Assembly: GCA_964572485.1 (NCBI GenBank)
Contig: CAZNGA010000001.1
Coordinates: forward strand, 30,565-94,564
Length of the DNA stretch: 64,000 bases
Origin: an uncultured Chitinophagales bacterium
GTDB taxonomy: Bacteria; Bacteroidota; Bacteroidia; Chitinophagales; CAZNGA01
Direction: 5' to 3'
A model generated the notes under the pieces. It worked only from the letters and a program-made list of their open reading frames with translations, had not been told where the DNA came from and made no database searches. A program made the translations under genes and the position numbers. Positions 1 to 64,000 of this stretch are shown one piece after another. Position 1 is the stretch's first letter; every line of letters begins with the position of its first letter.

Positions 1-1
1 C

Positions 2-2068
2 GTAGCTCATGTCATTAGCATAACCAAAGATCAGGAAAAGAAAAAATTTAAGATCGACCCCATCTTTCCTGGAGGATTAACAACACAACATGAACTTGAT
101 AGTCTAAAGGATATTTTCCTATCACTTCCTTTTTATAAGGGTGTTATATATAATGAAGAGACCAATGCTTCCCTGATGGCAATTACCTTTAACAGGAAGA
201 TGCTGGACTCAAAGAAGCGTATTGGGATCGTAAATGAAATTGCACAATTAACGGCAGATTTCAGTAAAAGAAACAATGTGGAGATTCATGAATCCGGGCT
301 ACCCTTTCTACGAAATTATCGGACCACCCAGATCGCAAGTGAATTGAAATTATTTCTTTTTCTTGCTTTAATTATCACTGCTATACTACTTTTTCTATTA
401 TTCAAATCATTATACCCTGTATTCTTTCCAATGTTAGTGGTTGTTATTGGTGTCATTTGGTCTATTGGCTTGATCGTAATGTTGGGGTACAAGATCACCT
501 TATTGACCGGACTGGTCCCTGCTCTAATTGTGGTGATCGGTATTCCGAATTGCATCTATTTTTTGAACAAATATCACGGTGAGTTCAAGAAACACAAGAA
601 TAAGATCAAGGCACTTTCACGAGTGATAGAGAAAATAGGGCATATTACATTTTTTACCAACCTCACTACAGCCATTGGTTTTACGGTATTTTATCTGACA
701 CGCAGTAAAATGCTGGAAGAGTTTGGGTCTGTAGCAGGATTGAGTCTTGCTGTTCTCTTTCTTATTTCCCTAATACTTATTCCTGTTGTGTTTAGCTTTT
801 TGCCTCCACCCAATGTCCGTCAAACAATCCATCTTGATAATATTCTGCTCAATAAAACACTACATTTTTCTAATTACCTGGTCAACAATCATAGGAGGAA
901 GATTTACATTTTCACTTCTATCGTATTGCTTATGGCTATATTTGGTATGTTCCGCTTAAATGTGAAGGGATTTATCTTTGATGATATCCCATTTGAATCA
1001 AAACCCTATAAGGATTTGAAGTTCTTTGAGGGTAATTTTCGGGGGGTTATGCCTTTTGAAGTTATTGTGGATACAAAAAAGAAGGGAGGTGTTCAAAAAC
1101 TATCCGCCTTAAGAAAAATCGATGAAGTGCAAACATTGCTTTCTTCCCATGATATCTTTTCAAAACCACTTTCATTGGTTGATGGTCAAAAATTCTGCAG
1201 GCAAGCTTTTTACAACGGGAATCCCGGTCAATATCGACTACCCAATGAATTGGAAAAAAGCTTCATTAACAAGTATCTTTCATCCATCAAAGATCAAAGA
1301 AACCTAATTAACTCATTCGTTGATTCAAATAAACAGATCGCCCGCATTAGTGTTCAGATCGCCGACATAGGCTCTGAGGGAATGCCCTTATTATTAGATA
1401 CCTTGAGGCCCCGTATCGAAAGTATTCTGGACACAGGCTCCTATAATGTTTCAATAACCGGTACTAGTATTATTGCCACTGAAGGATATAACTACCTTTT
1501 TAGAGGGTTATTGAATAGTGTTGCTTTTGCACTTCTTCTCATTGCTTTGATCATGGTCTATCTCTTCAGGTCCTGGAAAATGCTATTATTCTCTCTGGTC
1601 CCAAATCTGATCCCCCTGATCATTACAGCAGCGATCATGGGATACTTCAATATTTACTTAAAACCCTCTACTGTATTGATCTTTAGTATCGCTTTCGGTA
1701 TATCTGTTGACTTCACAATTCATTTTCTGGCCCGTTTCCATGAGGAATATGGCCGCCATAATTGGGACATTAAAAGAACAGTTACCACCTCATTGCACGA
1801 AAACGGTGTTAGCATGATATACACTGCCTTAACCTTATTTTTTGGATTCATCATCTTTACTGTCTCTGATTTTGGTGGTACTTTTAGTTTAGGTTTGCTT
1901 ACCTCCATCACCTTAGTGGTTGCTACTTTCACTAATTTAGTGTTGCTTCCCTCACTGTTAATGTCTTTTGAAAAACAGATCAGCAGGAAAGCACTCAAAG
2001 AACCGCTATTAACAGTATTTGATGAAGAAGAAGACATTGAATTAGAAAAACTAGAATTGATAAAATAA
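2..2068 (+). CDS. RND/MMPL-superfamily membrane transporter, 5' end outside the window
   Basis: The frame of the 176..2068 ORF stays open back to base 2, so the gene starts upstream. The translation has two blocks of about six hydrophobic helices separated by a large soluble loop, which is typical RND/MMPL (SSD-type) architecture. It stops 8 nt before ileS. Confidence 0.75.
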   Translation, partial: VAHVISITKDQEKKKFKIDPIFPGGLTTQHELDSLKDIFLSLPFYKGVIYNEETNASLMAITFNRKMLDSKKRIGIVNEIAQLTADFSKRNNVEIHESGLPFLRNYRTTQIASELKLFLFLALIITAILLFLLFKSLYPVFFPMLVVVIGVIWSIGLIVMLGYKITLLTGLVPALIVVIGIPNCIYFLNKYHGEFKKHKNKIKALSRVIEKIGHITFFTNLTTAIGFTVFYLTRSKMLEEFGSVAGLSLAVLFLISLILIPVVFSFLPPPNVRQTIHLDNILLNKTLHFSNYLVNNHRRKIYIFTSIVLLMAIFGMFRLNVKGFIFDDIPFESKPYKDLKFFEGNFRGVMPFEVIVDTKKKGGVQKLSALRKIDEVQTLLSSHDIFSKPLSLVDGQKFCRQAFYNGNPGQYRLPNELEKSFINKYLSSIKDQRNLINSFVDSNKQIARISVQIADIGSEGMPLLLDTLRPRIESILDTGSYNVSITGTSIIATEGYNYLFRGLLNSVAFALLLIALIMVYLFRSWKMLLFSLVPNLIPLIITAAIMGYFNIYLKPSTVLIFSIAFGISVDFTIHFLARFHEEYGRHNWDIKRTVTTSLHENGVSMIYTALTLFFGFIIFTVSDFGGTFSLGLLTSITLVVATFTNLVLLPSLLMSFEKQISRKALKEPLLTVFDEEEDIELEKLELIK

Positions 2069-2076
2069 GTATCTCT

Positions 2077-5000
2077 ATGGAAGAGAAAAGTAATTCATAT
2101 AAAAAATACAATGAGCTTCATCTGCCTTCATTTGAAAAAGAGATCTTGTCTTATTGGGATGAGGAGTCCATCTTTGATAAAAGCATCTCTAACAGAAAAG
2201 ATAGCAAACCATATATCTTTTATGAAGGCCCGCCATCAGCAAATGGTATGCCTGGCATACATCACGTAATTTCACGAACGATAAAGGACCTTTTCTGTCG
2301 CTATAAAACACTGAAAGGGTATAAAGTTGAAAGAAAAGGGGGATGGGATACACACGGATTACCTGTAGAATTACAAGTTGAGAAGGAGCTGGGGATATCC
2401 AAAGAAGATATCGGCGACAAGATCACCATAGCGGAATATAATAGCAAATGTCGCAAAACGGTCATGAAATTTAAAGGTGAATGGGATGACCTCACCGTAA
2501 AAATGGGCTTCTGGCTGGATCTAAATAATCCATACATCACATTTGAGAATGACTATATTGAAACACTTTGGTATTTATTGAAAAAATTGTACAGTGATGA
2601 CCTTCTATACAAAGGATATACCATACAGCCTTACTCTCCTGCAGCAGGTACGGGCCTAAGTTCTCACGAACTGAATCTTCCCGGCTGCTATAAGAATGTC
2701 AAAGATACTTCCATAATTGCCCAATTTAAGGTGGTCAACAATAGTTCCTCAAAGCAATTGTTAGAAACCTTGGATAAAGACCTTCCTGTTTATTTCCTGG
2801 CATGGACAACAACGCCATGGACCTTACCATCCAATAGTGCATTGGCTGTTGGGGCGAAGATCGATTATGTCTGTGCATTGGTTGAACATCCAAAGACGAA
2901 GGTGTCTCAATATATTATTTGCGCATCTAACATCCTTCCTTCTATTGCGGAGGGTGCAAAGATCATTGATGAATCACGCCATTTTAAAGGGAAAGATCTT
3001 GTTGGTATTGAATATGAACAATTGCTTGATTGGGTAAAGCCATCAAAACCGGCATTTAGGATCATTACAGGGGATTTTGTGACTACAGAAGATGGCACCG
3101 GTATTGTTCATATTGCTCCCACTTTTGGTGCAGATGACTTTAAGGTAGCAATGCAAAATGACATTCCTGCAATAACGGTAAAGGATGAAAATGGAAATCA
3201 GTGCCCCTTGGTTGATAAAAGAGGGTGTTTTGTGAAAGAAGTCACTGATTTCGCCGGTAAATATGTCCGCTCAGAATATGAAGACGAGGAAACTTTGAAG
3301 GATCCTGATTATAGATCCACGGATGTGCTCATAGTGATAAAGCTATTTAACGAGAACAAGGCGTGGAGCAAAGAAAAATTTGAACATTCCTATCCTCATT
3401 GCTGGCGAACTGACAAACCTATTATCTATTATCCCATGGATAGCTGGTTTATTAAAACTACTGCTTGCAAGGATAAATTTGTCAAAAGAAATAAGGAGAT
3501 CAACTGGAAACCAAAATCAACAGGTAAAGGCAGGTTTGAAACATGGTTGAAAAATTTAGTGGATTGGAATTTATCCCGTTCCCGCTTTTGGGGAACCCCA
3601 TTACCTATTTGGAGAACCGTTGATGGCAAGGAAGAAATATGTATTGGATCTGTGGAAGAATTAAAGCAAGAAGTTAAAAAAGCAGTGGATGCCGGATTAA
3701 TGAAACAACCATTACCCGCCGACTTCGATCTTCATCGTCCCTATATCGATGAAGTCATTTTGGTTTCTCCTTCCGGAGCTGAAATGATGCGCGAGCCGGA
3801 CCTCATTGATGTTTGGTTTGATTCCGGTGCTATGCCTTATGCACAGTGGCACTATCCCTTTGAAAACAAAGAAACCTTTGAAAAGAATTTTCCTGCAGAT
3901 TTCATTGCTGAGGGCGTAGATCAGACGAGGGGTTGGTTCTTCACCCTTCATGCAATTGCAGTCATGATATCCGATTCTATATCTTATAAGAACGTTGTTG
4001 CAAACGGATTGGTCCTGGATAAGGATGGTAACAAAATGTCAAAACGTTTGGATAACGCAGTTGACCCCCAGGAAACAATAGGCAAATATGGGGCTGATGC
4101 AACAAGATGGTATATGGTGGCAAATGCGCAGCCATGGGATAATATTAAATTCGACACAAAAGGCATATTGGAAGTGCAAAGGAAATTTTTTGGAACCCTT
4201 TTTAATATCTATTCTTTCTTTTCATTGTATGCAAATATTGACAAGTTTACTTACAAAGAAGAGACGATTCCCGTTAGCAATCGACCCGAGATTGACAGGT
4301 GGATCATATCGTTGCTCAATTCACTCATCATAACCGTAAATGAATATTATAGTGATTATGAGCCTACAAAAGCAGCCAGGACTATCCAGGAATTTACTGA
4401 CAAGCATTTAAGTAATTGGTATGTGCGTTTATGCCGTAGAAGATTTTGGAAAGGGGAGTATTCTGATGATAAGATCAGTGCATATCAAACTCTTTACCAA
4501 TGCATGCAGGTCATTTCCCAGTTAATGTCTCCGATAGCACCCTTCTTTTCAGATTTTCTATTCCTAAATCTTAATAGTGTAACTTCAAAGGAAAGTTACG
4601 CTTCTGTTCACTTAAGTGACTTCCCTGAATCAGAAAGTTCTTCTATAGATGAAGGTCTTGAAGCACGAATGAAAATAGCCCAGGATATTTCATCATTGGT
4701 GCTATCATTAAGGAAAAAAGTCAACATAAAAGTAAGGCAACCTTTAAGTAAAATTCTCGTACCTATATTAAATGAAAAAGATAGAGACCAAATTGAGAAA
4801 ATCAGAGATCTGGTCTTATCAGAGGTTAACATAAAAGAGATTGAATATGTAACAGACACTTCGGGTATCTTTTTGAAAAAAATAAAACCCAATTTTCAAC
4901 TATTAGGTAAGAAGTGGGGACCAAAAATGAAAGACATTTCAAACCTGATCAGCGCTTTTGATCAAAAGGATATTGAAAAAATAGAGAATACGGGTTCTTT

Positions 5001-5427
5001 CACTATTGGTCTAGCTAACGAAAAAATCGAAATACTGCTTGAAGAAGTTGAGATATCTTCTGAAGACATCCCTGGTTGGCAAACAGAAACATTAGATAAC
5101 TTAACTGTTGCTCTAGATATTACTCTTACCGAAGAGTTAATCGATGAAGGGAATGCCAGGGAATTTATAAACCGGATCCAAAATGTTAGAAAAGACAAAG
5201 GTTTTGAAGTAATTGATAGAATTCAAGTACATATTCAGAAAAACGAGGAAATACAGTCTGCAATTATCAATTTTAAAGATTATATTTGCAGTGAAATTTT
5301 AGCAGAGGATATAATGGTACAAGAAAAAGTTGCTGATGCAACTGAAATAAATGTGAACAACAAAATAATATTTGTTAATATCCGTAAAATCAAGGATACA
5401 AATGGCGAAAAAGAAAACAAGATATAG
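2077..5427 (+). CDS. ileS: Isoleucyl-tRNA synthetase, long type-2 form
   Basis: 1116 aa. HIGH-region equivalent PPSANGMPGIHHV, KMSKS motif GNKMSKRL, and class Ia editing (CP1) and anticodon-binding regions. The length is typical of Bacteroidota type-2 IleRS. Confidence 0.97.
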   Translation: MEEKSNSYKKYNELHLPSFEKEILSYWDEESIFDKSISNRKDSKPYIFYEGPPSANGMPGIHHVISRTIKDLFCRYKTLKGYKVERKGGWDTHGLPVELQVEKELGISKEDIGDKITIAEYNSKCRKTVMKFKGEWDDLTVKMGFWLDLNNPYITFENDYIETLWYLLKKLYSDDLLYKGYTIQPYSPAAGTGLSSHELNLPGCYKNVKDTSIIAQFKVVNNSSSKQLLETLDKDLPVYFLAWTTTPWTLPSNSALAVGAKIDYVCALVEHPKTKVSQYIICASNILPSIAEGAKIIDESRHFKGKDLVGIEYEQLLDWVKPSKPAFRIITGDFVTTEDGTGIVHIAPTFGADDFKVAMQNDIPAITVKDENGNQCPLVDKRGCFVKEVTDFAGKYVRSEYEDEETLKDPDYRSTDVLIVIKLFNENKAWSKEKFEHSYPHCWRTDKPIIYYPMDSWFIKTTACKDKFVKRNKEINWKPKSTGKGRFETWLKNLVDWNLSRSRFWGTPLPIWRTVDGKEEICIGSVEELKQEVKKAVDAGLMKQPLPADFDLHRPYIDEVILVSPSGAEMMREPDLIDVWFDSGAMPYAQWHYPFENKETFEKNFPADFIAEGVDQTRGWFFTLHAIAVMISDSISYKNVVANGLVLDKDGNKMSKRLDNAVDPQETIGKYGADATRWYMVANAQPWDNIKFDTKGILEVQRKFFGTLFNIYSFFSLYANIDKFTYKEETIPVSNRPEIDRWIISLLNSLIITVNEYYSDYEPTKAARTIQEFTDKHLSNWYVRLCRRRFWKGEYSDDKISAYQTLYQCMQVISQLMSPIAPFFSDFLFLNLNSVTSKESYASVHLSDFPESESSSIDEGLEARMKIAQDISSLVLSLRKKVNIKVRQPLSKILVPILNEKDRDQIEKIRDLVLSEVNIKEIEYVTDTSGIFLKKIKPNFQLLGKKWGPKMKDISNLISAFDQKDIEKIENTGSFTIGLANEKIEILLEEVEISSEDIPGWQTETLDNLTVALDITLTEELIDEGNAREFINRIQNVRKDKGFEVIDRIQVHIQKNEEIQSAIINFKDYICSEILAEDIMVQEKVADATEINVNNKIIFVNIRKIKDTNGEKENKI

Positions 5428-5785
5428 TGATAATGAACTTAATGAGTTCAAGAATATTATTGATAAAAAATTGCAGGCTGCATATTCTGAATTAAAATAT
5501 TTGCAAGAGCAAATCAATAGAACAAGTTCTAATGGCACTGAAGACACTGAGAACAAATTCCTCGGATTGGATGACAGTAACGCATCTATGGAAAGAGAGT
5601 ATTTGACTCAGATGGCCGGCCGACAACAAAATTTTATCAAGCATCTTGAAAAAGCTTTGATCCGTATTAAAAATAAAACTTACGGGGTATGCCGCGAAAC
5701 TGGTAAGCTTATTTCAAAGGCTCGTTTGAAATCTGTACCTCATGCTACCTTAAGCATTGCTGCAAAAAAGTCCCAACAAGTATAA
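5402..5785 (+). CDS. DksA/TraR-family protein
   Basis: Start chosen at MAKKKTRYSDNELNEF. Coiled-coil N-terminal part and a C-terminal YGVCRETGKLISKARLKSVPHATL block typical of TraR/DksA. It overlaps the ileS stop by 26 nt and sits in the conserved ileS-x-lspA position. Confidence 0.75.
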   Translation: MAKKKTRYSDNELNEFKNIIDKKLQAAYSELKYLQEQINRTSSNGTEDTENKFLGLDDSNASMEREYLTQMAGRQQNFIKHLEKALIRIKNKTYGVCRETGKLISKARLKSVPHATLSIAAKKSQQV

Positions 5786-6434
5786 TCCGTTGAAAGGTTA
5801 CAGGCCCATTATAATAATTCTTCTAATCCTTCTCATTGACCAATCCTTAAAGTTCTGGGTAAAGACCAATATGGTTTTGGGTCAGGAATTTGATGTGATC
5901 AGTGATTTCTTCAAGATTCACTTTACCGAGAATGCCGGTATGGCATTTGGTCTCAAATTCGGAGCCGAAACAGGAAAACTAATATTAACCTTTGGCAGGA
6001 TCATCGCTGTCATATTCATTACCGGGTATTTAATAAATATTATTAAACGGCCTGGCCATCAAATATTGATAACAAGTATCTCGCTGATCCTCGCAGGTGC
6101 CATTGGCAATATCCTAGACTCTATTTTCTATGGCATACTTTTTTCTGATAGCACACATCAGGTGGCACAATTCTTATCTGAGGAAGGGGGATACTTTGGA
6201 TTATTTCACGGCAGGGTAGTGGATATGCTCTATTTTCCCATTGTAAAAGGATATCTGCCCTCTTGGTTTCCATTTTGGAGTGAAGAATATTTCATATTCT
6301 TCAGGCCGGTATTTAATATTGCAGATGCTTCCATCACGACAGGGGTGTTGACAATTATTATATTTCAAAGAAGACTATTCAAAACCAAAAAGGTGAAGAA
6401 ACAAGAAGTTGAGGAAGAGGTTGGTGTTTCTTGA
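5757..6434 (+). CDS. lspA: Lipoprotein signal peptidase II
   Basis: Four predicted TM helices. Motifs LIDQSLKFWV, NAGMAFG and FNIADASI match the peptidase A8 family, and the gene is in classical synteny downstream of ileS. The exact start is uncertain because it overlaps the previous gene. Confidence 0.88.
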   Translation: MLQKSPNKYNPLKGYRPIIIILLILLIDQSLKFWVKTNMVLGQEFDVISDFFKIHFTENAGMAFGLKFGAETGKLILTFGRIIAVIFITGYLINIIKRPGHQILITSISLILAGAIGNILDSIFYGILFSDSTHQVAQFLSEEGGYFGLFHGRVVDMLYFPIVKGYLPSWFPFWSEEYFIFFRPVFNIADASITTGVLTIIIFQRRLFKTKKVKKQEVEEEVGVS

Positions 6435-6435
6435 G

Positions 6436-7707
6436 CTAATTAATGAGCTCAAATCCGGTATATTTTCTAAGTACCTCAGGAACTATTATCCCATCTTTGG
6501 TCTGATTATTTTCCAATAATGCGGCTACAATTCTGGGTAATGCCAACGCACTACCATTTAAAGTGTGGGCAAAGGTGGTTCCTTTTTCACCATCTTTATA
6601 TCGCAATTTCATTCTATTGGCCTGAAAGGACTCAAAATTAGATATCGAGCTGACCTCCAGCCACTTTTCCTGGCCCCCTGAATATACTTCCATATCAAAT
6701 GTTAAGGCTGAAGCAAAGCTAACATCACCTCCACATAATCTTGCCACCCTATAATACAATCCTAACTTTTTCAATAATCCTTCCACATACTTTACCATTT
6801 CATCAAGTGTATCATATGACTTCGTAGGGTGCTCAATTTGAACGATCTCTACCTTATCAAACTGATGCAACCTGTTCAATCCTCTTACCTCTTTTCCGTA
6901 TGAGCCGGCTTCCCGTCTAAAACAAGGAGTGTAAGCAACCATTTTGATAGGGAATTCTTCTTCTTTTATGATCACATCTCTATAAATATTTGTTACCGGT
7001 ACCTCGGCAGTTGGGATCATAAAATAGGGATCATCCTTTAGCTCATACATTTGTCCTTCTTTGTCGGGTAATTGCCCTGTCCCAAACCCTGAATCCTCGT
7101 TTACCATCAGTGGTGGTATAATTTCAAAATAGCCATAATCAATAGCACTATCGAGGAAAAAACTTATTAGTGAGCGCTGAAATTTTGCTCCCTTTCCCTT
7201 GTATACGGGGAAACCGCTTCCTGTGATCTTATTCCCAAGCTCAAAATCAATGATGTTATATTTTTCTGCAAGCTCCCAGTGAGCCATCGCATCCTGAGAT
7301 AGTTCCGGCTGAGAGCCTTCCTCCTTAATGACCTCATTATCTTCTGAAGTTTTCCCCTTTGGAACAGAGGAGTGTGGTACATTTGGGACGCTTATCAATA
7401 GGTCCTGCAATTCCCCATTGATCTCGCCCAATTGCTCTGTGAGTGTCTTTGATTCTCCCTTGAGCACTCCGGTCTCTTGCTTTACCTTTTCTGCTTCTTC
7501 ATTCTTCCCTTCTTTCATCAGGTTACCAATAGTCTTTGATAAATTGTTTATGCTCTCCAAAACCTGATCAAGGCTGTGCTTGGTTTTCTTCCTGGTGTCA
7601 TCAAGTGTAAGGATCTTATCAATGATATCAATATCATTGAAATGTTTTATCGCCAGTTTTTCAACTACCTCTTCTCTGTTGTTTCGGATATAAGAAACCT
7701 GTAACAT
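6436..7707 (-). CDS. serS: Seryl-tRNA synthetase
   Basis: Start chosen at MLQVSYIRNN, the typical SerRS N-terminus. Long coiled-coil arm, and class II motifs CFRREAGSYGKEVRGLNRLHQFDKVE and GSALALPR. Confidence 0.95.
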   Translation of the reverse strand: MLQVSYIRNNREEVVEKLAIKHFNDIDIIDKILTLDDTRKKTKHSLDQVLESINNLSKTIGNLMKEGKNEEAEKVKQETGVLKGESKTLTEQLGEINGELQDLLISVPNVPHSSVPKGKTSEDNEVIKEEGSQPELSQDAMAHWELAEKYNIIDFELGNKITGSGFPVYKGKGAKFQRSLISFFLDSAIDYGYFEIIPPLMVNEDSGFGTGQLPDKEGQMYELKDDPYFMIPTAEVPVTNIYRDVIIKEEEFPIKMVAYTPCFRREAGSYGKEVRGLNRLHQFDKVEIVQIEHPTKSYDTLDEMVKYVEGLLKKLGLYYRVARLCGGDVSFASALTFDMEVYSGGQEKWLEVSSISNFESFQANRMKLRYKDGEKGTTFAHTLNGSALALPRIVAALLENNQTKDGIIVPEVLRKYTGFELIN

Positions 7708-8025
7708 ATTGTTTGCTATTTTTTGCAAATATACTACATCATTTGAATAGTTTGTCTTGTCAAATTCAGTCTCAAATAACTATAGCAGTAGGCAACTTTT
7801 TGAAATTAAATTTTTCTTTTCCATAATTTATAGCTATTATTGCACTCTAGTCTACCTTTTCACTCTCAAGGGATAGATAATAATTCACTAAAATTTTTGG
7901 AAATCTACAATCTTTCATAGTTCTATGATTAGATTATTTGATTTTCTAGGGTAAAACAAATCCTTCATATGATAACAGTCATCTATTTTTCTAAATAGAA
8001 ATCTATAATTACAACCCCTTTATTT

Positions 8026-9624
8026 ATGTATGATATCTTGCAACTGAATGAAATGCTGATCCTTGAATTAGCAGATATTGCCGGTAAACTTAAGATCGGC
8101 AATGTAAAAGGCTTGAACAAGCAAGAATTAATTCACAAGATTCTTGACCAGCAAGCAGTCCTTCCTGAAGCTGATGGTAACAAAGAGACCAAAGCAAATA
8201 AAAGTAAAGAAGAACCAAAAAAGAGTAAAAGAAAAGTTCTCTCAAAAAAAGTAAATACTACAACGGATACTTTGGACAAACCCGAAGAAGAGAAGCCTGT
8301 TGAACCTCAAAAAGTAAAAGCTGAGACGCCAAGTGCCCCAGCTGAACCAACAACGCCAAGTGCTTCGGTTGATACACCAAACACTCCTGTTGAGCCACAA
8401 AGTGCTTCTCCGGTAGAGTCTTCTGTTCCTCCTGCGGAACCTCATAAGAAGAGGCCATTTAAAAAGCCTGAGCATAGTGAAAAACCTAAATCTGGTTTTA
8501 ATGTTGAGATCGATGGTCTGATCATTGGCGAAGGTGTTCTTGAACTCATGCCTGACGGTTATGGTTTTCTCCGCTCTTCAGACTATAATTACCTGACCTC
8601 TCCCGATGATATTTATGTATCGCCATCCCAAATTAAGTTATTCGGATTAAAAACAGGCGACACCGTTCAGGGTGCCATACGGCCCCCAAAAGAAGGTGAA
8701 AAATACTTTGCCCTTTTAAAGGTGGAAAGTATCAATGGCTTTACCCCTGAAGAGATTCGTGACCGAGTACCATTTGATTATTTGACACCATTGTTTCCTG
8801 AGAAAAAATTCAGCCTCTATACAGATAGCTCAAATTATTCAACCAGGATAATAGATATTTTCACGCCTATTGGCATGGGACAAAGAGGACTTATTGTTGC
8901 ACAGCCTAAAACCGGAAAAACTGTCCTGTTGAAAGAAGTGGCTAATGCTATTGCTAAAAACCATCCTGAAACATATTTGATCATTCTTCTTGTCGATGAG
9001 CGCCCTGAAGAAGTGACGGATATGCAAAGAAGTGTGAATGCAGAAGTGATCGCATCTACGTTCGATGAACCTGCAGAAAAACATGTGAAGGTTTCAAATG
9101 TTGCCCTTCAAAAAGCGAAACGCCTTGTTGAATGTGGACATGATGTTGTTATTCTTCTGGATTCTATCACCCGATTAGCACGTGCACATAATACAGTTTC
9201 TCCTTCTTCAGGAAAAGTTCTATCAGGTGGAGTTGAGGCAAACGCCTTGCATAAACCAAAGCAATTCTTTGGTGCTGCCAGAAATATGGAAGATGGTGGT
9301 TCGCTGACAATTTTGGCTACTGCTTTGATCGATACTGGATCTAAAATGGATGAGGTGATCTTTGAAGAATTTAAAGGAACGGGTAATATGGAATTGCAGT
9401 TAGATAGAAAATTATCAAACAAGCGTATCTATCCAGCCATTAACGTTGTTGCATCTAGCACAAGGCGTGATGATCTTTTATTGGATAAGGACATTCTACA
9501 GAGAATGTGGATCTTGCGCAACCATGTTGCAGACATGAATACTGAAGAGGCTATGGCCTTTTTATTGAATCATATGAAGGGAACTAAATCTAATGAAGAG
9601 TTTTTAGTTTCTATGAATGGATAA
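8026..9624 (+). CDS. rho: Transcription termination factor Rho with an N-terminal low-complexity insertion
   Basis: Rho_N helix bundle ([16 protein letters not shown]), CSD-like [14 protein letters not shown], Walker [16 protein letters not shown] and Walker [15 protein letters not shown]. About 115 aa of P/E/K/S/T-rich insertion lies between the N-terminal bundle and the CSD. A ~300-nt non-coding leader lies upstream. Confidence 0.95.
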
Positions 9625-9656
9625 TTATTAATTTGTAAAGGTAAAATTGAACAGCA

Positions 9657-9812
9657 ATGAAAAGAACTTTTCAACCTTCAAGAAGGAAAAGAAAAAATAA
9701 GCATGGCTTTCGGTCAAGAATGGGTACTCAAAATGGTTCGAATATTGTTTCAAAAAGAAGAGCCAAGGGTAGAAAAAAACTAACCGTTTCCGACGAAAGA
9801 AAACTCAAATAA
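9657..9812 (+). CDS. rpmH: 50S ribosomal protein L34
   Basis: Hand-translated 51-aa ORF, below the ORF-track size cut-off: [51 protein letters not shown]. This is the canonical L34 N-terminus and it lies directly upstream of rnpA. Confidence 0.92.
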
Positions 9813-9825
9813 ACCAATAGTTAGC

Positions 9826-10260
9826 TTGAGCTTATCTGGTAAAAGTGAAATAATATCTCCACGAAAAAATAACTCATTTGATAAGTCAGAACGGATCAAA
9901 AGCAAAAAGCTGATAGACAACCTCTTTACTGATGGTAAGTCTATTAACACCCCTCATTTAAAACTTCTCTGGTTACCAGTCCCTGCAAGTGACTCTCCAG
10001 CCAAAATTGGATTTGCAGTTTCCAGCAAAGTTTTTCGTAAAGCTGTTGACAGAAATAAGCTCAAGCGACTTTTGAGAGAGTCCTTTCGGCTAAATAAAAA
10101 GAGGGTCTATGATCATCTTTCCGCAAATAAATCATCCGCCACTTTTATGCTCATTTTTACAGGTAAAAAATTGGTCTCCCATAAGGAAATTGATGATGAA
10201 ATAATTCAACTTTTAACCCGTTTTATAAAGGATAATGAAACTTTTATCCCGAATTCTTAG
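9826..10260 (+). CDS. rnpA: Ribonuclease P protein component
   Basis: Basic 144-aa protein with [17 protein letters not shown] and [16 protein letters not shown] (RNR-like motif). It sits in the rpmH-rnpA-yidD order. The track start is a TTG, so the exact start is uncertain. Confidence 0.85.
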
Positions 10261-10465
10261 TATATTGTTGTTAGGAATAATAAAGTGCTACCAATATATT
10301 ATTTCTCCATTGCTAATGCCTTCATGTAGGTTTACTCCTACTTGTTCACAATACGGCATAGAAGCTATAAACAAACATGGGCCGCTTAAAGGTGGCTGGT
10401 TGGCACTAAAAAGAATATTGTCATGTCACCCATGGGGAAAACATGGCCATGACCCTGTTCCTTAA
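10235..10465 (+). CDS. yidD: Membrane protein insertion efficiency factor YidD
   Basis: 76 aa with [15 protein letters not shown] and [25 protein letters not shown], the hallmark YidD sequence. Confidence 0.92.
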
Positions 10466-10496
10466 TTAAAATATTGATCAGTAAAAATCTATTAAA

Positions 10497-12158
10497 ATGT
10501 TGAAGAAATTTAAAAATAGGGTACTTATCCTTATCGTTTTCATCTCCAGTATTGGCAGTGTGGCATTCATTGAAGATTACTTTGAAGTCTCCAAGAATCT
10601 CGACGTTTTTGCTACAATGTTCAAGGAACTAGATAGCTATTATGTGGATGATATTGACCACTCAAAACTTATCGAAAAAGGAATAAAAGCCATCTTAAAA
10701 TCACTTGACCCTTATACCAATTTTATTTCTGAAGCTGAAATGGAAGACTATAGGTTCCAAACAACTGGTAAATACGGTGGAATTGGGGCCCTTATTAAAT
10801 ATAAAGATGATTTTGTAGTGATCTCCGAGCCCTATGAAGGTGATCCTGCTTTTAAAGCCGGATTACGTGCTGGAGATATCATTATCGAGGTGGACGGAAA
10901 ACCGGCTCACCTTAAAAAAACTACCGAAATAAGTAAAGCACTAAAAGGTTCTCCGGGAACAGAAGTAAATGTTTTGGTGAAACGACCTGGCGTTGAAAAT
11001 GAAATTCTTATCACAATTGTACGTGAAGAGATAAAAATAAAAAGCGTTCCCTATTATGGTTTTATCAATGATGACTACGGATATATAAAATTTATCAGCT
11101 TCAAGGAAAATGCAGGAAAAGAAGTAAGGATTGCTTTAGAGGATCTCAAAAAGAGAAACGAAAACATGAAAGGCATTATCCTTGATCTGAGAGGTAATGG
11201 AGGCGGTTTGCTACACGAGGCAGTTAATGCTTCCAATGTGTTTGTTGAAAAGGGAATGAAAGTTGTAAGCACAAAAGGAAAGATCACCGATTGGGATAAG
11301 ACATATAAAACCCTTAATGCGGCAGTTGATAAGGATATTCACTTAGTTATTTTGGTGGATAGATCTTCTGCATCGGCTTCTGAAATCGTGGCAGGAGCAA
11401 TTCAGGATTATGACCGTGGGATCATCATTGGCCAAAGAACTTTTGGCAAGGGGCTTGTACAAACAACCAGGCCTCTTAGTTATAATAACCAACTGAAGAT
11501 AACAACAGCAAAATATTATATTCCTAGTGGCAGATGTATTCAGGCGGTCGATTATTTTAATCATTCTGCCAAAGATGGAGATCGCACTATTCCGGATTCA
11601 TTAAGAAATGAATTTAAGACTCAGGGTGGTAGATTGGTGTATGACGGTGGAGGTATCACACCTGATATCAAGATCGAACCCAAAAAGCTGAGCAATATTA
11701 CTATTAGTCTTCTATATAAGAAGCAGCTGATATTTGATTTTGCAACTATTTACCGTACAAAACATGAAAACATCGTTGCCTTTAAGGAATTTAAACTTAC
11801 AGATGCAGATTATGATGATTTTATTGAGTTCTTATCTGACAAGTCATATGATTATTCTACAAAAAGTGAAGAGCTGCTTGAAGAGTTAAAAAAGATAACT
11901 GAGAAGGAAAATTATTTTGAAGCTATAAAAGCAGATTATTCTTCAATGCAAGCTAAAATGCAGCATGATAAGGATAAGGACCTTATCAAATATAAAGAAG
12001 AGATTCTCAATCTTCTGGAAGAAGAGATCGTAAGCCGCTTCTATTATCAAAAAGGCAGGATCGAAGCTTCATTTGAGCACGACATGGTAATTTCGAAAGC
12101 AATAGAATTATTGCAAAACAGCGATAAGTACGCTTTAGTCTTGAACAATACCAAATAA
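10497..12158 (+). CDS. S41-family C-terminal processing peptidase with PDZ domain
   Basis: Signal or anchor N-terminus, PDZ (AGLRAGDIIIEVDG), and catalytic region LDLRGNGGG, SASASEIVAGAIQD and TFGKGLVQ. Confidence 0.9.
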   Translation: MLKKFKNRVLILIVFISSIGSVAFIEDYFEVSKNLDVFATMFKELDSYYVDDIDHSKLIEKGIKAILKSLDPYTNFISEAEMEDYRFQTTGKYGGIGALIKYKDDFVVISEPYEGDPAFKAGLRAGDIIIEVDGKPAHLKKTTEISKALKGSPGTEVNVLVKRPGVENEILITIVREEIKIKSVPYYGFINDDYGYIKFISFKENAGKEVRIALEDLKKRNENMKGIILDLRGNGGGLLHEAVNASNVFVEKGMKVVSTKGKITDWDKTYKTLNAAVDKDIHLVILVDRSSASASEIVAGAIQDYDRGIIIGQRTFGKGLVQTTRPLSYNNQLKITTAKYYIPSGRCIQAVDYFNHSAKDGDRTIPDSLRNEFKTQGGRLVYDGGGITPDIKIEPKKLSNITISLLYKKQLIFDFATIYRTKHENIVAFKEFKLTDADYDDFIEFLSDKSYDYSTKSEELLEELKKITEKENYFEAIKADYSSMQAKMQHDKDKDLIKYKEEILNLLEEEIVSRFYYQKGRIEASFEHDMVISKAIELLQNSDKYALVLNNTK

Positions 12159-12216
12159 TATCTTTTCTTTGTTATTGTAAAACACAACATTCATTTCACA
12201 ACTTACAACAACAAAG

Positions 12217-13917
12217 ATGAGATATTTTAATACCCCTATTTTATTTCTGGCTCTTCTATTTTTATGTCTAAAGTTTGCCAATGGGCAAGAGAAGTCAGAA
12301 TTAATCCCAAATCTTAAATTACACATTGAGTACCTGGCTTCAGATAAGTTAGAAGGTAGGGCAACAGGTTCAGAGGGAGAACGGTTGGCTGCCCAATATA
12401 TCTCTGCCCAATTCGAGAAAATTGGATTAGATCCGTATGGTGGAGACGAAATGTACCTGCAGAGATTTGAATATACTGCCGGGAAAAAACTTGGTCCCAA
12501 CAATCATTTAACCATTAATTCCAGAACCTTCCTTCGCGGCCCTGATTCTTTGTTTGAGAACACCTTTTTTCCATTATCCTATTCGGGAAATGGCACCGTT
12601 CAAGGTGAAGTTGTCAATGTTGGTTTTGGGGTTTCCGCACCTAAACTTAACCACGACGATTATAAGGGTCTTAAAGATCTTGAGGGCAAAATATTTTTAA
12701 TAGAGCTCTCAGGACCGGAGGGTAATAACCCTCATTCTGATTTCGCAATGTTTAACGACATCAATAGCAAGATCCTTTTGGCTCTAGAAAAAGGTGCCAA
12801 AGGAATTTTATTTATAAATACAGAAGAGGGTGTTGATGATCCTAACGGGAACCTTGACAAAAATATCTCTGCTTCCTCCGTTCCAATAATTTTCATGAAG
12901 AGCAAGGATATCGATCAAATCAAGAAATCCGGAAATTTGAAAGCGACGATGTCTACTGAGCTAATAAAGATCAAGAATATCGGCACTAATGTGATCGGAT
13001 TCCTTGACAATAAAGCTGCTACCACCATCATTTTTGGTGCACATTACGATCACCTTGGTTATGGCACCAGCAGCTCATTATATCGAGGTGATTCTGCGGT
13101 GCATAATGGTGCCGACGATAATGCAAGTGGGGTGGCCGCGATCATAGAAATAGCAAATCACTATAACAGATCTAAGAATATGCACAACAACTTCTTATTT
13201 ATTGCTTTCTCAGGAGAAGAACTTGGTTTGTATGGATCAAATTATTATGCTAAAAATCCAACTGTTGACCTGGCCAATATCAATTTAATGGTCAACCTTG
13301 ATATGGTAGGCCGGCTAGATACCTCCAAGAACACACTTGGGATCAACGGAGTGGGGACTTCTCCCCATTTTAAGGATATCCTTTCAAGCATTCAAATTGA
13401 TAGCCTTAAAATTAAAACCAGCGAATCAGGAATTGGGCCTTCAGACCAAACGTCATTCTATTTGCAAGACATTCCTGTACTCCATTTTTTCTCCGGTATT
13501 CATTCAGATTATCATAAGCCATCGGACGATTATGACAAGATCAACTACGAGGGTGAAGAAACAATAATAGAGTTCATTCTAATTGCCATTGACAGTTTAG
13601 ATAAATTGGGTCGGTTAGAATTCATAAAAACTAAAGATCAGGAAGGTGGAAAAGCCCCTAAATTTACAGTTGCCCTGGGCGTAATTCCGGATTATCTTTT
13701 TGATGGAGAGGGAATGCGCATTGATGGTGTTTCTGAAGGCAAGCCAGCCTCAAAAGCAGGCCTGCTAAAGGGAGATGTTGTGCTTGGGCTGGGGCAATTC
13801 ATTGTAAAGGATATGATGTCTTATATGGTAGCGCTAAGTAAATTTAAAAAGGGAGATAGTACCATTGTAACTGTATATAGAAATAAAGAAGTGGTTACCT
13901 TCGATTTAACCTTTTAA
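12217..13917 (+). CDS. M28-family aminopeptidase with PA domain and C-terminal PDZ domain
   Basis: Signal peptide. Metal-ligand motifs HYDHLG, GADDNASGVAAIIE and FSGEELGLYGS. PDZ-like C-terminus GKPASKAGLLKGDVVLGLG. Confidence 0.85.
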   Translation: MRYFNTPILFLALLFLCLKFANGQEKSELIPNLKLHIEYLASDKLEGRATGSEGERLAAQYISAQFEKIGLDPYGGDEMYLQRFEYTAGKKLGPNNHLTINSRTFLRGPDSLFENTFFPLSYSGNGTVQGEVVNVGFGVSAPKLNHDDYKGLKDLEGKIFLIELSGPEGNNPHSDFAMFNDINSKILLALEKGAKGILFINTEEGVDDPNGNLDKNISASSVPIIFMKSKDIDQIKKSGNLKATMSTELIKIKNIGTNVIGFLDNKAATTIIFGAHYDHLGYGTSSSLYRGDSAVHNGADDNASGVAAIIEIANHYNRSKNMHNNFLFIAFSGEELGLYGSNYYAKNPTVDLANINLMVNLDMVGRLDTSKNTLGINGVGTSPHFKDILSSIQIDSLKIKTSESGIGPSDQTSFYLQDIPVLHFFSGIHSDYHKPSDDYDKINYEGEETIIEFILIAIDSLDKLGRLEFIKTKDQEGGKAPKFTVALGVIPDYLFDGEGMRIDGVSEGKPASKAGLLKGDVVLGLGQFIVKDMMSYMVALSKFKKGDSTIVTVYRNKEVVTFDLTF

Positions 13918-13931
13918 TATTCTGATGTATC

Positions 13932-14606
13932 ATGGGGCTTATCCTTGCCATTGAAACAACCGCTAATGTTTGTTCGGTAGCTCTCTTTAAGGGTGTTGAT
14001 CTTGTCTCGATCAAAGAAAGTACTAAACAATGGTCTCATTCTTCCCTTATCACACCCTTTGTTGAAGAGGTGGTACGTTCTGCCAATAAAAAACTTGAGG
14101 ATATTGATGCAATATCGGTCAGTAAGGGCCCCGGATCTTATACGGGCTTACGCATTGGCATCTCTGCAGCTAAAGGCCTTTGCTTGGCTCTTTCCATTCC
14201 ACTCATCGGAATAAATACACTGGAATCTATGGTTCATGGATTTACATCCGAAAATGGTAAGAACCCTTCTCTCTATTGTCCGCTAATAGATGCAAGAAGA
14301 ATGGAGGTATTTACTGCCGTATATGACAACCAATTAAATTGCTTTCTAGAGCCCTCATCAATGATCATTACCTCTGATTCTTTCAGCGATATCCTTTCAA
14401 AAAATAAAATTATTTTTTTTGGAAGTGGATCAACCAAAACAGCTTCCGCCATTCAACATAGTAACGCCCTTTTCGCTCATAATTTTTCCTTCTCTGCTTC
14501 ATATATGGGTACCCTCTCTCACCATTATTATGAAAATGGGGCCTTTGAAAACACAGCCTATTTTAAGCCTCTTTATATTAAGGATTTCTACACCCCTACC
14601 AGCTGA
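13932..14606 (+). CDS. tsaB: tRNA t6A37 biosynthesis protein TsaB (YeaZ)
   Basis: ILAIETTANVCSVAL N-terminus and GPGSYTGLRIGISAAKGL, the ASKHA-fold Kae1 paralogue pattern. Confidence 0.85.
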   Translation: MGLILAIETTANVCSVALFKGVDLVSIKESTKQWSHSSLITPFVEEVVRSANKKLEDIDAISVSKGPGSYTGLRIGISAAKGLCLALSIPLIGINTLESMVHGFTSENGKNPSLYCPLIDARRMEVFTAVYDNQLNCFLEPSSMIITSDSFSDILSKNKIIFFGSGSTKTASAIQHSNALFAHNFSFSASYMGTLSHHYYENGAFENTAYFKPLYIKDFYTPTS

Positions 14607-14777
14607 TCATCATCACAATAGATTACTAATCATTTTGATATTTTTTTCTCAAACTGATAATAATATTTACTTATACGCGATCACAAGCTACTATTTATGG
14701 GTAGTTTAAGTTTGGCACAGTTTTTGTTAATTGTGTATTTTATATAATTTTTTTTTAATAAAACTAACCACCAAATT

Positions 14778-15125
14778 ATGAAGACACTTACTATGAAAGA
14801 TTTTATCATTCTTTCCAATAATAATAACAGGAAGGATAAGATCAAACTTGATTACACCATTTTGAGAAAAGCAGTAATGGTTTTACGTGCTGTTAATCAT
14901 AAGTTACGTCAAACAATATTACAATTACTGGAAGAGAAAAAAAGGCTCACTGTAACTGAAATCTATGTAAAGTTGCGTTTAGAACAATCTGTAGCTTCTC
15001 AGCACTTAGCTATTCTACGTAGAGTAGGTGTTGTTAAAACAGAGAGAGAAGGAAAATTTATTTTTTATTCCGTTAATTACGATAGAGTAGTAGAAGTATC
15101 ACGTCTTATTGAGGAACTGGCATAA
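14778..15125 (+). CDS. ArsR/SmtB-like winged-helix regulator, cysteine-free (paralogue 1)
   Basis: MVLRAVNHKLRQTILQLL...VTEIYVKLRLEQSVASQHLAILRRVGVV..EREGKFIFYSVNY is the HTH_20/ArsR pattern. It has no Cys or His metal site, and an intrinsic terminator follows it. Confidence 0.7.
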   Translation: MKTLTMKDFIILSNNNNRKDKIKLDYTILRKAVMVLRAVNHKLRQTILQLLEEKKRLTVTEIYVKLRLEQSVASQHLAILRRVGVVKTEREGKFIFYSVNYDRVVEVSRLIEELA

Positions 15126-15146
15126 TAACCTCTTTTTGCTTACATG

Positions 15147-15178
15147 CCCCGGTAATAATTATTGCCGGGGTTTTTTTT
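15147..15178 (+). terminator. Rho-independent terminator after the first ArsR-like gene
   Basis: CCCCGGtAATaattATTgCCGGGG stem-loop followed by a T8 run. Confidence 0.75.
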
Positions 15179-15236
15179 ATGGCAATTTTCTTCTATATTT
15201 GTTTCTTCTTTTTTTGTCACTCTTATTTTATAAGTT

Positions 15237-15539
15237 ATGGACGAAATAAAAATAGATTACCAGGAGCTCAAAATTGCCGCCAATGTTCTGAGATCATTAG
15301 CACACCCTTTACGTATGAAGATCATAAAATTTATCGACAAAAATGGCTCCATCAATGTTAATAAGATCTACAAGGTTCTCAAACTCGAACAGTCAATTAC
15401 CTCTCAGCATCTGCGTATTTTGCGCAACAGTCGCATTGTCGTTTCTAAAAAGAAAGGGAAATTTGTTTTCTACTCTTTAAACTATAAACGAATTGCGGAC
15501 CTCAACAAATCGATAAAAACTTTTTTAGGGGTTTCGTAA
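15237..15539 (+). CDS. ArsR/SmtB-like winged-helix regulator, cysteine-free (paralogue 2)
   Basis: NVLRSLAHPLRMKIIKFI...VNKIYKVLKLEQSITSQHLRILRNSRIVVSKKKGKFVFYSLNY aligns colinearly with the upstream paralogue. Confidence 0.7.
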   Translation: MDEIKIDYQELKIAANVLRSLAHPLRMKIIKFIDKNGSINVNKIYKVLKLEQSITSQHLRILRNSRIVVSKKKGKFVFYSLNYKRIADLNKSIKTFLGVS

Positions 15540-15960
15540 CATCTTCTTTCTCTTCTTAAATTCTTCTCTTAATATAAGTAATTATTCTTTATATTATTAT
15601 TACTATTAAGGGTGTTGAATTGTATATAAGATTTTTGTAAAAAGTTTGTTCGATAAGTTATCCATGTTTAAACCCTATTATCAACTTTCAAATACTGTGT
15701 AATTATTTGATGTTTAAATAGTTATATGGTTTTACACATTCTTTGGATTAAGATCAATGATGAAAACTTTTTGAAATACTTGGAAAAATTTCGTTGAAAT
15801 ACTCAAAAATTGTATGGAAAACTTGCTGGATTATTTTATAAATCCCCCGTTATCAACAGTGGTAAAAAATAAGCAAGAATTTGCACCTTAAATAAACATT
15901 AATAAAGAACGGCTGTTAATAAAACGGCATTTATATAATCAGTGAAAGGTCTGCCAACAA

Positions 15961-16539
15961 CTATTTACTGAGATACAGGCCATTGCTCGAAATATATTCA
16001 TTAACATGGTTGTGGATAAGATCAGCGACAGAAATACCCTCTCTGATCATGGTCCTTATTTCCGAAGAGGAGATGTCTATGAGCAGGGATTTATGTATAT
16101 CGATGTTTTCATGTTTGCTAAAACCTGAATCCAAATACCTAGGGCGTAAATAAGTGTGTATTTTATGGTGGTCAAGAATAATTTGGTGATCCTTCCAATT
16201 ATCGAAGTTCTTTAAATTGTCGGAGCCCATAATAATTGCCAGATCATCATTTGGGTATTTTTCTTTAAGATGGGCCAACGAATCAATAGTATAATTAGGG
16301 CGAGGTAGGTGGAGTTCAATATCTGATGCTTCTAAGCCATCTAAATTACTGATGGCTAACTTCACCATTTGCAACCTGGTTCCAGCCTCTATGATCTTAT
16401 CGTTTGCTTTAAAGGGGTTCTGTGGCGAGACAACAAAGAGTACCTTTTGAATATCGGTATTCTTTAACATAAAGAGGGCGATAGACACATGTCCATTGTG
16501 AATGGGATTGAAGGTACCAAATAACAATCCGAGCTTCAT
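15961..16539 (-). CDS. nadD: Nicotinate-nucleotide adenylyltransferase
   Basis: GLLFGTFNPIHNGHVSIA ((H/T)xGH nucleotidyltransferase motif) and ISSSEIR near the C-terminus. ATGA overlap with the upstream TetR gene. Confidence 0.9.
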   Translation of the reverse strand: MKLGLLFGTFNPIHNGHVSIALFMLKNTDIQKVLFVVSPQNPFKANDKIIEAGTRLQMVKLAISNLDGLEASDIELHLPRPNYTIDSLAHLKEKYPNDDLAIIMGSDNLKNFDNWKDHQIILDHHKIHTYLRPRYLDSGFSKHENIDIHKSLLIDISSSEIRTMIREGISVADLIHNHVNEYISSNGLYLSK

Positions 16540-17117
16540 GGCTTGAGTCCATTAATGATCAAATGGCTAAGGCTTTCACCAATATCTTTAGGAGCAATTT
16601 TTTCTGTGGATTTAAACCAATGATATATCCAATTGAGAGAGGAGAAAAGTGTTAATATGGTAAGCTTGATATCCAATTCTTTATAGGTACCCCGTTCAAC
16701 CCCCGCAATAAGCATTTCTCTAAATATTTGTTCATACTTTTTTCTTAGGACCTTATATTTAGCAAGATCCAAATCGTTTAAATAGCGCCAGTCATTTATA
16801 AAAACAGCAAAACCATCAGGATTATTCTTGATCACCTCAACATGAGCGATGATGGCCTTTTTAAGTTTTGTATCCGGAGCGAGAGCAGACTCGTTGATGG
16901 GCAAGACCGAATTAAAAAGACGATCGGATACGTCAAAGCAAATATTGGCCAGGATCTCCTTTTTGGAGCTTATATGATTATAAAGACTCGCCGGCTCCAC
17001 ACCAATTATTGTGGCCAAATCTCGCATTGAGGTGGCAGAAAATCCTTTTTTTCTAAACAAGGTTTGCGCCGTCTTTATTATTTGTGCTTTGCGCTGTAAT
17101 GAAGCAGATGAATCCAT
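16536..17117 (-). CDS. TetR/AcrR-family transcriptional regulator
   Basis: N-terminal HTH: AQTLFRKKGFSATSMRDLATIIGVEPASLYNHISSKKEIL. Confidence 0.85.
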   Translation of the reverse strand: MDSSASLQRKAQIIKTAQTLFRKKGFSATSMRDLATIIGVEPASLYNHISSKKEILANICFDVSDRLFNSVLPINESALAPDTKLKKAIIAHVEVIKNNPDGFAVFINDWRYLNDLDLAKYKVLRKKYEQIFREMLIAGVERGTYKELDIKLTILTLFSSLNWIYHWFKSTEKIAPKDIGESLSHLIINGLKP

Positions 17118-17181
17118 TATTATGAATAATTATCACTAGAAACAATACAATTGTAAAAGTAATATTATTGTTTGGAAAACA

Positions 17182-18735
17182 CTAGGGGAGGACTATTTCA
17201 TCATCATTTTTGTCAAAGAATCGATACTCTGTGAGATGATATGATGAGTTAGTGAAAATATTGACCTTAGAATAATATTTGATAAGCCACCTAACCTGTT
17301 TTGAAAAGAGGCCACTGGTTAAATAAGCTTTAATAAATGGGTGTACATAAAGTTTGATCTTCGGTTTACCCAACTCATTGATCAAATAGGCGATCTTCTT
17401 TTCGATCTCATCAATGATCAATATACTGGCACCGATCTTTCCGGTTCCACTGCAGGTCGGACAAACTTCACTCGTAGACTTATTGATCTGCTCCCTAACC
17501 CTTTGTCGGGTAATTTGCATCAGGCTAAATTTGCTTAAAGGAAGGATGGTGTGCTTGGCACGATCATTTTTCATGACTTCCTTCATCTTATTAAAAATTG
17601 CCTTTTTCTTAGCAGGATTTCTGATATCAATGAAGTCAATAATGATAATACCACCGATATCGCGCAATCTCAGTTGTCGTGCAATTTCTATTGCCGCTTC
17701 AATATTTACTGCATACGCCCCTGATTCCTGGTCATCAGAAGAACCAAATTTTTGCCCACTATTGATATCTATTACATGAAGTGCCTCAGTATGTTCTATA
17801 ACAAGATACCCACCCTTTTGTAGGTTTACCGTTTTTCCAAAAGAGGCCTTAATTTGTTTAGTGATATCAAATTCATCAAATATGGGCTTGTTGGAGGAGT
17901 AATGACTAACGATCTTCTCCTTTCCAGGAGCAATTTTGGTAATAAATGATTTTGTTTCAGTAAAGATCTCCTTATTGTTTATTATGATCTTATTAAATGA
18001 ATCATTTAAAAGATCACGAAGAATTGTAGTGGTCCTGTCGGCTTCACTAAAGATCTTTCTAGGTTTGTTGTTGCCCTTCAGTTGATTGATAATATTCTTC
18101 CAAATATCAACTTGCTGGGTCAACTCAGTGTGTAAGACGGAGGCAGTTTTCCCTTCAGCTGCAGTTCTAATTATAACCGCTTCGTTATTCGGCATGATGC
18201 TCTTTACCAGACGTTCTAACCGCTTTCTTTCTTGAAGAGATGTGATCTTTCTTGAAATAGCGATAGAATTACTAAATGGAGTTAGGACCACATTTCTGCC
18301 AGCCAGTGCAAGCTCGCAACCTATACGAGGCCCTTTTGTTGAAATGGGCTCTTTTAGGATCTGTACAAGTACCGTTTCTTTCTTTCGAAATACTTCACTT
18401 ACGTTTCCCGTCTTTACGATCTTAGGTTCAGGCTTAAGGCCAGATATGAGTTGATCAGGATTATGCCCATTGATGGCATTACGTGTCAACTTTATAAGCG
18501 TCTTAATGCTTGGACCAAGATCGGTATAATGCAAAAAGGCGTCCTTCTTGTACCCGATGTCAACAAAAGCAGCATTAAGACCAGGAACAATTTTCTTGGT
18601 TTGACCAAGAAAAATATCACCAACGGAAAATTCAGTATTTGAGTTTTCCTGGTGAAGTTCAACAAGTTTTTTATCTTCAACGAGTGCAATTTCAACTGAT
18701 TTGCCAGTTGAATTAACAATTAATTCCTTATTCAA
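17182..18735 (-). CDS. rng: Ribonuclease E/G family (RNase G-like)
   Basis: S1 domain VGDIFLGQTKKIVPGLNAAFVDIG, DNase-I-like region IEHTEALHVIDINSG, and Zn-link CPTCSGTG. At 517 aa it lacks an RNase E scaffold tail. Confidence 0.9.
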   Translation of the reverse strand: MNKELIVNSTGKSVEIALVEDKKLVELHQENSNTEFSVGDIFLGQTKKIVPGLNAAFVDIGYKKDAFLHYTDLGPSIKTLIKLTRNAINGHNPDQLISGLKPEPKIVKTGNVSEVFRKKETVLVQILKEPISTKGPRIGCELALAGRNVVLTPFSNSIAISRKITSLQERKRLERLVKSIMPNNEAVIIRTAAEGKTASVLHTELTQQVDIWKNIINQLKGNNKPRKIFSEADRTTTILRDLLNDSFNKIIINNKEIFTETKSFITKIAPGKEKIVSHYSSNKPIFDEFDITKQIKASFGKTVNLQKGGYLVIEHTEALHVIDINSGQKFGSSDDQESGAYAVNIEAAIEIARQLRLRDIGGIIIIDFIDIRNPAKKKAIFNKMKEVMKNDRAKHTILPLSKFSLMQITRQRVREQINKSTSEVCPTCSGTGKIGASILIIDEIEKKIAYLINELGKPKIKLYVHPFIKAYLTSGLFSKQVRWLIKYYSKVNIFTNSSYHLTEYRFFDKNDDEIVLP

Positions 18736-18838
18736 AGTGTATAGTTTTTTCCTGAAAGGAAATTAACCTATAGAATAGATTTGGGACCATAGGTTGTATA
18801 GAAAACTAACGATTAATAGATAGAAAATGTTTGAATAA

Positions 18839-18934
18839 CTATTTGACTCTCTTCTTATGTCTATTTTTTCTTAAACGTTTCTTTCGTTTATGCGTTGCTA
18901 TCTTGTGTCTTTTTCTCTTTTTCCCACAGGGCAT
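18839..18934 (-). CDS. 31-aa hyper-basic micro-protein, bS22-like (AURKAIP1/COX24-like) putative ribosomal protein
   Basis: Hand-translated: MPCGKKRKRHKIATHKRKKRLRKNRHKKRVK. The KKRKRHK..HKRKKRLR pattern resembles the actinobacterial bS22 sequence as I recall it. It is absent from the ORF track because of its size, and it lies upstream of rng on the same strand. Confidence 0.6.
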   Translation of the reverse strand: MPCGKKRKRHKIATHKRKKRLRKNRHKKRVK

Positions 18935-19219
18935 GTTTAACTTTTTTATATTTTAACATCGTTACAGTCCTTAGTGTTATTTAAACTAATATTGACGCAA
19001 CAATTTTATCTATTTTCTGTTTTCTTTTCCTATATTAATAATAGGTGCTTAATTTTTCAGCATACAAAGATACAACTTTTTCTAATCGTTTGAAAGATTC
19101 TTATAATTGCTTTGATCGAGTGCTTTTAACGAATTCCTATGGAAATCTGATTTCAGACCTAAAATTCATAGAAATGTTATAAAATGAGAGATTGATTAGA
19201 AATGCAACTTAAACAAATT

Positions 19220-19513
19220 CTAGAGTTTTAAGCTCTTACTATTCTTGATCAGATCAACAAAAACTTTTGCTGGCTTAAATGCAGGGATATGATGTTCGGG
19301 AATTTCGATAGAAATATTCTTCTTTATATTTCTGCCGATCTTCTTTGCCCGCTTTTTAATAATAAAACTACCAAAACCTCTGATATAAACATTATCTCCC
19401 TTTTTCATTGAATCTTTAATTTCTCTGAAGAGCGATTCAAGAGTAACCAAAACATCAACCTTGGCAATACCCGTTTTTTCTGAGATATTTTGGATAAGAT
19501 CTGCTTTTCTCAT
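19220..19513 (-). CDS. HU/IHF-family DNA-binding protein
   Basis: 97 aa with DLIQNISEKTGIAKVDV and IRGFGSFIIKKRAKKIGRNIKKNISIEIPEHHIPAFKPAK, the HU/IHF beta-arm. Divergent from mutY. Confidence 0.85.
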   Translation of the reverse strand: MRKADLIQNISEKTGIAKVDVLVTLESLFREIKDSMKKGDNVYIRGFGSFIIKKRAKKIGRNIKKNISIEIPEHHIPAFKPAKVFVDLIKNSKSLKL

Positions 19514-19638
19514 TTGAATGTATATTTTATTGAAAGTAAAAATTAATGATAGTTAGAGAATTACATCAGCAGCAAAAATATATATATTATGTTAAAGAGG
19601 CAAATTAACAATTACAATTTTGATATCTTTAAATTCTA

Positions 19639-20694
19639 GTGAAAAATCGATTTACCTTAACAGTCGTAAAGTGGTTCAAAGAAAAGGGAAGAGAGCTGCC
19701 TTGGAGAGGGTCGCTGAATCCCTATGTTATATGGATCTCGGAGATCATTCTTCAGCAAACAAGAGTTAAATATGGGCTATCTTATTTTAACAGAATTATT
19801 GAGGAGTATCCTACGATACAACATTTGGCTTCCACTGATGAGGACAAATTCCTTAAAATATGGCAAGGATTAGGATACTATTCAAGAGCCAGACATTTAC
19901 TCGAATCTGCAAGTTATATTGTGAATGAACTGAATGGTGAATTTCCAACAGAGTATAGTTCCATATTAAACCTTAAGGGGGTTGGGCCATATACAGCAGC
20001 CGCTATAGCTTCCACTGCATTTGCCGAACCGGTGGCTGTATTGGATGGTAATGTTTTCCGTTTGCTGTCAAGATATTTTTATATCGACAAGCCAATCGAT
20101 AATGTGGCTGGGCAAAAGATATTCAAGAAATTGGCCAATGAGCTCATTGCAATAAAGAACCCGGGAGAGTACAACCAAGCCATAATGGACTTTGGCGCGC
20201 TTATTTGCAAGGTCGTAAACCCTAAATGTGATACATGCCCATTAGAAAAACACTGTTTAGCAAAGAAAAAAAATAGGATTTCCCAATTGCCGGTAAGATC
20301 CAAGAGGATCAAAATAAGAGATAGATATTTTAATTTCTTGGTAATAAAGGGTAAAAAGGGGTATTATATAACTAAAAGAAAAGAAAAAGATATTTGGAGG
20401 GGACTTTATCAATTTCCCATGATAGAAACCAGTGAATTAGTTAATGAGGAAGAATTGATCAACTCTGAATCCTGGGGACAAATTTTCACTTCTATTGGTT
20501 ATCGTGTTAAAAAAGATCCATTAAAATTGGAACAAAAGCTGACGCACCAAAAGATCAATGGTTCTTTTTGGGAAGTAGAAATCACAGATGAGCAGAATGT
20601 TCTAAAAGGCGATGATCTAATAGAAGCCAATTGGGAAAAGATAAAGAGGCTGGCAGTGCCTAAAATAGTGGATTGTTATTTACTGAAAATTTGA
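19639..20694 (+). CDS. mutY: A/G-specific adenine DNA glycosylase
   Basis: HhH-GPD region LKGVGPYTAAAIAS, Fe-S cluster loop CKVVNPKCDTCPLEKHC, and a C-terminal NUDIX-like domain. GTG start in the track. Confidence 0.9.
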   Translation: MKNRFTLTVVKWFKEKGRELPWRGSLNPYVIWISEIILQQTRVKYGLSYFNRIIEEYPTIQHLASTDEDKFLKIWQGLGYYSRARHLLESASYIVNELNGEFPTEYSSILNLKGVGPYTAAAIASTAFAEPVAVLDGNVFRLLSRYFYIDKPIDNVAGQKIFKKLANELIAIKNPGEYNQAIMDFGALICKVVNPKCDTCPLEKHCLAKKKNRISQLPVRSKRIKIRDRYFNFLVIKGKKGYYITKRKEKDIWRGLYQFPMIETSELVNEEELINSESWGQIFTSIGYRVKKDPLKLEQKLTHQKINGSFWEVEITDEQNVLKGDDLIEANWEKIKRLAVPKIVDCYLLKI

Positions 20695-20736
20695 TTATAT
20701 TTGATTTTTATCTGTTAACAAGATTTTTGTAACAAA

Positions 20737-21186
20737 ATGAGAGGAATTAATAAAGTAATTTTAATCGGGCATCTTGGAAAGGATCCCGAAGTTAGATATT
20801 TGGAAGGCGGTTCAGTCGTTGCAAATATTAGAATGGCTACATCGGAATCTTACACTAATAAAAGTGGTGAAAGGGTCGACCAAACGGAATGGCATAGCGT
20901 TGTCTTTTGGAGAAAATTAGCGGAAATTGCCGAAAAATATCTTAGAAAAGGCAGTTTGATCTATGTTGAAGGAAAACTTCAAACAAGATCATGGGAAGAC
21001 AAAGAAGGCAATAAGAGGTATACTACCGAAATTGTTGGAGATAGTATGACCATGCTTGACAAGAAGGGGGATGTGTCGGATAGCAATATACCGATGGCTA
21101 CCGAAAATGAACCCAATGAACCTGTAAAAAAGGAAAGTACAGATGAGGTTGCTGATAGCAAACCTACTGACGACTTACCCTTTTAA
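20737..21186 (+). CDS. ssb: Single-stranded DNA-binding protein
   Basis: [31 protein letters not shown], and the acidic tail ending DDLPF. Confidence 0.95.
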
Positions 21187-21216
21187 GAAGGATTGAAGTA
21201 ATAAGAAGTTATTGTT

Positions 21217-22569
21217 TTGGAAATTAGTTCTGACGACGATTATTATTCGTGGTTAATTTTAGCAGACGCTGCTAATGAGCCACATGCATATCATATAATT
21301 CTTGCCATATTAGCGATCCTGGTATTATTATTTCTATCAGCAATGGTTTCAGGATCTGAAGTCGCATTTTTTTCTCTCTCAAGAAAAGAAATTGATAATA
21401 TCAAAGAGAAGACTGATAAGATGTCTTCATTGATCATACAATTACTCGAATCACCCAAGAAACTGCTGGCAACTATTCTTATTGCCAATAATCTATTCAA
21501 TGTAGGGGTGGTTGTGATCTCTTACTTCGTGATCATGAGTTTTATCGATGCTAATGCATACCCTTTCCTGGGATTTATACTTGAGATAATTGTTGTGACC
21601 CTAATGTTGGTCCTATTTGGTGAAGTGATCCCTAAAACATTTGCCAATTATAACAATAGAAAAATTGCCTATTTAACCGCCTTTCCCCTTACTATCCTTG
21701 AAAAGATATTTAACCCACTGAGCAAATTACTTGTATCATCCACGAATATTATTGAAAACAGAATCAAAAGAGATACCAACAGAAATATAAGTGCTGAAGA
21801 TGTTAACGATGCCATTGATCTTTCTGTGGGTACGCAGGCCTCAAAGCAGGAGATAAATATTCTAAAAGGGATCGTAAAATTTGGAGATATTTCGGTGAAG
21901 CAAATTATGCGTGCAAGAGTTGATGTGATTGCCATAGAGCATGAAACAAGCTTTAAGGAGACATTGAATATTGTTAGAGAATCCGGGTTTTCACGAATTC
22001 CTGTATTTCAGGAAAATGAAGATTCGATCAAAGGAATACTTTATGTTAAAGACCTGCTAAAATATGTTAGCGAAAAGGAGGATTTCAAATGGCAGAGCCT
22101 GATCAGGACCCCATTTTTTGTTCCTGAAACGAAAAAAATTGACGACCTGTTGAGAGAGTTTCAAACAAAAAGAATTCACTTGGCCATTGTAGTTGATGAA
22201 TACGGTGGCACTTCAGGAATTGTCACTTTAGAAGATGTTATGGAAGAGATTATAGGCGAGATCACTGATGAATTTGATGAAGCAGAAGAGATCAAATTTG
22301 ATAAAATTGATGATAATAATTATATTTTTGAAGGTAAGACCCTTTTGAATGACATTTATAAAGTGGTGGGTATCAAAAGTGACTCTTTCGATGAAGTTAG
22401 TGGAGATTTTGATTCACTTGCAGGATTGATATTGGAGCTTTCAGGTAAAATTCCCAAGAAGAATGAGAGAGTTTCTTATAAGGACTTTTTATTTACAGTA
22501 TTAGCAGTAAGCAGAAAACGGATTGTTCGAGTTAAATTAACCTATGTGCAAGATGATGAAAGCGCATGA
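21217..22569 (+). CDS. gldE: CNNM/CorC-HlyC family membrane protein, GldE-type
   Basis: DUF21 TM domain, a CBS pair, and a CorC_HlyC C-terminus. It lies between ssb and a GldD-like lipoprotein gene, the arrangement described for Flavobacterium johnsoniae gldE-gldD. TTG start in the track. Confidence 0.78.
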   Translation: MEISSDDDYYSWLILADAANEPHAYHIILAILAILVLLFLSAMVSGSEVAFFSLSRKEIDNIKEKTDKMSSLIIQLLESPKKLLATILIANNLFNVGVVVISYFVIMSFIDANAYPFLGFILEIIVVTLMLVLFGEVIPKTFANYNNRKIAYLTAFPLTILEKIFNPLSKLLVSSTNIIENRIKRDTNRNISAEDVNDAIDLSVGTQASKQEINILKGIVKFGDISVKQIMRARVDVIAIEHETSFKETLNIVRESGFSRIPVFQENEDSIKGILYVKDLLKYVSEKEDFKWQSLIRTPFFVPETKKIDDLLREFQTKRIHLAIVVDEYGGTSGIVTLEDVMEEIIGEITDEFDEAEEIKFDKIDDNNYIFEGKTLLNDIYKVVGIKSDSFDEVSGDFDSLAGLILELSGKIPKKNERVSYKDFLFTVLAVSRKRIVRVKLTYVQDDESA

Positions 22570-22576
22570 AAAGACC

Positions 22577-23203
22577 ATGATGATTAGCGATAAGGCACTG
22601 CTCTTTGTTTTATTTCTTTGCCTGTTGGGATGTACCGGAAACCATACCCCAAAGCCCAGAGGATACTTTAAGATCGATCTGCCAGAGAAAAAATATCAAA
22701 TGTTCTCGTCTCCAACATGCCCTTTTGATTTTGAATATCCTCAATATGCTAAAATAGTTTACGACAGCTCATTTTTTGATTCATTGCCTGAACACAGGTG
22801 CTGGTTCAATATAGAATTTGGTGATATGAATGGAAAGATCCATTTTAGTTATAAGGAGATCAATGAGCAAACCACGCTTCCAATGCTGATTGAAGATTCT
22901 TATCGCCTTACCAGTAAGCACATCGTTAAAGCAGAATCCATTGAAGAGAATGTGATTCGCACACCACAAAAAGTATATGGCCTGATGTATGAAGTTGGGG
23001 GAGATGCGGCTTCTGCTATTCAGTATTACCTCACCGATAGCACCCATCATTTTATCAGAGGGTCATTATATTTCTATTGCTCACCAAACATTGATTCCAT
23101 GAAACCGGTTATTGAATTTGTCAAAGTGGATATTTTACATATGATAAGCACCTTCAGATGGGATTCAAACTACGTTCTCAATGACGGAAACCTCGACAAA
23201 TAA
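22577..23203 (+). CDS. gldD: Gliding-motility lipoprotein GldD-like
   Basis: Start chosen at MMISDK, just after the gldE stop. Lipobox LLGC followed by PKPRGYFKIDLPEKKY. The size and the position immediately after gldE fit GldD. Confidence 0.65.
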   Translation: MMISDKALLFVLFLCLLGCTGNHTPKPRGYFKIDLPEKKYQMFSSPTCPFDFEYPQYAKIVYDSSFFDSLPEHRCWFNIEFGDMNGKIHFSYKEINEQTTLPMLIEDSYRLTSKHIVKAESIEENVIRTPQKVYGLMYEVGGDAASAIQYYLTDSTHHFIRGSLYFYCSPNIDSMKPVIEFVKVDILHMISTFRWDSNYVLNDGNLDK

Positions 23204-25298
23204 CCTGGATACTCCCATTGAATATCTAAAGGGAGTGGGCCCCCAAAGGGCTGATATTTTAAAAAAAGACCTCTCTATTTTTACAATTGGCGATCTATTA
23301 CAACATTACCCTTTTAGGTATGTGGACAAGACCAAAATTTATTCGATCAGCGAGATCACACCTGCCACCCAATTTATTCAACTCAAAGGTGTAGTCACCA
23401 ATATTCAAACCAAAGGAAAAAGGTATAAGAAAATATTGACCGCCCTCCTTAAGGATGATACGGGAACCGTGGAACTGATATGGTTTAAAGGTGTAAACTG
23501 GTTACTGAAGTATATTCAGCCCAATTCAACATATATCGTATATGGCAAACCCGGCTACTTCAAGAATAAGTTCAACATCCCTCATCCTGAGTTAGAAATT
23601 GCTGCGATGCAACATAAAAACAAGCCCCTTGGACTTCAGCCGGTGTATGGAACTACAGAGAAACTTAAAAGTAAATACCTTGACAGCAGGGGGATAAAGA
23701 ACTTAATGAAAGCAGTATTTACAATGATAAGCCCCGGTAAAATAAAGGAGAATCTCCCAAAGGCGATTCTTACCGGACGGGGTCTTGTTGATAGATATCA
23801 GGCAATGCTTCATATCCATTTTCCGGTAGATGAGCAGGTCATGGAAAGAGCAATTAGAAGATTGAAATTTGAAGAACTGTTTCTGATCCAGGTGAGATTG
23901 CTTAAATCCAAGAGTAATAGAAATGAAAATATTAAGGGCTATGTTTTTCCTGAACTTGGCGACCATTTCAATACGTTTTACAAAAAGAAACTCAATTTTG
24001 AATTAACAGGAGCGCAAAAGAGAGTAATAAAAGAGATCAGGCAAGATGTTCTGTCTGGAAAGCAAATGAATCGGTTGTTGGAAGGAGATGTGGGAAGTGG
24101 AAAAACAGTTGTTGCACTATTCTGTATGCTAATGGCGATTGACAATAATTTTCAAGCATGCATTATGGCCCCTACCGAAATATTGGCCCAACAACACTAC
24201 CAATCCATATCAGCGATGGTGAATGATATTGGTTTGAATACAGGACTATTAACGGGCTCAGTAAAGAGCAAAGAACGGAAAGAGTTACTGAAGAAACTGG
24301 TAAATGGAGAGATACACATATTGATCGGGACCCATGCACTAATCGAGGATTGGGTGAAATTCGATAACCTAGGGATGGTGATCATTGATGAGCAACACCG
24401 TTTTGGTGTCGCACAGCGGGCAAAATTATGGTCAAAAAGTAAGCAGTTGCCCCATGTTTTGGTGATGACAGCTACCCCCATACCAAGAACCCTTGCCATG
24501 ACATTATATGGAGATCTTGATATTTCTGTAATTGATGAAATGCCCCCAGGCAGGAAGCCAATCATAACGGTACACCGAAAAGACGAAAATAGGTTGAGGG
24601 TATTTGGTTTTATGCGGGAGCACATAGGTAAAGGAAATCAGGTCTATGTGGTATATCCCCTGATAGAGGAATCAGAGACAATGGACTATAAAGACCTGAT
24701 GGATGGATACGAATCTGTGGTACGAGAATTCCCATTGCCAGAGTATAAGGTCTCGATACTCCATGGAAAAATGAAACCTGAAGATAAAGAATATGAAATG
24801 GGAAGATTCGTGAAGGGCGAGACCAATATAATGGTTGCCACCAATGTAATTGAAGTAGGTGTTGATGTCCCATCAGTTACCGTGATGGTGATAGAGAGTG
24901 CTGAGAGATTTGGACTTTCACAACTCCACCAGCTAAGGGGCAGGGTAGGGAGAGGTCCTGATCAGGCATACTGTATATTGATGACAGGAGATAAACTCTC
25001 CAATGATGCAAGGTTAAGAATTAAGACAATGACCAGCACTACAAATGGATTTGAGATCGCTGATGCTGACTTACGGCTAAGAGGCCCGGGAGAGTTGGAA
25101 GGGACCATTCAGAGCGGCATTACTAATCTGAAGCTGGTTAATCTTGGTGAGGATGGCAAAATACTTCAGGAGGCCAGAGAAGAAGCCATGACATTGATCG
25201 ATGAGGACCCCAAATTAGCAAAGCAGGAAAATTTGGCCTTGAAGAAATATTTTGACAATAAGTATAAAGGCAAGATAACCTGGGGAAGGGTATCATGA
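23181..25298 (+). CDS. recG: ATP-dependent DNA helicase RecG
   Basis: Wedge/OB N-terminal domain and helicase motifs GDVGSGKT, DEQHRFG, TATPIPRT and QLRGRVGRG. Confidence 0.95.
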   Translation: MTETSTNNLDTPIEYLKGVGPQRADILKKDLSIFTIGDLLQHYPFRYVDKTKIYSISEITPATQFIQLKGVVTNIQTKGKRYKKILTALLKDDTGTVELIWFKGVNWLLKYIQPNSTYIVYGKPGYFKNKFNIPHPELEIAAMQHKNKPLGLQPVYGTTEKLKSKYLDSRGIKNLMKAVFTMISPGKIKENLPKAILTGRGLVDRYQAMLHIHFPVDEQVMERAIRRLKFEELFLIQVRLLKSKSNRNENIKGYVFPELGDHFNTFYKKKLNFELTGAQKRVIKEIRQDVLSGKQMNRLLEGDVGSGKTVVALFCMLMAIDNNFQACIMAPTEILAQQHYQSISAMVNDIGLNTGLLTGSVKSKERKELLKKLVNGEIHILIGTHALIEDWVKFDNLGMVIIDEQHRFGVAQRAKLWSKSKQLPHVLVMTATPIPRTLAMTLYGDLDISVIDEMPPGRKPIITVHRKDENRLRVFGFMREHIGKGNQVYVVYPLIEESETMDYKDLMDGYESVVREFPLPEYKVSILHGKMKPEDKEYEMGRFVKGETNIMVATNVIEVGVDVPSVTVMVIESAERFGLSQLHQLRGRVGRGPDQAYCILMTGDKLSNDARLRIKTMTSTTNGFEIADADLRLRGPGELEGTIQSGITNLKLVNLGEDGKILQEAREEAMTLIDEDPKLAKQENLALKKYFDNKYKGKITWGRVS

Positions 25299-25340
25299 AG
25301 AGAAGAAAACAAAACTATCTTTGTAATTAAACAAATAAGA

Positions 25341-26231
25341 TCATTGAATTGCAAACTTCCCGATACCGACAACCTCATTTCCTTTTCGTGCCATATAATA
25401 ATACATTCCAACAGGAAGTTTATCTCTATATAGAGTAGATTGATTTGAGGAAATCAGAAGATTTTTCACTTCAATACCTAAAGTATTGTAAATAGAAAGG
25501 TAAACATCACCATAAGACCACAATTGCTCAAAATTTGTGGTTATTGTTGTTGCGTGTGAAAAAGGATTTGGCCTTAAGAAGATGTATTGATTGTTTGGTT
25601 GAATAACATTTTCTAGATTACTAATGATATAATCAGTATCGCATGCGCCATTAATTGTTGAGTCAAAGACAAAATGCCCAATCAAGCTGTCTTCATAGCA
25701 CCTGATAGGCCCGGGTGTAGGATCGGCTGCACCAGGCCAAGGAATTAGATCGTAGTACCAACCAATATTTTCGATTATCGGCCCATCAAACCAAAAAAGC
25801 CAATCATCAGGATCAAGGTGACTGATATATTGAATTTTAAATAGTTTACTATTTACAGTCCATGTAGCAATTGAATCCACTATGACAACAAATGAATCTT
25901 GCGGGCTATCAGGTGGATGAACTGTCCAGGTTTCGTTCACATCAGACAAAAAATCATATAACAGGTAAAAAGTTGTATCGTAATCATTAAAATAGAATAC
26001 TTTACCGGAATCTTTATACATAATATAGAGGTCGTTGATATTCCGACAACTCTTTCCTTGAATAAGAGTATCTCCCTTTGATTCATAAGTTAAGTAGCTA
26101 ACGTCAATCCATGGAGATGGCCAACTGGCATAAGTATAATACCAGATTGCTCCTGTAGGAGCCCAAGTAGAATCCTGGCCGTATGTGTTACAGCAGTTTA
26201 AGAATAATAAAATAATAAAAAACTTTTTCAA
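25341..26231 (-). CDS. Secreted protein of unknown function with T9SS C-terminal sorting domain
   Basis: Signal peptide MKKFFIILLFLNCCNTYGQ. The last ~75 aa (LRPNPFSHATTITTN...LSIYNTLGIEVKNLL...LPVGMYYYMARKGNEVVGIGKFAIQ) match the type-A Por/T9SS CTD pattern. Confidence 0.7.
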   Translation of the reverse strand: MKKFFIILLFLNCCNTYGQDSTWAPTGAIWYYTYASWPSPWIDVSYLTYESKGDTLIQGKSCRNINDLYIMYKDSGKVFYFNDYDTTFYLLYDFLSDVNETWTVHPPDSPQDSFVVIVDSIATWTVNSKLFKIQYISHLDPDDWLFWFDGPIIENIGWYYDLIPWPGAADPTPGPIRCYEDSLIGHFVFDSTINGACDTDYIISNLENVIQPNNQYIFLRPNPFSHATTITTNFEQLWSYGDVYLSIYNTLGIEVKNLLISSNQSTLYRDKLPVGMYYYMARKGNEVVGIGKFAIQ

Positions 26232-26310
26232 AGCAATGAATTACTATGTTAAAATTAGAATCTATTTTCATATAAACCAAAAATAAATAGGTTGGTGTTG
26301 GGAGAGAGAG

Positions 26311-27384
26311 TTATTTTTTATATTTATTCCTGATCTCTTTTGGGAAGAGTTCCATTTGTTGTTTCTTAAGTTTTTTCTGAGGCCGCTTTTGTCGTTTCTT
26401 GATATTCCTCATCCTCTTCTTTTGGGGGCGCTTGTTAAATTTTGGAGCATTCTTTGCCTTAGTGTTCTGCTTGAACCTCTTCTTAGCTTGCCTGTAAGTA
26501 TATTTCGGCGGATTTGCCGGCCTGACCGCTTTCCGATACCTTTTTGCTGCCTTATTTTGAGTATACTTAGGGGCATTCTTCGGCTTGATGGCCAACCGAT
26601 GCCTCTTGGCAGCTTTCCTATAATTATCTCTCGGAGGGTTGATGGGGCGAATCGCTAATTTATGTCTTTTCACTGCCCTCCTTTGTGCATACTTCCAAGG
26701 GTTATTGGGTTTTTTGGCTATGCGGGATCTTTTGGCTGCATTTCTTTGTGTATATCTTGGCGGGTTCTTTGGTTTCCTTACCTGCTTGTATCTTTTGGCC
26801 GCCCTTCTTTGTGTATACCTGGGTGGATTCTTTGCTTTTCTAACCTGCCGGTACCTTTTTGCAGCCTTGTTTTGTGTATACCTGGGAGGGTTTTTAGCCC
26901 TCTTGGCTTTCGGCCTCTTGTTGCTTGCCTTGCCGTAACTATCCTTTGGAAGTCCTGAGTTTCTGGAAACGTGTCGCTGCCTTTTAGCTGATTTTCTGTA
27001 AGAATGTCGCGGTGCATTTTTCGGTTTGGAGACCTTCCTATGTCTTTTTTGAGCCTTTCTGTAATTATTCTTTGGTGAATTATTGGGCCGCCTGGCTTTA
27101 TAGCTTCTTTTGTGAGACTTTCTATAGCTGTCTCTTGGCGTATTCTTTGGCCTGGATGATTGCCTGTATCTCTTTGACGCCTGACGAGTTGTATTACGAG
27201 GAGGATTCGATGGCCTTACCGCTTTTTTATATCTTTTCCTTGCTTTCTTGCTAAGGGAGCGTTGCTTCTTTTGCTTGGCAGCAGAGTATTTTCTGGATTG
27301 CGCGGAAATTGACTCCGGCACACTAATACTCTGAATAGAGAATATTGTGATCACGAGAATCGATAATGTATATATCTTTTTCAC
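26311..27384 (-). CDS. Hyper-basic tandem-repeat protein with N-terminal signal or anchor peptide, function unknown
   Basis: A continuous 371-codon frame. I prefer the GTG start at 27384, which gives MKKIYTLSILVITIFSIQSISVPESISAQS. This is followed by 13 units of about 21 aa (consensus KRYRxxxKPKNPPRYTQxKAA) and a K/R-rich tail. A TAtaTTTG motif (-7-like) lies on the minus strand at 27434-27441. Confidence 0.72.
   Translation of the reverse strand: MKKIYTLSILVITIFSIQSISVPESISAQSRKYSAAKQKKQRSLSKKARKRYKKAVRPSNPPRNTTRQASKRYRQSSRPKNTPRDSYRKSHKRSYKARRPNNSPKNNYRKAQKRHRKVSKPKNAPRHSYRKSAKRQRHVSRNSGLPKDSYGKASNKRPKAKRAKNPPRYTQNKAAKRYRQVRKAKNPPRYTQRRAAKRYKQVRKPKNPPRYTQRNAAKRSRIAKKPNNPWKYAQRRAVKRHKLAIRPINPPRDNYRKAAKRHRLAIKPKNAPKYTQNKAAKRYRKAVRPANPPKYTYRQAKKRFKQNTKAKNAPKFNKRPQKKRMRNIKKRQKRPQKKLKKQQMELFPKEIRNKYKK
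26416..27237. repeat. 13 diverged in-frame tandem repeats of about 63 bp inside the basic-protein gene
   Basis: The periodicity is visible in the translation: 11 units of 21 aa, one of 22 and one of 20. The repeats also create stop-free mirror ORFs on the + strand (26356-26958). Confidence 0.85.
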
Positions 27385-27814
27385 TTTTATGTGCGAAATA
27401 TTATCCTGCTGAAAAAATAACTCCAACCCACTTCAAATATATGATAAAGGAAGTTAGCATGTTGCGTTGAATTAAAGTTGAAAAAATTGACAAATTAATG
27501 GATGATCACCGTAAATTCGATACAAAAATGGGCTCTTTTCGGAATTTTGTAAAGGGTCTGTATTGTAGGCAGAAAAGCAGTTTCACCGATAATCATGAAA
27601 TATTTATTGATTTATTTATCAACATTTATTCAAAGGCCATATTTAATAGAATATATATAATGAAGAAAATCAAGTATATATACGAGAGAAATAAACATAA
27701 TGCTTCTGCTTCTCTTAAATATCAACATTTTTATGGAAAATAATTTGGAATTTACTTTCAAACCGTTTACCTTTAAATGATTGAAACATTTCTTAACCTT
27801 TAAATTAATTTATC

Positions 27815-28084
27815 ATGAATAAAGGAGATTTAATCAACAAGATTGCTGGCGATGCTGGAGTTAGTAAAGCACAAGCCGGTAGAGCACTCGATTCATTCCT
27901 AGGTACAACAATGGGTGCTGTAGGTAAAGGTGATAAAGTTACATTAGTTGGCTTTGGCACATTTTCAAAAGCTCGCAGAGCTGCTCGTACTGGAAGAAAT
28001 CCTCAAACTGGTGCTAGTATTAGTATTCCTGCGAAGAATGTTGTTAAATTTAAAGCCGGAAAAGATTTTTCTAAGAAGGTTTAA
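27815..28084 (+). CDS. HU-family nucleoid protein
   Basis: MNKGDLINKIAGDAGVSKAQA...GFGTFSKARRAARTGRNPQTGASISIPAKNVVKFKAGK is the canonical HU sequence. Confidence 0.92.
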   Translation: MNKGDLINKIAGDAGVSKAQAGRALDSFLGTTMGAVGKGDKVTLVGFGTFSKARRAARTGRNPQTGASISIPAKNVVKFKAGKDFSKKV

Positions 28085-28110
28085 GTTAGAACATTAGAAA
28101 AAATAAAGAA

Positions 28111-28140
28111 AGCAAGGTTGTAAAACCTTGCTTTTTTTTT
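28111..28140 (+). terminator. Rho-independent terminator after the HU gene
   Basis: AGCAAGGTT-gtaa-AACCTTGCT stem-loop followed by a run of about nine T. Confidence 0.78.
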
Positions 28141-28273
28141 AATTGGCACACCACCATTAATCAATTAATGTACAACATATTGCTTTAGAGGTTGTCGTAA
28201 AATTGTTATTTTTGCTCTTCTTAAAGGAATTGAATTTGAAGTACATTGATAAAGAGTATTAGATTTTAGAAAT

Positions 28274-28405
28274 ATGGGAAAAGGAGATAGAAAATCAAAG
28301 CGCGGTAAGATCTGGAGAGGGTCATTCGGTAATTCCCGGAAACATAAGCCTTTTGCAAAGGTCGCTGCAAAGAAGAAAGCTACTAAGGTTTCAAAGAGCA
28401 AGTAG
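28274..28405 (+). CDS. 30S ribosomal protein bTHX-like
   Basis: Hand-translated 43-aa ORF: MGKGDRKSKRGKIWRGSFGNSRKHKPFAKVAAKKKATKVSKSK. The GKGDRKSxRGKIWRGS start is the THX signature. The 78-aa antisense track ORF (28165..28401) is rejected in its favour. Confidence 0.8.
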   Translation: MGKGDRKSKRGKIWRGSFGNSRKHKPFAKVAAKKKATKVSKSK

Positions 28406-28421
28406 TACTACCGGAAGTCTG

Positions 28422-29693
28422 TTACCCACCATTTTGCCTATCAAGTTTTTTGTAAGTATCCAGGAGATCCTTCAACGTGGAAATAGTATCGGTCTGGACA
28501 GATAGGTTTTCCAAAAGAGAGCCTGCCGCCTTATCCACATCGATTAAAGGGTAAAAGTTGTCCCTGCAATAATGGGTATATTTTAGTACTTTAAACCCAT
28601 TGAACCACCTGTAGAACCGCTTGATAAAACTATCCAGGGAGCTACAATTCATATTGATTTCAGCAATTGCACTATTTATATCCTGATCAAGAAGGAAGGA
28701 AGACAAAGAATTTGGCAACTCATTTAGGATGTTTGCGATAGCCTTTACATCAATAACATTGAATAGTTGGGGAATGATATGGGATAGACCATTAAGGTCT
28801 TCAAATGTATTAGGGTGATATACCTGCAGCATCTTGCTTGACTCCATAAGATCTGAAACAGCCTTACCTGTTCCAAAAGGAACCCTGTCAGATGTCCTGC
28901 CTGATGGAAAGACGGTAGTATTATTAATTTCAGTGAAATTTCCCAGCGGAATGATCTTCTGTAAAAAATAGAAATCCTCACCTGCTTTTCTTTTGTTCAT
29001 GCCTCCCTGCTGTTGATAGGTACTGCTTCGTACAGCCATGCAGGAACCAATTGTGTGATAAGCATGGGGATGCTTTGCGTAGCGAAGGCCCTGAACATAG
29101 TACCTTAAATAGAGTTCATATTGTGCAATGTATTCGTACAATTGAGGCGTAAAATTTCCATTTAATGGATGCTCAAAATTAATACTGCAAGCCGTGGCCT
29201 TGGGATGATCTTTAAAATGGCTGTTGATAGTTTTTAGATAATTTTCTTCACATGTACAATCTGCATCGAGACAAACAATAACTCCCGAGCCGGGTGTTGC
29301 CCTTTCAAATCGGCTTACCGCTTCATCCATCCCAATTTTTCTTGCTAAACCTACCCCTGCATGTTTAATAGGCAAGTCTGGAAAATCAAGAACGTAGTAT
29401 TTTAATCTTTCATCATTATGATCATTGATCCATTGCTCCGTGGCTTTACGGGTTTTATCATTTTGGATCACCACCTCTTTCTCATCCTTTGCACCATTGA
29501 AAATAATAACCACCTCAACTGATCCCTCAGGACGCTGACAATCCCATAACGATTGTAATGTGGGTATTATAGATGGCTCATTATAGCATGGGATCACAAT
29601 AATTGTATGGAGATCAGCAGTTGGAGTTTCGTTGATTTGAGGAGGATAAAATTGGTGCTTATTGAGATAGGGATTATTGATTGACTTGTTCAT
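28422..29693 (-). CDS. Family-2 glycosyltransferase
   Basis: IIVIPCYNEPSIIPTL N-terminal GT-A motif, DxD-like LDADC, and a C-terminal extension of unknown function. Confidence 0.78.
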   Translation of the reverse strand: MNKSINNPYLNKHQFYPPQINETPTADLHTIIVIPCYNEPSIIPTLQSLWDCQRPEGSVEVVIIFNGAKDEKEVVIQNDKTRKATEQWINDHNDERLKYYVLDFPDLPIKHAGVGLARKIGMDEAVSRFERATPGSGVIVCLDADCTCEENYLKTINSHFKDHPKATACSINFEHPLNGNFTPQLYEYIAQYELYLRYYVQGLRYAKHPHAYHTIGSCMAVRSSTYQQQGGMNKRKAGEDFYFLQKIIPLGNFTEINNTTVFPSGRTSDRVPFGTGKAVSDLMESSKMLQVYHPNTFEDLNGLSHIIPQLFNVIDVKAIANILNELPNSLSSFLLDQDINSAIAEINMNCSSLDSFIKRFYRWFNGFKVLKYTHYCRDNFYPLIDVDKAAGSLLENLSVQTDTISTLKDLLDTYKKLDRQNGG

Positions 29694-29710
29694 TATGATT
29701 CAGAAAGAGG

Positions 29711-30361
29711 TTAAGGTGACAGTCGGGAGAGACCCCAGCCGTTATCTTCAAGAACGTATTGTAACCTGTCGTGCAAGCGGTTAGGGCGGGATTGCCAGAA
29801 TTCGACCCGATAAGGAATTACAAGATAGCCACCCCAATAATGTGGCTTTTCAATTTTTTTATCCTGATATTCATTAGCAAGCTCTATGGCTTTATTGTCA
29901 AGAATTGATCTGTTCTCGAGAAAAGCACTCTGATTAGAAGCCAATGCGCCTATCTTGCTATCTTCGGGCCGGCTATCAAAATATTCTGTGGAGATATCCT
30001 CGTCAACTTTTTCAATGTTGCCCTCGATTACTATTTGTCTGCCAAGTTCAGGCCAGAAAAAATTTAATGCGGCTAAAGGATTTTCGGCCAGCTCCCGGCC
30101 TTTTCGACTTTCATAATTTGTGTAGAAAGTAATTCCTCGACTGCTATAATCCTTGATGAGTACAGTTCTGCATGAAGGAGCACCTGCTTTTGTTGCAGTA
30201 GCCAAAGCCATTACGTTAATATCACTTACTTCAGCCTTTAGAGCTTCTTCAAACCAAATACCAAATTGATCGATCGGATCCGTCGCCATTTTACTCTTTA
30301 ATAATTCAGCGCTGGCATACTCTTTGCGAAGATTGTTGAGGAGTTCTTTTGTTGAAACCAC
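29711..30361 (-). CDS. pdxH: Pyridoxamine 5'-phosphate oxidase
   Basis: RTVLIKDYSSRGITFYTNYESRKGRELAENP and WQSRPNRLHDRLQY, classic PdxH motifs. GTG start in the track. Confidence 0.92.
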   Translation of the reverse strand: MVSTKELLNNLRKEYASAELLKSKMATDPIDQFGIWFEEALKAEVSDINVMALATATKAGAPSCRTVLIKDYSSRGITFYTNYESRKGRELAENPLAALNFFWPELGRQIVIEGNIEKVDEDISTEYFDSRPEDSKIGALASNQSAFLENRSILDNKAIELANEYQDKKIEKPHYWGGYLVIPYRVEFWQSRPNRLHDRLQYVLEDNGWGLSRLSP

Positions 30362-30486
30362 AAGAATTTATTTATTTGAGAACAAAAATAATGATTAACT
30401 CAATATAAATTGTCAAATACTTTTAAATTTATAGGGTAAATAAAATGTATAGCTTTTAGCTTGAAAGGAAAATATATTAATCAACG

Positions 30487-31062
30487 ATGTTTCAAAATTT
30501 AAAAATAGGATTTGGCGAGCCGGAAAAGGGAAAGCTTTTGATCTCTGAGCCATTTATGTTCGATCCAAATTTTAAACGAACGGTTATTTTGCTTACCGAA
30601 AATAATGACGAAGGTACCGTAGGATTTATATTGAATAAGCAAACCGATTTGACCATCTCGGATATAATCGAGGAATTCCCACTATTTGACGCACCGGTAT
30701 ATTTTGGGGGACCTGTTCAGCCGGAAACCCTTCATTATGTTCATACAAAGGGAGACCTATTTGAAGATAGTGTGGAGATCGTAGAAGGAGTTTACTGGGG
30801 AGGGAATTTCGAATTATTGAAATCGAATATTGAAAGTGGGATGATAAGTTCATCCGACTTACGTTTTTTTATTGGCTATTCCGGGTGGGCTCCAGACCAA
30901 TTAGAGGCAGAGATAAAAGAGAAATCATGGATCCTGACACCAGCAGATGAGGAGAGTATTTTTTCAATAGATTCAGAGAGTTTATGGAAACAGGTCCTTA
31001 AAGAAATGGGTAAAGAATATGAGATCATTTCAAATTTTCCGGAGAATCCCAATCTCAATTAA
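30487..31062 (+). CDS. YqgE/AlgH-family protein (UPF0301)
   Basis: LLISEPFMFDPNFKRTVILLTENNDEGTVGFILNK and GYSGWAPDQLEAEI. Confidence 0.85.
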   Translation: MFQNLKIGFGEPEKGKLLISEPFMFDPNFKRTVILLTENNDEGTVGFILNKQTDLTISDIIEEFPLFDAPVYFGGPVQPETLHYVHTKGDLFEDSVEIVEGVYWGGNFELLKSNIESGMISSSDLRFFIGYSGWAPDQLEAEIKEKSWILTPADEESIFSIDSESLWKQVLKEMGKEYEIISNFPENPNLN

Positions 31063-31099
31063 TATTAGCTAAGAGCAGCTTAGTGTATCAGCATTTATT

Positions 31100-33628
31100 A
31101 TGAAGCATCAATTATATACCATTGAGAAGCTAGCCGAAATTGCCGGAGGAGAGTTAAAGGGAGCGAAAAATGTAAAACCTTTTGAGTATATAACCTTCGA
31201 TAGCAGAAAAATACCATTTCCTGAGAAGTCCATTTTTTTTGCATTTAAAAGTGAACGAAGGAATGGGCATGATTTTGTTGAGGAGCTATACGATAAAGGT
31301 CTCAGAAATTTTGTAGTTGAAAAGGAATTCAATATTTCTAAATATCCCAAAGGTGCTTTTTTGTTAGTGTCAAATACCATCGCTGCTTTACATTTGCTGG
31401 CGATCTCACATCGTAAGCAATTCCAAATTCCGATAATTGCCATAACGGGCAGCAATGGAAAGACCATTATTAAAGAATGGCTCTACCAGCTCCTTGAATC
31501 GGATTATAATATTGTAAGGAATCCAAAGAGTTTTAATTCTCAAATAGGGGTGCCTCTTTCCATCTGGCACATGGATAAAGAAAATACAATGGGAATTTTT
31601 GAAGCGGGGATATCTCAGCAAGGAGAGATGGAAAAATTGAAGAAGATGATCGAACCTAAGATCGGTCTTTTTACCAATATTGGACATGCGCACGATGAAG
31701 GATTTTTGAATATACGCCAAAAGGTCAATGAGAAGCTCAACTTGTTTACAAATACAGATGTGGTCATTTATTGCAAAGACCACCATGAGATATCCGAGAA
31801 TGTTACGGCAATGCGTGCACGCACAATGGATATGGAAGTAAAAAATGGGAATGGAGCAAAAGTTTTTACTTGGTCAAAGAGCTCAGAAGCAGATCTATTC
31901 ATTAAAAGCATTGAGAATGACCAACAAAACGCTCATATTGAAGGTGAATATAAGGGCCATATTATTGATATTACCATCCCTTTTAACGATGAAGCATCGA
32001 TTGAGAATGCCATTCATTGTTGGGCGATAATGCTCTATCTCGGAATTGATAACAAGATCATAAAAAATAGGATGACAGACCTGGCAAAGGTTGCCATGCG
32101 TCTTGAATTGAAAAAGGGGGTCAACAGTTGTTCTTTGATCAATGACAGCTATAATTCTGACATTGAATCTTTGAAAATTGCCCTCGATTTCCTAAACCAC
32201 CAAAAACAGCACATAAAAAAAACAGTCATTTTATCAGATATATTGCAAAGTGGCAAGCCCGAAATAGATCTTTACAATGAGGTAGCAGGCCTTGTTAATA
32301 AAAATGGGGTCAACAGGCTGGTTGGTATCGGAAGGGCTATATCAAAACAAAATTCTTGCTTTTCCTCAATAGATCATTTGGAGAAAAGTTTTTTCCAAAG
32401 TACAGAGGAATTTCTCAACAATATGTCACCTGACTCTTTCAAAGATGAGACCATATTATTAAAGGGTGCACGGACTTTCATGTTTGAAAAGATCAGCAAC
32501 CTTCTTGAAGAAAAGAGGCACGAGACTCTATTAGAGATCAATTTGAATGCACTTGAGCATAATCTCAATTGCTACAGGTCCTTACTAAAGCCGGAGACGA
32601 AAATTGCTGTGATGGTGAAAGCATTCTCTTACGGTAGTGGTAGTTTTGAGATCGCCAACCTTCTAAGTTTTCTGGGTGTTGATTTCTTAGCTGTTGCTTT
32701 TGTAGATGAGGGGGTAGAGTTGAGAAAAGCAGGAATAAGTTTACCAATAATTGTAATGAATCCTGAGCAAAAAAGCTTTGGAAGTATGATCTCTTATAAC
32801 CTGGAGCCTGAAGTTTATAGTATGAATCTCCTTCGTCAATTTGAAGTGGCTTTAAAGGAATATGGAGGAAGTGCCCCATTACCCTTTCCAATACATATTA
32901 AATTGGATACCGGAATGCATAGACTTGGATTTGTTCAAAGTGACCTTGAAGAACTTTCCAGGACCTTAAAAGATAACCCTGTAGTTAGTGTGAATTCAGT
33001 ATTTTCTCATCTTGCCGGTAGTGACGATAGTAAGCATGATAATTATACAAAACAACAGATCAGTAACTTTAAAAAAATGACAAAGAAGCTCCAGGGAGGA
33101 TCAAAGGAACCTATTTTAATGCATATTCTAAATTCGGCAGGTATTGTAAGGTTTCCTGATGCAGAATTTGACATGGTTAGATTAGGTTTGGGTTTATATG
33201 GTGTGGATACTTCAAATACGATACAAAAAGATCTTAGAAATGTAAGCACTCTTAAAACATCGGTAGCCCAAATAAAGGAGGTTGCGAAAGGAGAGTCTAT
33301 TGGCTATGATCGAAGCTTCATTGCTACTAAGAAGATGAAAGTGGCCATCGTTCGTTTGGGTTATGCAGATGGTTTAAATAGGAAATTAGGAAATGGCAAT
33401 GGTAGCTTGCTGGTGAAAGGCGTTTCAGCAAAGATCGTAGGCAATATCTGTATGGATATGACCATAATAGATGTGTCTAAGATCAAGGATATCAAAGAGG
33501 GGGATGAGGTCATCGTCTTTGGCGAAGAACAGCCCATTCAAAAAGTCGCAGAACTTTTGCAAACCATTCCTTATGAAGTGATGACTGGTATTTCAAAAAG
33601 AGTTAAAAGAATTTATTTTCAGGAATAG
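31100..33628 (+). CDS. murF/alr: Bifunctional MurF (UDP-MurNAc-tripeptide:D-Ala-D-Ala ligase) / alanine racemase fusion
   Basis: The N-terminal ~470 aa carry the Mur ligase P-loop ITGSNGKT. The C-terminal ~370 aa carry the PLP-lysine motif AVMVKAFSYGSG and the alanine racemase C-terminal barrel (YEVMTGISKRVKRIY). Confidence 0.9.
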   Translation: MKHQLYTIEKLAEIAGGELKGAKNVKPFEYITFDSRKIPFPEKSIFFAFKSERRNGHDFVEELYDKGLRNFVVEKEFNISKYPKGAFLLVSNTIAALHLLAISHRKQFQIPIIAITGSNGKTIIKEWLYQLLESDYNIVRNPKSFNSQIGVPLSIWHMDKENTMGIFEAGISQQGEMEKLKKMIEPKIGLFTNIGHAHDEGFLNIRQKVNEKLNLFTNTDVVIYCKDHHEISENVTAMRARTMDMEVKNGNGAKVFTWSKSSEADLFIKSIENDQQNAHIEGEYKGHIIDITIPFNDEASIENAIHCWAIMLYLGIDNKIIKNRMTDLAKVAMRLELKKGVNSCSLINDSYNSDIESLKIALDFLNHQKQHIKKTVILSDILQSGKPEIDLYNEVAGLVNKNGVNRLVGIGRAISKQNSCFSSIDHLEKSFFQSTEEFLNNMSPDSFKDETILLKGARTFMFEKISNLLEEKRHETLLEINLNALEHNLNCYRSLLKPETKIAVMVKAFSYGSGSFEIANLLSFLGVDFLAVAFVDEGVELRKAGISLPIIVMNPEQKSFGSMISYNLEPEVYSMNLLRQFEVALKEYGGSAPLPFPIHIKLDTGMHRLGFVQSDLEELSRTLKDNPVVSVNSVFSHLAGSDDSKHDNYTKQQISNFKKMTKKLQGGSKEPILMHILNSAGIVRFPDAEFDMVRLGLGLYGVDTSNTIQKDLRNVSTLKTSVAQIKEVAKGESIGYDRSFIATKKMKVAIVRLGYADGLNRKLGNGNGSLLVKGVSAKIVGNICMDMTIIDVSKIKDIKEGDEVIVFGEEQPIQKVAELLQTIPYEVMTGISKRVKRIYFQE

Positions 33629-33632
33629 AGGT

Positions 33633-34064
33633 TTATTTTTTAACAAAACCCCATTGCCAGGCACCTCTGGTCTTTCCTTCAATACTACTAAGGTAAAGTT
33701 CACTTTTGTTTACTTTAATGATCAGCCATTTTGGTTGAACATCTGCGTTGATGGTAAAAGGAAGGTAATTATCAGTGTATAGATGATGTTTTGTGATCTT
33801 ATTTTGAATTTTCCATTCAATATATTCGCGATCACCGGCGTGATCTTTTTTGTCATCTGTTAAGACCCCATAGGTATACTCTCTGATCCGGAGGGTGTTA
33901 TCTTCATCGAAGGTCCACTCTTCCACAACACCATAAGCCTGAGGACTTTTTATCCACGTTCCAATGATCTGTTTTTCAACGGGTTGGAAAAAATAAGTAT
34001 GGCATCCTGATAAGAATATCAAGATGAAGATCATGCAATACCATATTATCCATCGTCGACCCAT
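33633..34064 (-). CDS. Small lipoprotein of unknown function
   Basis: Lipobox FLSGC after a hydrophobic N-terminus. I recognise no motif, and the start is uncertain. Confidence 0.5.
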   Translation of the reverse strand: MGRRWIIWYCMIFILIFLSGCHTYFFQPVEKQIIGTWIKSPQAYGVVEEWTFDEDNTLRIREYTYGVLTDDKKDHAGDREYIEWKIQNKITKHHLYTDNYLPFTINADVQPKWLIIKVNKSELYLSSIEGKTRGAWQWGFVKK

Positions 34065-34142
34065 TTAAAGGATTTTTCGCAAATATATAAAGAATTATAC
34101 AAAGCAAATGAGATTCATTGAGAATTACAACTCATGATGATG

Positions 34143-35954
34143 CTAATTGATTTGATCACCCCTTATCTTTCTAAACCTTTTGCGAGCCTCAACGATCCAA
34201 ATACTACCCGAATACCCCACTATAAGTTGCTGATATAGTTTCATTGCTTTCTCTGTGTCATTCAGTTTTTCTTCATAAATACAGGCTAATTTAAAAATGG
34301 CGTCATCAGCCAATATTTCATAAGGATAGTTGGATATTATCTCATCCAGAAGCTTCGCAGCCCCGATGTAATCTCTTGTTTGTATTCTTATCTCTGCTTG
34401 TGCGTTGAGTACATCATCGGACAACGTATGGCCGGGGAATAGCTTTTTGATAGAGTCTAGCATTACAAATGCTTTTTCAAGGCTATTTTGAAAGATAAGC
34501 ATATCCGCTTCCGCATACATGAGCATAGGTACCAAAATGGTATCCAAGGCCAAATGATCTTGAATGAACACATACAGGTCGATCGCATCATTTGAGATCA
34601 ATTCAGAAGTTGCTGCTTGCAATACTTGTAGTTGGGCTTGTGCCCATTCAAAGTCTCCCTTCAAATAAGATAATTTTGCGTTTTTGAACCGAGCTAGTTC
34701 ACCAATAGGGCCATCTTTAAATGATTTGGAAACTTGAGAATATAGTAATGTTGATTCCCAGTAGTCACCGGTCATTAAATAATAATCTCCAAGGGTTAAT
34801 TTGCTATTTCCCACTAGCACCTTGCTTATTCCTCGGATTTTGTGTAAACCTTCCAATAATAGTATAGCAGAGTCAATATTATGAAGATATAGCGCTTCAA
34901 GGTTGGCAAGGCCATCAATTATTTGAGCCGTTGAAGCATTTTTGCCATAGTTGGTGAGTAGATGTTTATAATCTTTCTTTAGCAGTAAAAGATCATCCTT
35001 TGTATATGTATTGGTGCTTACTATTTTGGCTTTTTTACAATCAAGAAGTTCAATTCTTGCTGATAGGTTATAGTGATCATTTGGATTTCTGGCAATGATA
35101 TACTCATATGCCTCAATTGCTGCATCATAGGCAGTTTCCTTGAACGCCATACGAGCCAATTTAAGAATGCGAATACCATTTCCCTTTAGTCGACGGTCTA
35201 ATGCCTTCACCTGAATAAAAGCTGCCTTAAAGTCTTTATTTTGAATCAACTGCCATATCAATAGTTCAGAAAAAATAATAGCATCAGGGTGTTTTTGGAT
35301 CTTTCTGTACAATTGACTTTGGAGTTCATTGAATTGTGCCTTTTTGGTCAAAGACCTTTGAAGGTTGTTTTTGACAGATTGAAGCATTTTAGGATCACTT
35401 TCCAAAACACCAAGATAGACCACTATCATATTTTTGTAGTCGCCCTTTTTTTCATAAATGGAGGCAACTTCAAAGCTAAACATACCGGGAATACCATATA
35501 GTCTCTGACCTTTTAAGTACGTCTTCAAAGCATACTCATATTCTTCAATCACAAGGAAGGCATTGGCCAAAGTACTGATCTTGATTCTATCCTTGGGAAT
35601 TTGATTAATGGTTTTATCATATTGATTGGTAGCCTTGGATGTGTTGCCGGCTATAAAATACACGCGCCCAAGATCAACCATATAGATGAGGGAGCCCGGA
35701 TTTTGCTTGATCACCTTTTTTACGATCTTTTCACCTTTCTTATAATCTTCTAACTCTAGTACAGTGTTAAGGTAATTACGGTATATCTCCTTAGAGGCGG
35801 GGTTCTTTGCAAACAACTTTTCGTAAAGAACTACAGCTTTTTCATATTCACCATTTAGATAGAATTCCTGAGCCAACATTTGGTCAAGGTTAACTTGTGC
35901 CTTCAGTGAGGGTATGAAAAAGAGAAAAGAAAATAAGATGATACAATGCCTCAT
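34143..35954 (-). CDS. Periplasmic TPR-repeat protein
   Basis: Start chosen at MRHCIILFSFLFFIPSLKAQ (signal peptide). TPR-like A/Y/L periodicity is repeated throughout. Confidence 0.72.
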   Translation of the reverse strand: MRHCIILFSFLFFIPSLKAQVNLDQMLAQEFYLNGEYEKAVVLYEKLFAKNPASKEIYRNYLNTVLELEDYKKGEKIVKKVIKQNPGSLIYMVDLGRVYFIAGNTSKATNQYDKTINQIPKDRIKISTLANAFLVIEEYEYALKTYLKGQRLYGIPGMFSFEVASIYEKKGDYKNMIVVYLGVLESDPKMLQSVKNNLQRSLTKKAQFNELQSQLYRKIQKHPDAIIFSELLIWQLIQNKDFKAAFIQVKALDRRLKGNGIRILKLARMAFKETAYDAAIEAYEYIIARNPNDHYNLSARIELLDCKKAKIVSTNTYTKDDLLLLKKDYKHLLTNYGKNASTAQIIDGLANLEALYLHNIDSAILLLEGLHKIRGISKVLVGNSKLTLGDYYLMTGDYWESTLLYSQVSKSFKDGPIGELARFKNAKLSYLKGDFEWAQAQLQVLQAATSELISNDAIDLYVFIQDHLALDTILVPMLMYAEADMLIFQNSLEKAFVMLDSIKKLFPGHTLSDDVLNAQAEIRIQTRDYIGAAKLLDEIISNYPYEILADDAIFKLACIYEEKLNDTEKAMKLYQQLIVGYSGSIWIVEARKRFRKIRGDQIN

Positions 35955-36014
35955 TTGATAAAAATATAGGAGAATGGGTTGATGGCGATAAGCCCTCAAT
36001 TGCAAATGAAGTTA

Positions 36015-36803
36015 TTAATCTACAAGTGTATAAACCAATCTTACATTAAAGGAGACTTTAACAGGCTTGCCCCTTTGCTTTCCCGGATTCCATTTGGGCA
36101 TAGCTTTCACATGTTTTAGGGCTGCCCGGTCCAACGTTTGATCAACCCCCCTGGCCACTTTAACATTAATGACGCTACCATCTTTGTCGACCACGAAATA
36201 GACCCAAACTGTTCCTTCAATATCATTTTCTGAAGCAATTGGAGGATATGGGGCTTTTAAAAGATACTGCTGTAAGGCATTGGGGCCTCCCGGAAATGCC
36301 GGGGGGTCCTCAACGATCATAAATATTTCATTTTCGTCGATCACGTCCTCTTCAATTTCAAGAATCTCTATTTCGGTGTCTTCATCAACATCCATTTCTT
36401 TGATAATTGGATCGTCCTCCACTTTTTCCTCATCTTTAACAATGTCTAATTTTGGAGGAGGAGGTGGTGGTGGTGGTGGTTTTTCTTGCTTGGTTTGAGG
36501 CGGTTCCACAATGATCTCTTCATCCACGACCAAAGGGCCCAAAGAACTTTCTTTATTATCGTATGTTGTCCATGTAAAAGCAAATAAGGCAAAACCAAGA
36601 GCACAAATAAAGCCAAAACGGAGAAATATACCCCTTTGGTGTTCCATATCTGCCTCGGGATATTTCTTAACAAATGCGGATTTGCTCTCCGGAGTCTCTT
36701 TATAAGATGACATGATCTTTTCACGATTGGTCCTGAAAGAATAGATGATGATAACTATTAAAACGATCAACACGCCGAAAGAATATAAGAAAAAAGGTAA
36801 CAT
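36015..36803 (-). CDS. tonB: Energy transducer TonB
   Basis: N-terminal TM anchor, a Pro-rich spacer containing nine consecutive Pro, and the C-terminal TonB domain PPAFPGGPNALQQYL...IEGTVWVYFVVDKDGSVINVKVARG. Confidence 0.85.
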   Translation of the reverse strand: MLPFFLYSFGVLIVLIVIIIYSFRTNREKIMSSYKETPESKSAFVKKYPEADMEHQRGIFLRFGFICALGFALFAFTWTTYDNKESSLGPLVVDEEIIVEPPQTKQEKPPPPPPPPPKLDIVKDEEKVEDDPIIKEMDVDEDTEIEILEIEEDVIDENEIFMIVEDPPAFPGGPNALQQYLLKAPYPPIASENDIEGTVWVYFVVDKDGSVINVKVARGVDQTLDRAALKHVKAMPKWNPGKQRGKPVKVSFNVRLVYTLVD

Positions 36804-36813
36804 ACCTAAAGGT

Positions 36814-37191
36814 TTAAATTCTGTTATATATCATGCTGAACAACAAGGTGCCTATAGTACAACCCATAAAATTAGCCAAAATATCCTTGATCTCAAAACT
36901 CCTTGTAATAATAAACACTCCCTGTATTACTTCAATAATCGTACCATAAAGAGCCACAATGAGAATTGCTGATACTATGGAATTATAACGAAGTACCCTA
37001 AATGAATATTGCTTTTTGAATCCTACAATAAGCAGATAGCACAATACACCAAAGAGAAAGCAATGAACAAAAACATCAAAGGGGACAAATAGAATAAGGT
37101 TGACTACTAAAAGGTTTTTGGAAGGTAATATTAGCAAGAGCAAGATCATTAATGCCCATCCCAATCCTAATAAATTGTATCTTAAGAACAT
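36814..37191 (-). CDS. VanZ-like membrane protein
   Basis: Four hydrophobic helices and the C-terminal GTIIEVIQGVFIITRSFEIKDILANFMGCTIG (VanZ-like E..Q..R....D motif). The start was moved to the Met downstream of the gcvH stop. Confidence 0.55.
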   Translation of the reverse strand: MFLRYNLLGLGWALMILLLLILPSKNLLVVNLILFVPFDVFVHCFLFGVLCYLLIVGFKKQYSFRVLRYNSIVSAILIVALYGTIIEVIQGVFIITRSFEIKDILANFMGCTIGTLLFSMIYNRI

Positions 37192-37216
37192 GTAAAGTAA
37201 ACTTAAAAGGGAAAAA

Positions 37217-37597
37217 TCATTGTCCGATTTGAAGTTTATACTCATCTGGAGATAAAAGACCTTCAAGATTCCCTGGATCATCTAATGAGATCTTTATCAT
37301 CCAGCCGCCACCGTAAGGATCCTTATTCACCAGATCAGGTTCGTCCTCCAATATTGTATTGACTTCAAGGACTTTCCCCGGAGTCGGCATGAAAAGATCT
37401 GATACTGTTTTAACAGCTTCAATGGTTCCAAAAACAGCTTCTTTTTCAAGACCTTTGCCTAGCGTTTCAATTTCAATGTAAACGATATCTCCAAGTTCCT
37501 CCTGTGCAAAATCAGTAATACCAATATAAGCTGATTCTCCTTCCACAAGGACCCATTCATGGTCTTTGGTGTAAATTAGGTTATCGGGAATATTCAT
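37217..37597 (-). CDS. gcvH: Glycine cleavage system protein H
   Basis: YTKDHEWV and lipoyl-lysine motif GTIEAVKTVSDLFMP. Confidence 0.95.
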   Translation of the reverse strand: MNIPDNLIYTKDHEWVLVEGESAYIGITDFAQEELGDIVYIEIETLGKGLEKEAVFGTIEAVKTVSDLFMPTPGKVLEVNTILEDEPDLVNKDPYGGGWMIKISLDDPGNLEGLLSPDEYKLQIGQ

Positions 37598-37656
37598 AGG
37601 TGTAATTTTCCACCAAAAGTAAGATATTTTTTTCTAATCAAATACCTTAAAGAAAA

Positions 37657-40600
37657 TTAGTTAGCAAGTGTAAACCTGATGTTAATACCAACGTTTGTAT
37701 TGGTTCTTCGATAAGATGCGGAAGTAGCAGGGATATTATCTTGCCTGTCATAGAATAATCTGATATTCAACCGATTATTTACCACATAATCTATAGATGG
37801 CGAAACCCTCACGGTCGTATTCCCACTCGTTGGTTCAGCAATATTCTGATCTAATACGTATTTGGTTGTTTTGTTATTAAGAATGGAAAAATCAACTACA
37901 ATATTCAGATCATTCTTCAATTTAGAGTTCTTGCCCCCAATCCCAAATGGAAGTTTGATCCCCTGAAGTCGATACCCGTAGCCAATGGTCAACTCATTTG
38001 TTTTAGATTCATTCAATTGATAATCTACAAAACTCACAGTGATCTTTCTCGACCTTCTGTATTCAATACGTGTACTCATTTTATTTTTCCAGGTAATATC
38101 GATACCCAAAAGCGGGGATAATTGTTCAGCGATTGAAATTCTATTTATTTCTCTCTTTGATTCATAATTTCCAGAAAGACTATCAATTTCTGAGGCACTC
38201 CCATTTATTTCTTCATAAAACACGTTATCAATATAGTTGTTGATATCAAGGGTAGATGTATAAGCATGGGTAATATTAATGTTTTGAACAACGTTCTCAA
38301 ATAGTTTTAATTTGCTTAGCCCATTATATGTAATTCGCCAATTTGGCTGGGGAGTCATTTTGAAAATATCATCTACGTTAATAGGAACTTCACTGATGCT
38401 TTTGCCGGAATAAGCTGCTAAAAAAGAGGGGATTAGAACATCCTGAGAGTATGGGCCATATCCATAATAGAATTTTTCACCGGTTATCGGTTCAGGAACA
38501 CTTACCAAATATGAATTTGGATTTTTTACCCCTACTCGCTTGGAGACCAGCCTTCTGTTTGCCTCATATTCCCTGAAAGCATCTGTTAGTCCGTCACCAT
38601 CTTTGTCAGGTTGGTCTAGAATTGTGTTAATAGCAATAAAAGAGATCCTAAAAGATCCTGAGCCCTGTCTATTCAAGCTGTTATATTCATAATTCGTTAC
38701 CTGAAAATATTCTGTAAGTCTTTGATTGTGTGATCTGGAAGCCGACAACTCAATGCGGAGATCATTCAACGGTTCAAGGGAAGCTTTGATATTCAGATCG
38801 CGTGAAAGGTTTTGAATTAGCTGATAGCTTAAATTTGAAGAGGTGACAAACATATCATGCTTTGCTTTATTTTGTAACCATTCATGATCGGGTTGATAAC
38901 CCACCAAAAACTCATACCCCGGCGCATAACTTCCACGATTCTCCATTCCAAAATAGTCAGTCTTAGGTTTATAGCCAGGCAATATCGTCCCCTTTCTTTC
39001 GGTATAATTTATTGAAACCTTTTTTACACTCAATAGTGGTTTAATGATGTATCCCCAAAGAGATTTCTTTTCTTCTGTTGACTTCTCCTCTTCAACCGCT
39101 TTACCGGGACCCCGTTTCTCTTTCGAGCTTCCCTTCAAAGCAGGAGATCGGCTTTTTCTCCCTCGAGGATCATTATATTTTTTCAGGAATCCCACCTTAT
39201 TGTACAGGGTTTTAAGATTCAGATCTCCATGGATCTGATTATTTTGAGTATTATTAATAATGTTTCCAATAGTATCTACACCCTTTCCCTGGAATGGAGA
39301 GCTTGTCCAATTGTATGAGGAAGAATAGGACGTTCTTAGTTGCGTCCAGTCAAGCCCGGGTACAGCTTTTAATGGAACATTATAATTGAGATTTATGGAA
39401 TGTGAATAATTGGTAGTCCTCCCAAGGGCCTTTATATTGCTAATAATACTATCTTTTTTTGCTTTAGTGTCAATAGGCCCCTCCGGTTCATCAATCCGTG
39501 ATTTATTGGTAGCAGAAAAGTCAAATTTCATGGACTTGGTCAGATTCCAATTAAGGCCATAAGTTCTATCCCACATAAATGATTTGTCATAGGTGGGCTC
39601 CATCGGCAGATCATCAGCATTTTTTCTACGCAGTAAGGTTCTGCCGAAATCACGATTCATTTCTGTTCTGAAAGAATATCCATTAGGTATCGGATTAAAA
39701 TTAAAGTTCTTTACCAAGGCGAGATGCTTTTTCCTTGTAGCGATCAGTTTATTGAAGGGGGTGATAAAGACAGGCACCCTCTGAAAATTGTAATTTAATC
39801 CGCCTTTGTAGCGTTTCACAACATCACTCTCGATTGTGGGGCTGCTATGTGATATTTCTGAGTAGGCATAGGTGACGGAGAAGTTGTCGACATTGTAAAA
39901 ACGTTTTTTCTTTCTTGGATTCAAACTTACCTTTCTTACGTTAGTAAAATTGATACTTTTAATGGTGGTAATGTTCTGAGTGATCTTTTTCACCGAATCC
40001 GGATTATTGGAAGCATTGATCCTGGTCTTTAACAAGACATCGGAATCATATGGGTCATATTTGGGTGTGGTGATCGCTTTTGAGTAGCTGGCGTATGTAG
40101 GAATACTCAATCCTGCCTTTTTGGGAAAGAACCTTCCCAATTCTAAATTGATGGCAGCATCGTACTGGTGGAAATTTTCAAGGCTTCTTTCACTGATGTT
40201 CTCTTCAAGCGAACCAAAACCTATTGTATACAAATTTCCTGATAAGGTGATCTTACCAAGGTCAGCAAGTTTTATATCTATCCTTCCCAGGGCTGCCCAC
40301 CCTCCTTTTTCCTCAAAGTCAGTAAGCCGGAGCTCATTGAACCATATTTCGGCACATTTGGGTTGTCCGTCATCACTTCCAAATCCTTCTGCCTTGGGGT
40401 TACGGATCCCCAGCATGACTACCTTGGCGACACCCAGATCGGGATTTCCAAGTACCGTGATCTTATTTCCTTTGCTATCATATACAACATATGGGTTGTT
40501 TGCTTGATAGTTGACATTTTTATTTCGTTTTGTCTTGGCATCAATGAGCTTTTGAATTTCAATATCGAGATTGTTGGTTTCGGGCCATACCGCATTTCTA

Positions 40601-43600
40601 TGCAGATCATTATTTGATTTATAATTACCAGGCGGGGTAATTTCCAACGGGATCTCGTATTCATAATAGTTACTCACAAAATCAGAACCTATACGTATAA
40701 ACGCCTTCAGGTCACCATCGTTGATATTACCAATATCTTCATCTGCTTCAGCATGAATGTACATTTTGAGCTTGTTAAAGTTCCTAAGATCTTTGTTCAG
40801 TATCTTATATACTGCCCTTGAATCTCCATCCTGAAGATTACATACTTTTACAGAAAGAGATTGTTCATTTTCAAAGTAGTTGGAAACCTGCCCGGGCACC
40901 TGCTCTCTTTGGATACCTGGAGGAAGAACATAATTTACGGGAGTACGCCCTGAGTTTTCTTCAACATTTACAGAGGAAACATCAAATACCGTAGTTCCTT
41001 CATTATCACTGGGAACATATTCACCGGGTGCCTGCATTGAAAATTGGTATCTTTTCCATTGATTTCTTATGAGTTCAAGTTTGGCAAATCTCAAAATGAT
41101 ATTTTCCTGAAATCCATTCAGGAATAATCTGATAAAACGAATGGATCTGAAGTCGCTTATATTTCCGGTTCTGCTGGCATATGCATTAATGGGGATCCTA
41201 AATTGATACCAGGTCACTTCTTCTGAAGCCCCATTTTCTAGAGAAACAGTTGACACTTGCTTATCAACAATATAGCCTTTACCGGTTTCCAGATCAGCTT
41301 TGGTAAGTCGTATGTTGTATTGGTAATATTGTTCAGCTTCTGTTAAAGTATTATCCTTATTAAGATCCTCAGAATCAGGGCTAGACTTAGCAACAGTAGT
41401 AGTGCCTAATGAATTTCCCTGGGAGTTGTTATAGCTTTTATATCTTTCGGTAATAGGGGTGTTCTTATTGAATCCATCATCCTGATAATACACATAATTA
41501 TCGGAAGAGGGATCGCTTAATGCATCAGAATAAGCAGCTGCATCCACATTGCTCTTTAGACTGGACAGATACTCGCTAAAATGCGATTGCTCACCTGCAT
41601 CATTGAAACCATCCAATCCAACATCTTGAGCAGTTCTGATCGCATTGTCATTATCAAAAGCATCTACAATTGGTTGGGTTACTGGCACTCTGGCCCATTT
41701 TGTAGTATCAACGTTTGCATCGCTGTTTGGTTTTGGCAATCCATTTTCAAAGAACTTCTTTGAATCCCGAAGAATATCCTCAGAAATATTTCCAAGCTGG
41801 ATATACATTTCACCCCCTGTTTTGGATGGTGTACCATTGGGTGTATTGATAAAAGGGTCTAACAGCCAAAATTCAATAAATTCAATATTTGCGGCTTCGA
41901 AATCAGTAGTGGTAAGTTTACGCATAATACCTCCCCAGCGTTTGGAGGGGTTGAGCAATGATCCGTTTGTGTTGACATCTGTGAAATCGTAGTTATAAGG
42001 TCCACGCTCTTCAGGGTAAAATGCGACATCAAAGGTGGCAATTGTAGCATTTATTTGATCCCTGTTTTCCTTATTTGGGAACACCTCCTTTTCAAGTATC
42101 TCCCTTACATAGTGGTTTGATTGTACTTCATCAGAAATATCAGGAGCACCCGATACATCTCTCAGGAAAATATTGTCAACACTATACCAGCAGATCCTTG
42201 CCCTATTATATCCATAGGGGAGACTGTCGATCAACTCTGCTTCAGGAAAAAGAATAGTGCCATCTCTTGCTTTAGCCTTTTGGGGAGTACTGGCCAGTAC
42301 CCAATCAAGGTATGGCAATTCCAATCGGTAACTAATTTCGGTTCCTTCAAAGTGATCCAAATACGCCACCCCTTTCTCATCATTTTCTTTATTATTGATG
42401 GCCTTGGAGTGGCCTGGTTCCAGCTTTGCAAATTCTCCGGTAACTGTAATAGCTGATGGTTCCTTTGAAGAGATGAGTGGGATCTTATTCACTTGCTTGG
42501 TTAACCAGTCGGATTCGGTATGATAGTTAAAGTCAAGGCCCCAAATAGAGTTTGAAATCGGCTCATCACCCAAGTTTACCTTATTGGTAAATGGCCTTTC
42601 CGAAAGATGCAGGAAGGTGCCCCCTAATGTAAAATCATCAGAGATCCAATAATCCAGGCGGGTACCAAAGAGAGATTTTGTCTGGATGCCAAAAAGTGCC
42701 TTATCTTCGAAAGATACCTTTACAGGTATTCCTGAATTCAAATAGGCCTCATTGATTATTTTCACCCTACCCAAAGAGTAATCCACGATATAGTCATTAC
42801 CCTCAGAGAGTTGTTGGCCCCCTGCAGTTAACTTAACCGATCCCGGGGAAATATTGAATCCAAGGGATATTTCAGAGGAAACACTAGATTTATACGACCC
42901 CTGAAGGGTATACCTATTCAACTCCGGGAATTGTTCCGCAATGGTGATCGTTGAATCATACAGTTGGCTGTACACATATTTATCTGCTATTTTCTTTTCA
43001 TTGGCGTTGGCAGTGTCAAACTTTGACATCAGGTAACTGCCAAAAGGTTCCACAACCGGAAAGATCACCCTACCATTTGATGGGCTGATCGTTATTCCGC
43101 TAACGTAGTCAAAGACACCATCAGGCATGGCATCTTGCTGGGAATTGAGACGGTCAAGATTCAGCAATCGGATCAATGGTATTCCTTTTACTCCTGCCCC
43201 CTCCGGAATATATCTTCGCTCTCCACCTCCGGGATCTGTGTAATTGACGTCCAATTGAAAATCTTCACTGTTGACTTGATAGGCTCCCAGGGAATAGATG
43301 TTTTTCATCATCAAATCCCAAATTGGATATTTGGTATTAGCGGAAGAACTTTTTAGCATTTTTACAAAAATAACGCTGGAACTATTCTCTCCCGGAAGCA
43401 CATCTTCAGAAAATTCACCTACCGTAAATACCTCTCCTGTTGTGGTGACATATTGAAAGGCCACAGCTAAAACCTCTTCAGGGTTTAGGGATTGATTCAA
43501 TGAAATATAACCCAATGACCGTTGCTGTTGGTTAAAAGTGTATTCAGATTCTGAGAGCCTTCTGGCATAGATCTTTTCAAAATCCCGAGGCGTTTCAAGA

Positions 43601-44889
43601 GAAATTTTAAAGGAAGGATCTAAAAGAGTTTGGATGATGGTATTGTTATTTCTTTTTGTTGGATCTTCTGGTTTTAATTCTTTATAAAGGTTGTTGGCAT
43701 CATTGTGAGGTTGAATTCCGGCACCATCTGTAATAGTTGGATTATAAATATTTGTATCCAGCCCTTCGCCAAGGTCCATGAAGGCCACAATATTTCTTGT
43801 ATTCTCAGTAGCTCCCGAGAAATTGGTCACCCATACCTCGATCCTATTGATACTGATCGGCGAATTTATGATCGGCAAATTTTTAAGTGCTTTATCATAA
43901 TTATCTCTAAAGAATTGACTTAAAAAGAAATGTCGGTTGGCATCATATTGATTGGCCTCAATGTTAAAGGTCTCAGTTTGGGCGCCACCCTGAATTTCTA
44001 TTTCTTTGACTTCCCCCTTCTGTTGAGTAAAGATGCTGGTTACAGATAATCTCCCAAATTGCAATTCGGTTTTAATACCAAATAGACTTTGGCTACCCGT
44101 GATCAAGGTGCCTCTTAAGGGAAGACTCACATTTCCGGCCTCTATCTTCTGAATGATCTCATCTTCAAATCCGGTATATTCCAATTTGAATTGATTTTCA
44201 AAATCGAAGGTAGCTTGCGTATTGTAATTTGTTGTTACTTTCAATTTTTCACCGATCTTACCCACAACATTCATCTGTATGTTCATGTCAAAGTCAAAAC
44301 CACCAGTTCTTTTTTGCTTCTCAGAGAGCAGAGGATTGTCATATCTTGTAAATTGCCCCCCAAATGTCAGGTTAATAGTTCCCTGAGGCTTGATGTCAAC
44401 AGTACTTCCGCCAAAGATCCTGTCAAGAATATTGCTTTTTACATGTAATTTAGGAACGATCCCTTTTCTCTCAAGGCGGCTTTCCGTTCTGGCGCGTTGC
44501 TTCCAGTATTCATTTTGTGAATTGCCGAATTCCTGTTTGAGAAACTCTTCAAATGATAGGTAATTGGGGTTGCGATAATAGTCTTCTCCAATGGTTTCTG
44601 TGATGATGAACTCATTGGTCAATGGGTCATAATCAACATCTTGCTCAATGACATCAGGGTCTTCAAGATTAAAGGGATTGTTTTCCTCATCAGTTATGAA
44701 GTCACCCTTCCTATCCCTTATTGGATACTTAAGTATCAAACTATCCTTATTGGTGGAATCCTCAGGATAATTCCAGCTATCTAACGCATGGAAGGGCATA
44801 ATTATCCCCCCCCTGCCAATAGCACCAAAAAAGGTTAGAATCAATAAAGAGGGAAGAATTAATTGTAATATGAATTTTCTCCCGTTCAC
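37657..44889 (-). CDS. sprA: SprA, the giant outer-membrane beta-barrel translocon of the type IX secretion system
   Basis: 2410 aa with a signal or anchor N-terminus. Size, composition and beta-barrel-like alternating pattern fit SprA, as does the ruvA-sprA-gcvH neighbourhood common in Bacteroidota. gldD/gldE and a CTD cargo gene are in the same window. Confidence 0.88.
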   Translation of the reverse strand: MNGRKFILQLILPSLLILTFFGAIGRGGIIMPFHALDSWNYPEDSTNKDSLILKYPIRDRKGDFITDEENNPFNLEDPDVIEQDVDYDPLTNEFIITETIGEDYYRNPNYLSFEEFLKQEFGNSQNEYWKQRARTESRLERKGIVPKLHVKSNILDRIFGGSTVDIKPQGTINLTFGGQFTRYDNPLLSEKQKRTGGFDFDMNIQMNVVGKIGEKLKVTTNYNTQATFDFENQFKLEYTGFEDEIIQKIEAGNVSLPLRGTLITGSQSLFGIKTELQFGRLSVTSIFTQQKGEVKEIEIQGGAQTETFNIEANQYDANRHFFLSQFFRDNYDKALKNLPIINSPISINRIEVWVTNFSGATENTRNIVAFMDLGEGLDTNIYNPTITDGAGIQPHNDANNLYKELKPEDPTKRNNNTIIQTLLDPSFKISLETPRDFEKIYARRLSESEYTFNQQQRSLGYISLNQSLNPEEVLAVAFQYVTTTGEVFTVGEFSEDVLPGENSSSVIFVKMLKSSSANTKYPIWDLMMKNIYSLGAYQVNSEDFQLDVNYTDPGGGERRYIPEGAGVKGIPLIRLLNLDRLNSQQDAMPDGVFDYVSGITISPSNGRVIFPVVEPFGSYLMSKFDTANANEKKIADKYVYSQLYDSTITIAEQFPELNRYTLQGSYKSSVSSEISLGFNISPGSVKLTAGGQQLSEGNDYIVDYSLGRVKIINEAYLNSGIPVKVSFEDKALFGIQTKSLFGTRLDYWISDDFTLGGTFLHLSERPFTNKVNLGDEPISNSIWGLDFNYHTESDWLTKQVNKIPLISSKEPSAITVTGEFAKLEPGHSKAINNKENDEKGVAYLDHFEGTEISYRLELPYLDWVLASTPQKAKARDGTILFPEAELIDSLPYGYNRARICWYSVDNIFLRDVSGAPDISDEVQSNHYVREILEKEVFPNKENRDQINATIATFDVAFYPEERGPYNYDFTDVNTNGSLLNPSKRWGGIMRKLTTTDFEAANIEFIEFWLLDPFINTPNGTPSKTGGEMYIQLGNISEDILRDSKKFFENGLPKPNSDANVDTTKWARVPVTQPIVDAFDNDNAIRTAQDVGLDGFNDAGEQSHFSEYLSSLKSNVDAAAYSDALSDPSSDNYVYYQDDGFNKNTPITERYKSYNNSQGNSLGTTTVAKSSPDSEDLNKDNTLTEAEQYYQYNIRLTKADLETGKGYIVDKQVSTVSLENGASEEVTWYQFRIPINAYASRTGNISDFRSIRFIRLFLNGFQENIILRFAKLELIRNQWKRYQFSMQAPGEYVPSDNEGTTVFDVSSVNVEENSGRTPVNYVLPPGIQREQVPGQVSNYFENEQSLSVKVCNLQDGDSRAVYKILNKDLRNFNKLKMYIHAEADEDIGNINDGDLKAFIRIGSDFVSNYYEYEIPLEITPPGNYKSNNDLHRNAVWPETNNLDIEIQKLIDAKTKRNKNVNYQANNPYVVYDSKGNKITVLGNPDLGVAKVVMLGIRNPKAEGFGSDDGQPKCAEIWFNELRLTDFEEKGGWAALGRIDIKLADLGKITLSGNLYTIGFGSLEENISERSLENFHQYDAAINLELGRFFPKKAGLSIPTYASYSKAITTPKYDPYDSDVLLKTRINASNNPDSVKKITQNITTIKSINFTNVRKVSLNPRKKKRFYNVDNFSVTYAYSEISHSSPTIESDVVKRYKGGLNYNFQRVPVFITPFNKLIATRKKHLALVKNFNFNPIPNGYSFRTEMNRDFGRTLLRRKNADDLPMEPTYDKSFMWDRTYGLNWNLTKSMKFDFSATNKSRIDEPEGPIDTKAKKDSIISNIKALGRTTNYSHSINLNYNVPLKAVPGLDWTQLRTSYSSSYNWTSSPFQGKGVDTIGNIINNTQNNQIHGDLNLKTLYNKVGFLKKYNDPRGRKSRSPALKGSSKEKRGPGKAVEEEKSTEEKKSLWGYIIKPLLSVKKVSINYTERKGTILPGYKPKTDYFGMENRGSYAPGYEFLVGYQPDHEWLQNKAKHDMFVTSSNLSYQLIQNLSRDLNIKASLEPLNDLRIELSASRSHNQRLTEYFQVTNYEYNSLNRQGSGSFRISFIAINTILDQPDKDGDGLTDAFREYEANRRLVSKRVGVKNPNSYLVSVPEPITGEKFYYGYGPYSQDVLIPSFLAAYSGKSISEVPINVDDIFKMTPQPNWRITYNGLSKLKLFENVVQNINITHAYTSTLDINNYIDNVFYEEINGSASEIDSLSGNYESKREINRISIAEQLSPLLGIDITWKNKMSTRIEYRRSRKITVSFVDYQLNESKTNELTIGYGYRLQGIKLPFGIGGKNSKLKNDLNIVVDFSILNNKTTKYVLDQNIAEPTSGNTTVRVSPSIDYVVNNRLNIRLFYDRQDNIPATSASYRRTNTNVGINIRFTLAN

Positions 44890-44908
44890 AATACTCTGCC
44901 TGACAGAT

Positions 44909-45493
44909 TTACATGTTTTTTAAGGCCTGTTTTAATATGTTTTCAACGTTCATGTCATTCACCTCGTTTTTCATCACTTTTATTACTGCCTTTTCAGCAA
45001 TTAGCTTTGAAAAACCCAATTTTACTAAAGCAGATAACGCTTCTTCCTTCAAAGTATTGTATGAAGTGGTCGAAATCGAAGAGTGGTCAGTTCCTTGTCC
45101 GACCTTATCTTTTAATTCAAGAATTAATCTTTTAGCGGATTTTGGCCCAATTCCTTTAATACTCTCTATTTGAGCCACGTTCTCTTCAAGAATTGCATGT
45201 TGCAGCTCTTCTGGGGTCATTGAGGATAAAATCATCCTCGCCGTATTTGGACCGATACCGGAAACGGAAATGAGTTGTGTAAAGCGTTGTTTTTCTGATT
45301 CTTCTGAAAATCCATATAAAGCATGCAAGTCTTCCTTTACATAAAAGTAGGTGTATAACTTGCATTGCTCAAGGTCTTGAATGTGAGAATAGGTGTTCAA
45401 ACTGATGCTGATGTCGTAACCTATTCCGTTGCTCTCTAAGATGACAAAGGTGGGGGACTTATAGGTTAGTTTTCCTGTAATGTATGCAAACAT
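44909..45493 (-). CDS. ruvA: Holliday junction branch migration protein RuvA
   Basis: MFAYITGKL N-terminus (OB fold) and two HhH motifs (VSGIGPNTARMIL, IKGIGPKSAKRLI). Confidence 0.95.
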   Translation of the reverse strand: MFAYITGKLTYKSPTFVILESNGIGYDISISLNTYSHIQDLEQCKLYTYFYVKEDLHALYGFSEESEKQRFTQLISVSGIGPNTARMILSSMTPEELQHAILEENVAQIESIKGIGPKSAKRLILELKDKVGQGTDHSSISTTSYNTLKEEALSALVKLGFSKLIAEKAVIKVMKNEVNDMNVENILKQALKNM

Positions 45494-45562
45494 TCTTTCT
45501 GATAAATAAATTTAAGTCAAATTTGATGGGATATTCCTACCTGTCATTTTCGGGGCCACTTT

Positions 45563-45592
45563 TATTATTGATTCAGCTATTATTGATTCAGC
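45563..45592. repeat. Perfect 15-bp tandem duplication in the ruvA/amidohydrolase divergent intergenic region
   Basis: TATTATTGATTCAGC occurs twice back to back (45563-45577 and 45578-45592). Confidence 0.95.
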
Positions 45593-45742
45593 GCCAACTA
45601 TAGAGTTCAACGGTGTGCTAATTTACAAAAATTAGCTTAGTAGAATAGCATTGTGCCATTATTGTATCACCATAGTTAGATGGAGGACTATTGCAATGGT
45701 CATTTTAACTTTATTTTAAAGGGTTGTATCTTGGGCAAAATA

Positions 45743-46936
45743 ATGAATCAAGTGCGAAACATAAGTGGGGACTATTTATATACCATGACCGGGCCGCCTT
45801 TGGCCAATGGTGTAATTATGGTGGATAGTGGTGGTAAAATAATCGACATAGCAGATCGCAGTGATTTCTCTCCGGATACATTAGAGATCTATAAGGGGAT
45901 CCTTTGCCCGGGCTTTATTAATACACATTGTCATTTGGAATTGTCTTTTTTAAAAGATCGAGTTCAAAGGGAGACCGGCTTGCCTGAATTCCTTACCCGC
46001 ATAAAGAGTATGGATGATGATATGAGTGAGGAGCTGAAGTTGGATGGTATTGCTGCCGGTGAGGAGGAAATGGTCGTCAATGGCATTGTGGGTACAGGTG
46101 ATATTTCTAACACTACACTATCATTTTTACAAAAATCGAAAGGGAACATGCGGTATCATACCTTTGTAGAATTATTTGATGTGATACCCTCAGCCACAAA
46201 TGACACCTTTACTAAGGGGATCGAGGTGTATGATGGTGTGCCCCAAATAGATGGAAATTCAAGATCACTATCTCCTCATGCTTCTTATACGACCACTCCG
46301 AATTTGTTGAAAAAGATCAATGAATTCAATGAGTCTAGATGTGAAACCCTAAGTATGCATATGCAAGAGAACAGTGACGAGGACAGATTATTTCTTGAAA
46401 AGAAAGGGGTCTGGGTAGATAGTTTTCAAAAATGGGGTATTGACCTGTCATGGTTTGATCCTACAAATAAGAGTGCCCTTGTATCGTGTATGGGATATTT
46501 GAGTGGAGAACACAAAATGGTAAGTGTGCACAATACTTTTACAAAAGAGGCAGATATAAAATGGGCCCATGAGCATTTTAATAATTTCTACTGGTGTACC
46601 TGCCCCAATGCGAATCTGTATATTGAAAGCGCTCTTCCGGATTATCAAATGTTCATCGATGAAGATTGTAAATGCACGGTCGGAACAGATAGCCTGGCAT
46701 CGAATTCTAACCTATCGATATTGGAGGAGCTCAAAACAATATCAAAGAGTGCTCCATATATATCTTTGAACACTTTGCTAACATGGGCTACCATAAATGG
46801 GGCGGAGGCTCTTGGATTTAACAAAGAAATGGGAAGTATCGAAAAGGGGAAAACACCGGGTGTAAATCTGTTGGAAAATATAGACACTGAAGGCCTCAAA
46901 ATTGGACCAACCACCCAGGTACGAAAATTGTGCTGA
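45743..46936 (+). CDS. Metal-dependent amidohydrolase-superfamily protein (chlorohydrolase/deaminase-like)
   Basis: Start chosen at MNQVRN. GFINTHCHLELS HxH metal motif, and a later VGTDSLASN Asp-containing strand. Confidence 0.78.
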   Translation: MNQVRNISGDYLYTMTGPPLANGVIMVDSGGKIIDIADRSDFSPDTLEIYKGILCPGFINTHCHLELSFLKDRVQRETGLPEFLTRIKSMDDDMSEELKLDGIAAGEEEMVVNGIVGTGDISNTTLSFLQKSKGNMRYHTFVELFDVIPSATNDTFTKGIEVYDGVPQIDGNSRSLSPHASYTTTPNLLKKINEFNESRCETLSMHMQENSDEDRLFLEKKGVWVDSFQKWGIDLSWFDPTNKSALVSCMGYLSGEHKMVSVHNTFTKEADIKWAHEHFNNFYWCTCPNANLYIESALPDYQMFIDEDCKCTVGTDSLASNSNLSILEELKTISKSAPYISLNTLLTWATINGAEALGFNKEMGSIEKGKTPGVNLLENIDTEGLKIGPTTQVRKLC

Positions 46937-47000
46937 AAACCCAAGAACCAAGCTCAGGACTATCCCTCAACCCTTTTGATACCATTGATTTTTGTTAAAT

Positions 47001-47032
47001 TTTGTTAAATCTGATAGAAATCAATAATTTTG
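47001..47032 (+). promoter_or_regulatory. Candidate Bacteroidota sigma-A promoter for the MoxR/Bat operon
   Basis: TTTG (47001-47004), a 20-nt spacer, then TAATTTTG (47025-47032). This matches the published TTTG / TAnnTTTG -33/-7 consensus, about 50 nt upstream of the moxR start. Confidence 0.45.
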
Positions 47033-47081
47033 CATGATTTTTGATACTAAATACAACAAATAATTCACTAAAAAATAGTAT

Positions 47082-48098
47082 ATGGAAAACAAGGGAGCTG
47101 CTACAATGCAAAGTTCTGAGATTCAGGAGCTTAATGAGAAGATCAATAAGGAGAGCGCATTCATTGATGGCCTCAACAGCGAGATCAGTAAAACAATTAT
47201 TGGTCAGAAATATATGATAGAGAGGCTACTCATTGGAGTGCTATCCAAAGGTCATATTTTACTCGAAGGGGTACCCGGCCTGGCAAAGACGTTGGCAATA
47301 AAGTCACTGGCATCAGCTATTGACGCCAAGTTCTCGAGAATACAATTTACTCCCGATCTGTTACCCGCCGACTTGGTGGGAACGATGATCTACAATCAGC
47401 AGGAGAATAAATTTGCTGTGAAGAAGGGGCCAATATTTACAAATTTTGTCTTGGCAGATGAGATCAACAGAGCCCCTGCTAAGGTACAAAGCGCGCTGTT
47501 GGAAGCCATGCAGGAAAAGCAGGTGACCATTGGAGAGGAGACCTTTATTCTAGATGAGCCCTTTTTAGTAATGGCCACTCAAAATCCAATTGAGCAGGAG
47601 GGGACCTACCCACTTCCGGAGGCACAAATTGATAGATTTATGTTAAAGGTGGTTATTGATTATCCAAACAAGGAAGAAGAAAAGGAAATTGTCCGTTTGA
47701 ACATTGCAGATATATATCCGAAGATCAAAAAGATCGTTAAACCGAAAGACATCATAAAGGCAAGAGAGACCCTGAACATGGTGTATATGGATGAAAAGAT
47801 CGAGAATTACATTTTGGATATTGTTTTTGCCACACGGAACCCTGAGCAATATCAATTGGAACAACTTAAGCCGTTGATAAACTATGGTGGATCGCCCAGA
47901 GCCAGTATCTATTTGGCATTGGCGGCCAAGTCCTATGCTTTTATAAAACGCAGAGGATATGTGATCCCTGAAGATGTAAGAGCGATCTGTTATGATGTGT
48001 TACGTCATAGAGTTGGGCTTACCTATGAAGCAGAAGCTGAGAATATTACACAGGAAGATATCATTAGCGATATCTTAAATAAGGTCGAAGTTCCCTGA
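47082..48098 (+). CDS. MoxR-family AAA+ ATPase
   Basis: Walker A GVPGLAKT, Walker B VLADEINRA, and QNPIEQEGTYPLPEAQIDRF. Confidence 0.92.
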   Translation: MENKGAATMQSSEIQELNEKINKESAFIDGLNSEISKTIIGQKYMIERLLIGVLSKGHILLEGVPGLAKTLAIKSLASAIDAKFSRIQFTPDLLPADLVGTMIYNQQENKFAVKKGPIFTNFVLADEINRAPAKVQSALLEAMQEKQVTIGEETFILDEPFLVMATQNPIEQEGTYPLPEAQIDRFMLKVVIDYPNKEEEKEIVRLNIADIYPKIKKIVKPKDIIKARETLNMVYMDEKIENYILDIVFATRNPEQYQLEQLKPLINYGGSPRASIYLALAAKSYAFIKRRGYVIPEDVRAICYDVLRHRVGLTYEAEAENITQEDIISDILNKVEVP

Positions 48099-48148
48099 TC
48101 TATAAAGAATGGCTGATCATAATCTTATCTAATTGATCCTGAATATCC

Positions 48149-49039
48149 ATGGAAACAACAGAACTATTTAAAAAAGTCAGAAAAATTGAGATAAAGACAC
48201 GAGGTATTTCTCAGCACATATTTTCGGGGGAGTATCACAGTGTTTTTAGGGGGAGAGGAATGTCTTTTAGTGAGGTCAGAGAGTACCAGTACGGAGATGA
48301 TATACGGGCCATCGATTGGAATGTAACTGCACGATTTAACCACCCATTTATCAAAATCTTTGAAGAGGAGCGAGAGTTAACTGTCATGTTGATGGTTGAT
48401 GTGAGCTCATCTTCCTTTTTTGGTACTGTTAATCAAACAAAAAATGATCTGATCACAGAGATCTGTGCTGTTTTAGCTTTTTCGGCCATCAATAATAATG
48501 ATAAGGTGGGCATCATTTTTTTCAGCGATGAAATTGAGAAGTTCATTCCACCGCAAAAGGGACGATCTCATATTTTAAGGATCATTAGGGAGTTACTGGA
48601 TATCAAACCCAGGTCCAACGGAACTGATATCGGACAAGCGCTCCGCTTCTTCAACAATGTAATGAAAAAGAGATGCATCGCTTTTTTACTTTCAGATTAT
48701 ATGGGAAAGGAGTATGAGAATGCACTGAGCATTGCCGGTAAAAAGCATGATATCATTGGCGTTAATATTCATGACCCAAGAGAGGAGGAATTGCCAAATA
48801 TCGGACTGGCCAGAGTATTCGATAGCGAGAGCAAGAGGGTGACCTGGATGGACACTGCACGAAATAAAACACGTAAAAATTACGCTGAGTTTTATGAAGA
48901 ACATAGGAATTATTTCCAAAGGTCATTCATGAAAAGTGGCTCAGATGTGATAAGTATTAACACTAGCGAATCCTATATTAATGTACTATTGAAATTCTTT
49001 AAGCGACGAGAAAGAAGACGCAGATCTATCAAGGAATAG
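48149..49039 (+). CDS. DUF58-family protein, MoxR partner with a degenerate VWA fold
   Basis: EVREYQYGDDIRAIDWNVTAR is the DUF58 signature, and the gene lies immediately after moxR. Confidence 0.85.
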   Translation: METTELFKKVRKIEIKTRGISQHIFSGEYHSVFRGRGMSFSEVREYQYGDDIRAIDWNVTARFNHPFIKIFEEERELTVMLMVDVSSSSFFGTVNQTKNDLITEICAVLAFSAINNNDKVGIIFFSDEIEKFIPPQKGRSHILRIIRELLDIKPRSNGTDIGQALRFFNNVMKKRCIAFLLSDYMGKEYENALSIAGKKHDIIGVNIHDPREEELPNIGLARVFDSESKRVTWMDTARNKTRKNYAEFYEEHRNYFQRSFMKSGSDVISINTSESYINVLLKFFKRRERRRRSIKE

Positions 49040-49041
49040 AA

Positions 49042-49992
49042 ATGAAAAACTATTTATTAATATGCATGCTTCTGATAAGTCTGGCCTTTGCCAACAAAGG
49101 GCACAGCCAGGTGGTCGTTAGTGCCAAATTGTCGGCAACTGAATATGAGATCGGAGAAAATATTACCCTCATTCTTGAGGCGAAGCGCGACCTCCACTAT
49201 TTGGTTTTTTTTCCGGATCTGGTGGACTCGATAAACAACATGGAGATCCTATCATTTAATGATATTAAAGAGCAGGTCAATGAGGATCATGTTATTTTAA
49301 CCGGAACGGTCAATTTGATCGCCTTTGATTCAGGGTATTTTACCATTCCGCCTATTTGCTTCAAATATAGAAAGGAAGAAACATCAAAAATGGATTCTGT
49401 TTTTACAAAACCATTGTCCTTTAATGTGAGTAAAGTGAAGGTGGATGTTGAGGAGCAAATAAAGGCAATTAAAGATCCCCTCGATATCCCTTTTTCGATC
49501 AAAGATATCTGGCAGTACCTTTTGATCGGCTATTTTCTGCTATTGCTGATATCCCTTTATGTCTATTGGAGAGAGAAAGTGAAAAATGCTAAAAAGGGGA
49601 TCGTTAAACCTGTAATGACTAAAGTGGCACACGAGATCGCATTGGCCAGATTGAGGGATCTTGAAGAGGAGAAATATTGGCAGAAAGGGGAAGTCAAGCG
49701 ATATTATACTGGAATTTCTGAAATAGTCAGGGAGTACATTGAAAACCGCTTTACCATATTGGCTCTCGAATCAACTTCAGGGGAGATCATAGATGACTTT
49801 AAGAGCATAGTGATCGCCGATGATATCAAGGAAGATCTTAAGGAACTTTTGCTTTTAAGTGACCTTGTGAAATTTGCAAAGTTGACACCTTTACCGGAAG
49901 ATCATGAGCGATGTTTGGCAATAAGCTATTCTTTTATCAGAGATACAAAACCATCAATTAGTAAAGAAAAGGAATCTGCAGATGTGGCATGA
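49042..49992 (+). CDS. Bat-operon membrane protein of unknown function (BatD-like N-terminal part, single mid-protein TM)
   Basis: Signal peptide, beta-rich ectodomain, TM helix YLLIGYFLLLLISLYVYW, then a cytoplasmic helical tail. It occupies the third slot of the operon, and its end overlaps batA by 11 nt. Confidence 0.6.
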   Translation: MKNYLLICMLLISLAFANKGHSQVVVSAKLSATEYEIGENITLILEAKRDLHYLVFFPDLVDSINNMEILSFNDIKEQVNEDHVILTGTVNLIAFDSGYFTIPPICFKYRKEETSKMDSVFTKPLSFNVSKVKVDVEEQIKAIKDPLDIPFSIKDIWQYLLIGYFLLLLISLYVYWREKVKNAKKGIVKPVMTKVAHEIALARLRDLEEEKYWQKGEVKRYYTGISEIVREYIENRFTILALESTSGEIIDDFKSIVIADDIKEDLKELLLLSDLVKFAKLTPLPEDHERCLAISYSFIRDTKPSISKEKESADVA

Positions 49993-50977
49993 AGGAGAAT
50001 ATTTGAATAAGGAACTTTTTTGGTTGCTGTTATTGATTCCAGTGCTCATACTGTGGTATTGGAGAAGATATCGACATCAATATGGGGAACTTAAATTGTC
50101 TTTCATTCCGGTGGCCAAGAGATCTTCATCCTCATTTAGAGGAAATTTTATCCATGTTCTTTTTTTTATAAGATTATTGGTATTGGGTTTGTTGATCACA
50201 GCTTTAGCAAGGCCGAGGTCATCACTAAATGAGCAAGAGATCACCTCCGAAGGAATTGATATCGTATTGGTAATGGATGTTTCGGGGAGTATGTTGGCAG
50301 AAGATTTTCGCCCAAATCGTATTGAAGCGGCTAAAAAGGTGGCCTCAAATTTTATCTCTGGCCGTCCGGATGACAGGATCGGAGTGGTCGTATTTGCTGG
50401 TGAAAGCTTTACACAATGTCCGATCACAACCGACCATGTGGTCCTTAAGAACCTAATGAACGATATAAAGAGTGGATTGATCGAAGATGGTACTGCTATT
50501 GGTATGGGGCTTGCTACTGCTGTAAACAGACTAAAGGAAAGTAAGGTAAAGAGTAAGGTGGTCGTGCTATTGACCGATGGCGTTAATAATAGTGGATTCA
50601 TTTCTCCAATAACAGCAACTGAGATTGCCAAGAAGTTTAACATTCGTGTATACACAATAGGCGTCGGAACCATAGGATTTGCTCCTTATCCGGTTAAAAC
50701 CCCTTTTGGTGTCAGGCATCAACAAATGGAAGTGAAGATAGATGAAGAACTCTTGACAGAGATCGCGCAATTGACAGATGGGAAATATTACAGGGCAACA
50801 TCCAATAGTAAGCTGGAGAAAATATACCAGGAGATTGACCAACTTGAGAAGACGAAAATAGAGATATCAACAATAGAAAGATATAAGGATGAGTATTTGA
50901 AATATGCGATCTGGGCAGTAATATTATTGATGGGAGAGCTATTTTTTAGATATACAATTTTTAGGCGTGTTACGTGA
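49982..50977 (+). CDS. batA: VWA-domain membrane protein BatA
   Basis: Two N-terminal TM helices, MIDAS motif VMDVSGSM, and a C-terminal TM helix. Confidence 0.85.
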   Translation: MWHEGEYLNKELFWLLLLIPVLILWYWRRYRHQYGELKLSFIPVAKRSSSSFRGNFIHVLFFIRLLVLGLLITALARPRSSLNEQEITSEGIDIVLVMDVSGSMLAEDFRPNRIEAAKKVASNFISGRPDDRIGVVVFAGESFTQCPITTDHVVLKNLMNDIKSGLIEDGTAIGMGLATAVNRLKESKVKSKVVVLLTDGVNNSGFISPITATEIAKKFNIRVYTIGVGTIGFAPYPVKTPFGVRHQQMEVKIDEELLTEIAQLTDGKYYRATSNSKLEKIYQEIDQLEKTKIEISTIERYKDEYLKYAIWAVILLMGELFFRYTIFRRVT

Positions 50978-51004
50978 AAAACAATCACTTTTGATAAAAA
51001 GGAA

Positions 51005-52039
51005 ATGATCGAACTCCAAAATAAGGATTATCTCTTGGCCCTGGGCGCAATCCCAGTGTTCATTGTACTTTTTTGGGTGATGATGGCATGGCGCAAGAGG
51101 GCAATAAAAAGATTCGGCAATAAGAGTTTGGTCTTACAATTGATCCCCCATTATCCAAGGTACAAGCACCAGGCAAAATTCATTTTCCTGATATTGGCTT
51201 TAGGATTGTTGATCGTTGGGATCGCAAATCCTCAAATTGGAACCAAGCTTGAGAAAGTGAAGAGGAAAGGGGTTGATGTAGTTATAGCCATAGATGTTTC
51301 AAAGAGCATGCTGGCAGAAGATCTAAAGCCAAGCAGACTTGTAAGGGCCAAGCGTTTTGTATCGAAATTGGTGGATGAATTCCAAAATGATAGAGTGGCC
51401 ATTGTTGTATTTGCCGGAAATGCCTATTTACAAATGCCTTTGACCATTGATTACGCAGCAGCGAAAATGTACCTCAATAATATTCGGACAGAGATGGTGC
51501 CTACACAAGGAACAGCTATCGGCGAAGCAATTCGTATGGCCAACAGATCCTTTGAAATGGGGGAGAAAAAATACAAAATGCTGATCATAATCACGGATGG
51601 TGAGAACCATGATGAAGATGCAATAACTATGGCAAAAGAGGTTTCGGAAGAGGGGGGTGTGATTCATACGATCGGTGTTGGAACCACCAAAGGGGCTCCC
51701 ATACCTGTGTATAGTAATAATATTCAGGTAGATTATAAGAAGGATAAGCAGGGAAGTATAGTATTAAGCAAGTTGAATGATAATATTTTGAAACAGATCG
51801 CGGATGCTTGCAATGGGAATTATTTTCCTTTATCAGGAGGGCAGGATGAAATTGAAGCGATCATGAATAAGATCAAATCTATGGAGAAGAAGGAATTCGA
51901 GGAGAGGGTATTTACAGAGTACGAAAGTAAGTTCCAATATTTTCTCGCTGGGGCACTACTGTTCCTACTATTAGAATTCTTTATTTCAGAAAGAAAGAGG
52001 ACCTGGTTGTCAGATTGGCTGGCTCCCGGGAATAAATAA
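51005..52039 (+). CDS. batB: VWA-domain membrane protein BatB
   Basis: Same architecture as BatA, with MIDAS motif AIDVSKSM. Confidence 0.85.
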   Translation: MIELQNKDYLLALGAIPVFIVLFWVMMAWRKRAIKRFGNKSLVLQLIPHYPRYKHQAKFIFLILALGLLIVGIANPQIGTKLEKVKRKGVDVVIAIDVSKSMLAEDLKPSRLVRAKRFVSKLVDEFQNDRVAIVVFAGNAYLQMPLTIDYAAAKMYLNNIRTEMVPTQGTAIGEAIRMANRSFEMGEKKYKMLIIITDGENHDEDAITMAKEVSEEGGVIHTIGVGTTKGAPIPVYSNNIQVDYKKDKQGSIVLSKLNDNILKQIADACNGNYFPLSGGQDEIEAIMNKIKSMEKKEFEERVFTEYESKFQYFLAGALLFLLLEFFISERKRTWLSDWLAPGNK

Positions 52040-52046
52040 ATTAGAG

Positions 52047-52793
52047 ATGATGAGACTACCTATAATGTTGTTCCTATTATTTGCCTGCTATTCTGCTTTT
52101 GCACAAAATGAGCGGAAATTGATACGTCAGGGAAATGTACTTTATGAGGAAGAAAAATATCCGGATGCTGAAGCGAACTACAAAAAGGCATTAGAAAAGA
52201 AAAAGGAAAGCAACGAAGGGATGTTCAATTTAGGGGATGCCTTATACCAACAGGGCCGATATGAGGATGCAGCAAAATACTTCAAAAGATCAGCCGAAAC
52301 AGCTAAGGACAAAGATCAAAAAGCCATGGCCTACCACAACTATGGCAATTCATTATTAATGGGGAAGAAGTATAAAGAGGCAATTGAAGCCTATAAGAAT
52401 GGTTTGAGGAATAATCCTAATGATGAGGATACTAGGTATAATCTCTCTTATGCACAGTCAATGCTTCAGCAGCAGGAGCAGAACAAGGATCAACAAGAAG
52501 AGAAAAATGAGAATCAAAACGATGAGGGAGAAGAAGAGAAGAAGAAGCAAGAGCAGGAAGGAGAGGAGGAAAATAAAGAGCAGGAGCAGAAAGAACAAGA
52601 GTCTACCCAGCAAGATGATGAGAATGCAAAACAGGGAGAAGAGAGCAAAGAACAATCAGAAGGACAGGAGATGACCAAAGAAGAAGCGGAACGATTACTT
52701 AATGCACTAATTAATGAGGAGATGCGTGTTCAGGAGAAACTTGATCGTAAAAAAGGCCGTAAGGTCAATAGAAAAATAGAAAAAGATTGGTAG
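52047..52793 (+). CDS. batC: TPR protein BatC with an acidic E/Q/K low-complexity tail
   Basis: Signal peptide, TPR repeats (AEANYKKALE, AAKYFKRS, AIEAYKNGL), then about 70 aa of QEEKNENQNDEGEEEKKKQEQEGEEE-type sequence. Confidence 0.75.
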   Translation: MMRLPIMLFLLFACYSAFAQNERKLIRQGNVLYEEEKYPDAEANYKKALEKKKESNEGMFNLGDALYQQGRYEDAAKYFKRSAETAKDKDQKAMAYHNYGNSLLMGKKYKEAIEAYKNGLRNNPNDEDTRYNLSYAQSMLQQQEQNKDQQEEKNENQNDEGEEEKKKQEQEGEEENKEQEQKEQESTQQDDENAKQGEESKEQSEGQEMTKEEAERLLNALINEEMRVQEKLDRKKGRKVNRKIEKDW

Positions 52794-52809
52794 GAGCTGC
52801 AGGCTGCTT

Positions 52810-54630
52810 ATGATAAACAAAGAACTATATCGATCATTTCAGAGAATTGCAGGAAAGGCATATGTGCTATTCATATGCTGTTTCATCCTCTTTTCCTATC
52901 ATGGATTAAGTCAGAACGTGGTATTCACTGCTTCCTTGAATAAAAATCAAGTTGCATTCAATGACAAGTTCAAATTGACCTTTACCATACAAAATGGCAA
53001 CCCTAAAAACTTCCAGCCCCCCCACTTTAAGTACTTTCATGTGCTTAGTGGGCCCAATGCAGTACAAGAAGATCTGAACATAAATGGTCATCGCACAAAG
53101 TACAAATCATTCACTTATTACTTGCAACCAAAAGCAGTTGGGAAATTTTCAATTGATGGGGCCAGGGTAACAATTAATGGGCAAGTAATTGTATCAAATA
53201 AGGTTTCAATTCATGTGGTTCCTGCAACAAAGAAGACCAAGGAGACGAGCAACATTGATAAGAATGTCTTTTTAAGAGCAGTTGTAGATAAGAAAAGTGT
53301 TTATCAAGGGGAGCAGATCATCGTTACCTATAAAATATATACCCGCCTGAACATTTCAAATTATCAGGTCAATAAGATGCCCACTAATTCTGGATTTTGG
53401 TCTCATAATATTAAGGAGTTCAATCAATTACACCAACAAAGTGAAGTTATAGATGGAGTAGAATACAGGGTAGGAATTCTTAAAAAGGAGGCTCTGTTTC
53501 CTCAAAAGAGCGGCACTTTGTATATAGAACCTATCGAGATGTCGGTAACCATCACTGTACAAGATAAATCGAGAAGTAGGAATATCTTTGACAACTTTTC
53601 CATTTTTGGCGGCTACAGAAATATAAACCGTGTGCTCACCAGTAAAAAGGTAAAGATCAATGTCAAGGAGTTACCCGAGGCTAATAAGCCTGCTAATTAT
53701 AATGGAGCAGTTGGTAGTTTCAGTTTTGATGTGACCCTTGATAAGGAGCAAACAAAAGCCAATGATCCCATAACTGTGAAGACAACGATCTCCGGAAAGG
53801 GAAACATAAAATTGATCTCAAAGCCGGAGGTGGAGTTTCCCCCAAATTTTGAAGTGTATGATCCTAAAATAGCAGAGAAGATATCCTCCAAGGGCAGTGA
53901 GATCAAAGGATCTAAAACCTTTGAATATCTTGCTATACCTCGTTTACCGGGAGAGTATAAATTGCCGGGGATCTCATTCTCTTATTTTGATATTGATAAG
54001 AAGAAATACATCACCCTCACCTCACCGGATTACTTTATAGAAGTAAGCAAAGGTGATGGAATTACAAATGCACCAGCTTCAAGTGGCATCACTAAGGAGG
54101 AAATTGCTCTGTTGGGTGAAGACATTAGGTTCATTAAAATTGGTGATGTACAATTGATGAAGAAGGAAAAAGCATTTTATGGCTCTATGGTATTTTTTAT
54201 ACTCCTGGGAATGCCTTTCATATTGTTCATTTTTCTGATCACCTATTTGAAGAGATATAAAAAGCTACAAAGTAATGTGGCCTTATTGAAAACAAGAAGA
54301 GCCAATAAAATTGCCAGGAAGAGAATGGTCGTTGCAAAGAAGCTATTAAAGCAAAATAATTACAAAGAATTTTATGATGAGATCGCCAAAGCCATCTGGG
54401 GATATCTGGGTGATAAGTTAAATATTCAAGCAGCTGAGTTAAGCAAAGATAAAGCAGAAGAAGTATTTAAGACCAGGAATATTGATGGGGAACTGGTAAA
54501 ACAAGTTCTTGAAACACTGGATACTTGTGAGATGGCCTTATTTTCACCATCCGCCAGAGAAGGAGGGATGGATAAGACCTATCATGATGCAATACGTTTA
54601 ATCGCTAATTTAGAAAATACGATCAGGTGA
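52810..54630 (+). CDS. batD: BatD (oxygen-tolerance family) membrane protein
   Basis: 606 aa with repeated beta-rich ectodomains, a TM helix near residue 480 (MVFFILLGMPFILFIFLI), and a cytoplasmic helical tail. Its position in the operon fits BatD. Confidence 0.78.
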   Translation: MINKELYRSFQRIAGKAYVLFICCFILFSYHGLSQNVVFTASLNKNQVAFNDKFKLTFTIQNGNPKNFQPPHFKYFHVLSGPNAVQEDLNINGHRTKYKSFTYYLQPKAVGKFSIDGARVTINGQVIVSNKVSIHVVPATKKTKETSNIDKNVFLRAVVDKKSVYQGEQIIVTYKIYTRLNISNYQVNKMPTNSGFWSHNIKEFNQLHQQSEVIDGVEYRVGILKKEALFPQKSGTLYIEPIEMSVTITVQDKSRSRNIFDNFSIFGGYRNINRVLTSKKVKINVKELPEANKPANYNGAVGSFSFDVTLDKEQTKANDPITVKTTISGKGNIKLISKPEVEFPPNFEVYDPKIAEKISSKGSEIKGSKTFEYLAIPRLPGEYKLPGISFSYFDIDKKKYITLTSPDYFIEVSKGDGITNAPASSGITKEEIALLGEDIRFIKIGDVQLMKKEKAFYGSMVFFILLGMPFILFIFLITYLKRYKKLQSNVALLKTRRANKIARKRMVVAKKLLKQNNYKEFYDEIAKAIWGYLGDKLNIQAAELSKDKAEEVFKTRNIDGELVKQVLETLDTCEMALFSPSAREGGMDKTYHDAIRLIANLENTIR

Positions 54631-55385
54631 ATATAAGAATGACCATAGGGGTAGTTTGTTGGCTTTTGACATTGAATGTCAGTGGCATGGAGGGCAATTC
54701 TATGTTTGATCGGGCAAATGAACTATACGTTAAAGGACGTTATGATTCGGCCATCACTATTTATAAAGACATATTATCTGAGGGGCATGAATCCGGGGCG
54801 ATCTACTATAATCTTGGGAATGCATATTATCACAAGAGAGATATTGCCAATGCGATCTTATTCTATGAAAAGGCAGTGAAGCTGGCTCCAAATGATGAGG
54901 ACATCATTTTTAATCTAAAGTTGGCCAACCTTAAGATCTCTGATAAAATTGAACCCCTTCCCCAAATGTATGTGGTAAGAAAGTGGAAGTCCCTGATACA
55001 GATGAGTAATTCATATGGATGGTCAGTAGTTTTCCTGATCGCAGTGTGGACAGCTTTCCTTGCAGGAGTAAGTGTATTGTTGTCTCCAAACATTCGTGTG
55101 AAGAGAGCTTCCTTTTTTCTTGGGGTGTTCCTATTGTTGATCTGTTGTTGTACGCTTATCTTTTCAAATAGCAGATACAAGATCGAAGAGGATGATCGGT
55201 ATGCGATACTATTTTCTCCAAGTGCCTATGTGAAAAGCGCTCCTGATGAGTCGAGCAAGGATCTATTTATTATTCATGAAGGGATAAAGATAAAGATCGT
55301 TTATGAGGTTGGAGAATGGAATAAGATAAGACTTGCTGATGGAAAGCAAGGATGGCTGGAGAAGAAGGACCTTGAAAGGATATAG
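54627..55385 (+). CDS. batE: BatE (TPR + TM + C-terminal SH3-like domain)
   Basis: TPR (AITIYKDILSEG, AILFYEKAVKLAPND), two TM helices, and an SH3b-like end (EWNKIRLADGKQGWLEKKDL). GTGA overlap with batD; an alternative ATG lies at 54639. Confidence 0.75.
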   Translation: MNIRMTIGVVCWLLTLNVSGMEGNSMFDRANELYVKGRYDSAITIYKDILSEGHESGAIYYNLGNAYYHKRDIANAILFYEKAVKLAPNDEDIIFNLKLANLKISDKIEPLPQMYVVRKWKSLIQMSNSYGWSVVFLIAVWTAFLAGVSVLLSPNIRVKRASFFLGVFLLLICCCTLIFSNSRYKIEEDDRYAILFSPSAYVKSAPDESSKDLFIIHEGIKIKIVYEVGEWNKIRLADGKQGWLEKKDLERI

Positions 55386-55437
55386 TGATCCATACTGAAC
55401 ATGTATTCATTTTTCAGCTTTAGGATGCCATCCATAT

Positions 55438-56325
55438 TCACAATCCTCTTTGCCATTCCTGCCTCAAATTAGCCAACTCCGGATTATCTATGGCATGCTT
55501 CAGGCGTTCAAGAAAATCTTGCTTGTCTCTTGACAAGATCCCTGATAATACCAGATAATTTGAAGCATGATTACTGCGAAAGATCGTAGCATCAAGCTCG
55601 GTATGTTCAATGAAAATCTCCATTTCACGTAACAGATCCAGGATGGACATGGGAACATAATTGCCTGCAAAGCGCTCTTTATATCTGTCAATACCATAAG
55701 GGAAGCTGAGGACCAGCACAGAAGCATATTCGGGCTGTATCTCATTGAGCACCTTCGCAGAATTGATGGCATGTTGTTGACTGTATTCAAGCCCTCCTAC
55801 ACCATTCAATATGATGGCTGACACCTTTATCCCTGCTTCTTTTGCTTTCAGCAGCCCCTTCGCAGTAGTGTCAAAGGTCTCGTTCTTATTCATATGTTTA
55901 AGCACCTCATCATCACCTGATTCTATTCCCACATAGATCATTTTCAGGCCATTACTTCTTACCTCTTTTAGTTCTTCAGGAGATTTTGCCAGAAGGTCTC
56001 TGGGAAGAGAATAGGTGGAGATCCTGTTTATCTTCGGGAAGTTATCATTAAGAGCTTTGAGTATTGTAAGCAATCTTCTAGTTGAGAGTGCCATAGGGTT
56101 GCCATCTGCCAAAAAAACTTTCCTAACATCTTTAGTGAGAGCTCCAATGGTATTGATCTCCTTAAGAACCGCGTCTTCATTACGGGTTTTGAACTTTTTG
56201 TCATTGTACATCTCACAGAAGGCGCATTGATTCCATGTACAACCAAAGGTAACTTGAATGATCAATGAATTGGCTTCACTGGGAGGCCGGTATAATCGTT
56301 GAACGTATTCTAAGGGATAATGCAT
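55438..56325 (-). CDS. Minimal radical SAM enzyme, substrate unknown
   Basis: The only three Cys residues in the protein form FGCTWNQCAFCEMY (CX4CX2C). GGE-like FLADGNP, and VGIESGDDEVL typical of the radical SAM TIM barrel. There is no auxiliary-cluster cysteine. Confidence 0.82.
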   Translation of the reverse strand: MHYPLEYVQRLYRPPSEANSLIIQVTFGCTWNQCAFCEMYNDKKFKTRNEDAVLKEINTIGALTKDVRKVFLADGNPMALSTRRLLTILKALNDNFPKINRISTYSLPRDLLAKSPEELKEVRSNGLKMIYVGIESGDDEVLKHMNKNETFDTTAKGLLKAKEAGIKVSAIILNGVGGLEYSQQHAINSAKVLNEIQPEYASVLVLSFPYGIDRYKERFAGNYVPMSILDLLREMEIFIEHTELDATIFRSNHASNYLVLSGILSRDKQDFLERLKHAIDNPELANLRQEWQRGL

Positions 56326-56374
56326 GATACAATAAAGATAGCGGTTCTCTATTTTTCTTTAGTGCAAAAGAAGA

Positions 56375-56554
56375 TTATTTTTTCACATCGTAGTAACAAC
56401 GCTTTGGCGAATAGATTTTATCTTCCTTTTTTAGATTTGCGATAGCAATGACCACGTCTTTCTTGTCAAGGCCTGTTATCTTCACGAGGTCACCAGGGAG
56501 TAAAGGTTCTTCTGATTCAGATAATGTTGCTATTATGATCTTTGAATGTTCCAT
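56375..56554 (-). CDS. 59-aa winged-helix (DsrD/MarR-like) small protein
   Basis: Start chosen at MEHSKIIIATL. LLPGDLVKITGLDKKDVVIAIANLKKEDKIYSPKRCYYDV has the helix-turn-helix plus wing pattern. It lies 49 nt upstream of the radical SAM gene on the same strand. Confidence 0.5.
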   Translation of the reverse strand: MEHSKIIIATLSESEEPLLPGDLVKITGLDKKDVVIAIANLKKEDKIYSPKRCYYDVKK

Positions 56555-56586
56555 GGTAATGATCATTTTTTAGAAAACTATTAAGC

Positions 56587-56623
56587 ATATAAAAAAGTTT
56601 CGCCCGAGCGGTGAACCCGGGCG
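56587..56623 (-). terminator. GC-rich intrinsic terminator or attenuator hairpin
   Basis: On the minus strand: TTCGCCCG-ggttcaccgct-CGGGCGAA followed by acTTTTTTat. It lies ~170 nt after the M2 peptidase stop and ~30 nt before the small ORF start. Confidence 0.65.
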
Positions 56624-56734
56624 AAAACCCCCACAAAATTTGGGTGGCTAACTTCAGCTGCACCTTATCTTTGCAGCTTGATAATTATTGGATTATTGGT
56701 ATAACCCAATAATTAAAAACCATGAAAAAGTTAT

Positions 56735-56766
56735 AACAAATATACACTTTTGGTTTTTATATGTCA
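56735..56766 (-). promoter_or_regulatory. Candidate -33/-7 promoter reading toward the structured region and small ORF
   Basis: On the minus strand: cTTG (56763-56766), a 20-nt spacer, then TATATTTG (56735-56742), which matches TAnnTTTG. The -33 element is imperfect. Confidence 0.3.
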
Positions 56767-56795
56767 AGAAAAAAAGGGTTTTTTATAATATTTAA

Positions 56796-58622
56796 TTAAT
56801 TAAGTTCCGGCAGTGTATATAGCCTTCCTTCATTTTTCTTTTGGAGGAACTCCATCAGAGGCTCAAAATATTGAAGCATCGCATTTGCGCTCATTTTTTC
56901 CCCTGTAATTTCTTCTAAAAGAACCCTCCAGTCTTTGGTAGCACCGGGTTGCATGATCTTTGTTAGGAATTTTCCAACCTCTTTATTCCCATAATAATTA
57001 GTTGCATGAGGATCTTGTTTTAAGATCTTAGTGGCGATATAGTCATGAAATTGAAAGAGGAGTACATATGAGATCGCATAATCATAATATTGGGCCGCAT
57101 CATTGTTAATATGTGTCTTTGATGCTGCATCACAGAATTCTTCACCACGTTCTTCTTCACAAACAATGCCCTGGTATTGCTTTTTGAGCTCCCACCAACG
57201 CTTATTGAACTGGTCAGGGGGCAGTTCATTCGTATAGAGATCATATTCAAATTCGGTCATCACACCCGCACCCCAGGGAATGAATACAATGTAGTTCAAA
57301 GCTTCCTTTAATAAGGCCTGAATCTCCTGATCTTTTAAGGCAGCGCTATCGATGTCATCTTCCTCAGGAAGAAGATCCAAATGATCGAGAAATGGCTTTT
57401 GCATGGCCGCCAATCCCATCAAACTACCCATTGCCTCATGAAATCCTCTGTTAGCACCACTACGTAGGAGGAGAGGCACTTCCGGATTCGTATAGGAGAT
57501 ATAGTAGTATATATGTCCTAATTCGTGATGAGTGGTCTCATACCATCTTGTGTTGGGGACCACACTCATTAAACACCTTACATCCTCTTGCAGGTTCAGG
57601 TGCCAGGCCGAAGCATGATTGTTCTTCTTGTAGGTCGCACCATCAGGCAGGGGATATAAGTCGGATCTATCATAAAAGCTTTGTGGCAGTTCATCAAATC
57701 CCAAACTAATATAAAAACGCTCTGCCTGCTCCACCATCCAATTACTTGTAAGGTTTTTCAAAACCGACTCAAGGTCAAGGCCTTCAACGGTGACCATTGA
57801 TGCCCAATCCTGACCCCAGCGATTTGGAAGCCAATGAGCGGGAAGCATTTCAGGCACCTCTTCAACATTGAATTTTTTTGCCAATTCATAGCGGGCATAG
57901 GTGTGCAGTTCCCTGTACAATGGCCATATCTCTTTATTCATCTGGCGGGTAATTTCAATCAGCTCCTTTGTACTGATCCCGTAATCTGATACCTGGTAAG
58001 TGAAATAGTCATTGTATCCTAACGCCTGAACGGTCTTATTTCTAAGATCCCTCAAATTCTCAAGGCCGGATTTCAATGACACTCCCACCTCTTTACTGCA
58101 AGCCCATGCTGCTGCTCTTTTTGCAAGATCGTTACTGGTATCAAGTATAGCATCAATTGCATTGGTGGTTAAAGTGTCGCCATTCATGATAAAATTAAAA
58201 CCATATAATTTTTCAGTCTGCTCTGTTTCCGCTTTTATCCTTGATTTAACAATGTCGGGGATCGTTTGAGGATTGTTGGCGGCGGCATACAGGATCGTCT
58301 CAAACTGTTTGAGTTGTAATCCCGTTAACCCCTCTTTATTTTCTAAAAAATATTTGGCCTTTTCAATGTTTTCGGTACTTCCCGTAAATTCGGCATATGC
58401 TTCTTGTGATTTTCTTGTTGCTATTGAATTCGTGGAGTCCCCTTCAATGATCATCGTGTTGGATTTCCATGCTGCTTTTTCGGCAGTATAGATCAGATCT
58501 TTAACCTGCTCTGAATAACTGTCAAGAAATTTCTGGGCCTCTTCGGAAATGGTCTCTTCCTTCTCAGGAGCACATCCCAAGAAAAATGATGTGATCGCCA
58601 AAAAATAGATAATTTTTTTCAT
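56796..58622 (-). CDS. M2-family (angiotensin-converting-enzyme-like) zinc metallopeptidase, lipoprotein
   Basis: Lipobox FFLGC, zinc motif TTHHELGHIYYY (HEXXH), and downstream GANRGFHEAMGSLMGLA, which parallels the ACE GANPGFHEAIGD third-ligand region. Confidence 0.85.
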   Translation of the reverse strand: MKKIIYFLAITSFFLGCAPEKEETISEEAQKFLDSYSEQVKDLIYTAEKAAWKSNTMIIEGDSTNSIATRKSQEAYAEFTGSTENIEKAKYFLENKEGLTGLQLKQFETILYAAANNPQTIPDIVKSRIKAETEQTEKLYGFNFIMNGDTLTTNAIDAILDTSNDLAKRAAAWACSKEVGVSLKSGLENLRDLRNKTVQALGYNDYFTYQVSDYGISTKELIEITRQMNKEIWPLYRELHTYARYELAKKFNVEEVPEMLPAHWLPNRWGQDWASMVTVEGLDLESVLKNLTSNWMVEQAERFYISLGFDELPQSFYDRSDLYPLPDGATYKKNNHASAWHLNLQEDVRCLMSVVPNTRWYETTHHELGHIYYYISYTNPEVPLLLRSGANRGFHEAMGSLMGLAAMQKPFLDHLDLLPEEDDIDSAALKDQEIQALLKEALNYIVFIPWGAGVMTEFEYDLYTNELPPDQFNKRWWELKKQYQGIVCEEERGEEFCDAASKTHINNDAAQYYDYAISYVLLFQFHDYIATKILKQDPHATNYYGNKEVGKFLTKIMQPGATKDWRVLLEEITGEKMSANAMLQYFEPLMEFLQKKNEGRLYTLPELN

Positions 58623-58721
58623 AATAGTAGTTTATTGATATCTGCAAAGATATCTAAATATGAAGAAAATGAAGAGAGATGGCTACAAAAATATATTGGA
58701 AATTGTATTCAGGAGTTCAGC

Positions 58722-59945
58722 TCATTCAAGCGTTTTAAGCAAATCTGTTGCATTGTTCTTATAGGGCCCCGGAGCTGATGATATCTCTCTTAAAAGCAAG
58801 ACGGCGTCTTCTTTCTTGCCTTTTTTCAGGTAGGCCTGGGCTTTTTGCCATTGGGCAGACTTATAATATTTGTTGGAAGTATTGGCAGTTACCTTATTGA
58901 AATATTCAATGGCTTTACCGGGTTTGCCGATGTTCACATAAGATACGCCGCAATGAAATAAAGCGGTGGAATTATTGGGGTCTTTACTCAATAGCTTTTT
59001 GAATGTTTTGATCGATGCATTGTAGTTGCCTGAATTGTATTGTTGCAAACCGATATTTTGTAGGTTTTCCTGAGATGATCTATCACTGCTACCTGAGTTG
59101 CTGGTTTTTCTTGAATAGTAGGATGGTTGACTATCATCCTTTGCTATCTCATCAGCAACTTCTGCATCGGTGTTGGAGGATTCGGGCACGCCTGCAGCTG
59201 AGGTCTTCGGTGCCAATTTTACTCTTTTGATATTTGTGAGCTCATCATTAAAGATGGTCCTTCCCCTCTCGGTAACATATTCACCATCCACTTTTTTATC
59301 AGCATCCTTTACTTCTTCCTTTCTCTCCTCTTTTTCTTTTTTCTTTCTTTCTCCGGCAGCTTCAACAGTTGTCACAGGTGCATACAGATCTTGAGCAACC
59401 TCACTTGAATTTTCAGTATACCCATTTGGTCCTTGCCCTGCCTGAGCAATTTCACTAATTTCATCCTTCACCACATCAGTCTCTTTTAACACAGGAGTCA
59501 TTTTGCTTTGGTCTTCTGATACATCCCTTCCAACCACTTCTTCAATATTCTCTGCAACAACACCTTGGGAAGGATCTTTGAAATCAATATTTATGAGCAG
59601 CACAACGCTGACCAGGATAATAATGGCAACTGATGCAGCCACTAATTGCCTAACACCCACAATAAGGACTTTCTGCTTCTTACTTTTTGTTACTATTTGG
59701 ATTTCCTCATTAATTGAATTTATACTTTCCGTGATGCTGGAGCGGTCATTTGAATTGCTCAAACCCTCTAAGGCTTCTGTACAAAATTCGCAATCGATCA
59801 AATGTTTCTCTACATTCAATTTATCTTTGGCAGAGAGCTTACCATCCAGGTACTTGTTCATTGTACCCAAAGCAAGACAAGCAGTATCAGAGAAGAGATC
59901 TCCTGCTTCTAAATTTTTGCCGCTATGTTTTGAGTTGTCATCCAT
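58722..59945 (-). CDS. Anti-sigma factor: zf-HC2 + TM + acidic linker + TPR
   Basis: EKHLIDCEFCTEALEG (H-x3-C-x2-C), TM helix LVAASVAIIILVSVVLLI, an E/K/D-rich extracytoplasmic linker, and C-terminal TPRs. The start overlaps the sigma gene stop by 8 nt. Confidence 0.75.
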   Translation of the reverse strand: MDDNSKHSGKNLEAGDLFSDTACLALGTMNKYLDGKLSAKDKLNVEKHLIDCEFCTEALEGLSNSNDRSSITESINSINEEIQIVTKSKKQKVLIVGVRQLVAASVAIIILVSVVLLINIDFKDPSQGVVAENIEEVVGRDVSEDQSKMTPVLKETDVVKDEISEIAQAGQGPNGYTENSSEVAQDLYAPVTTVEAAGERKKKEKEERKEEVKDADKKVDGEYVTERGRTIFNDELTNIKRVKLAPKTSAAGVPESSNTDAEVADEIAKDDSQPSYYSRKTSNSGSSDRSSQENLQNIGLQQYNSGNYNASIKTFKKLLSKDPNNSTALFHCGVSYVNIGKPGKAIEYFNKVTANTSNKYYKSAQWQKAQAYLKKGKKEDAVLLLREISSAPGPYKNNATDLLKTLE

Positions 59946-60531
59946 CTTTTTTCAATAAATAGTTTTTCAAATTCCTTTTACCATTTTGTAGATAACTTTT
60001 TACCTGCTTCAGTGAATATCCTGTGATCTCTGTTATTTCCTGATAACATTTTTCCTCCAAATAGAATAATTCTATACACTTCTTCTGTTCATTTTTCAAC
60101 GAAACCATAGCACTTTGCAAGTTGCTTACTAATGATTCTGTGTTTTCTTCATTATTAAGATGCTTAACCAATGGATTTTCCACAAGTTCAGCTTCAATTT
60201 TTCTAAATTCCTCCTCATGTTTCGTTTCAACATTCTCCTTTCTTAGCTTCATGAGGCAATGGTTTTTGGTAACCGTGAAGAGCCATCCTTTAAAGTTCTT
60301 AATGGCATGCTTTTTAAGGGCGGTGATCAGGTATTCAAATATCTCCATCACCATATCCTTACAATCATCTTCATTTTTGAGATATTTCATAGCGACACCA
60401 AATACAAGGTGGGTATACCTTTGGAAAAGCTCACCCACATACGCATTGTCATGAGAGTTGCGGAACTTTAAGACGAGGTCATAGTCTGAAATTTGACCTT
60501 CTTTTTTGCTTTTGTCAAACAGAAATTTCAT
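59938..60531 (-). CDS. ECF-type RNA polymerase sigma-70 factor
   Basis: Start chosen at MKFLFDK. Region 2 (YTHLVFGVAMKYLKNEDDCKDMVMEIF, FKGWLFTVTKN) and region 4 HTH (CYQEITEITGYSLKQVKSYLQNGKRNL). Confidence 0.88.
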   Translation of the reverse strand: MKFLFDKSKKEGQISDYDLVLKFRNSHDNAYVGELFQRYTHLVFGVAMKYLKNEDDCKDMVMEIFEYLITALKKHAIKNFKGWLFTVTKNHCLMKLRKENVETKHEEEFRKIEAELVENPLVKHLNNEENTESLVSNLQSAMVSLKNEQKKCIELFYLEEKCYQEITEITGYSLKQVKSYLQNGKRNLKNYLLKKDG

Positions 60532-60691
60532 ATGGGGGTGTGTACACAAACAAAAATAGAAAATCGCAGAGGTATAAACAAAAATATTTTGATTTATGGA
60601 AAATGAAGAGGTTGTGCATCTAATAGATAAGTGAGACGAAGAAACAAAGTATTAATTCACCTATATCTATTAATAAATAAAATCAAAAATC

Positions 60692-63067
60692 ATGGAAACA
60701 AGAGAAAGATTTAATGAACAACTAAAGATCATTTTGTGGATGACTTTCTTAACGGTGATCTCATCTGTGGCATTTGCTCAGATCAATGAAAGTAGCGGAG
60801 ATAAGACGCTGTCCCCTTACTTTTTTGTAAGAAGTAGTGATCCCGAACTGGATAAGTTGCCACTTAAAAGTACCTCGGCGGATGTAAATATCGCCGGAGT
60901 GATCGCGAATGTACTTATAGAGCAGGTCTATAAAAATGAAGGCAAGAAGGCACTGGAAGCGATATACGTGTTTCCGGCTTCAACAAGGGCTGCAGTGTAC
61001 AGCATGAAAATGACAATTGGTGAACGTACCATTATTGCCAAAATAAAGGGGAAGCAACAGGCACGGCAAGATTATGAGGAAGCCCGTCAAAATGGGCAAA
61101 CTGCCTCATTATTGGAGCAACAAAGGCCAAATGTCTTTCAAATGAATGTAGCTAACATCATGCCTGGAGATATCATTAAAGTGGCCATGGCCTATACTGA
61201 ACTTCTGGTCCCAGATGAAGGGATCTATGAATTCTCATATCCTACGGTTGTAGGCCCACGGTATTCAGAGCAGCCGGCCGCATTAGCTTCGGCAAGTGAA
61301 AAGTGGATCGAGAATCCATACACGCAAGCAGGTGAAAAACCCTTCTATACATTTGATCTAACAGCCAGCATCAAAACAGGGATTCCCATCAAAGATATAA
61401 CCTGTACTTCTCATGATGTAAATGTAAGTTATGATGGCCCTGCATCAGCAATGATCAAATTAAAGGAGACCGAAAAATTTGACGGCAACCGAGACTATAT
61501 ATTAAAGTATCGTCTTCGAGGGCATAAAGTAGAATCGGGGCTGTTGCTATATGAAGGTGAGAAGGAGAATTTTTTCCTACTGATGGTGCAACCTCCCAAA
61601 AGGGTGATACCTGACCAAATTCCACCACGAGAGTATATATTTATTGTTGATGTTTCAGGATCGATGCATGGATTTCCATTGGGAATTTCAAAGGAACTAC
61701 TGCGCGATCTGATCGGCAAGCTGAGACCTACAGACGTTTTTAATGTGATCCTCTTTGCCGGAACAGCAACGCAGATGGCTGAAAAGTCAATACCTGCAAC
61801 AAGCGCAAATATCAGTAAAGCGATAAATGTGATCGACAAACAACGAGGCGGTGGCGGAACACGATTGCTTCCTGCATTGCAGAGAGCATTGAATCTGCCG
61901 GGAATAGAGGATGTCTCTAGAAGCATTGTGATCGCTACTGATGGTTATGTGAGTGTTGAAAAGGAAGCCTTTGACCTGATACGGAAGAATCTGGGAAGAG
62001 CTAATTTCTTTTCATTTGGTATTGGCTCAAGTGTTAACAGGTATATCATTGAAGGGATGGCCCATGTTGGTATGGGAGAACCATTTGTCCTCACCAATGG
62101 TAGTGAAGCCAAAGAAAATGCGGTAAAATTCAGAAAATACATTGAATCCCCTGTGTTGACAAATATAACTCTTGATTTCGGCGGACTTGATGTTTACGAT
62201 GTAGAGCCGTTGAGTATACCTGATGTGTTGGCTGAGCGACCTGTTATTGTATTTGGTAAGTACAATGGAAGTGCTGAAGGAAAGATCACCCTGAAAGGTA
62301 TGACAGGGAGTGATGAGTATTTAAAAACAATAAATGTAGGTTCCGTGAAGCCACAAAAGACAAATGAAGCACTAAGGAACCTGTGGGCCCGGCATCGCAT
62401 CAAAATATTGGATGATTATAACCACCTGAGAGCTGACGCTGAACTTATTGAAGAGATCACCCAGATCGGCTTAGAGTACAATTTGCTCACCGCCTATACC
62501 TCTTTTATCGCCATCGATTCTAAAGTACGAGGTGATGGAAGTGTCACAACTGTTAAGCAACCCTTGCCATTACCACAAGGGGTTTCAAATCATGCCATTG
62601 GAGGAAATGCTTATCCAACACAATCCTATAAGACACCTAACCTGAAAATGATCCAATCAGATCGGAATTCCTATCGCACCCAGTCATCAGGAGCCGGCGG
62701 ATATAATGTGGAGATATTGGAAGATAGCGAAGTTACTAAACAGGCTGCTGAGCCACTTAAGGCCTCAGAGGTAGATGTTGCACCTTCTTTTGTGGGAGGT
62801 ACCCAGAAGATGCAGGAGTTCATCAAAAAGAACCTCAGATATCCTATGGGAGCCAGGTCGAAAGGGATCGAAGGAACAGTTGTTGTGAGCTTTACTGTTG
62901 GGAAAGATGGTAAGATCACAGGGATTAAAGTGATCAGGAAGGTGGGTAAAGAGTTGGATGCTGAAGCTATCAGGATCATCAAACTCATGCCTTCATGGAA
63001 AGCAGGCCTTCATAAAGGACAAAAAGTAGCTGTCCGATATACGATACCAATTCAATTCAAGTTGTAA
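60692..63067 (+). CDS. Secreted VIT domain + VWA domain protein with a C-terminal TonB-C domain
   Basis: Signal peptide ending VAFAQ. VIT-like N-terminal region (LPLKSTSADVNIAGVIANVLIEQVYKNEG), VWA MIDAS motif IVDVSGSMHG, and a last ~95 aa colinear with the C-terminal domain of the TonB gene at 36015-36803. Confidence 0.85.
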   Translation: METRERFNEQLKIILWMTFLTVISSVAFAQINESSGDKTLSPYFFVRSSDPELDKLPLKSTSADVNIAGVIANVLIEQVYKNEGKKALEAIYVFPASTRAAVYSMKMTIGERTIIAKIKGKQQARQDYEEARQNGQTASLLEQQRPNVFQMNVANIMPGDIIKVAMAYTELLVPDEGIYEFSYPTVVGPRYSEQPAALASASEKWIENPYTQAGEKPFYTFDLTASIKTGIPIKDITCTSHDVNVSYDGPASAMIKLKETEKFDGNRDYILKYRLRGHKVESGLLLYEGEKENFFLLMVQPPKRVIPDQIPPREYIFIVDVSGSMHGFPLGISKELLRDLIGKLRPTDVFNVILFAGTATQMAEKSIPATSANISKAINVIDKQRGGGGTRLLPALQRALNLPGIEDVSRSIVIATDGYVSVEKEAFDLIRKNLGRANFFSFGIGSSVNRYIIEGMAHVGMGEPFVLTNGSEAKENAVKFRKYIESPVLTNITLDFGGLDVYDVEPLSIPDVLAERPVIVFGKYNGSAEGKITLKGMTGSDEYLKTINVGSVKPQKTNEALRNLWARHRIKILDDYNHLRADAELIEEITQIGLEYNLLTAYTSFIAIDSKVRGDGSVTTVKQPLPLPQGVSNHAIGGNAYPTQSYKTPNLKMIQSDRNSYRTQSSGAGGYNVEILEDSEVTKQAAEPLKASEVDVAPSFVGGTQKMQEFIKKNLRYPMGARSKGIEGTVVVSFTVGKDGKITGIKVIRKVGKELDAEAIRIIKLMPSWKAGLHKGQKVAVRYTIPIQFKL

Positions 63068-63080
63068 TTGGATCCTAACG

Positions 63081-63117
63081 AGATGGCATCTTATAGTATA
63101 GGGTGCCATCTTTTTTT
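63081..63117 (+). terminator. Hairpin plus T-run between convergent genes
   Basis: AGATGGCA-(15 nt)-TGCCATCT followed by T7. It overlaps the pbpC stop codon. Confidence 0.6.
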
Positions 63118-64000
63118 ATAATCGAACATATTTTACCGTTACCCAGATGTTCGTATTCCTACCTTTATCATCTGTGCAGGAGATCTTATTTCTGCCGGAT
63201 TCAGGCGTAAAGAAAGAGTAAGAGGTGGCTTCCACAGAACTGTGAAATCTATCATTGATATACCAATACACTAATTGCACATCGTTTGCGGCATTGCAAA
63301 CTAGCTTTATTTGTTGGGTATCACTTTTATCGATGAGATATTCAAGATTCGCCACAGGAGAGATGATCTGAGGTTCATTTTCTGAGAATACCCGCTCACA
63401 GTCAGGATTATGCTGAGGAACACGTTCATAGTTGATCCGTTGTTCTTCGTAATAAGCGATAATATCCGGCTTATAATTATCATAATATTTTTTCTTATAA
63501 CCGCCTTCAGGTAAACAAGTAGTACAATAGGAAGTCAGGGAATCGGGGGATACGTATACTTGCTGAAGGTGTGCGCATTCTTTGTTTGGTGAAGTTCCCG
63601 GAATATAGGTGTCGATGATGGGATCGTTACAGAAGTAAGCAGGGATCTCTCCGCTTTCCGGACATACAAATCGAAAATCAACTTCTTCCGGAACATCATA
63701 CCATTCATTGGGAGAATTGTAGTCAACGGTGTTGAATATATTGAATAGAAGGGGGGTAGCTATTTCAGCACCGCTGAGGTTAGGGACTCCCTCTGCTGAG
63801 AAGTTCCCCACCCACACACCAATGGTATAGGTTTTATTATATCCTATAGACCAGGCATCCCTTCTCCCATAGGAGGTGCCCGTTTTCCATGCCACCTTTG
63901 GTAAATGAAAGCTACTTTGCCAAAGGACGGGAAGATCGGGGCGGGTATGCTGGATCAGAATTTCTGTGACCATATAAGCGGCTGCCGGGGACATCAAATT
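63116..64000 (-). CDS. pbpC: Penicillin-binding protein 1C, C-terminal part (gene continues beyond the window)
   Basis: The frame is open to base 64000. KTGTS transpeptidase motif (WKTGTSYGRRDAWSIGY) followed by the Cys-containing PBP1C-specific C-terminal domain. Confidence 0.85.
   Translation of the reverse strand, partial: NLMSPAAAYMVTEILIQHTRPDLPVLWQSSFHLPKVAWKTGTSYGRRDAWSIGYNKTYTIGVWVGNFSAEGVPNLSGAEIATPLLFNIFNTVDYNSPNEWYDVPEEVDFRFVCPESGEIPAYFCNDPIIDTYIPGTSPNKECAHLQQVYVSPDSLTSYCTTCLPEGGYKKKYYDNYKPDIIAYYEEQRINYERVPQHNPDCERVFSENEPQIISPVANLEYLIDKSDTQQIKLVCNAANDVQLVYWYINDRFHSSVEATSYSFFTPESGRNKISCTDDKGRNTNIWVTVKYVRL

What the first reader, a model, noticed from the sequence alone, without database searches (positions are those of the whole stretch)
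26311..27384. Membrane-targeted polycationic protein built from 13 tandem 21-aa KR / NPPRY repeats
After a classical signal or anchor peptide (MKKIYTLSILVITIFSIQSISVPESISAQS), the protein is an uninterrupted array of 13 units with consensus KRYRxxxKPKNPPRYTQxKAA. Examples are KRYRQVRKAKNPPRYTQRRAA, KRYKQVRKPKNPPRYTQRNAA and KRHRLAIKPKNAPKYTQNKAA. The array ends in a K/R/Q tail (KKRMRNIKKRQKRPQKKLKKQQ).

By eye, well over a third of the residues are Lys or Arg and acidic residues are nearly absent. The units are diverged at both the amino-acid and DNA level. This argues for an old, selected array rather than recent slippage.

I know of no characterised family with this repeat. It is reminiscent in principle of histone-H1-like, Hc2 or AlgP-type polycations, but those are not exported or anchored.

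The location is ambiguous. A cleaved signal peptide would place a polycation in the periplasm or at the surface, where it could bind LPS, capsule or eDNA. The positive-inside rule instead argues for an N-out/C-in anchor, which would tether a nucleic-acid- or polyphosphate-binding array to the inner face of the membrane.
Basis: partly seen in the sequence, partly recalled or inferred. Interest (0 to 1): 0.75.

Follow-up and report, generated by a model that had tools for sequence, protein, structure and literature searches.

The report
Orphan signal-peptide polycationic 21-residue repeat protein
A gliding marine Bacteroidota bacterium carries an apparently genuine gene, with no detectable relatives, for a protein that starts with an export-type signal and then consists of 13 copies of a strongly positively charged 21-residue unit; its function is untested.

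Summary
On the minus strand, 26311..27384 (GTG start) encodes 357 aa: 73 K, 57 R, only 6 D/E, no Cys, net charge about +124. After a hydrophobic N-terminus come 13 units of exactly 21 aa without indels, a degenerate 14th unit and a short tail.

The frame looks selected. Third codon positions differ most between units, pN/pS is 0.45 in frame against 1.1 out of frame, and invariant Pro and Asn use all their synonymous codons. A Bacteroidetes-type -7 box lies 57 nt upstream.

No relative was found in any family library, the PDB, two billion-scale protein collections, or metagenome, viral, plasmid and phage DNA. The protein's own copies are missing from these collections. Two distant lineages with gldD-recG-hup synteny lack the gene.

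A low-confidence single-sequence AlphaFold2 model gives about 14-residue cationic helices joined by RKPKNPP linkers, without packing.

Best guess (0.4): a Sec/SPase I-exported multivalent binder of envelope or matrix polyanions. The ISA|Q site fits the Bacteroidetes Q-rule, but the +7 early mature region argues against export. The N-out/C-in anchor remains a serious rival. Function is untested. Interest is moderate.

The parts
26311..27384 (-). Complete CDS: GTG start at 27384, stop codon at 26311-26313, 357 aa polycationic repeat protein.
   Evidence: The JGI gene caller chose the same GTG start on the near-identical contig L081.
27301..27384 (-). Residues 1-28, MKKIYTLSILVITIFSIQSISVPESISA: an n-region (KK), a 14-19-residue hydrophobic segment and a polar c-region ending I-S-A before Q29. 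Either a candidate Sec/SPase I signal peptide or an N-terminal anchor.
   Evidence: Five other signal-like N-termini in the window end [A/G/S]|Q, matching the Bacteroidetes Q-rule (PMC5837995).
27238..27300 (-). Residues 29-49, QSRKYSAAKQKKQRSLSKKAR: a basic lead-in that may be a degenerate unit, predicted helical.
26419..27237 (-). Array of 13 units of 63 nt / 21 aa (residues 50-322), consensus KRyRqvrKpKNpPRYtqrKAA, with no indels.
   Evidence: Periodicity. Codon-level selection. Column conservation. Coordinates.
26356..26418 (-). Degenerate 14th unit (residues 323-343), KRMRNIKKRQKRPQKKLKKQQ, part of a long predicted basic helix.
26314..26355 (-). C-terminal tail MELFPKEIRNKYKK (residues 344-357). 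It holds two of the six acidic residues and is the only hydrophobic cluster outside the N-terminus.
27434..27441 (-). TATATTTG, a match to the Bacteroidetes -7 promoter consensus TAnnTTTG, starting 57 nt upstream of the GTG.
   Evidence: the motif occurs at 0.55 per kb per strand in the window, so the chance of one in a 60-nt upstream window is about 3%. The consensus itself is from my own knowledge of Bacteroides/Flavobacterium promoters.
25341..26231 (-). Downstream same-strand orphan gene (296 aa, acidic, pI 4.4) with a signal peptide ending YG|Q and a T9SS C-terminal sorting domain. It has its own TATTTTTG box at 26278-26285. Together with the repeat gene it forms a lineage-specific two-gene insert between recG and hup.
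   Evidence: Synteny.

Best explanation
This is a genuine, lineage-restricted (orphan) protein-coding gene of a T9SS/gliding Bacteroidota bacterium.

Proposed mechanism:
1. The product is targeted to the Sec translocon by its N-terminal signal peptide.
2. Signal peptidase I cleaves it after Ala28 (ISA|QS), exposing Gln as in most exported proteins of this phylum.
3. The mature protein of about 39 kDa is a flexible string of 13 short cationic, weakly amphipathic helices (R14 of one unit through residue 6 of the next). They are joined by Pro-containing linkers (RKPKNPP, with Asn-Pro-Pro acting as a helix cap), and there is no hydrophobic core.
4. It acts by multivalent electrostatic binding. Each unit contributes about +8 charges and one or two Tyr residues. 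The array coats, condenses or cross-links a polyanion in the envelope or extracellular matrix, such as extracellular nucleic acid, anionic or sulfated polysaccharide, LPS or anionic lipid. It would behave as an 'electrostatic glue'.

Shown: the architecture, the selection on the frame, and the absence of detectable homologues. Weakly modelled only: the helix-linker secondary structure, which comes from a low-confidence single-sequence prediction.
Inferred: export, cleavage, the ligand class and the glue role.
For: Real gene:
- The 371-codon open frame exceeds the maximum of 266 seen in 2000 shuffles.
- Third-position differences between units are 0.65, against 0.42 and 0.36 at positions 1 and 2. 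pN/pS is 0.45 in frame and 1.1 out of frame.
- Conserved Pro13 uses CCT/CCA/CCG/CCC and Asn11 uses AAT/AAC. K and R exchange freely at columns 4, 8, 14 and 19.
- Codon usage is close to that of the window's long genes.
- A TAnnTTTG box lies at -57.
- The same ORF, with the same GTG start call, is present in an independent metagenome assembly of the same strain.

Export:
- The N-terminus has an MKK n-region, a 14-residue core h-region, and small residues at -1/-3 (I-S-A).
- Q is at +1, as in 5 other signal-like N-termini of this window and as described for Bacteroidetes SPI substrates (PMC5837995).
- The stretch 18-30 is the only part of the protein free of K/R, and it contains E24.

Helix-linker string: AlphaFold2 (single sequence, so low confidence overall) gives helices of about 14 residues separated by linkers of about 7 residues. 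pTM is 0.17, so no packing is predicted.

Amphipathicity: the hydrophobic moment of the helix segments is 0.43, against 0.29 for shuffled order.

Polyanion-binding character:
- Net charge is +124.
- XBBXBX (Cardin-Weintraub-type) motifs occur 12 times, against 4.3 +/- 1.9 expected.
- Positively charged exported proteins do act as eDNA binders in biofilm matrix in another organism (PMC6593408).
Against: - If cleavage is after A28, the first 18 mature residues carry +7. The five other Q-rule signal peptides in the window are followed by segments with net charge of 0 or below (read from the sequences). In E. coli, basic residues early in the mature part and long cationic stretches impair Sec export, and the membrane potential opposes outward movement of positive charge (my knowledge; not tested here).
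- The protein has no T9SS C-terminal domain and no lipobox, since it contains no Cys. There is therefore no known route beyond the periplasm.
- There are no expression data.
- No relatives exist to show conservation.
- No ligand evidence exists. The XBBXBX count is simply a consequence of the conserved A-K-R-x-[RK]-x.
- The structural model is low confidence (mean pLDDT 66).
Confidence: 0.4

Rival explanations
1. N-terminal signal-anchor with N-out/C-in topology. The hydrophobic segment (I4-V22, up to 19 residues) stays in the inner membrane. The whole polycationic array remains in the cytoplasm and tethers nucleoid DNA, RNA or ribosomes, or polyphosphate to the membrane, acting as a membrane-bound H1/protamine-like protein.
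For: - The charge imbalance is overwhelming: +2 before the hydrophobic segment, +8 in the 30 residues after it, and +124 in total.
- The +7 early 'mature' region is atypical for exported proteins of this same genome.
- The units look like arginine-rich nucleic-acid-binding helices (sequence; resemblance from memory only).
- The gene is divergently adjacent to hup (HU) and thx, which are genes for basic nucleic-acid-binding proteins.
Against: - The Lys-Lys n-region would have to be translocated.
- The hydrophobic core is short and rich in Ser/Thr/Gln, which is typical of signal peptides.
- An ISA|Q site matches the Q-rule.
- Within 15 residues on either side, the charge balance (+2 versus +1) favours N-in.
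- The adjacency to hup is not ancestral. Lineages with gldD-recG-hup synteny have a spacer of only about 550 nt with no such gene.
Confidence: 0.25
2. Exported polyprotein precursor. The 13 units are released as separate cationic peptides of about 21 residues by cleavage at the invariant Lys-Arg pair. The peptides would act as antimicrobial or outer-membrane-permeabilising peptides, or as mineral (silica or iron oxide)-templating peptides. This is analogous to apidaecin-type or silaffin-type precursors.
For: - The K1-R2 dibasic pair is the best-conserved feature (12/13 units) and sits at a fixed 21-residue spacing.
- Each unit is a cationic, weakly amphipathic helix of net +5 to +7.
- A signal peptide is present.
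- The same strain occurs in a hydrothermal red-mat reference metagenome (IMG 3300002231).
Against: - The KR pair lies in the middle of the predicted helix, not in the linker.
- Hydrophobic content is far below that of typical membrane-active peptides (mean Eisenberg H of -0.6 to -1.0).
- No dedicated protease, immunity gene or transporter lies next to it.
- No bacterial precedent is known to me.
- Dibasic pairs are expected anyway in a sequence that is 39% K/R.
Confidence: 0.08
3. Taxonomically restricted ORF with no current function, or not translated. On this view it is a relic or 'proto-gene' created by amplification of a 63-nt unit inside the recG-hup spacer.
For: - There is no homologue anywhere.
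- The gene sits in a lineage-specific insert.
- The start codon is GTG, and there are no expression data.
- The exact protein is absent from the protein collection although its neighbours HU and GT2 are present.
Against: - Frame-specific purifying selection among highly diverged units (pS 0.83, pN/pS 0.45) requires long-term translation in this frame.
- Strict conservation of unit length over 13 units, with no stop codon or frameshift, in 38% G+C DNA.
- A promoter-like box is present.
- The absence from the collection is not informative. The fragments that JGI did call on L081 are absent too, so this protein's own copies are evidently missing from that collection for some other reason.
Confidence: 0.12

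Closest known systems
AlgP (Pseudomonas) and other bacterial histone-H1-like polycations with short tandem repeats (chlamydial Hc1/Hc2, Lys-rich tails of HupS/Hlp)
   Same: Very high K/R content, almost no acidic residues, tandem repetition, presumed electrostatic binding of a polyanion, and no globular core.
   Different: Those proteins are cytoplasmic and lack an N-terminal hydrophobic signal. Their repeats are 4-9-residue Ala/Lys/Pro units (KPAA, AKKA), not a 21-residue helix-linker unit with KR...KNPPRY. No sequence match was found at E <= 1 to any Pfam or NCBIfam model.
Arginine-rich-motif (ARM) RNA-binding helices (lambda/P22 N, HIV Rev/Tat)
   Same: Short helices of 14-17 residues rich in Arg/Lys with Gln, Ala, Thr and Tyr. 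Local strings such as KRHRLAI resemble RRRKLAIER of P22 N (comparison from memory).
   Different: ARMs are single motifs in cytoplasmic or viral regulators, not 13-fold arrays behind a signal peptide. The resemblance is compositional and was not tested.
Positively charged secreted proteins and lipoproteins that bind eDNA in biofilm matrix (S. aureus, PMC6593408); the cationic Pel polysaccharide as a functional analogue
   Same: The proposed mode of action is the same: an exported cationic polymer cross-linking anionic matrix polymers electrostatically.
   Different: Those proteins are folded, only moderately basic and unrelated in sequence. The organism and envelope type differ, and binding is untested here.
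Secreted polyprotein precursors of cationic peptides (diatom silaffins, insect apidaecins)
   Same: A signal peptide followed by tandem cationic units of about 20 residues, each starting with a dibasic pair.
   Different: These are eukaryotic and processed by Kex2-like proteases. Silaffins are Ser/Lys-rich and heavily modified. There is no evidence of processing here, and the KR pair lies inside the predicted helix.
TonB/TolA-type periplasm-spanning charged repeat regions
   Same: An N-terminal membrane segment followed by an extended, charged, Pro-containing, low-complexity repeat region in a Gram-negative envelope protein.
   Different: TonB and TolA have mixed-charge repeats ((EP)n/(KP)n or K/A/E) and a folded C-terminal domain. 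No TonB_C or TolA domain is present here. A normal TonB is encoded elsewhere in the window (36015..36803).

Membership tests
Sec/SPase I signal peptide (Bacteroidetes type) | Basic n-region, hydrophobic h-region of about 7-15 residues, and small residues at -3/-1. | tested here: met
   The sequence shows MKK, then IYTLSILVITIFSI, then ...I-S-A (residues 26-28), read directly. No SignalP or DeepTMHMM run was available.
Sec/SPase I signal peptide (Bacteroidetes type) | Gln at +1 of the mature protein (Q-rule). | tested here: met
   The site is ISA|QS. Five other signal-like N-termini in the window also end [A/G/S]|Q. The rule is described in PMC5837995.
Sec/SPase I signal peptide (Bacteroidetes type) | Neutral or acidic early mature region. 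| tested here: not met
   The first 18 residues after A28 (QSRKYSAAKQKKQRSLSK) carry net +7. The other five candidates in the window carry 0 or less (sequences).
T9SS cargo | C-terminal sorting domain (PF18962 / TIGR04183). | tested here: not met
   No hit at E <= 1, whereas the adjacent gene hits both models. The C-terminus is a basic helix plus MELFPKEIRNKYKK.
Bacterial lipoprotein | Lipobox with an invariant Cys. | tested here: not met
   The protein contains no Cys at all.
AlgP / H1-like / Hc1 / Hc2 polycations | Family-specific repeat (KPAA-type pentamers or Hc motifs) or a linker-histone domain. | tested here: not met
   No Pfam or NCBIfam match at E <= 1. The unit is 21 aa, KRyRqvrKpKNpPRYtqrKAA.
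AlgP / H1-like / Hc1 / Hc2 polycations | Cytoplasmic, with no N-terminal hydrophobic signal. | tested here: not met
   A hydrophobic N-terminus is present.
TonB / TolA | Folded C-terminal domain (TonB_C / TolA_C) after the charged spacer. | tested here: not met
   No such domain is present.
Cationic-peptide polyprotein precursor | Proteolytic release of the units at dibasic sites. | not testable with these tools
   The KR pair is conserved in 12/13 units but lies inside the predicted helix. No protease lies nearby.
Heparin/GAG-binding (Cardin-Weintraub) motif proteins | XBBXBX or XBBBXXBX motifs. | tested here: inconclusive
   XBBXBX occurs 12 times against 4.3 +/- 1.9 in shuffles, and XBBBXXBX 0 times. 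The motif carries little information in a sequence that is 39% K/R.

The most novel reading that the evidence does not exclude
The protein is a naturally Sec-exported polycation of net charge about +124. It would then be a natural substrate that breaks the 'neutral early mature region' and positive-inside expectations. Once outside, it would serve as a protein 'electrostatic glue' for extracellular nucleic acid or anionic polymers in a hydrothermal microbial mat. This would be a new, homologue-less class of bacterial matrix or envelope protein built from ARM-like helices.
Probability: 0.25. Interest if true: 0.7.

Novelty: new variant of a known kind. Interest (0 to 1): 0.4.

Why it matters
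If the protein is made and exported, it would be an extreme natural test case for how the Sec machinery moves long cationic chains against the membrane potential. It would also be a protein counterpart to cationic exopolysaccharides that organise eDNA-rich matrices.

If it instead stays inside, it would be a membrane-tethered protamine-like nucleoid, RNA or polyP binder, which is not described in Bacteroidota.

Either way it illustrates how a strictly periodic, selected repeat protein can arise as a lineage-specific gene in a conserved housekeeping spacer (recG-hup).

At present it is a single-lineage orphan without expression or binding data, so its significance is potential rather than demonstrated.

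Tried and rejected
Homologue searches, all negative:
- Pfam, NCBIfam, PHROGs and PADLOC at E <= 1.
- PDB sequences.
- Word-index search of 5.8 billion clusters.
- Repeat-profile hmmsearch of 1.84 billion representatives.
- Degenerate-pattern DNA scans of viral and metagenome contigs.
- tblastn against plasmids and phages.
- A literature string search for NPPRY, KNPPR and NPPRYT.

Power controls:
- At the same database size, the profile detects synthetic copies with 50% random substitutions, and also a 3-unit protein. It does not detect composition-matched shuffles.
- tblastn and phmmer readily detect the protein's own copies and cross-unit matches.

Caveat on the negatives: the protein collection lacks this protein and its L081 fragments, although the neighbouring proteins are present. 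The contig scans did not return the source genome or the L081 contig. The protein's own copies therefore appear to be missing from, or withheld from, these collections. I cannot fully exclude that biased-composition proteins are under-represented in general.

Synteny approach:
- 80 recG-anchored genome loci and 80 hup-anchored metagenome loci contain no homologue by tblastn and no comparable K/R-rich exported ORF.
- The closest lineage is only 60% identical in RecG, 75% in HU and 53% in GT2. 'Frame conserved in relatives' therefore could not be tested.
- The only other copy (L081) is the same strain, at 99.9% identity. Its differences are single-A insertions and N characters that also break housekeeping genes, so they are assembly errors and not evidence of pseudogenisation.

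Other attempts that led nowhere:
- A small lipoprotein ORF in the recG-hup spacer of L064 has a loosely similar string (KTKAPKTQ). It matches no family and I set it aside as probable chance.
- Plus-strand 'shadow' ORFs of about 100 aa over the array are rejected. They are antisense Phe/Leu/Ser-rich frames, the frame is broken, and pN/pS is about 1.1.
- Rfam found no RNA family in the window.
- The AlphaFold2 model of the neighbouring T9SS protein was unusable (pLDDT 37). I did not run a fold search with the repeat model because a pTM of 0.17 would give meaningless matches.
- The sigma-70-type promoter and terminator scan was uninformative.
Full report
**1. What is there**

The finding's coordinates delimit an ORF on the minus strand, 26311..27384. 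The N-terminal 'M' is a GTG codon. A TTG 14 codons upstream (27426) would extend the ORF to 371 aa.

The 357-aa product has 73 Lys, 57 Arg, 35 Ala, 33 Pro, 27 Asn, only 3 Asp and 3 Glu, and no Cys. Net charge is about +124, pI about 12 and mass 42.8 kDa. No other ORF of at least 150 aa in the window comes close: its net charge per residue is 0.33, and the next highest is 0.095.

From residue 50 the sequence falls into 13 units of exactly 21 residues with no indel. A degenerate 14th unit follows, then the tail MELFPKEIRNKYKK. Self-identity is 41.5%, 40.7% and 36.4% at lags 21, 42 and 63, against about 10% at other lags.

The unit profile is K1 (12/13), R2 (12/13), [KR]8 (13/13), P9 (9/13), N11 (12/13), P13 (12/13), [RK]14 (13/13), R18 (10/13) and A20 (10/13).

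**2. Is it a real coding sequence?**

- Chance: shuffles of the same 1.1 kb give longest open frames averaging 107 codons, with a maximum of 266 in 2000 trials, against 371 observed.
- Divergence: the units average 52.5% DNA identity and 43.5% amino-acid identity. Only units 7 and 8 are close, and Tandem Repeats Finder recognises just 3.1 copies.
- Codon-position pattern: differences between units are 0.42, 0.36 and 0.65 at positions 1, 2 and 3.
- Selection: Nei-Gojobori pS is 0.83 and pN is 0.38, a ratio of 0.45. The same calculation in the two shifted frames gives 1.11 and 1.13.
- Synonymous variation at conserved residues: Pro13 uses all four Pro codons, Asn11 uses both Asn codons, and basic columns switch freely between Lys and Arg codons.

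This is the signature of long-standing purifying selection on this reading frame.

- Codon usage resembles that of the window's long genes, with somewhat higher GC3 (0.46 against 0.38).
- Promoter: a match to the Bacteroidetes -7 consensus (TAnnTTTG; consensus from my own knowledge) lies at 27441..27434, 57 nt upstream of the GTG. The motif occurs only 0.55 times per kb per strand in the window. Its position would put the transcription start at about the TTG of 27426, which favours the GTG as the start codon.
- The JGI gene caller chose the same GTG on an independent assembly.
- The roughly 100-aa ORFs on the plus strand are antisense shadows.
- Rfam finds nothing in the window.

**3. Genomic and phylogenetic context**

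The window is chromosomal DNA of a gliding, T9SS-bearing Bacteroidota bacterium. Genes identified by family searches include:
- mutY, ssb, gldE and gldD, then recG.
- After the locus: hup (HU), thx (ribosomal protein bTHX), a GT2 glycosyltransferase, pdxH, an AlgH-like gene and a murF-alr fusion.
- Further on: a TPR protein, tonB, sprA (2410 aa) and ruvA.

The repeat gene and a downstream same-strand gene lie on the opposite strand inside the recG-hup spacer. The downstream gene (25341..26231) encodes an acidic protein with a T9SS sorting tail. It is also an orphan and has its own TAnnTTTG box at -54.

Downstream of hup, synteny (thx, GT2/pdxH, algH) is widely conserved. Two other lineages keep the gldD-recG-hup or recG-hup arrangement (L130, L064). 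Their recG-hup spacer is only about 550 nt and holds no comparable gene. In the window the spacer is 2.5 kb. The two orphan genes therefore look like a lineage-specific insertion.

The lineage itself is isolated. The best non-self matches are 60% identity for RecG, 75% for HU and 53% for GT2.

The only other copy is contig KVRMV2_100038022 of IMG metagenome 3300002231. A Santorini caldera study uses this dataset as its 'RED' hydrothermal reference sample (PMC13534618). The contig is 99.9% identical over 16.1 kb. Its differences are single-A insertions and N characters that also disrupt hup, murF-alr, gldE and recG, so they are assembly errors. It has the same number of units.

**4. Homology searches**

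Every search was negative:
- Pfam, NCBIfam, PHROGs and PADLOC at E <= 1.
- PDB sequences.
- The word-index search of 5.8 billion clusters.
- An HMM of the repeat (alignment A1, 63 positions) against 1.84 billion representatives, with 0 hits at E <= 0.001.
- Degenerate-pattern scans of viral and metagenome contigs.
- tblastn against plasmid and phage records.
- 160 anchored loci from relatives.

A control shows the profile had power. At the same database size it detects synthetic copies with 50% of positions randomly replaced (E from 1e-19 to 1e-3) and a protein with only three units (E 4.5e-20). It does not detect composition-matched shuffles.

One caveat applies. Neither this protein (with any start codon) nor the two fragments called on L081 are in the protein collection, although the neighbouring HU and GT2 proteins are. 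phmmer and tblastn would detect them easily. The protein's own copies therefore seem to be missing from, or withheld from, the collections. I cannot fully exclude a general under-representation of such biased sequences.

**5. Structure and likely mechanism**

Single-sequence AlphaFold2 gives mean pLDDT 66 and pTM 0.17. The model shows a regular series of helices of about 14 residues, for example 189-202, 210-223, 252-265 and 273-286. These correspond to R14-Y-T-Q-R-K-A-A-K-R-Y-R-Q-V6'. They are separated by linkers of about 7 residues (R-K-P-K-N-P-P), and there is no tertiary packing. Asn-Pro-Pro at the helix start is a plausible N-cap (inference).

The helix segments are more amphipathic than their shuffled versions (mean hydrophobic moment 0.43 against 0.29). 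A thin Thr/Ala/Tyr/Val stripe faces a surface that is otherwise entirely cationic. Each unit has an A-K-R-x-[RK]-x string, which gives 12 XBBXBX motifs against 4.3 +/- 1.9 expected. This is low-information evidence.

The only mechanism such a molecule can plausibly have is multivalent electrostatic binding of a polyanion, with Tyr available for stacking on bases or sugars. Which polyanion depends on the compartment.

**6. Where does it go?**

For export:
- A canonical MKK n-region.
- A short Ser/Thr-containing h-region.
- I-S-A at -3/-1.
- Gln at +1. This is the Bacteroidetes Q-rule (PMC5837995), and five other signal-like N-termini in this very window also follow it.
- A basic-free stretch (residues 18-30) containing Glu24.

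Against export:
- The first 18 residues after the cleavage site carry +7, whereas the five comparators carry 0 or less.
- About 128 positive charges would have to cross against the membrane potential (established knowledge of Sec and the positive-inside rule, summarised in PMC9360617).
- There is no T9SS tail and no lipobox for onward sorting.

I rate export with cleavage as somewhat more likely (0.4) than an N-out/C-in anchor with a cytoplasmic array (0.25). A peptide-precursor role (0.08) and a non-functional ORF (0.12) are minor alternatives. SignalP and DeepTMHMM were not available, and reporter fusions would settle the question.

**7. Comparison with known systems**

The protein works like the bacterial H1-like polycations (AlgP, Hc1/Hc2, Lys-rich HU tails) and like ARM helices, but it is not a member of any of them:
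- It has no model match.
- Its unit is different in length and pattern.
- It has an N-terminal hydrophobic signal.

It is also not a TonB or TolA (no C-terminal domain), not a T9SS cargo and not a lipoprotein. In function, the nearest described idea is that of positively charged exported proteins binding eDNA in biofilm matrix (PMC6593408).

I file it as a new variant of a known kind: a tandem-repeat polycationic protein with a novel 21-residue unit and an export-type N-terminus.

**8. Verdict**

However, it is a single-lineage orphan with no expression, localisation or binding evidence. Interest is moderate (0.4). It would rise substantially if export of a +124 protein, or a membrane-tethered nucleoid-binding role, were demonstrated.

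Noticed in passing
window 28274..28405 (+); L088 3276-3656, L128 6292-6639, L129 1882-2331, L140 6284-6682, L161 7016-7513: The gene after hup is ribosomal protein bTHX (43 aa here; Pfam Thx on L081). In several other Bacteroidota lineages, the ORF at the same position downstream of hup starts with the same N-terminal motif (MGKGD...) and carries a long Ala/Lys/Pro/Thr-rich, H1/AlgP-like C-terminal extension. L161 shows (TEAK)n-like repeats.
   Followed up: no
window 25341..26231 (-): An acidic (pI 4.4) 296-aa orphan with a Q-rule signal peptide and a T9SS sorting tail lies immediately downstream of the polycation gene. Its only database relatives are the same-strain fragment P0001 and a match limited to the sorting tail. 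The AlphaFold2 model was unusable (pLDDT 37). Whether the acidic and basic neighbours interact is unknown.
   Followed up: partly
L081 (JGI 3300002231 contig KVRMV2_100038022) against window 20133..36226: The contig is 99.9% identical to the window but has about 10 single-base (mostly A) insertions and several N characters. These split hup, murF-alr, gldE, recG and the repeat gene. The pattern indicates an error-prone assembly rather than real pseudogenes.
   Followed up: yes
window 31100..33628 (+): A single 842-aa ORF fuses a Mur ligase (MurF-like) domain to a complete alanine racemase.
   Followed up: no
window 37657..44889 (-): A 2410-aa SprA (the T9SS translocon), next to ruvA. With mutY-ssb-gldE-gldD upstream, it confirms a gliding, T9SS-bearing Bacteroidota chromosome.
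   Followed up: partly
L130 5394..5765 (-): The recG-hup spacer of this relative contains a simple tandem DNA repeat that reads as (HHSLLIT)n in one frame. No gene equivalent to the window's insert is present.
   Followed up: no
L064 2386..2697 (-): In this relative the recG-hup spacer holds a small putative lipoprotein ORF (MKRFFFCAFLGLILLSTGC...QPQAKTKAPKTQSGLYGGKGGPR). It is in the same position and orientation as the window's repeat gene. Its KTKAPKTQ string loosely resembles KPKNAPKYTQ. It has no family match, and the resemblance is probably chance.
   Followed up: partly
window 27498..27743 (+): An 81-aa ORF in the AT-rich spacer between the repeat gene and hup was called as a gene on L081. 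It has no Pfam match and is probably spurious.
   Followed up: partly

What the first reader, a model, noticed from the sequence alone, without database searches (positions are those of the whole stretch)
58722..63067. ECF sigma / zf-HC2-TPR anti-sigma pair divergent from a secreted VIT-VWA-TonB_C protein: possible envelope signalling module
The sigma and anti-sigma genes overlap by 8 nt, which points to co-translation. The anti-sigma has a cytoplasmic H-x3-C-x2-C zinc finger, one TM helix, a long acidic linker and periplasmic TPRs, that is, a protein-binding sensor. The only gene sharing the 140-bp divergent control region is a 791-aa secreted protein with two adhesion or complex-forming domains and a TonB C-terminal domain. 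In classical cell-surface signalling (FecIR-FecA type), anti-sigma factors sense TonB-dependent events. A soluble TonB_C-bearing partner under ECF control would be a variation on that theme. The regulatory link is inferred from arrangement alone.
Basis: inference. Interest (0 to 1): 0.6.

Follow-up and report, generated by a model that had tools for sequence, protein, structure and literature searches.

The report
ECF sigma switch controlling VIT-VWA-TonB_C protein
A stress-type sigma factor and its membrane-bound inhibitor sit back to back with a secreted adhesion-like protein, and one conserved promoter motif, found in front of that protein and also inside the sigma gene, indicates that the sigma factor turns on both the protein and extra inhibitor.

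Summary
A fixed-spacing ECF-like promoter motif (TTTATGGAAT-N13-GCATC) lies 71 nt upstream of the VIT-VWA-TonB_C gene at 60597-60620 (+). It recurs at the same place in most related Bacteroidota loci, including some where the sigma gene is not adjacent.

The same motif lies inside the sigma gene at 60159-60182 (-), about 210 nt before the anti-sigma start. In 88 orthologs it is kept by selection on synonymous sites. Orthologs that lack it carry the motif upstream instead. The likely circuit has three parts:
- Sigma is made from a housekeeping promoter.
- Sigma-dependent transcription drives the VIT-VWA-TonB_C gene.
- A sigma-dependent internal promoter makes extra anti-sigma, giving negative feedback.

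This is not FecIRA-type cell-surface signalling. There is no FecR domain, no transducer with a signalling domain, and the sigma is not FecI-like. In relatives the VIT neighbour goes with anti-sigmas that end in TonB_C. TPR-ending anti-sigmas like this one had no VIT neighbour (0 of 19), so a specific TPR-VIT contact is not supported. The signal and the function of the VIT protein remain unknown. I rate it a new variant of a known kind, of moderate interest.

The parts
58722..59945 (-). Anti-sigma factor, 407 aa: cytoplasmic ZAS-like domain (C23, H48, C52, C55), one TM helix, acidic linker and periplasmic TPR domain
   Evidence: orthologous TPR-type anti-sigmas found
59721..59903 (-). Anti-sigma domain with the C-x24-H-x3-C-x2-C zinc-ligand set (residues about 15-75)
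   Evidence: Pfam zf-HC2 20.7 bits; ligands conserved in about 44 of 55 orthologs
59589..59648 (-). Single transmembrane helix of the anti-sigma (residues about 100-119)
   Evidence: the sequence itself
58776..59084 (-). Periplasmic TPR domain of the anti-sigma (residues 288-390)
   Evidence: Pfam TPR_2, TPR_19 and TPR_16; PDB TPR matches
59938..60531 (-). ECF sigma factor, 197 aa from the ATG at 60531 (the longest ORF starts at the TTG at 60549); overlaps the anti-sigma start by 8 nt
60159..60182 (-). Motif TGGAA-N14-GCATC inside the sigma gene (codons V E N P L V K H L of the sigma2-sigma4 linker); predicted sigma-dependent promoter for the anti-sigma gene
   Evidence: strong synonymous-site constraint in 88 orthologs and complementary distribution with upstream copies
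60551..60582 (-). Bacteroidetes housekeeping-type promoter candidate for the sigma gene: TTTG-N20-TATTTTTG, ending 19 nt before the ATG at 60531
   Evidence: read from the sequence; TAnnTTTG is on the sigma strand in 24 of 80 ortholog upstream regions against 7 of 80 on the other strand, which is weak support
60591..60626 (+). Predicted ECF-type promoter of the VIT gene: GATTTATGGAAAATGAAGAGGTTGTGCATCTAATAG (core 60597-60620), 71 nt before the ATG
60692..63067 (+). Secreted VIT-VWA-TonB_C protein, 791 aa: signal peptide 1-29, ITIH-like body about 40-630, disordered linker 632-692, TonB_C 700-791
62831..63064 (+). TonB C-terminal domain of the VIT protein (residues 714-791)
   Evidence: Pfam TonB_C 76.6 bits; PDB TonB C-terminal domain matches
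63080..63112 (+). Intrinsic terminator (15-pair stem followed by a T run) ending the VIT transcription unit

Best explanation
This is a three-gene envelope-signalling module of an uncharacterised, Bacteroidota-wide ECF sigma family.

Shown here:
- The genes, their domains and the 8-nt overlap.
- The conserved motif copies and their distribution among relatives.

Inferred:
- That the motif is this sigma's promoter.
- The direction of regulation and the feedback logic.
- Where the VIT protein sits in the cell and what it does.

Proposed circuit:
1. The sigma-anti-sigma operon is transcribed from a housekeeping-type promoter.
2. The membrane anti-sigma holds sigma through its ZAS-like cytoplasmic domain.
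3. An unknown periplasmic cue releases sigma. In this genome the cue is read by a TPR domain; in most VIT-linked relatives it is read by a TonB_C domain.
4. Free sigma uses the promoter TTTATGGAAT-N13-GCATC at two places in this locus.
5. The first copy is in front of the divergent, monocistronic VIT-VWA-TonB_C gene, which is the output.
6. The second copy is inside its own coding sequence, about 210 nt upstream of the anti-sigma start. It makes extra anti-sigma without extra sigma, which is negative feedback.

The product is probably a soluble periplasmic protein. It has an ITIH-like, MIDAS-bearing binding body tethered by a roughly 60-residue flexible linker to a TonB_C domain. That domain could dock on TonB boxes or related periplasmic partners.
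For: Motif upstream of the VIT gene:
- The exact motif TGGAA-N14-GCATC occurs 94 times in 1.70 Mb of related loci, where about 3 are expected from base composition.
- It occurs only twice in the 64-kb window, at the two places named above.
- It lies upstream of the VIT gene, or of a small TonB gene preceding it, pointing toward that gene, in 17 of 22 linked loci.
- It is also upstream of VIT genes that have no adjacent sigma: exact in L003, L013 and L027, and with one mismatch in L004, L017 and L018.
- It is absent upstream of non-Bacteroidota VIT genes.

Motif inside the sigma gene:
- It is exact in 53 of 88 sigma orthologs and has one mismatch in another 22.
- Synonymous sites are constrained:

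| Position | Observed | Elsewhere in the same genes |
|---|---|---|
| Glu codon | GAA 78 of 79 | 66% |
| His codon | CAT 74 of 74 | 58% |
| Val codon | GTG 33 of 33 | 32% |
| Codon before His | ends in G in 58 of 85, although the amino acid varies | 25% |

- Orthologs without the internal copy carry the motif upstream on the same strand: L096, L148, L116, L119, L144, and L122 with one mismatch.

Other support:
- The sigma tree shows VIT linkage scattered over several subclades, so the linkage looks ancestral.
- The VIT gene ends in a strong terminator.
- The other window neighbours are not conserved beside either gene family.
- Structure: the body matches ITIH1 (6fpy) at E = 3e-36, the linker 632-692 is disordered, and a TonB_C fold follows.
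- Precedent for a sigma-dependent promoter dedicated to the anti-sigma: E. coli rpoE-rseABC has a second sigmaE promoter upstream of rseA (PMC1312014).
Against: - There is no experimental transcription start site or expression data.
- The motif is assigned to this sigma only because the two are found together.
- The gap between the -35-like and -10-like elements is about 2 bp shorter than in textbook ECF promoters (comparison from my own knowledge).
- Only about 40% of Bacteroidota VIT loci (8 of about 20) and about 20% of sigma-ortholog loci (9 of 46) show the adjacency.
- The window is the only case found that combines a TPR-type anti-sigma with a VIT neighbour.
- The orthologs are related to one another, so the binomial P values overstate independence.
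- The housekeeping promoter call rests on a short consensus with only modest enrichment.
- The function of the VIT protein is a guess.
Confidence: 0.7

Rival explanations
1. The VIT-VWA-TonB_C protein is part of the sensing apparatus rather than only an output. It would act as a periplasmic co-sensor or ligand that binds the anti-sigma's periplasmic domain or competes with it for a common partner, so that induction feeds back on signalling.
For: - In Thermodesulfobacteriota-type loci an ECF sigma, a zf-HC2 anti-sigma and a VIT-VWA gene lie on one strand like an operon. That layout is typical of accessory signalling components.
- In Bacteroidota relatives the anti-sigma, a small TonB paralogue and the VIT protein all end in closely similar TonB_C domains: 45% identity within a locus against 40-42% across loci, and 74% in one case. 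This suggests a shared binding partner.
- Casas-Pastor et al. 2021 list a VWA-DUF3520 protein as the putative anti-sigma of group ECF289 (PMC7826278).
Against: - In this window the anti-sigma has TPR repeats, not TonB_C, so the shared-domain argument does not apply here.
- Sensor type and target type mix freely among orthologs.
- The VIT gene has its own sigma-type promoter and terminator, as expected for an output gene.
Confidence: 0.2
2. This is a variant of FecI-FecR-FecA cell-surface signalling, in which the anti-sigma senses TonB-dependent events at an outer-membrane transducer and the soluble TonB_C protein takes part in that relay.
For: - TonB_C domains recur throughout the module family, in anti-sigmas, small TonB paralogues and VIT proteins.
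- Some orthologous loci encode a stand-alone CarboxypepD_reg+Plug protein just upstream of sigma (L116, L119, L144). This brings in domains of the TonB-transporter interface.
Against: - The anti-sigma has no FecR, DUF4880 or DUF4974 domain.
- No TonB-dependent transducer with a signalling domain lies in the module or is conserved beside it.
- The sigma fails the Bacteroidetes FecI-like family cut-off (79 bits against 126).
- The window's anti-sigma sensor is TPR.
Confidence: 0.07
3. The adjacency in this genome is incidental. The sigma and anti-sigma pair regulates unlinked genes, and the VIT gene is controlled by something else.
For: - TPR-type sigma loci had no VIT neighbour (0 of 19).
- Many VIT genes have no adjacent sigma.
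Against: - The window's VIT gene carries a perfect copy of the family motif, with the extended TTTATGGAA flank, at a promoter-like distance.
- The only other exact copy in 64 kb is inside the adjacent sigma gene.
- The closest sigma relative (L001, 60% identity) has the same divergent VIT neighbour and the same motif.
Confidence: 0.05

Closest known systems
E. coli RpoE-RseA envelope stress system (ECF sigma with a single-pass anti-sigma)
   Same: - A two-domain ECF sigma is co-transcribed with a single-pass membrane anti-sigma.
- A sigma-dependent promoter dedicated to the anti-sigma gives negative feedback: there is a second sigmaE promoter upstream of rseA (PMC1312014).
   Different: - Here no sigma-type motif lies upstream of the sigma gene itself. 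The only operon copy is embedded in the sigma coding sequence, and a housekeeping-type box precedes sigma.
- The anti-sigma is ZAS-like with a TPR sensor. It is not RseA, and there is no RseB.
- The promoter sequence is different.
ZAS / zf-HC2 class I anti-sigma factors (RsrA, ChrR and RslA type)
   Same: - The H-x3-C-x2-C motif with an upstream Cys.
- Position directly downstream of sigma, overlapping it.
   Different: - The Pfam score is just under threshold (20.7 against 22.2 bits).
- This one is membrane-anchored with a large periplasmic TPR domain.
- About 20% of orthologs have lost all four ligands, so zinc or redox sensing is unlikely to be the signal.
FecI-FecR-FecA cell-surface signalling
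   Same: - An ECF sigma with a single-pass anti-sigma.
- Domains related to the Ton system are present in the module family.
   Different: - No FecR domain.
- No transducer with an N-terminal signalling domain.
- The sigma is not in the FecI-like family.
- The TonB_C domain is on a soluble VIT-VWA protein and, in relatives, on the anti-sigma itself.
Inter-alpha-trypsin inhibitor heavy chains (ITIH1/ITIH4) and PARP4 VIT-VWA modules
   Same: - A VIT domain followed by a VWA domain with a complete MIDAS motif.
- The predicted fold matches ITIH1 (6fpy) at E = 3e-36 over about 610 columns.
- Sequence matches to PARP4 and ITIH4.
   Different: - Bacterial and periplasmic.
- About 17% identity.
- It ends in a flexible linker and a TonB_C domain instead of the ITIH C-terminal region.
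TIGR03788 'marine proteobacterial sortase target' VIT-VWA proteins
   Same: The VIT-VWA body is homologous over residues 60-635 (416 bits).
   Different: - The score is below the family cut-off (551.65).
- There is no C-terminal sortase signal; TonB_C takes its place.
- The host is Bacteroidota.
ECF289 with a VWA-DUF3520 (YfbK_C) partner (Casas-Pastor et al. 2021, PMC7826278)
   Same: An ECF sigma is genomically tied to a secreted VWA protein. Some orthologs of this window's sigma have a CarboxypepD_reg-vWF_A-VWA-YfbK_C protein as their divergent, motif-bearing neighbour (L149, L155).
   Different: - There the VWA protein is proposed as the anti-sigma. Here a separate ZAS-like anti-sigma exists, and the VWA protein looks like a target.
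- Group assignment of this sigma could not be tested.

Membership tests
ECF (group 4) sigma-70 factors | Only the sigma2 and sigma4 domains, about 200 aa | tested here: met
   Sigma70_r2 43 bits and Sigma70_r4_2 32.7 bits; TIGR02937 83.9 bits against a cut-off of 42.9; 197 aa
ECF (group 4) sigma-70 factors | A cognate anti-sigma encoded next to it and co-transcribed | tested here: met
   8-nt overlap with a ZAS-like membrane protein; the pairing is conserved in the orthologous loci where the downstream gene could be read
ECF (group 4) sigma-70 factors | Recognises a bipartite -35/-10 promoter, usually at its own operon | tested here: inconclusive
   A conserved fixed-spacing motif is tied to the family, but no transcription data exist. 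In this locus the operon copy is internal, not upstream.
ZAS / zf-HC2 anti-sigma factors | H-x3-C-x2-C motif in an N-terminal anti-sigma domain | tested here: met
   C23, H48, C52 and C55 are present and conserved in about 44 of 55 orthologs
ZAS / zf-HC2 anti-sigma factors | Pfam PF13490 score above the gathering threshold | tested here: inconclusive
   20.7 bits against 22.2; ortholog L092 scores 24.8
ZAS / zf-HC2 anti-sigma factors | Binds zinc and binds sigma | not testable with these tools
   Needs biochemistry
FecI-FecR-FecA cell-surface signalling | Anti-sigma with FecR (PF04773) or DUF4974 periplasmic domains | tested here: not met
   No such hit at E <= 0.01; the periplasmic part is TPR
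FecI-FecR-FecA cell-surface signalling | Adjacent TonB-dependent transducer with an N-terminal signalling domain | tested here: not met
   The neighbours are VIT-VWA-TonB_C, an M2 peptidase and PBP1C; no transducer is conserved in related loci
FecI-FecR-FecA cell-surface signalling | Sigma belongs to the FecI-like / Bacteroidetes TIGR02985 family | tested here: not met
   79.1 bits against a cut-off of 126.4
VIT-VWA (ITIH-like) proteins | A VIT domain followed by a VWA domain with an intact MIDAS motif | tested here: met
   VIT 118 bits and VWA_3 51.5 bits; D320, S322, S324, T390 and D417 invariant; Foldseek match to 6fpy at E = 3e-36
TonB energy transducers | C-terminal TonB_C domain | tested here: met
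   PF03544 76.6 bits and TIGR01352 53.6 bits; PDB TonB C-terminal domain matches
TonB energy transducers | N-terminal membrane anchor that couples to ExbBD, followed by a proline-rich spacer | tested here: not met
   The N-terminus is a cleavable-type signal peptide that varies among homologues. A roughly 600-aa VIT-VWA body replaces the spacer.
TIGR03788 marine proteobacterial sortase target | Score above the equivalog cut-off and a C-terminal sortase signal | tested here: not met
   416.1 bits against 551.65; the C-terminus is TonB_C

The most novel reading that the evidence does not exclude
This sigma family may control a Bacteroidota periplasmic defence or capture regulon made of animal-like binding and trap proteins. 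The same promoter motif sits in front of VIT-VWA-TonB_C (ITIH-like), alpha-2-macroglobulin-like and YfbK-like VWA genes in different genomes.

In this reading the TonB_C domains on the anti-sigma, on a dedicated TonB paralogue and on the effector act as interchangeable docking modules that compete for one partner. The window's protein would then be an inducible soluble TonB_C decoy or tether. It would engage TonB boxes when the envelope is breached or attacked, while the promoter embedded in the sigma coding sequence limits the response to a pulse.
Probability: 0.2. Interest if true: 0.8.

Novelty: new variant of a known kind. Interest (0 to 1): 0.6.

Why it matters
ECF sigma factors are abundant regulators in Bacteroidota, averaging 22.5 per genome (PMC7826278), and few outside the SusC-linked group have a known promoter or regulon.

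This analysis gives one widespread family four testable features:
- a specific promoter sequence;
- candidate direct targets: VIT-VWA-TonB_C, and in other genomes alpha-2-macroglobulin-like and YfbK-like VWA proteins;
- two interchangeable sensor domains on the anti-sigma, TPR and TonB_C;
- a circuit in which the feedback promoter is written into the sigma gene's own codons.

It also gives the very large VIT-VWA-TonB_C protein family (more than 8000 database hits) a regulatory context that I did not find in the searchable literature. The TonB_C-ending anti-sigma factors, which I likewise did not find described there, may be a new way of coupling Ton-type contacts to transcription.

Tried and rejected
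- Literature searches for VIT/VWA with ECF sigma, TonB_C anti-sigma, ECF03 and macroglobulin with ECF found no description of this module. The supplements of the ECF reclassification paper are not held, so the ECF group number could not be assigned.
- An exact look-up of the window's VIT protein in the assembly index found nothing, so the source organism was not identified. The nearest homologues are Cytophagales, Chitinophagales and Bacteroidales MAGs.
- A protein search with the anti-sigma N-terminus found nothing. The word index is too coarse for this divergent domain.
- The idea that the downstream M2 peptidase belongs to the operon was rejected. It has its own TAnnTTTG box, and neither it nor PBP1C, the radical SAM gene, BatD or BatE is conserved beside sigma orthologs or VIT genes.
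- One-mismatch motif hits elsewhere in the window (35381, 48527, 54057, 61423) were rejected. Their number matches chance (6 found, 5.3 expected), and all are inside genes without the TTTA flank.
- A sigma4-only product from the internal transcript was rejected, because no Met is conserved downstream of the motif.
- A small leader peptide encoded by the intergenic motif (ATG GAA ... CAT CT) was considered and set aside. Only the motif bases are conserved, not the 14-nt spacer.
- TAnnTTTG enrichment upstream of sigma orthologs is modest (24 of 80 against 7 of 80). The housekeeping-promoter call is therefore tentative.

Full report
**1. Observation**

The three ORFs are present as described.

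- *Sigma.* ORF 59938-60549 (-) has Sigma70_r2 and Sigma70_r4_2 only and passes the ECF superfamily model TIGR02937. Alignment with orthologs places its start at the ATG at 60531.
- *Anti-sigma.* ORF 58722-59945 (-) overlaps sigma by 8 nt (ATGGATGA).
  - It carries C23-x24-H48-x3-C52-x2-C55. Pfam zf-HC2 is marginal at 20.7 bits against 22.2; an ortholog passes at 24.8.
  - It has one TM helix and a 161-aa linker of net charge -12.
  - TPR repeats span 288-390.
- *VIT protein.* ORF 60692-63067 (+) has a signal peptide, VIT, VWA with invariant MIDAS residues, and TonB_C.
  - An AlphaFold model (mean pLDDT 72) shows an ITIH1-like body (Foldseek 6fpy, E = 3e-36).
  - A disordered linker (632-692) and a TonB_C fold follow.
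  - The gene ends in a strong terminator at 63080-63112.

**2. Is the arrangement conserved?**

The VIT-VWA-TonB_C family is very large.

*From the VIT side.* I examined 80 genome loci.
- Eight Bacteroidota loci have a closely related sigma (E 1e-47 to 1e-75) divergent from the VIT gene: L001, L002, L006, L007, L011, L054, L065 and L080.
- About 12 Bacteroidota loci with enough upstream sequence have none.
- In the linked loci the anti-sigma ends in TonB_C rather than TPR. A small TonB paralogue (TM helix plus TonB_C) often precedes the VIT gene.
- In Thermodesulfobacteriota-type loci a distant ECF sigma and a zf-HC2 anti-sigma lie upstream of a VIT-VWA gene on the same strand. The ECF to VIT-VWA association therefore recurs across phyla.

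*From the sigma side.* I examined 80 metagenome loci of sigma orthologs. They have two anti-sigma flavours that share the N-terminal domain: TPR-ending, as in the window, and TonB_C-ending.

Divergent neighbours in the 46 loci with at least 1 kb upstream:

| Divergent or upstream neighbour | Loci |
|---|---|
| VIT or small TonB | 9 |
| YfbK-like VWA protein | 5 |
| Alpha-2-macroglobulin-like protein | 2 |
| CarboxypepD_reg+Plug protein just upstream of sigma | 3-4 |

VIT linkage by anti-sigma type in the same set:

| Anti-sigma type | VIT-linked | Total |
|---|---|---|
| TonB_C | 6 | 17 |
| TPR | 0 | 19 |

The difference gives Fisher p = 0.006. The window is the only TPR-plus-VIT case seen. 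In a neighbour-joining tree its sigma pairs with L001 (TonB_C type, VIT-linked) and is sister to a TPR clade without VIT. None of the window's other neighbours is conserved beside either family.

**3. The promoter motif**

Aligning the divergent intergenic regions revealed a fixed-spacing motif, TTTATGGAAT-N13-GCATC, pointing toward the VIT or small TonB gene in 17 of 22 linked loci.

- The window copy is GATTTATGGAAAATGAAGAGGTTGTGCATCTAATAG. Its core is 60597-60620 (+), 71 nt before the ATG.
- The exact core TGGAA-N14-GCATC occurs 94 times in 1.70 Mb of loci, against about 3 expected from base composition.
- It occurs only twice in the window. The one-mismatch hits in the window are at chance level and lie inside genes.
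- It also sits upstream of VIT genes that have no adjacent sigma: exact in L003, L013 and L027, and with one mismatch in L004, L017 and L018. It is absent from non-Bacteroidota VIT loci.
- The consensus of 40 non-coding sites is tTTTATGGAAT-N12-TGCATCyy.

**4. A copy inside the sigma gene**

The second window copy (60159-60182, -) lies in the sigma coding sequence, in the sigma2-sigma4 linker (codons L V E N P L V K H L N).

- It is exact in 53 of 88 orthologs and has one mismatch in 22 more.
- Synonymous positions are constrained:

| Position | Observed | Elsewhere in the same genes |
|---|---|---|
| Glu codon | GAA 78 of 79 | 66% |
| His codon | CAT 74 of 74 | 58% |
| Val codon | GTG 33 of 33 | 32% |
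| Codon before His | ends in G in 58 of 85, although the amino acid varies | 25% |
| Codon before Met/Val | ends in T in 75 of 86 | 26% |
| Codon after His | begins with C, although the residue is L, Q, P or H | not measured |

- Orthologs without the internal copy have the motif upstream on the same strand. It is directly before sigma in L096 and L148, and before a Plug gene that precedes sigma in L116, L119, L144 and (with one mismatch) L122.
- This complementary distribution argues that both placements are working promoters.
- The -10-like element ends a median of 218 nt before the anti-sigma start. No Met is conserved in between. The first product of such a transcript would therefore be the anti-sigma.
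- Upstream of the window's sigma gene there is instead a Bacteroidetes housekeeping-type box, TTTG-N20-TATTTTTG (60551-60582, -). This call is tentative.

**5. Mechanism**

The best-supported reading is as follows.
1. Sigma and anti-sigma are made constitutively.
2. An unknown periplasmic cue acts through the TPR domain and releases sigma.
3. Sigma then transcribes the monocistronic VIT-VWA-TonB_C gene.
4. From the internal promoter it also makes extra anti-sigma without extra sigma. This is a negative-feedback design.

E. coli provides a precedent for a second, anti-sigma-dedicated sigmaE promoter upstream of rseA (PMC1312014). The difference here is that no upstream autoregulatory copy is present.

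The VIT protein is probably periplasmic and soluble. It combines a metal-dependent binding body with a flexibly tethered TonB_C domain. What it binds is unknown.

The TonB_C domains of anti-sigma, small TonB and VIT proteins are about equally similar to one another. This hints at a common partner in the TonB_C-type modules. The signal, the partner and the physiological role are inferences, not results.

**6. Comparison with known systems**

- The module is a bona fide ECF sigma with a ZAS-like anti-sigma.
- It fails every testable defining feature of FecIRA-type cell-surface signalling.
- The VIT protein is ITIH-like. It is neither a TonB proper nor a TIGR03788 sortase target.
- I found no paper describing this module, TonB_C-ending anti-sigmas or the motif. 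The ECF group could not be assigned because the classification supplements are not held.

**7. Verdict**

The cell-surface-signalling analogy and the proposed TPR to VIT contact are not supported. I rate it a new variant of a known kind with interest 0.6. It offers a defined promoter, a candidate regulon, swappable sensor domains and a feedback promoter embedded in codons, all of which can be tested directly.

Noticed in passing
L128:3438-7895(-), L133:239-4717(-), L149:5947-7779(-), L155:225-2096(-), L116:1020-1769(+), L119:192-941(+): In other genomes the orthologous sigma's motif sits in front of different secreted proteins: an alpha-2-macroglobulin-like protein (1486 aa; MG2, A2M, TED), a CarboxypepD_reg-vWF_A-VWA-YfbK_C protein (about 620 aa), or a 250-aa stand-alone CarboxypepD_reg+Plug protein in an operon with sigma. 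This suggests a regulon of periplasmic binding or trap proteins.
   Followed up: partly
L031, L033, L037, L047 (and about 10 more non-Bacteroidota loci): In Thermodesulfobacteriota-type genomes a distantly related ECF sigma, a zf-HC2 anti-sigma and a VIT-VWA gene without TonB_C lie on one strand like an operon. This is an independent recurrence of the ECF to VIT-VWA link.
   Followed up: partly
L002:7623-8303(+), L006, L007, L054, L105, L108, L115, L117: A small TonB paralogue (TM helix plus TonB_C, 226-262 aa) is often the first gene behind the sigma-type promoter, ahead of the VIT gene. The window lacks it at this locus.
   Followed up: partly
L011 (anti-sigma 5890-7074(-) against small TonB 10398-11186(+)): The TonB_C domains of the anti-sigma and the small TonB in this locus are 74% identical, far above the usual 40-45%. 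This suggests recent domain exchange within the module.
   Followed up: no
anti-sigma orthologs in L081-L160: About 10 of 55 anti-sigma orthologs have lost all four putative zinc ligands together (C to V, H to L, C to D, C to A). Zinc is therefore dispensable in part of the family.
   Followed up: no
window 63116-64000 (-): The C-terminal part of a PBP1C gene (TIGR02073, BiPBP_C) is convergent with the VIT gene and shares the terminator region. It is cut by the window end. PBP1C is classically paired with a bacterial alpha-2-macroglobulin (from my own knowledge), which would lie beyond the window.
   Followed up: no
window 56796-58622 (-): A peptidase M2 (angiotensin-converting-enzyme family) lipoprotein of 608 aa (Pfam E = 3.7e-103) lies just downstream of the anti-sigma. 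It has its own TAnnTTTG box and is not conserved next to sigma orthologs.
   Followed up: partly
window 52810-55385 (+): BatD (PF13584) and a TPR-SH3 protein resembling BatE form the tail of a Bat-type (aerotolerance) operon, which also encodes VWA proteins upstream. This operon is unrelated to the sigma module.
   Followed up: no
window 36018-36830 (-): This is the only other ORF in the window with a TonB_C domain (phmmer E = 3e-16 against the VIT protein's TonB_C). It is about 270 aa and is probably a TonB. It lies directly upstream of (5' to) a 620-aa ORF on the same strand (34143-36005).
   Followed up: no
window 55438-56566 (-): A radical SAM protein (295 aa) is preceded by a 63-aa ORF with no Pfam match. 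Function unknown.
   Followed up: no
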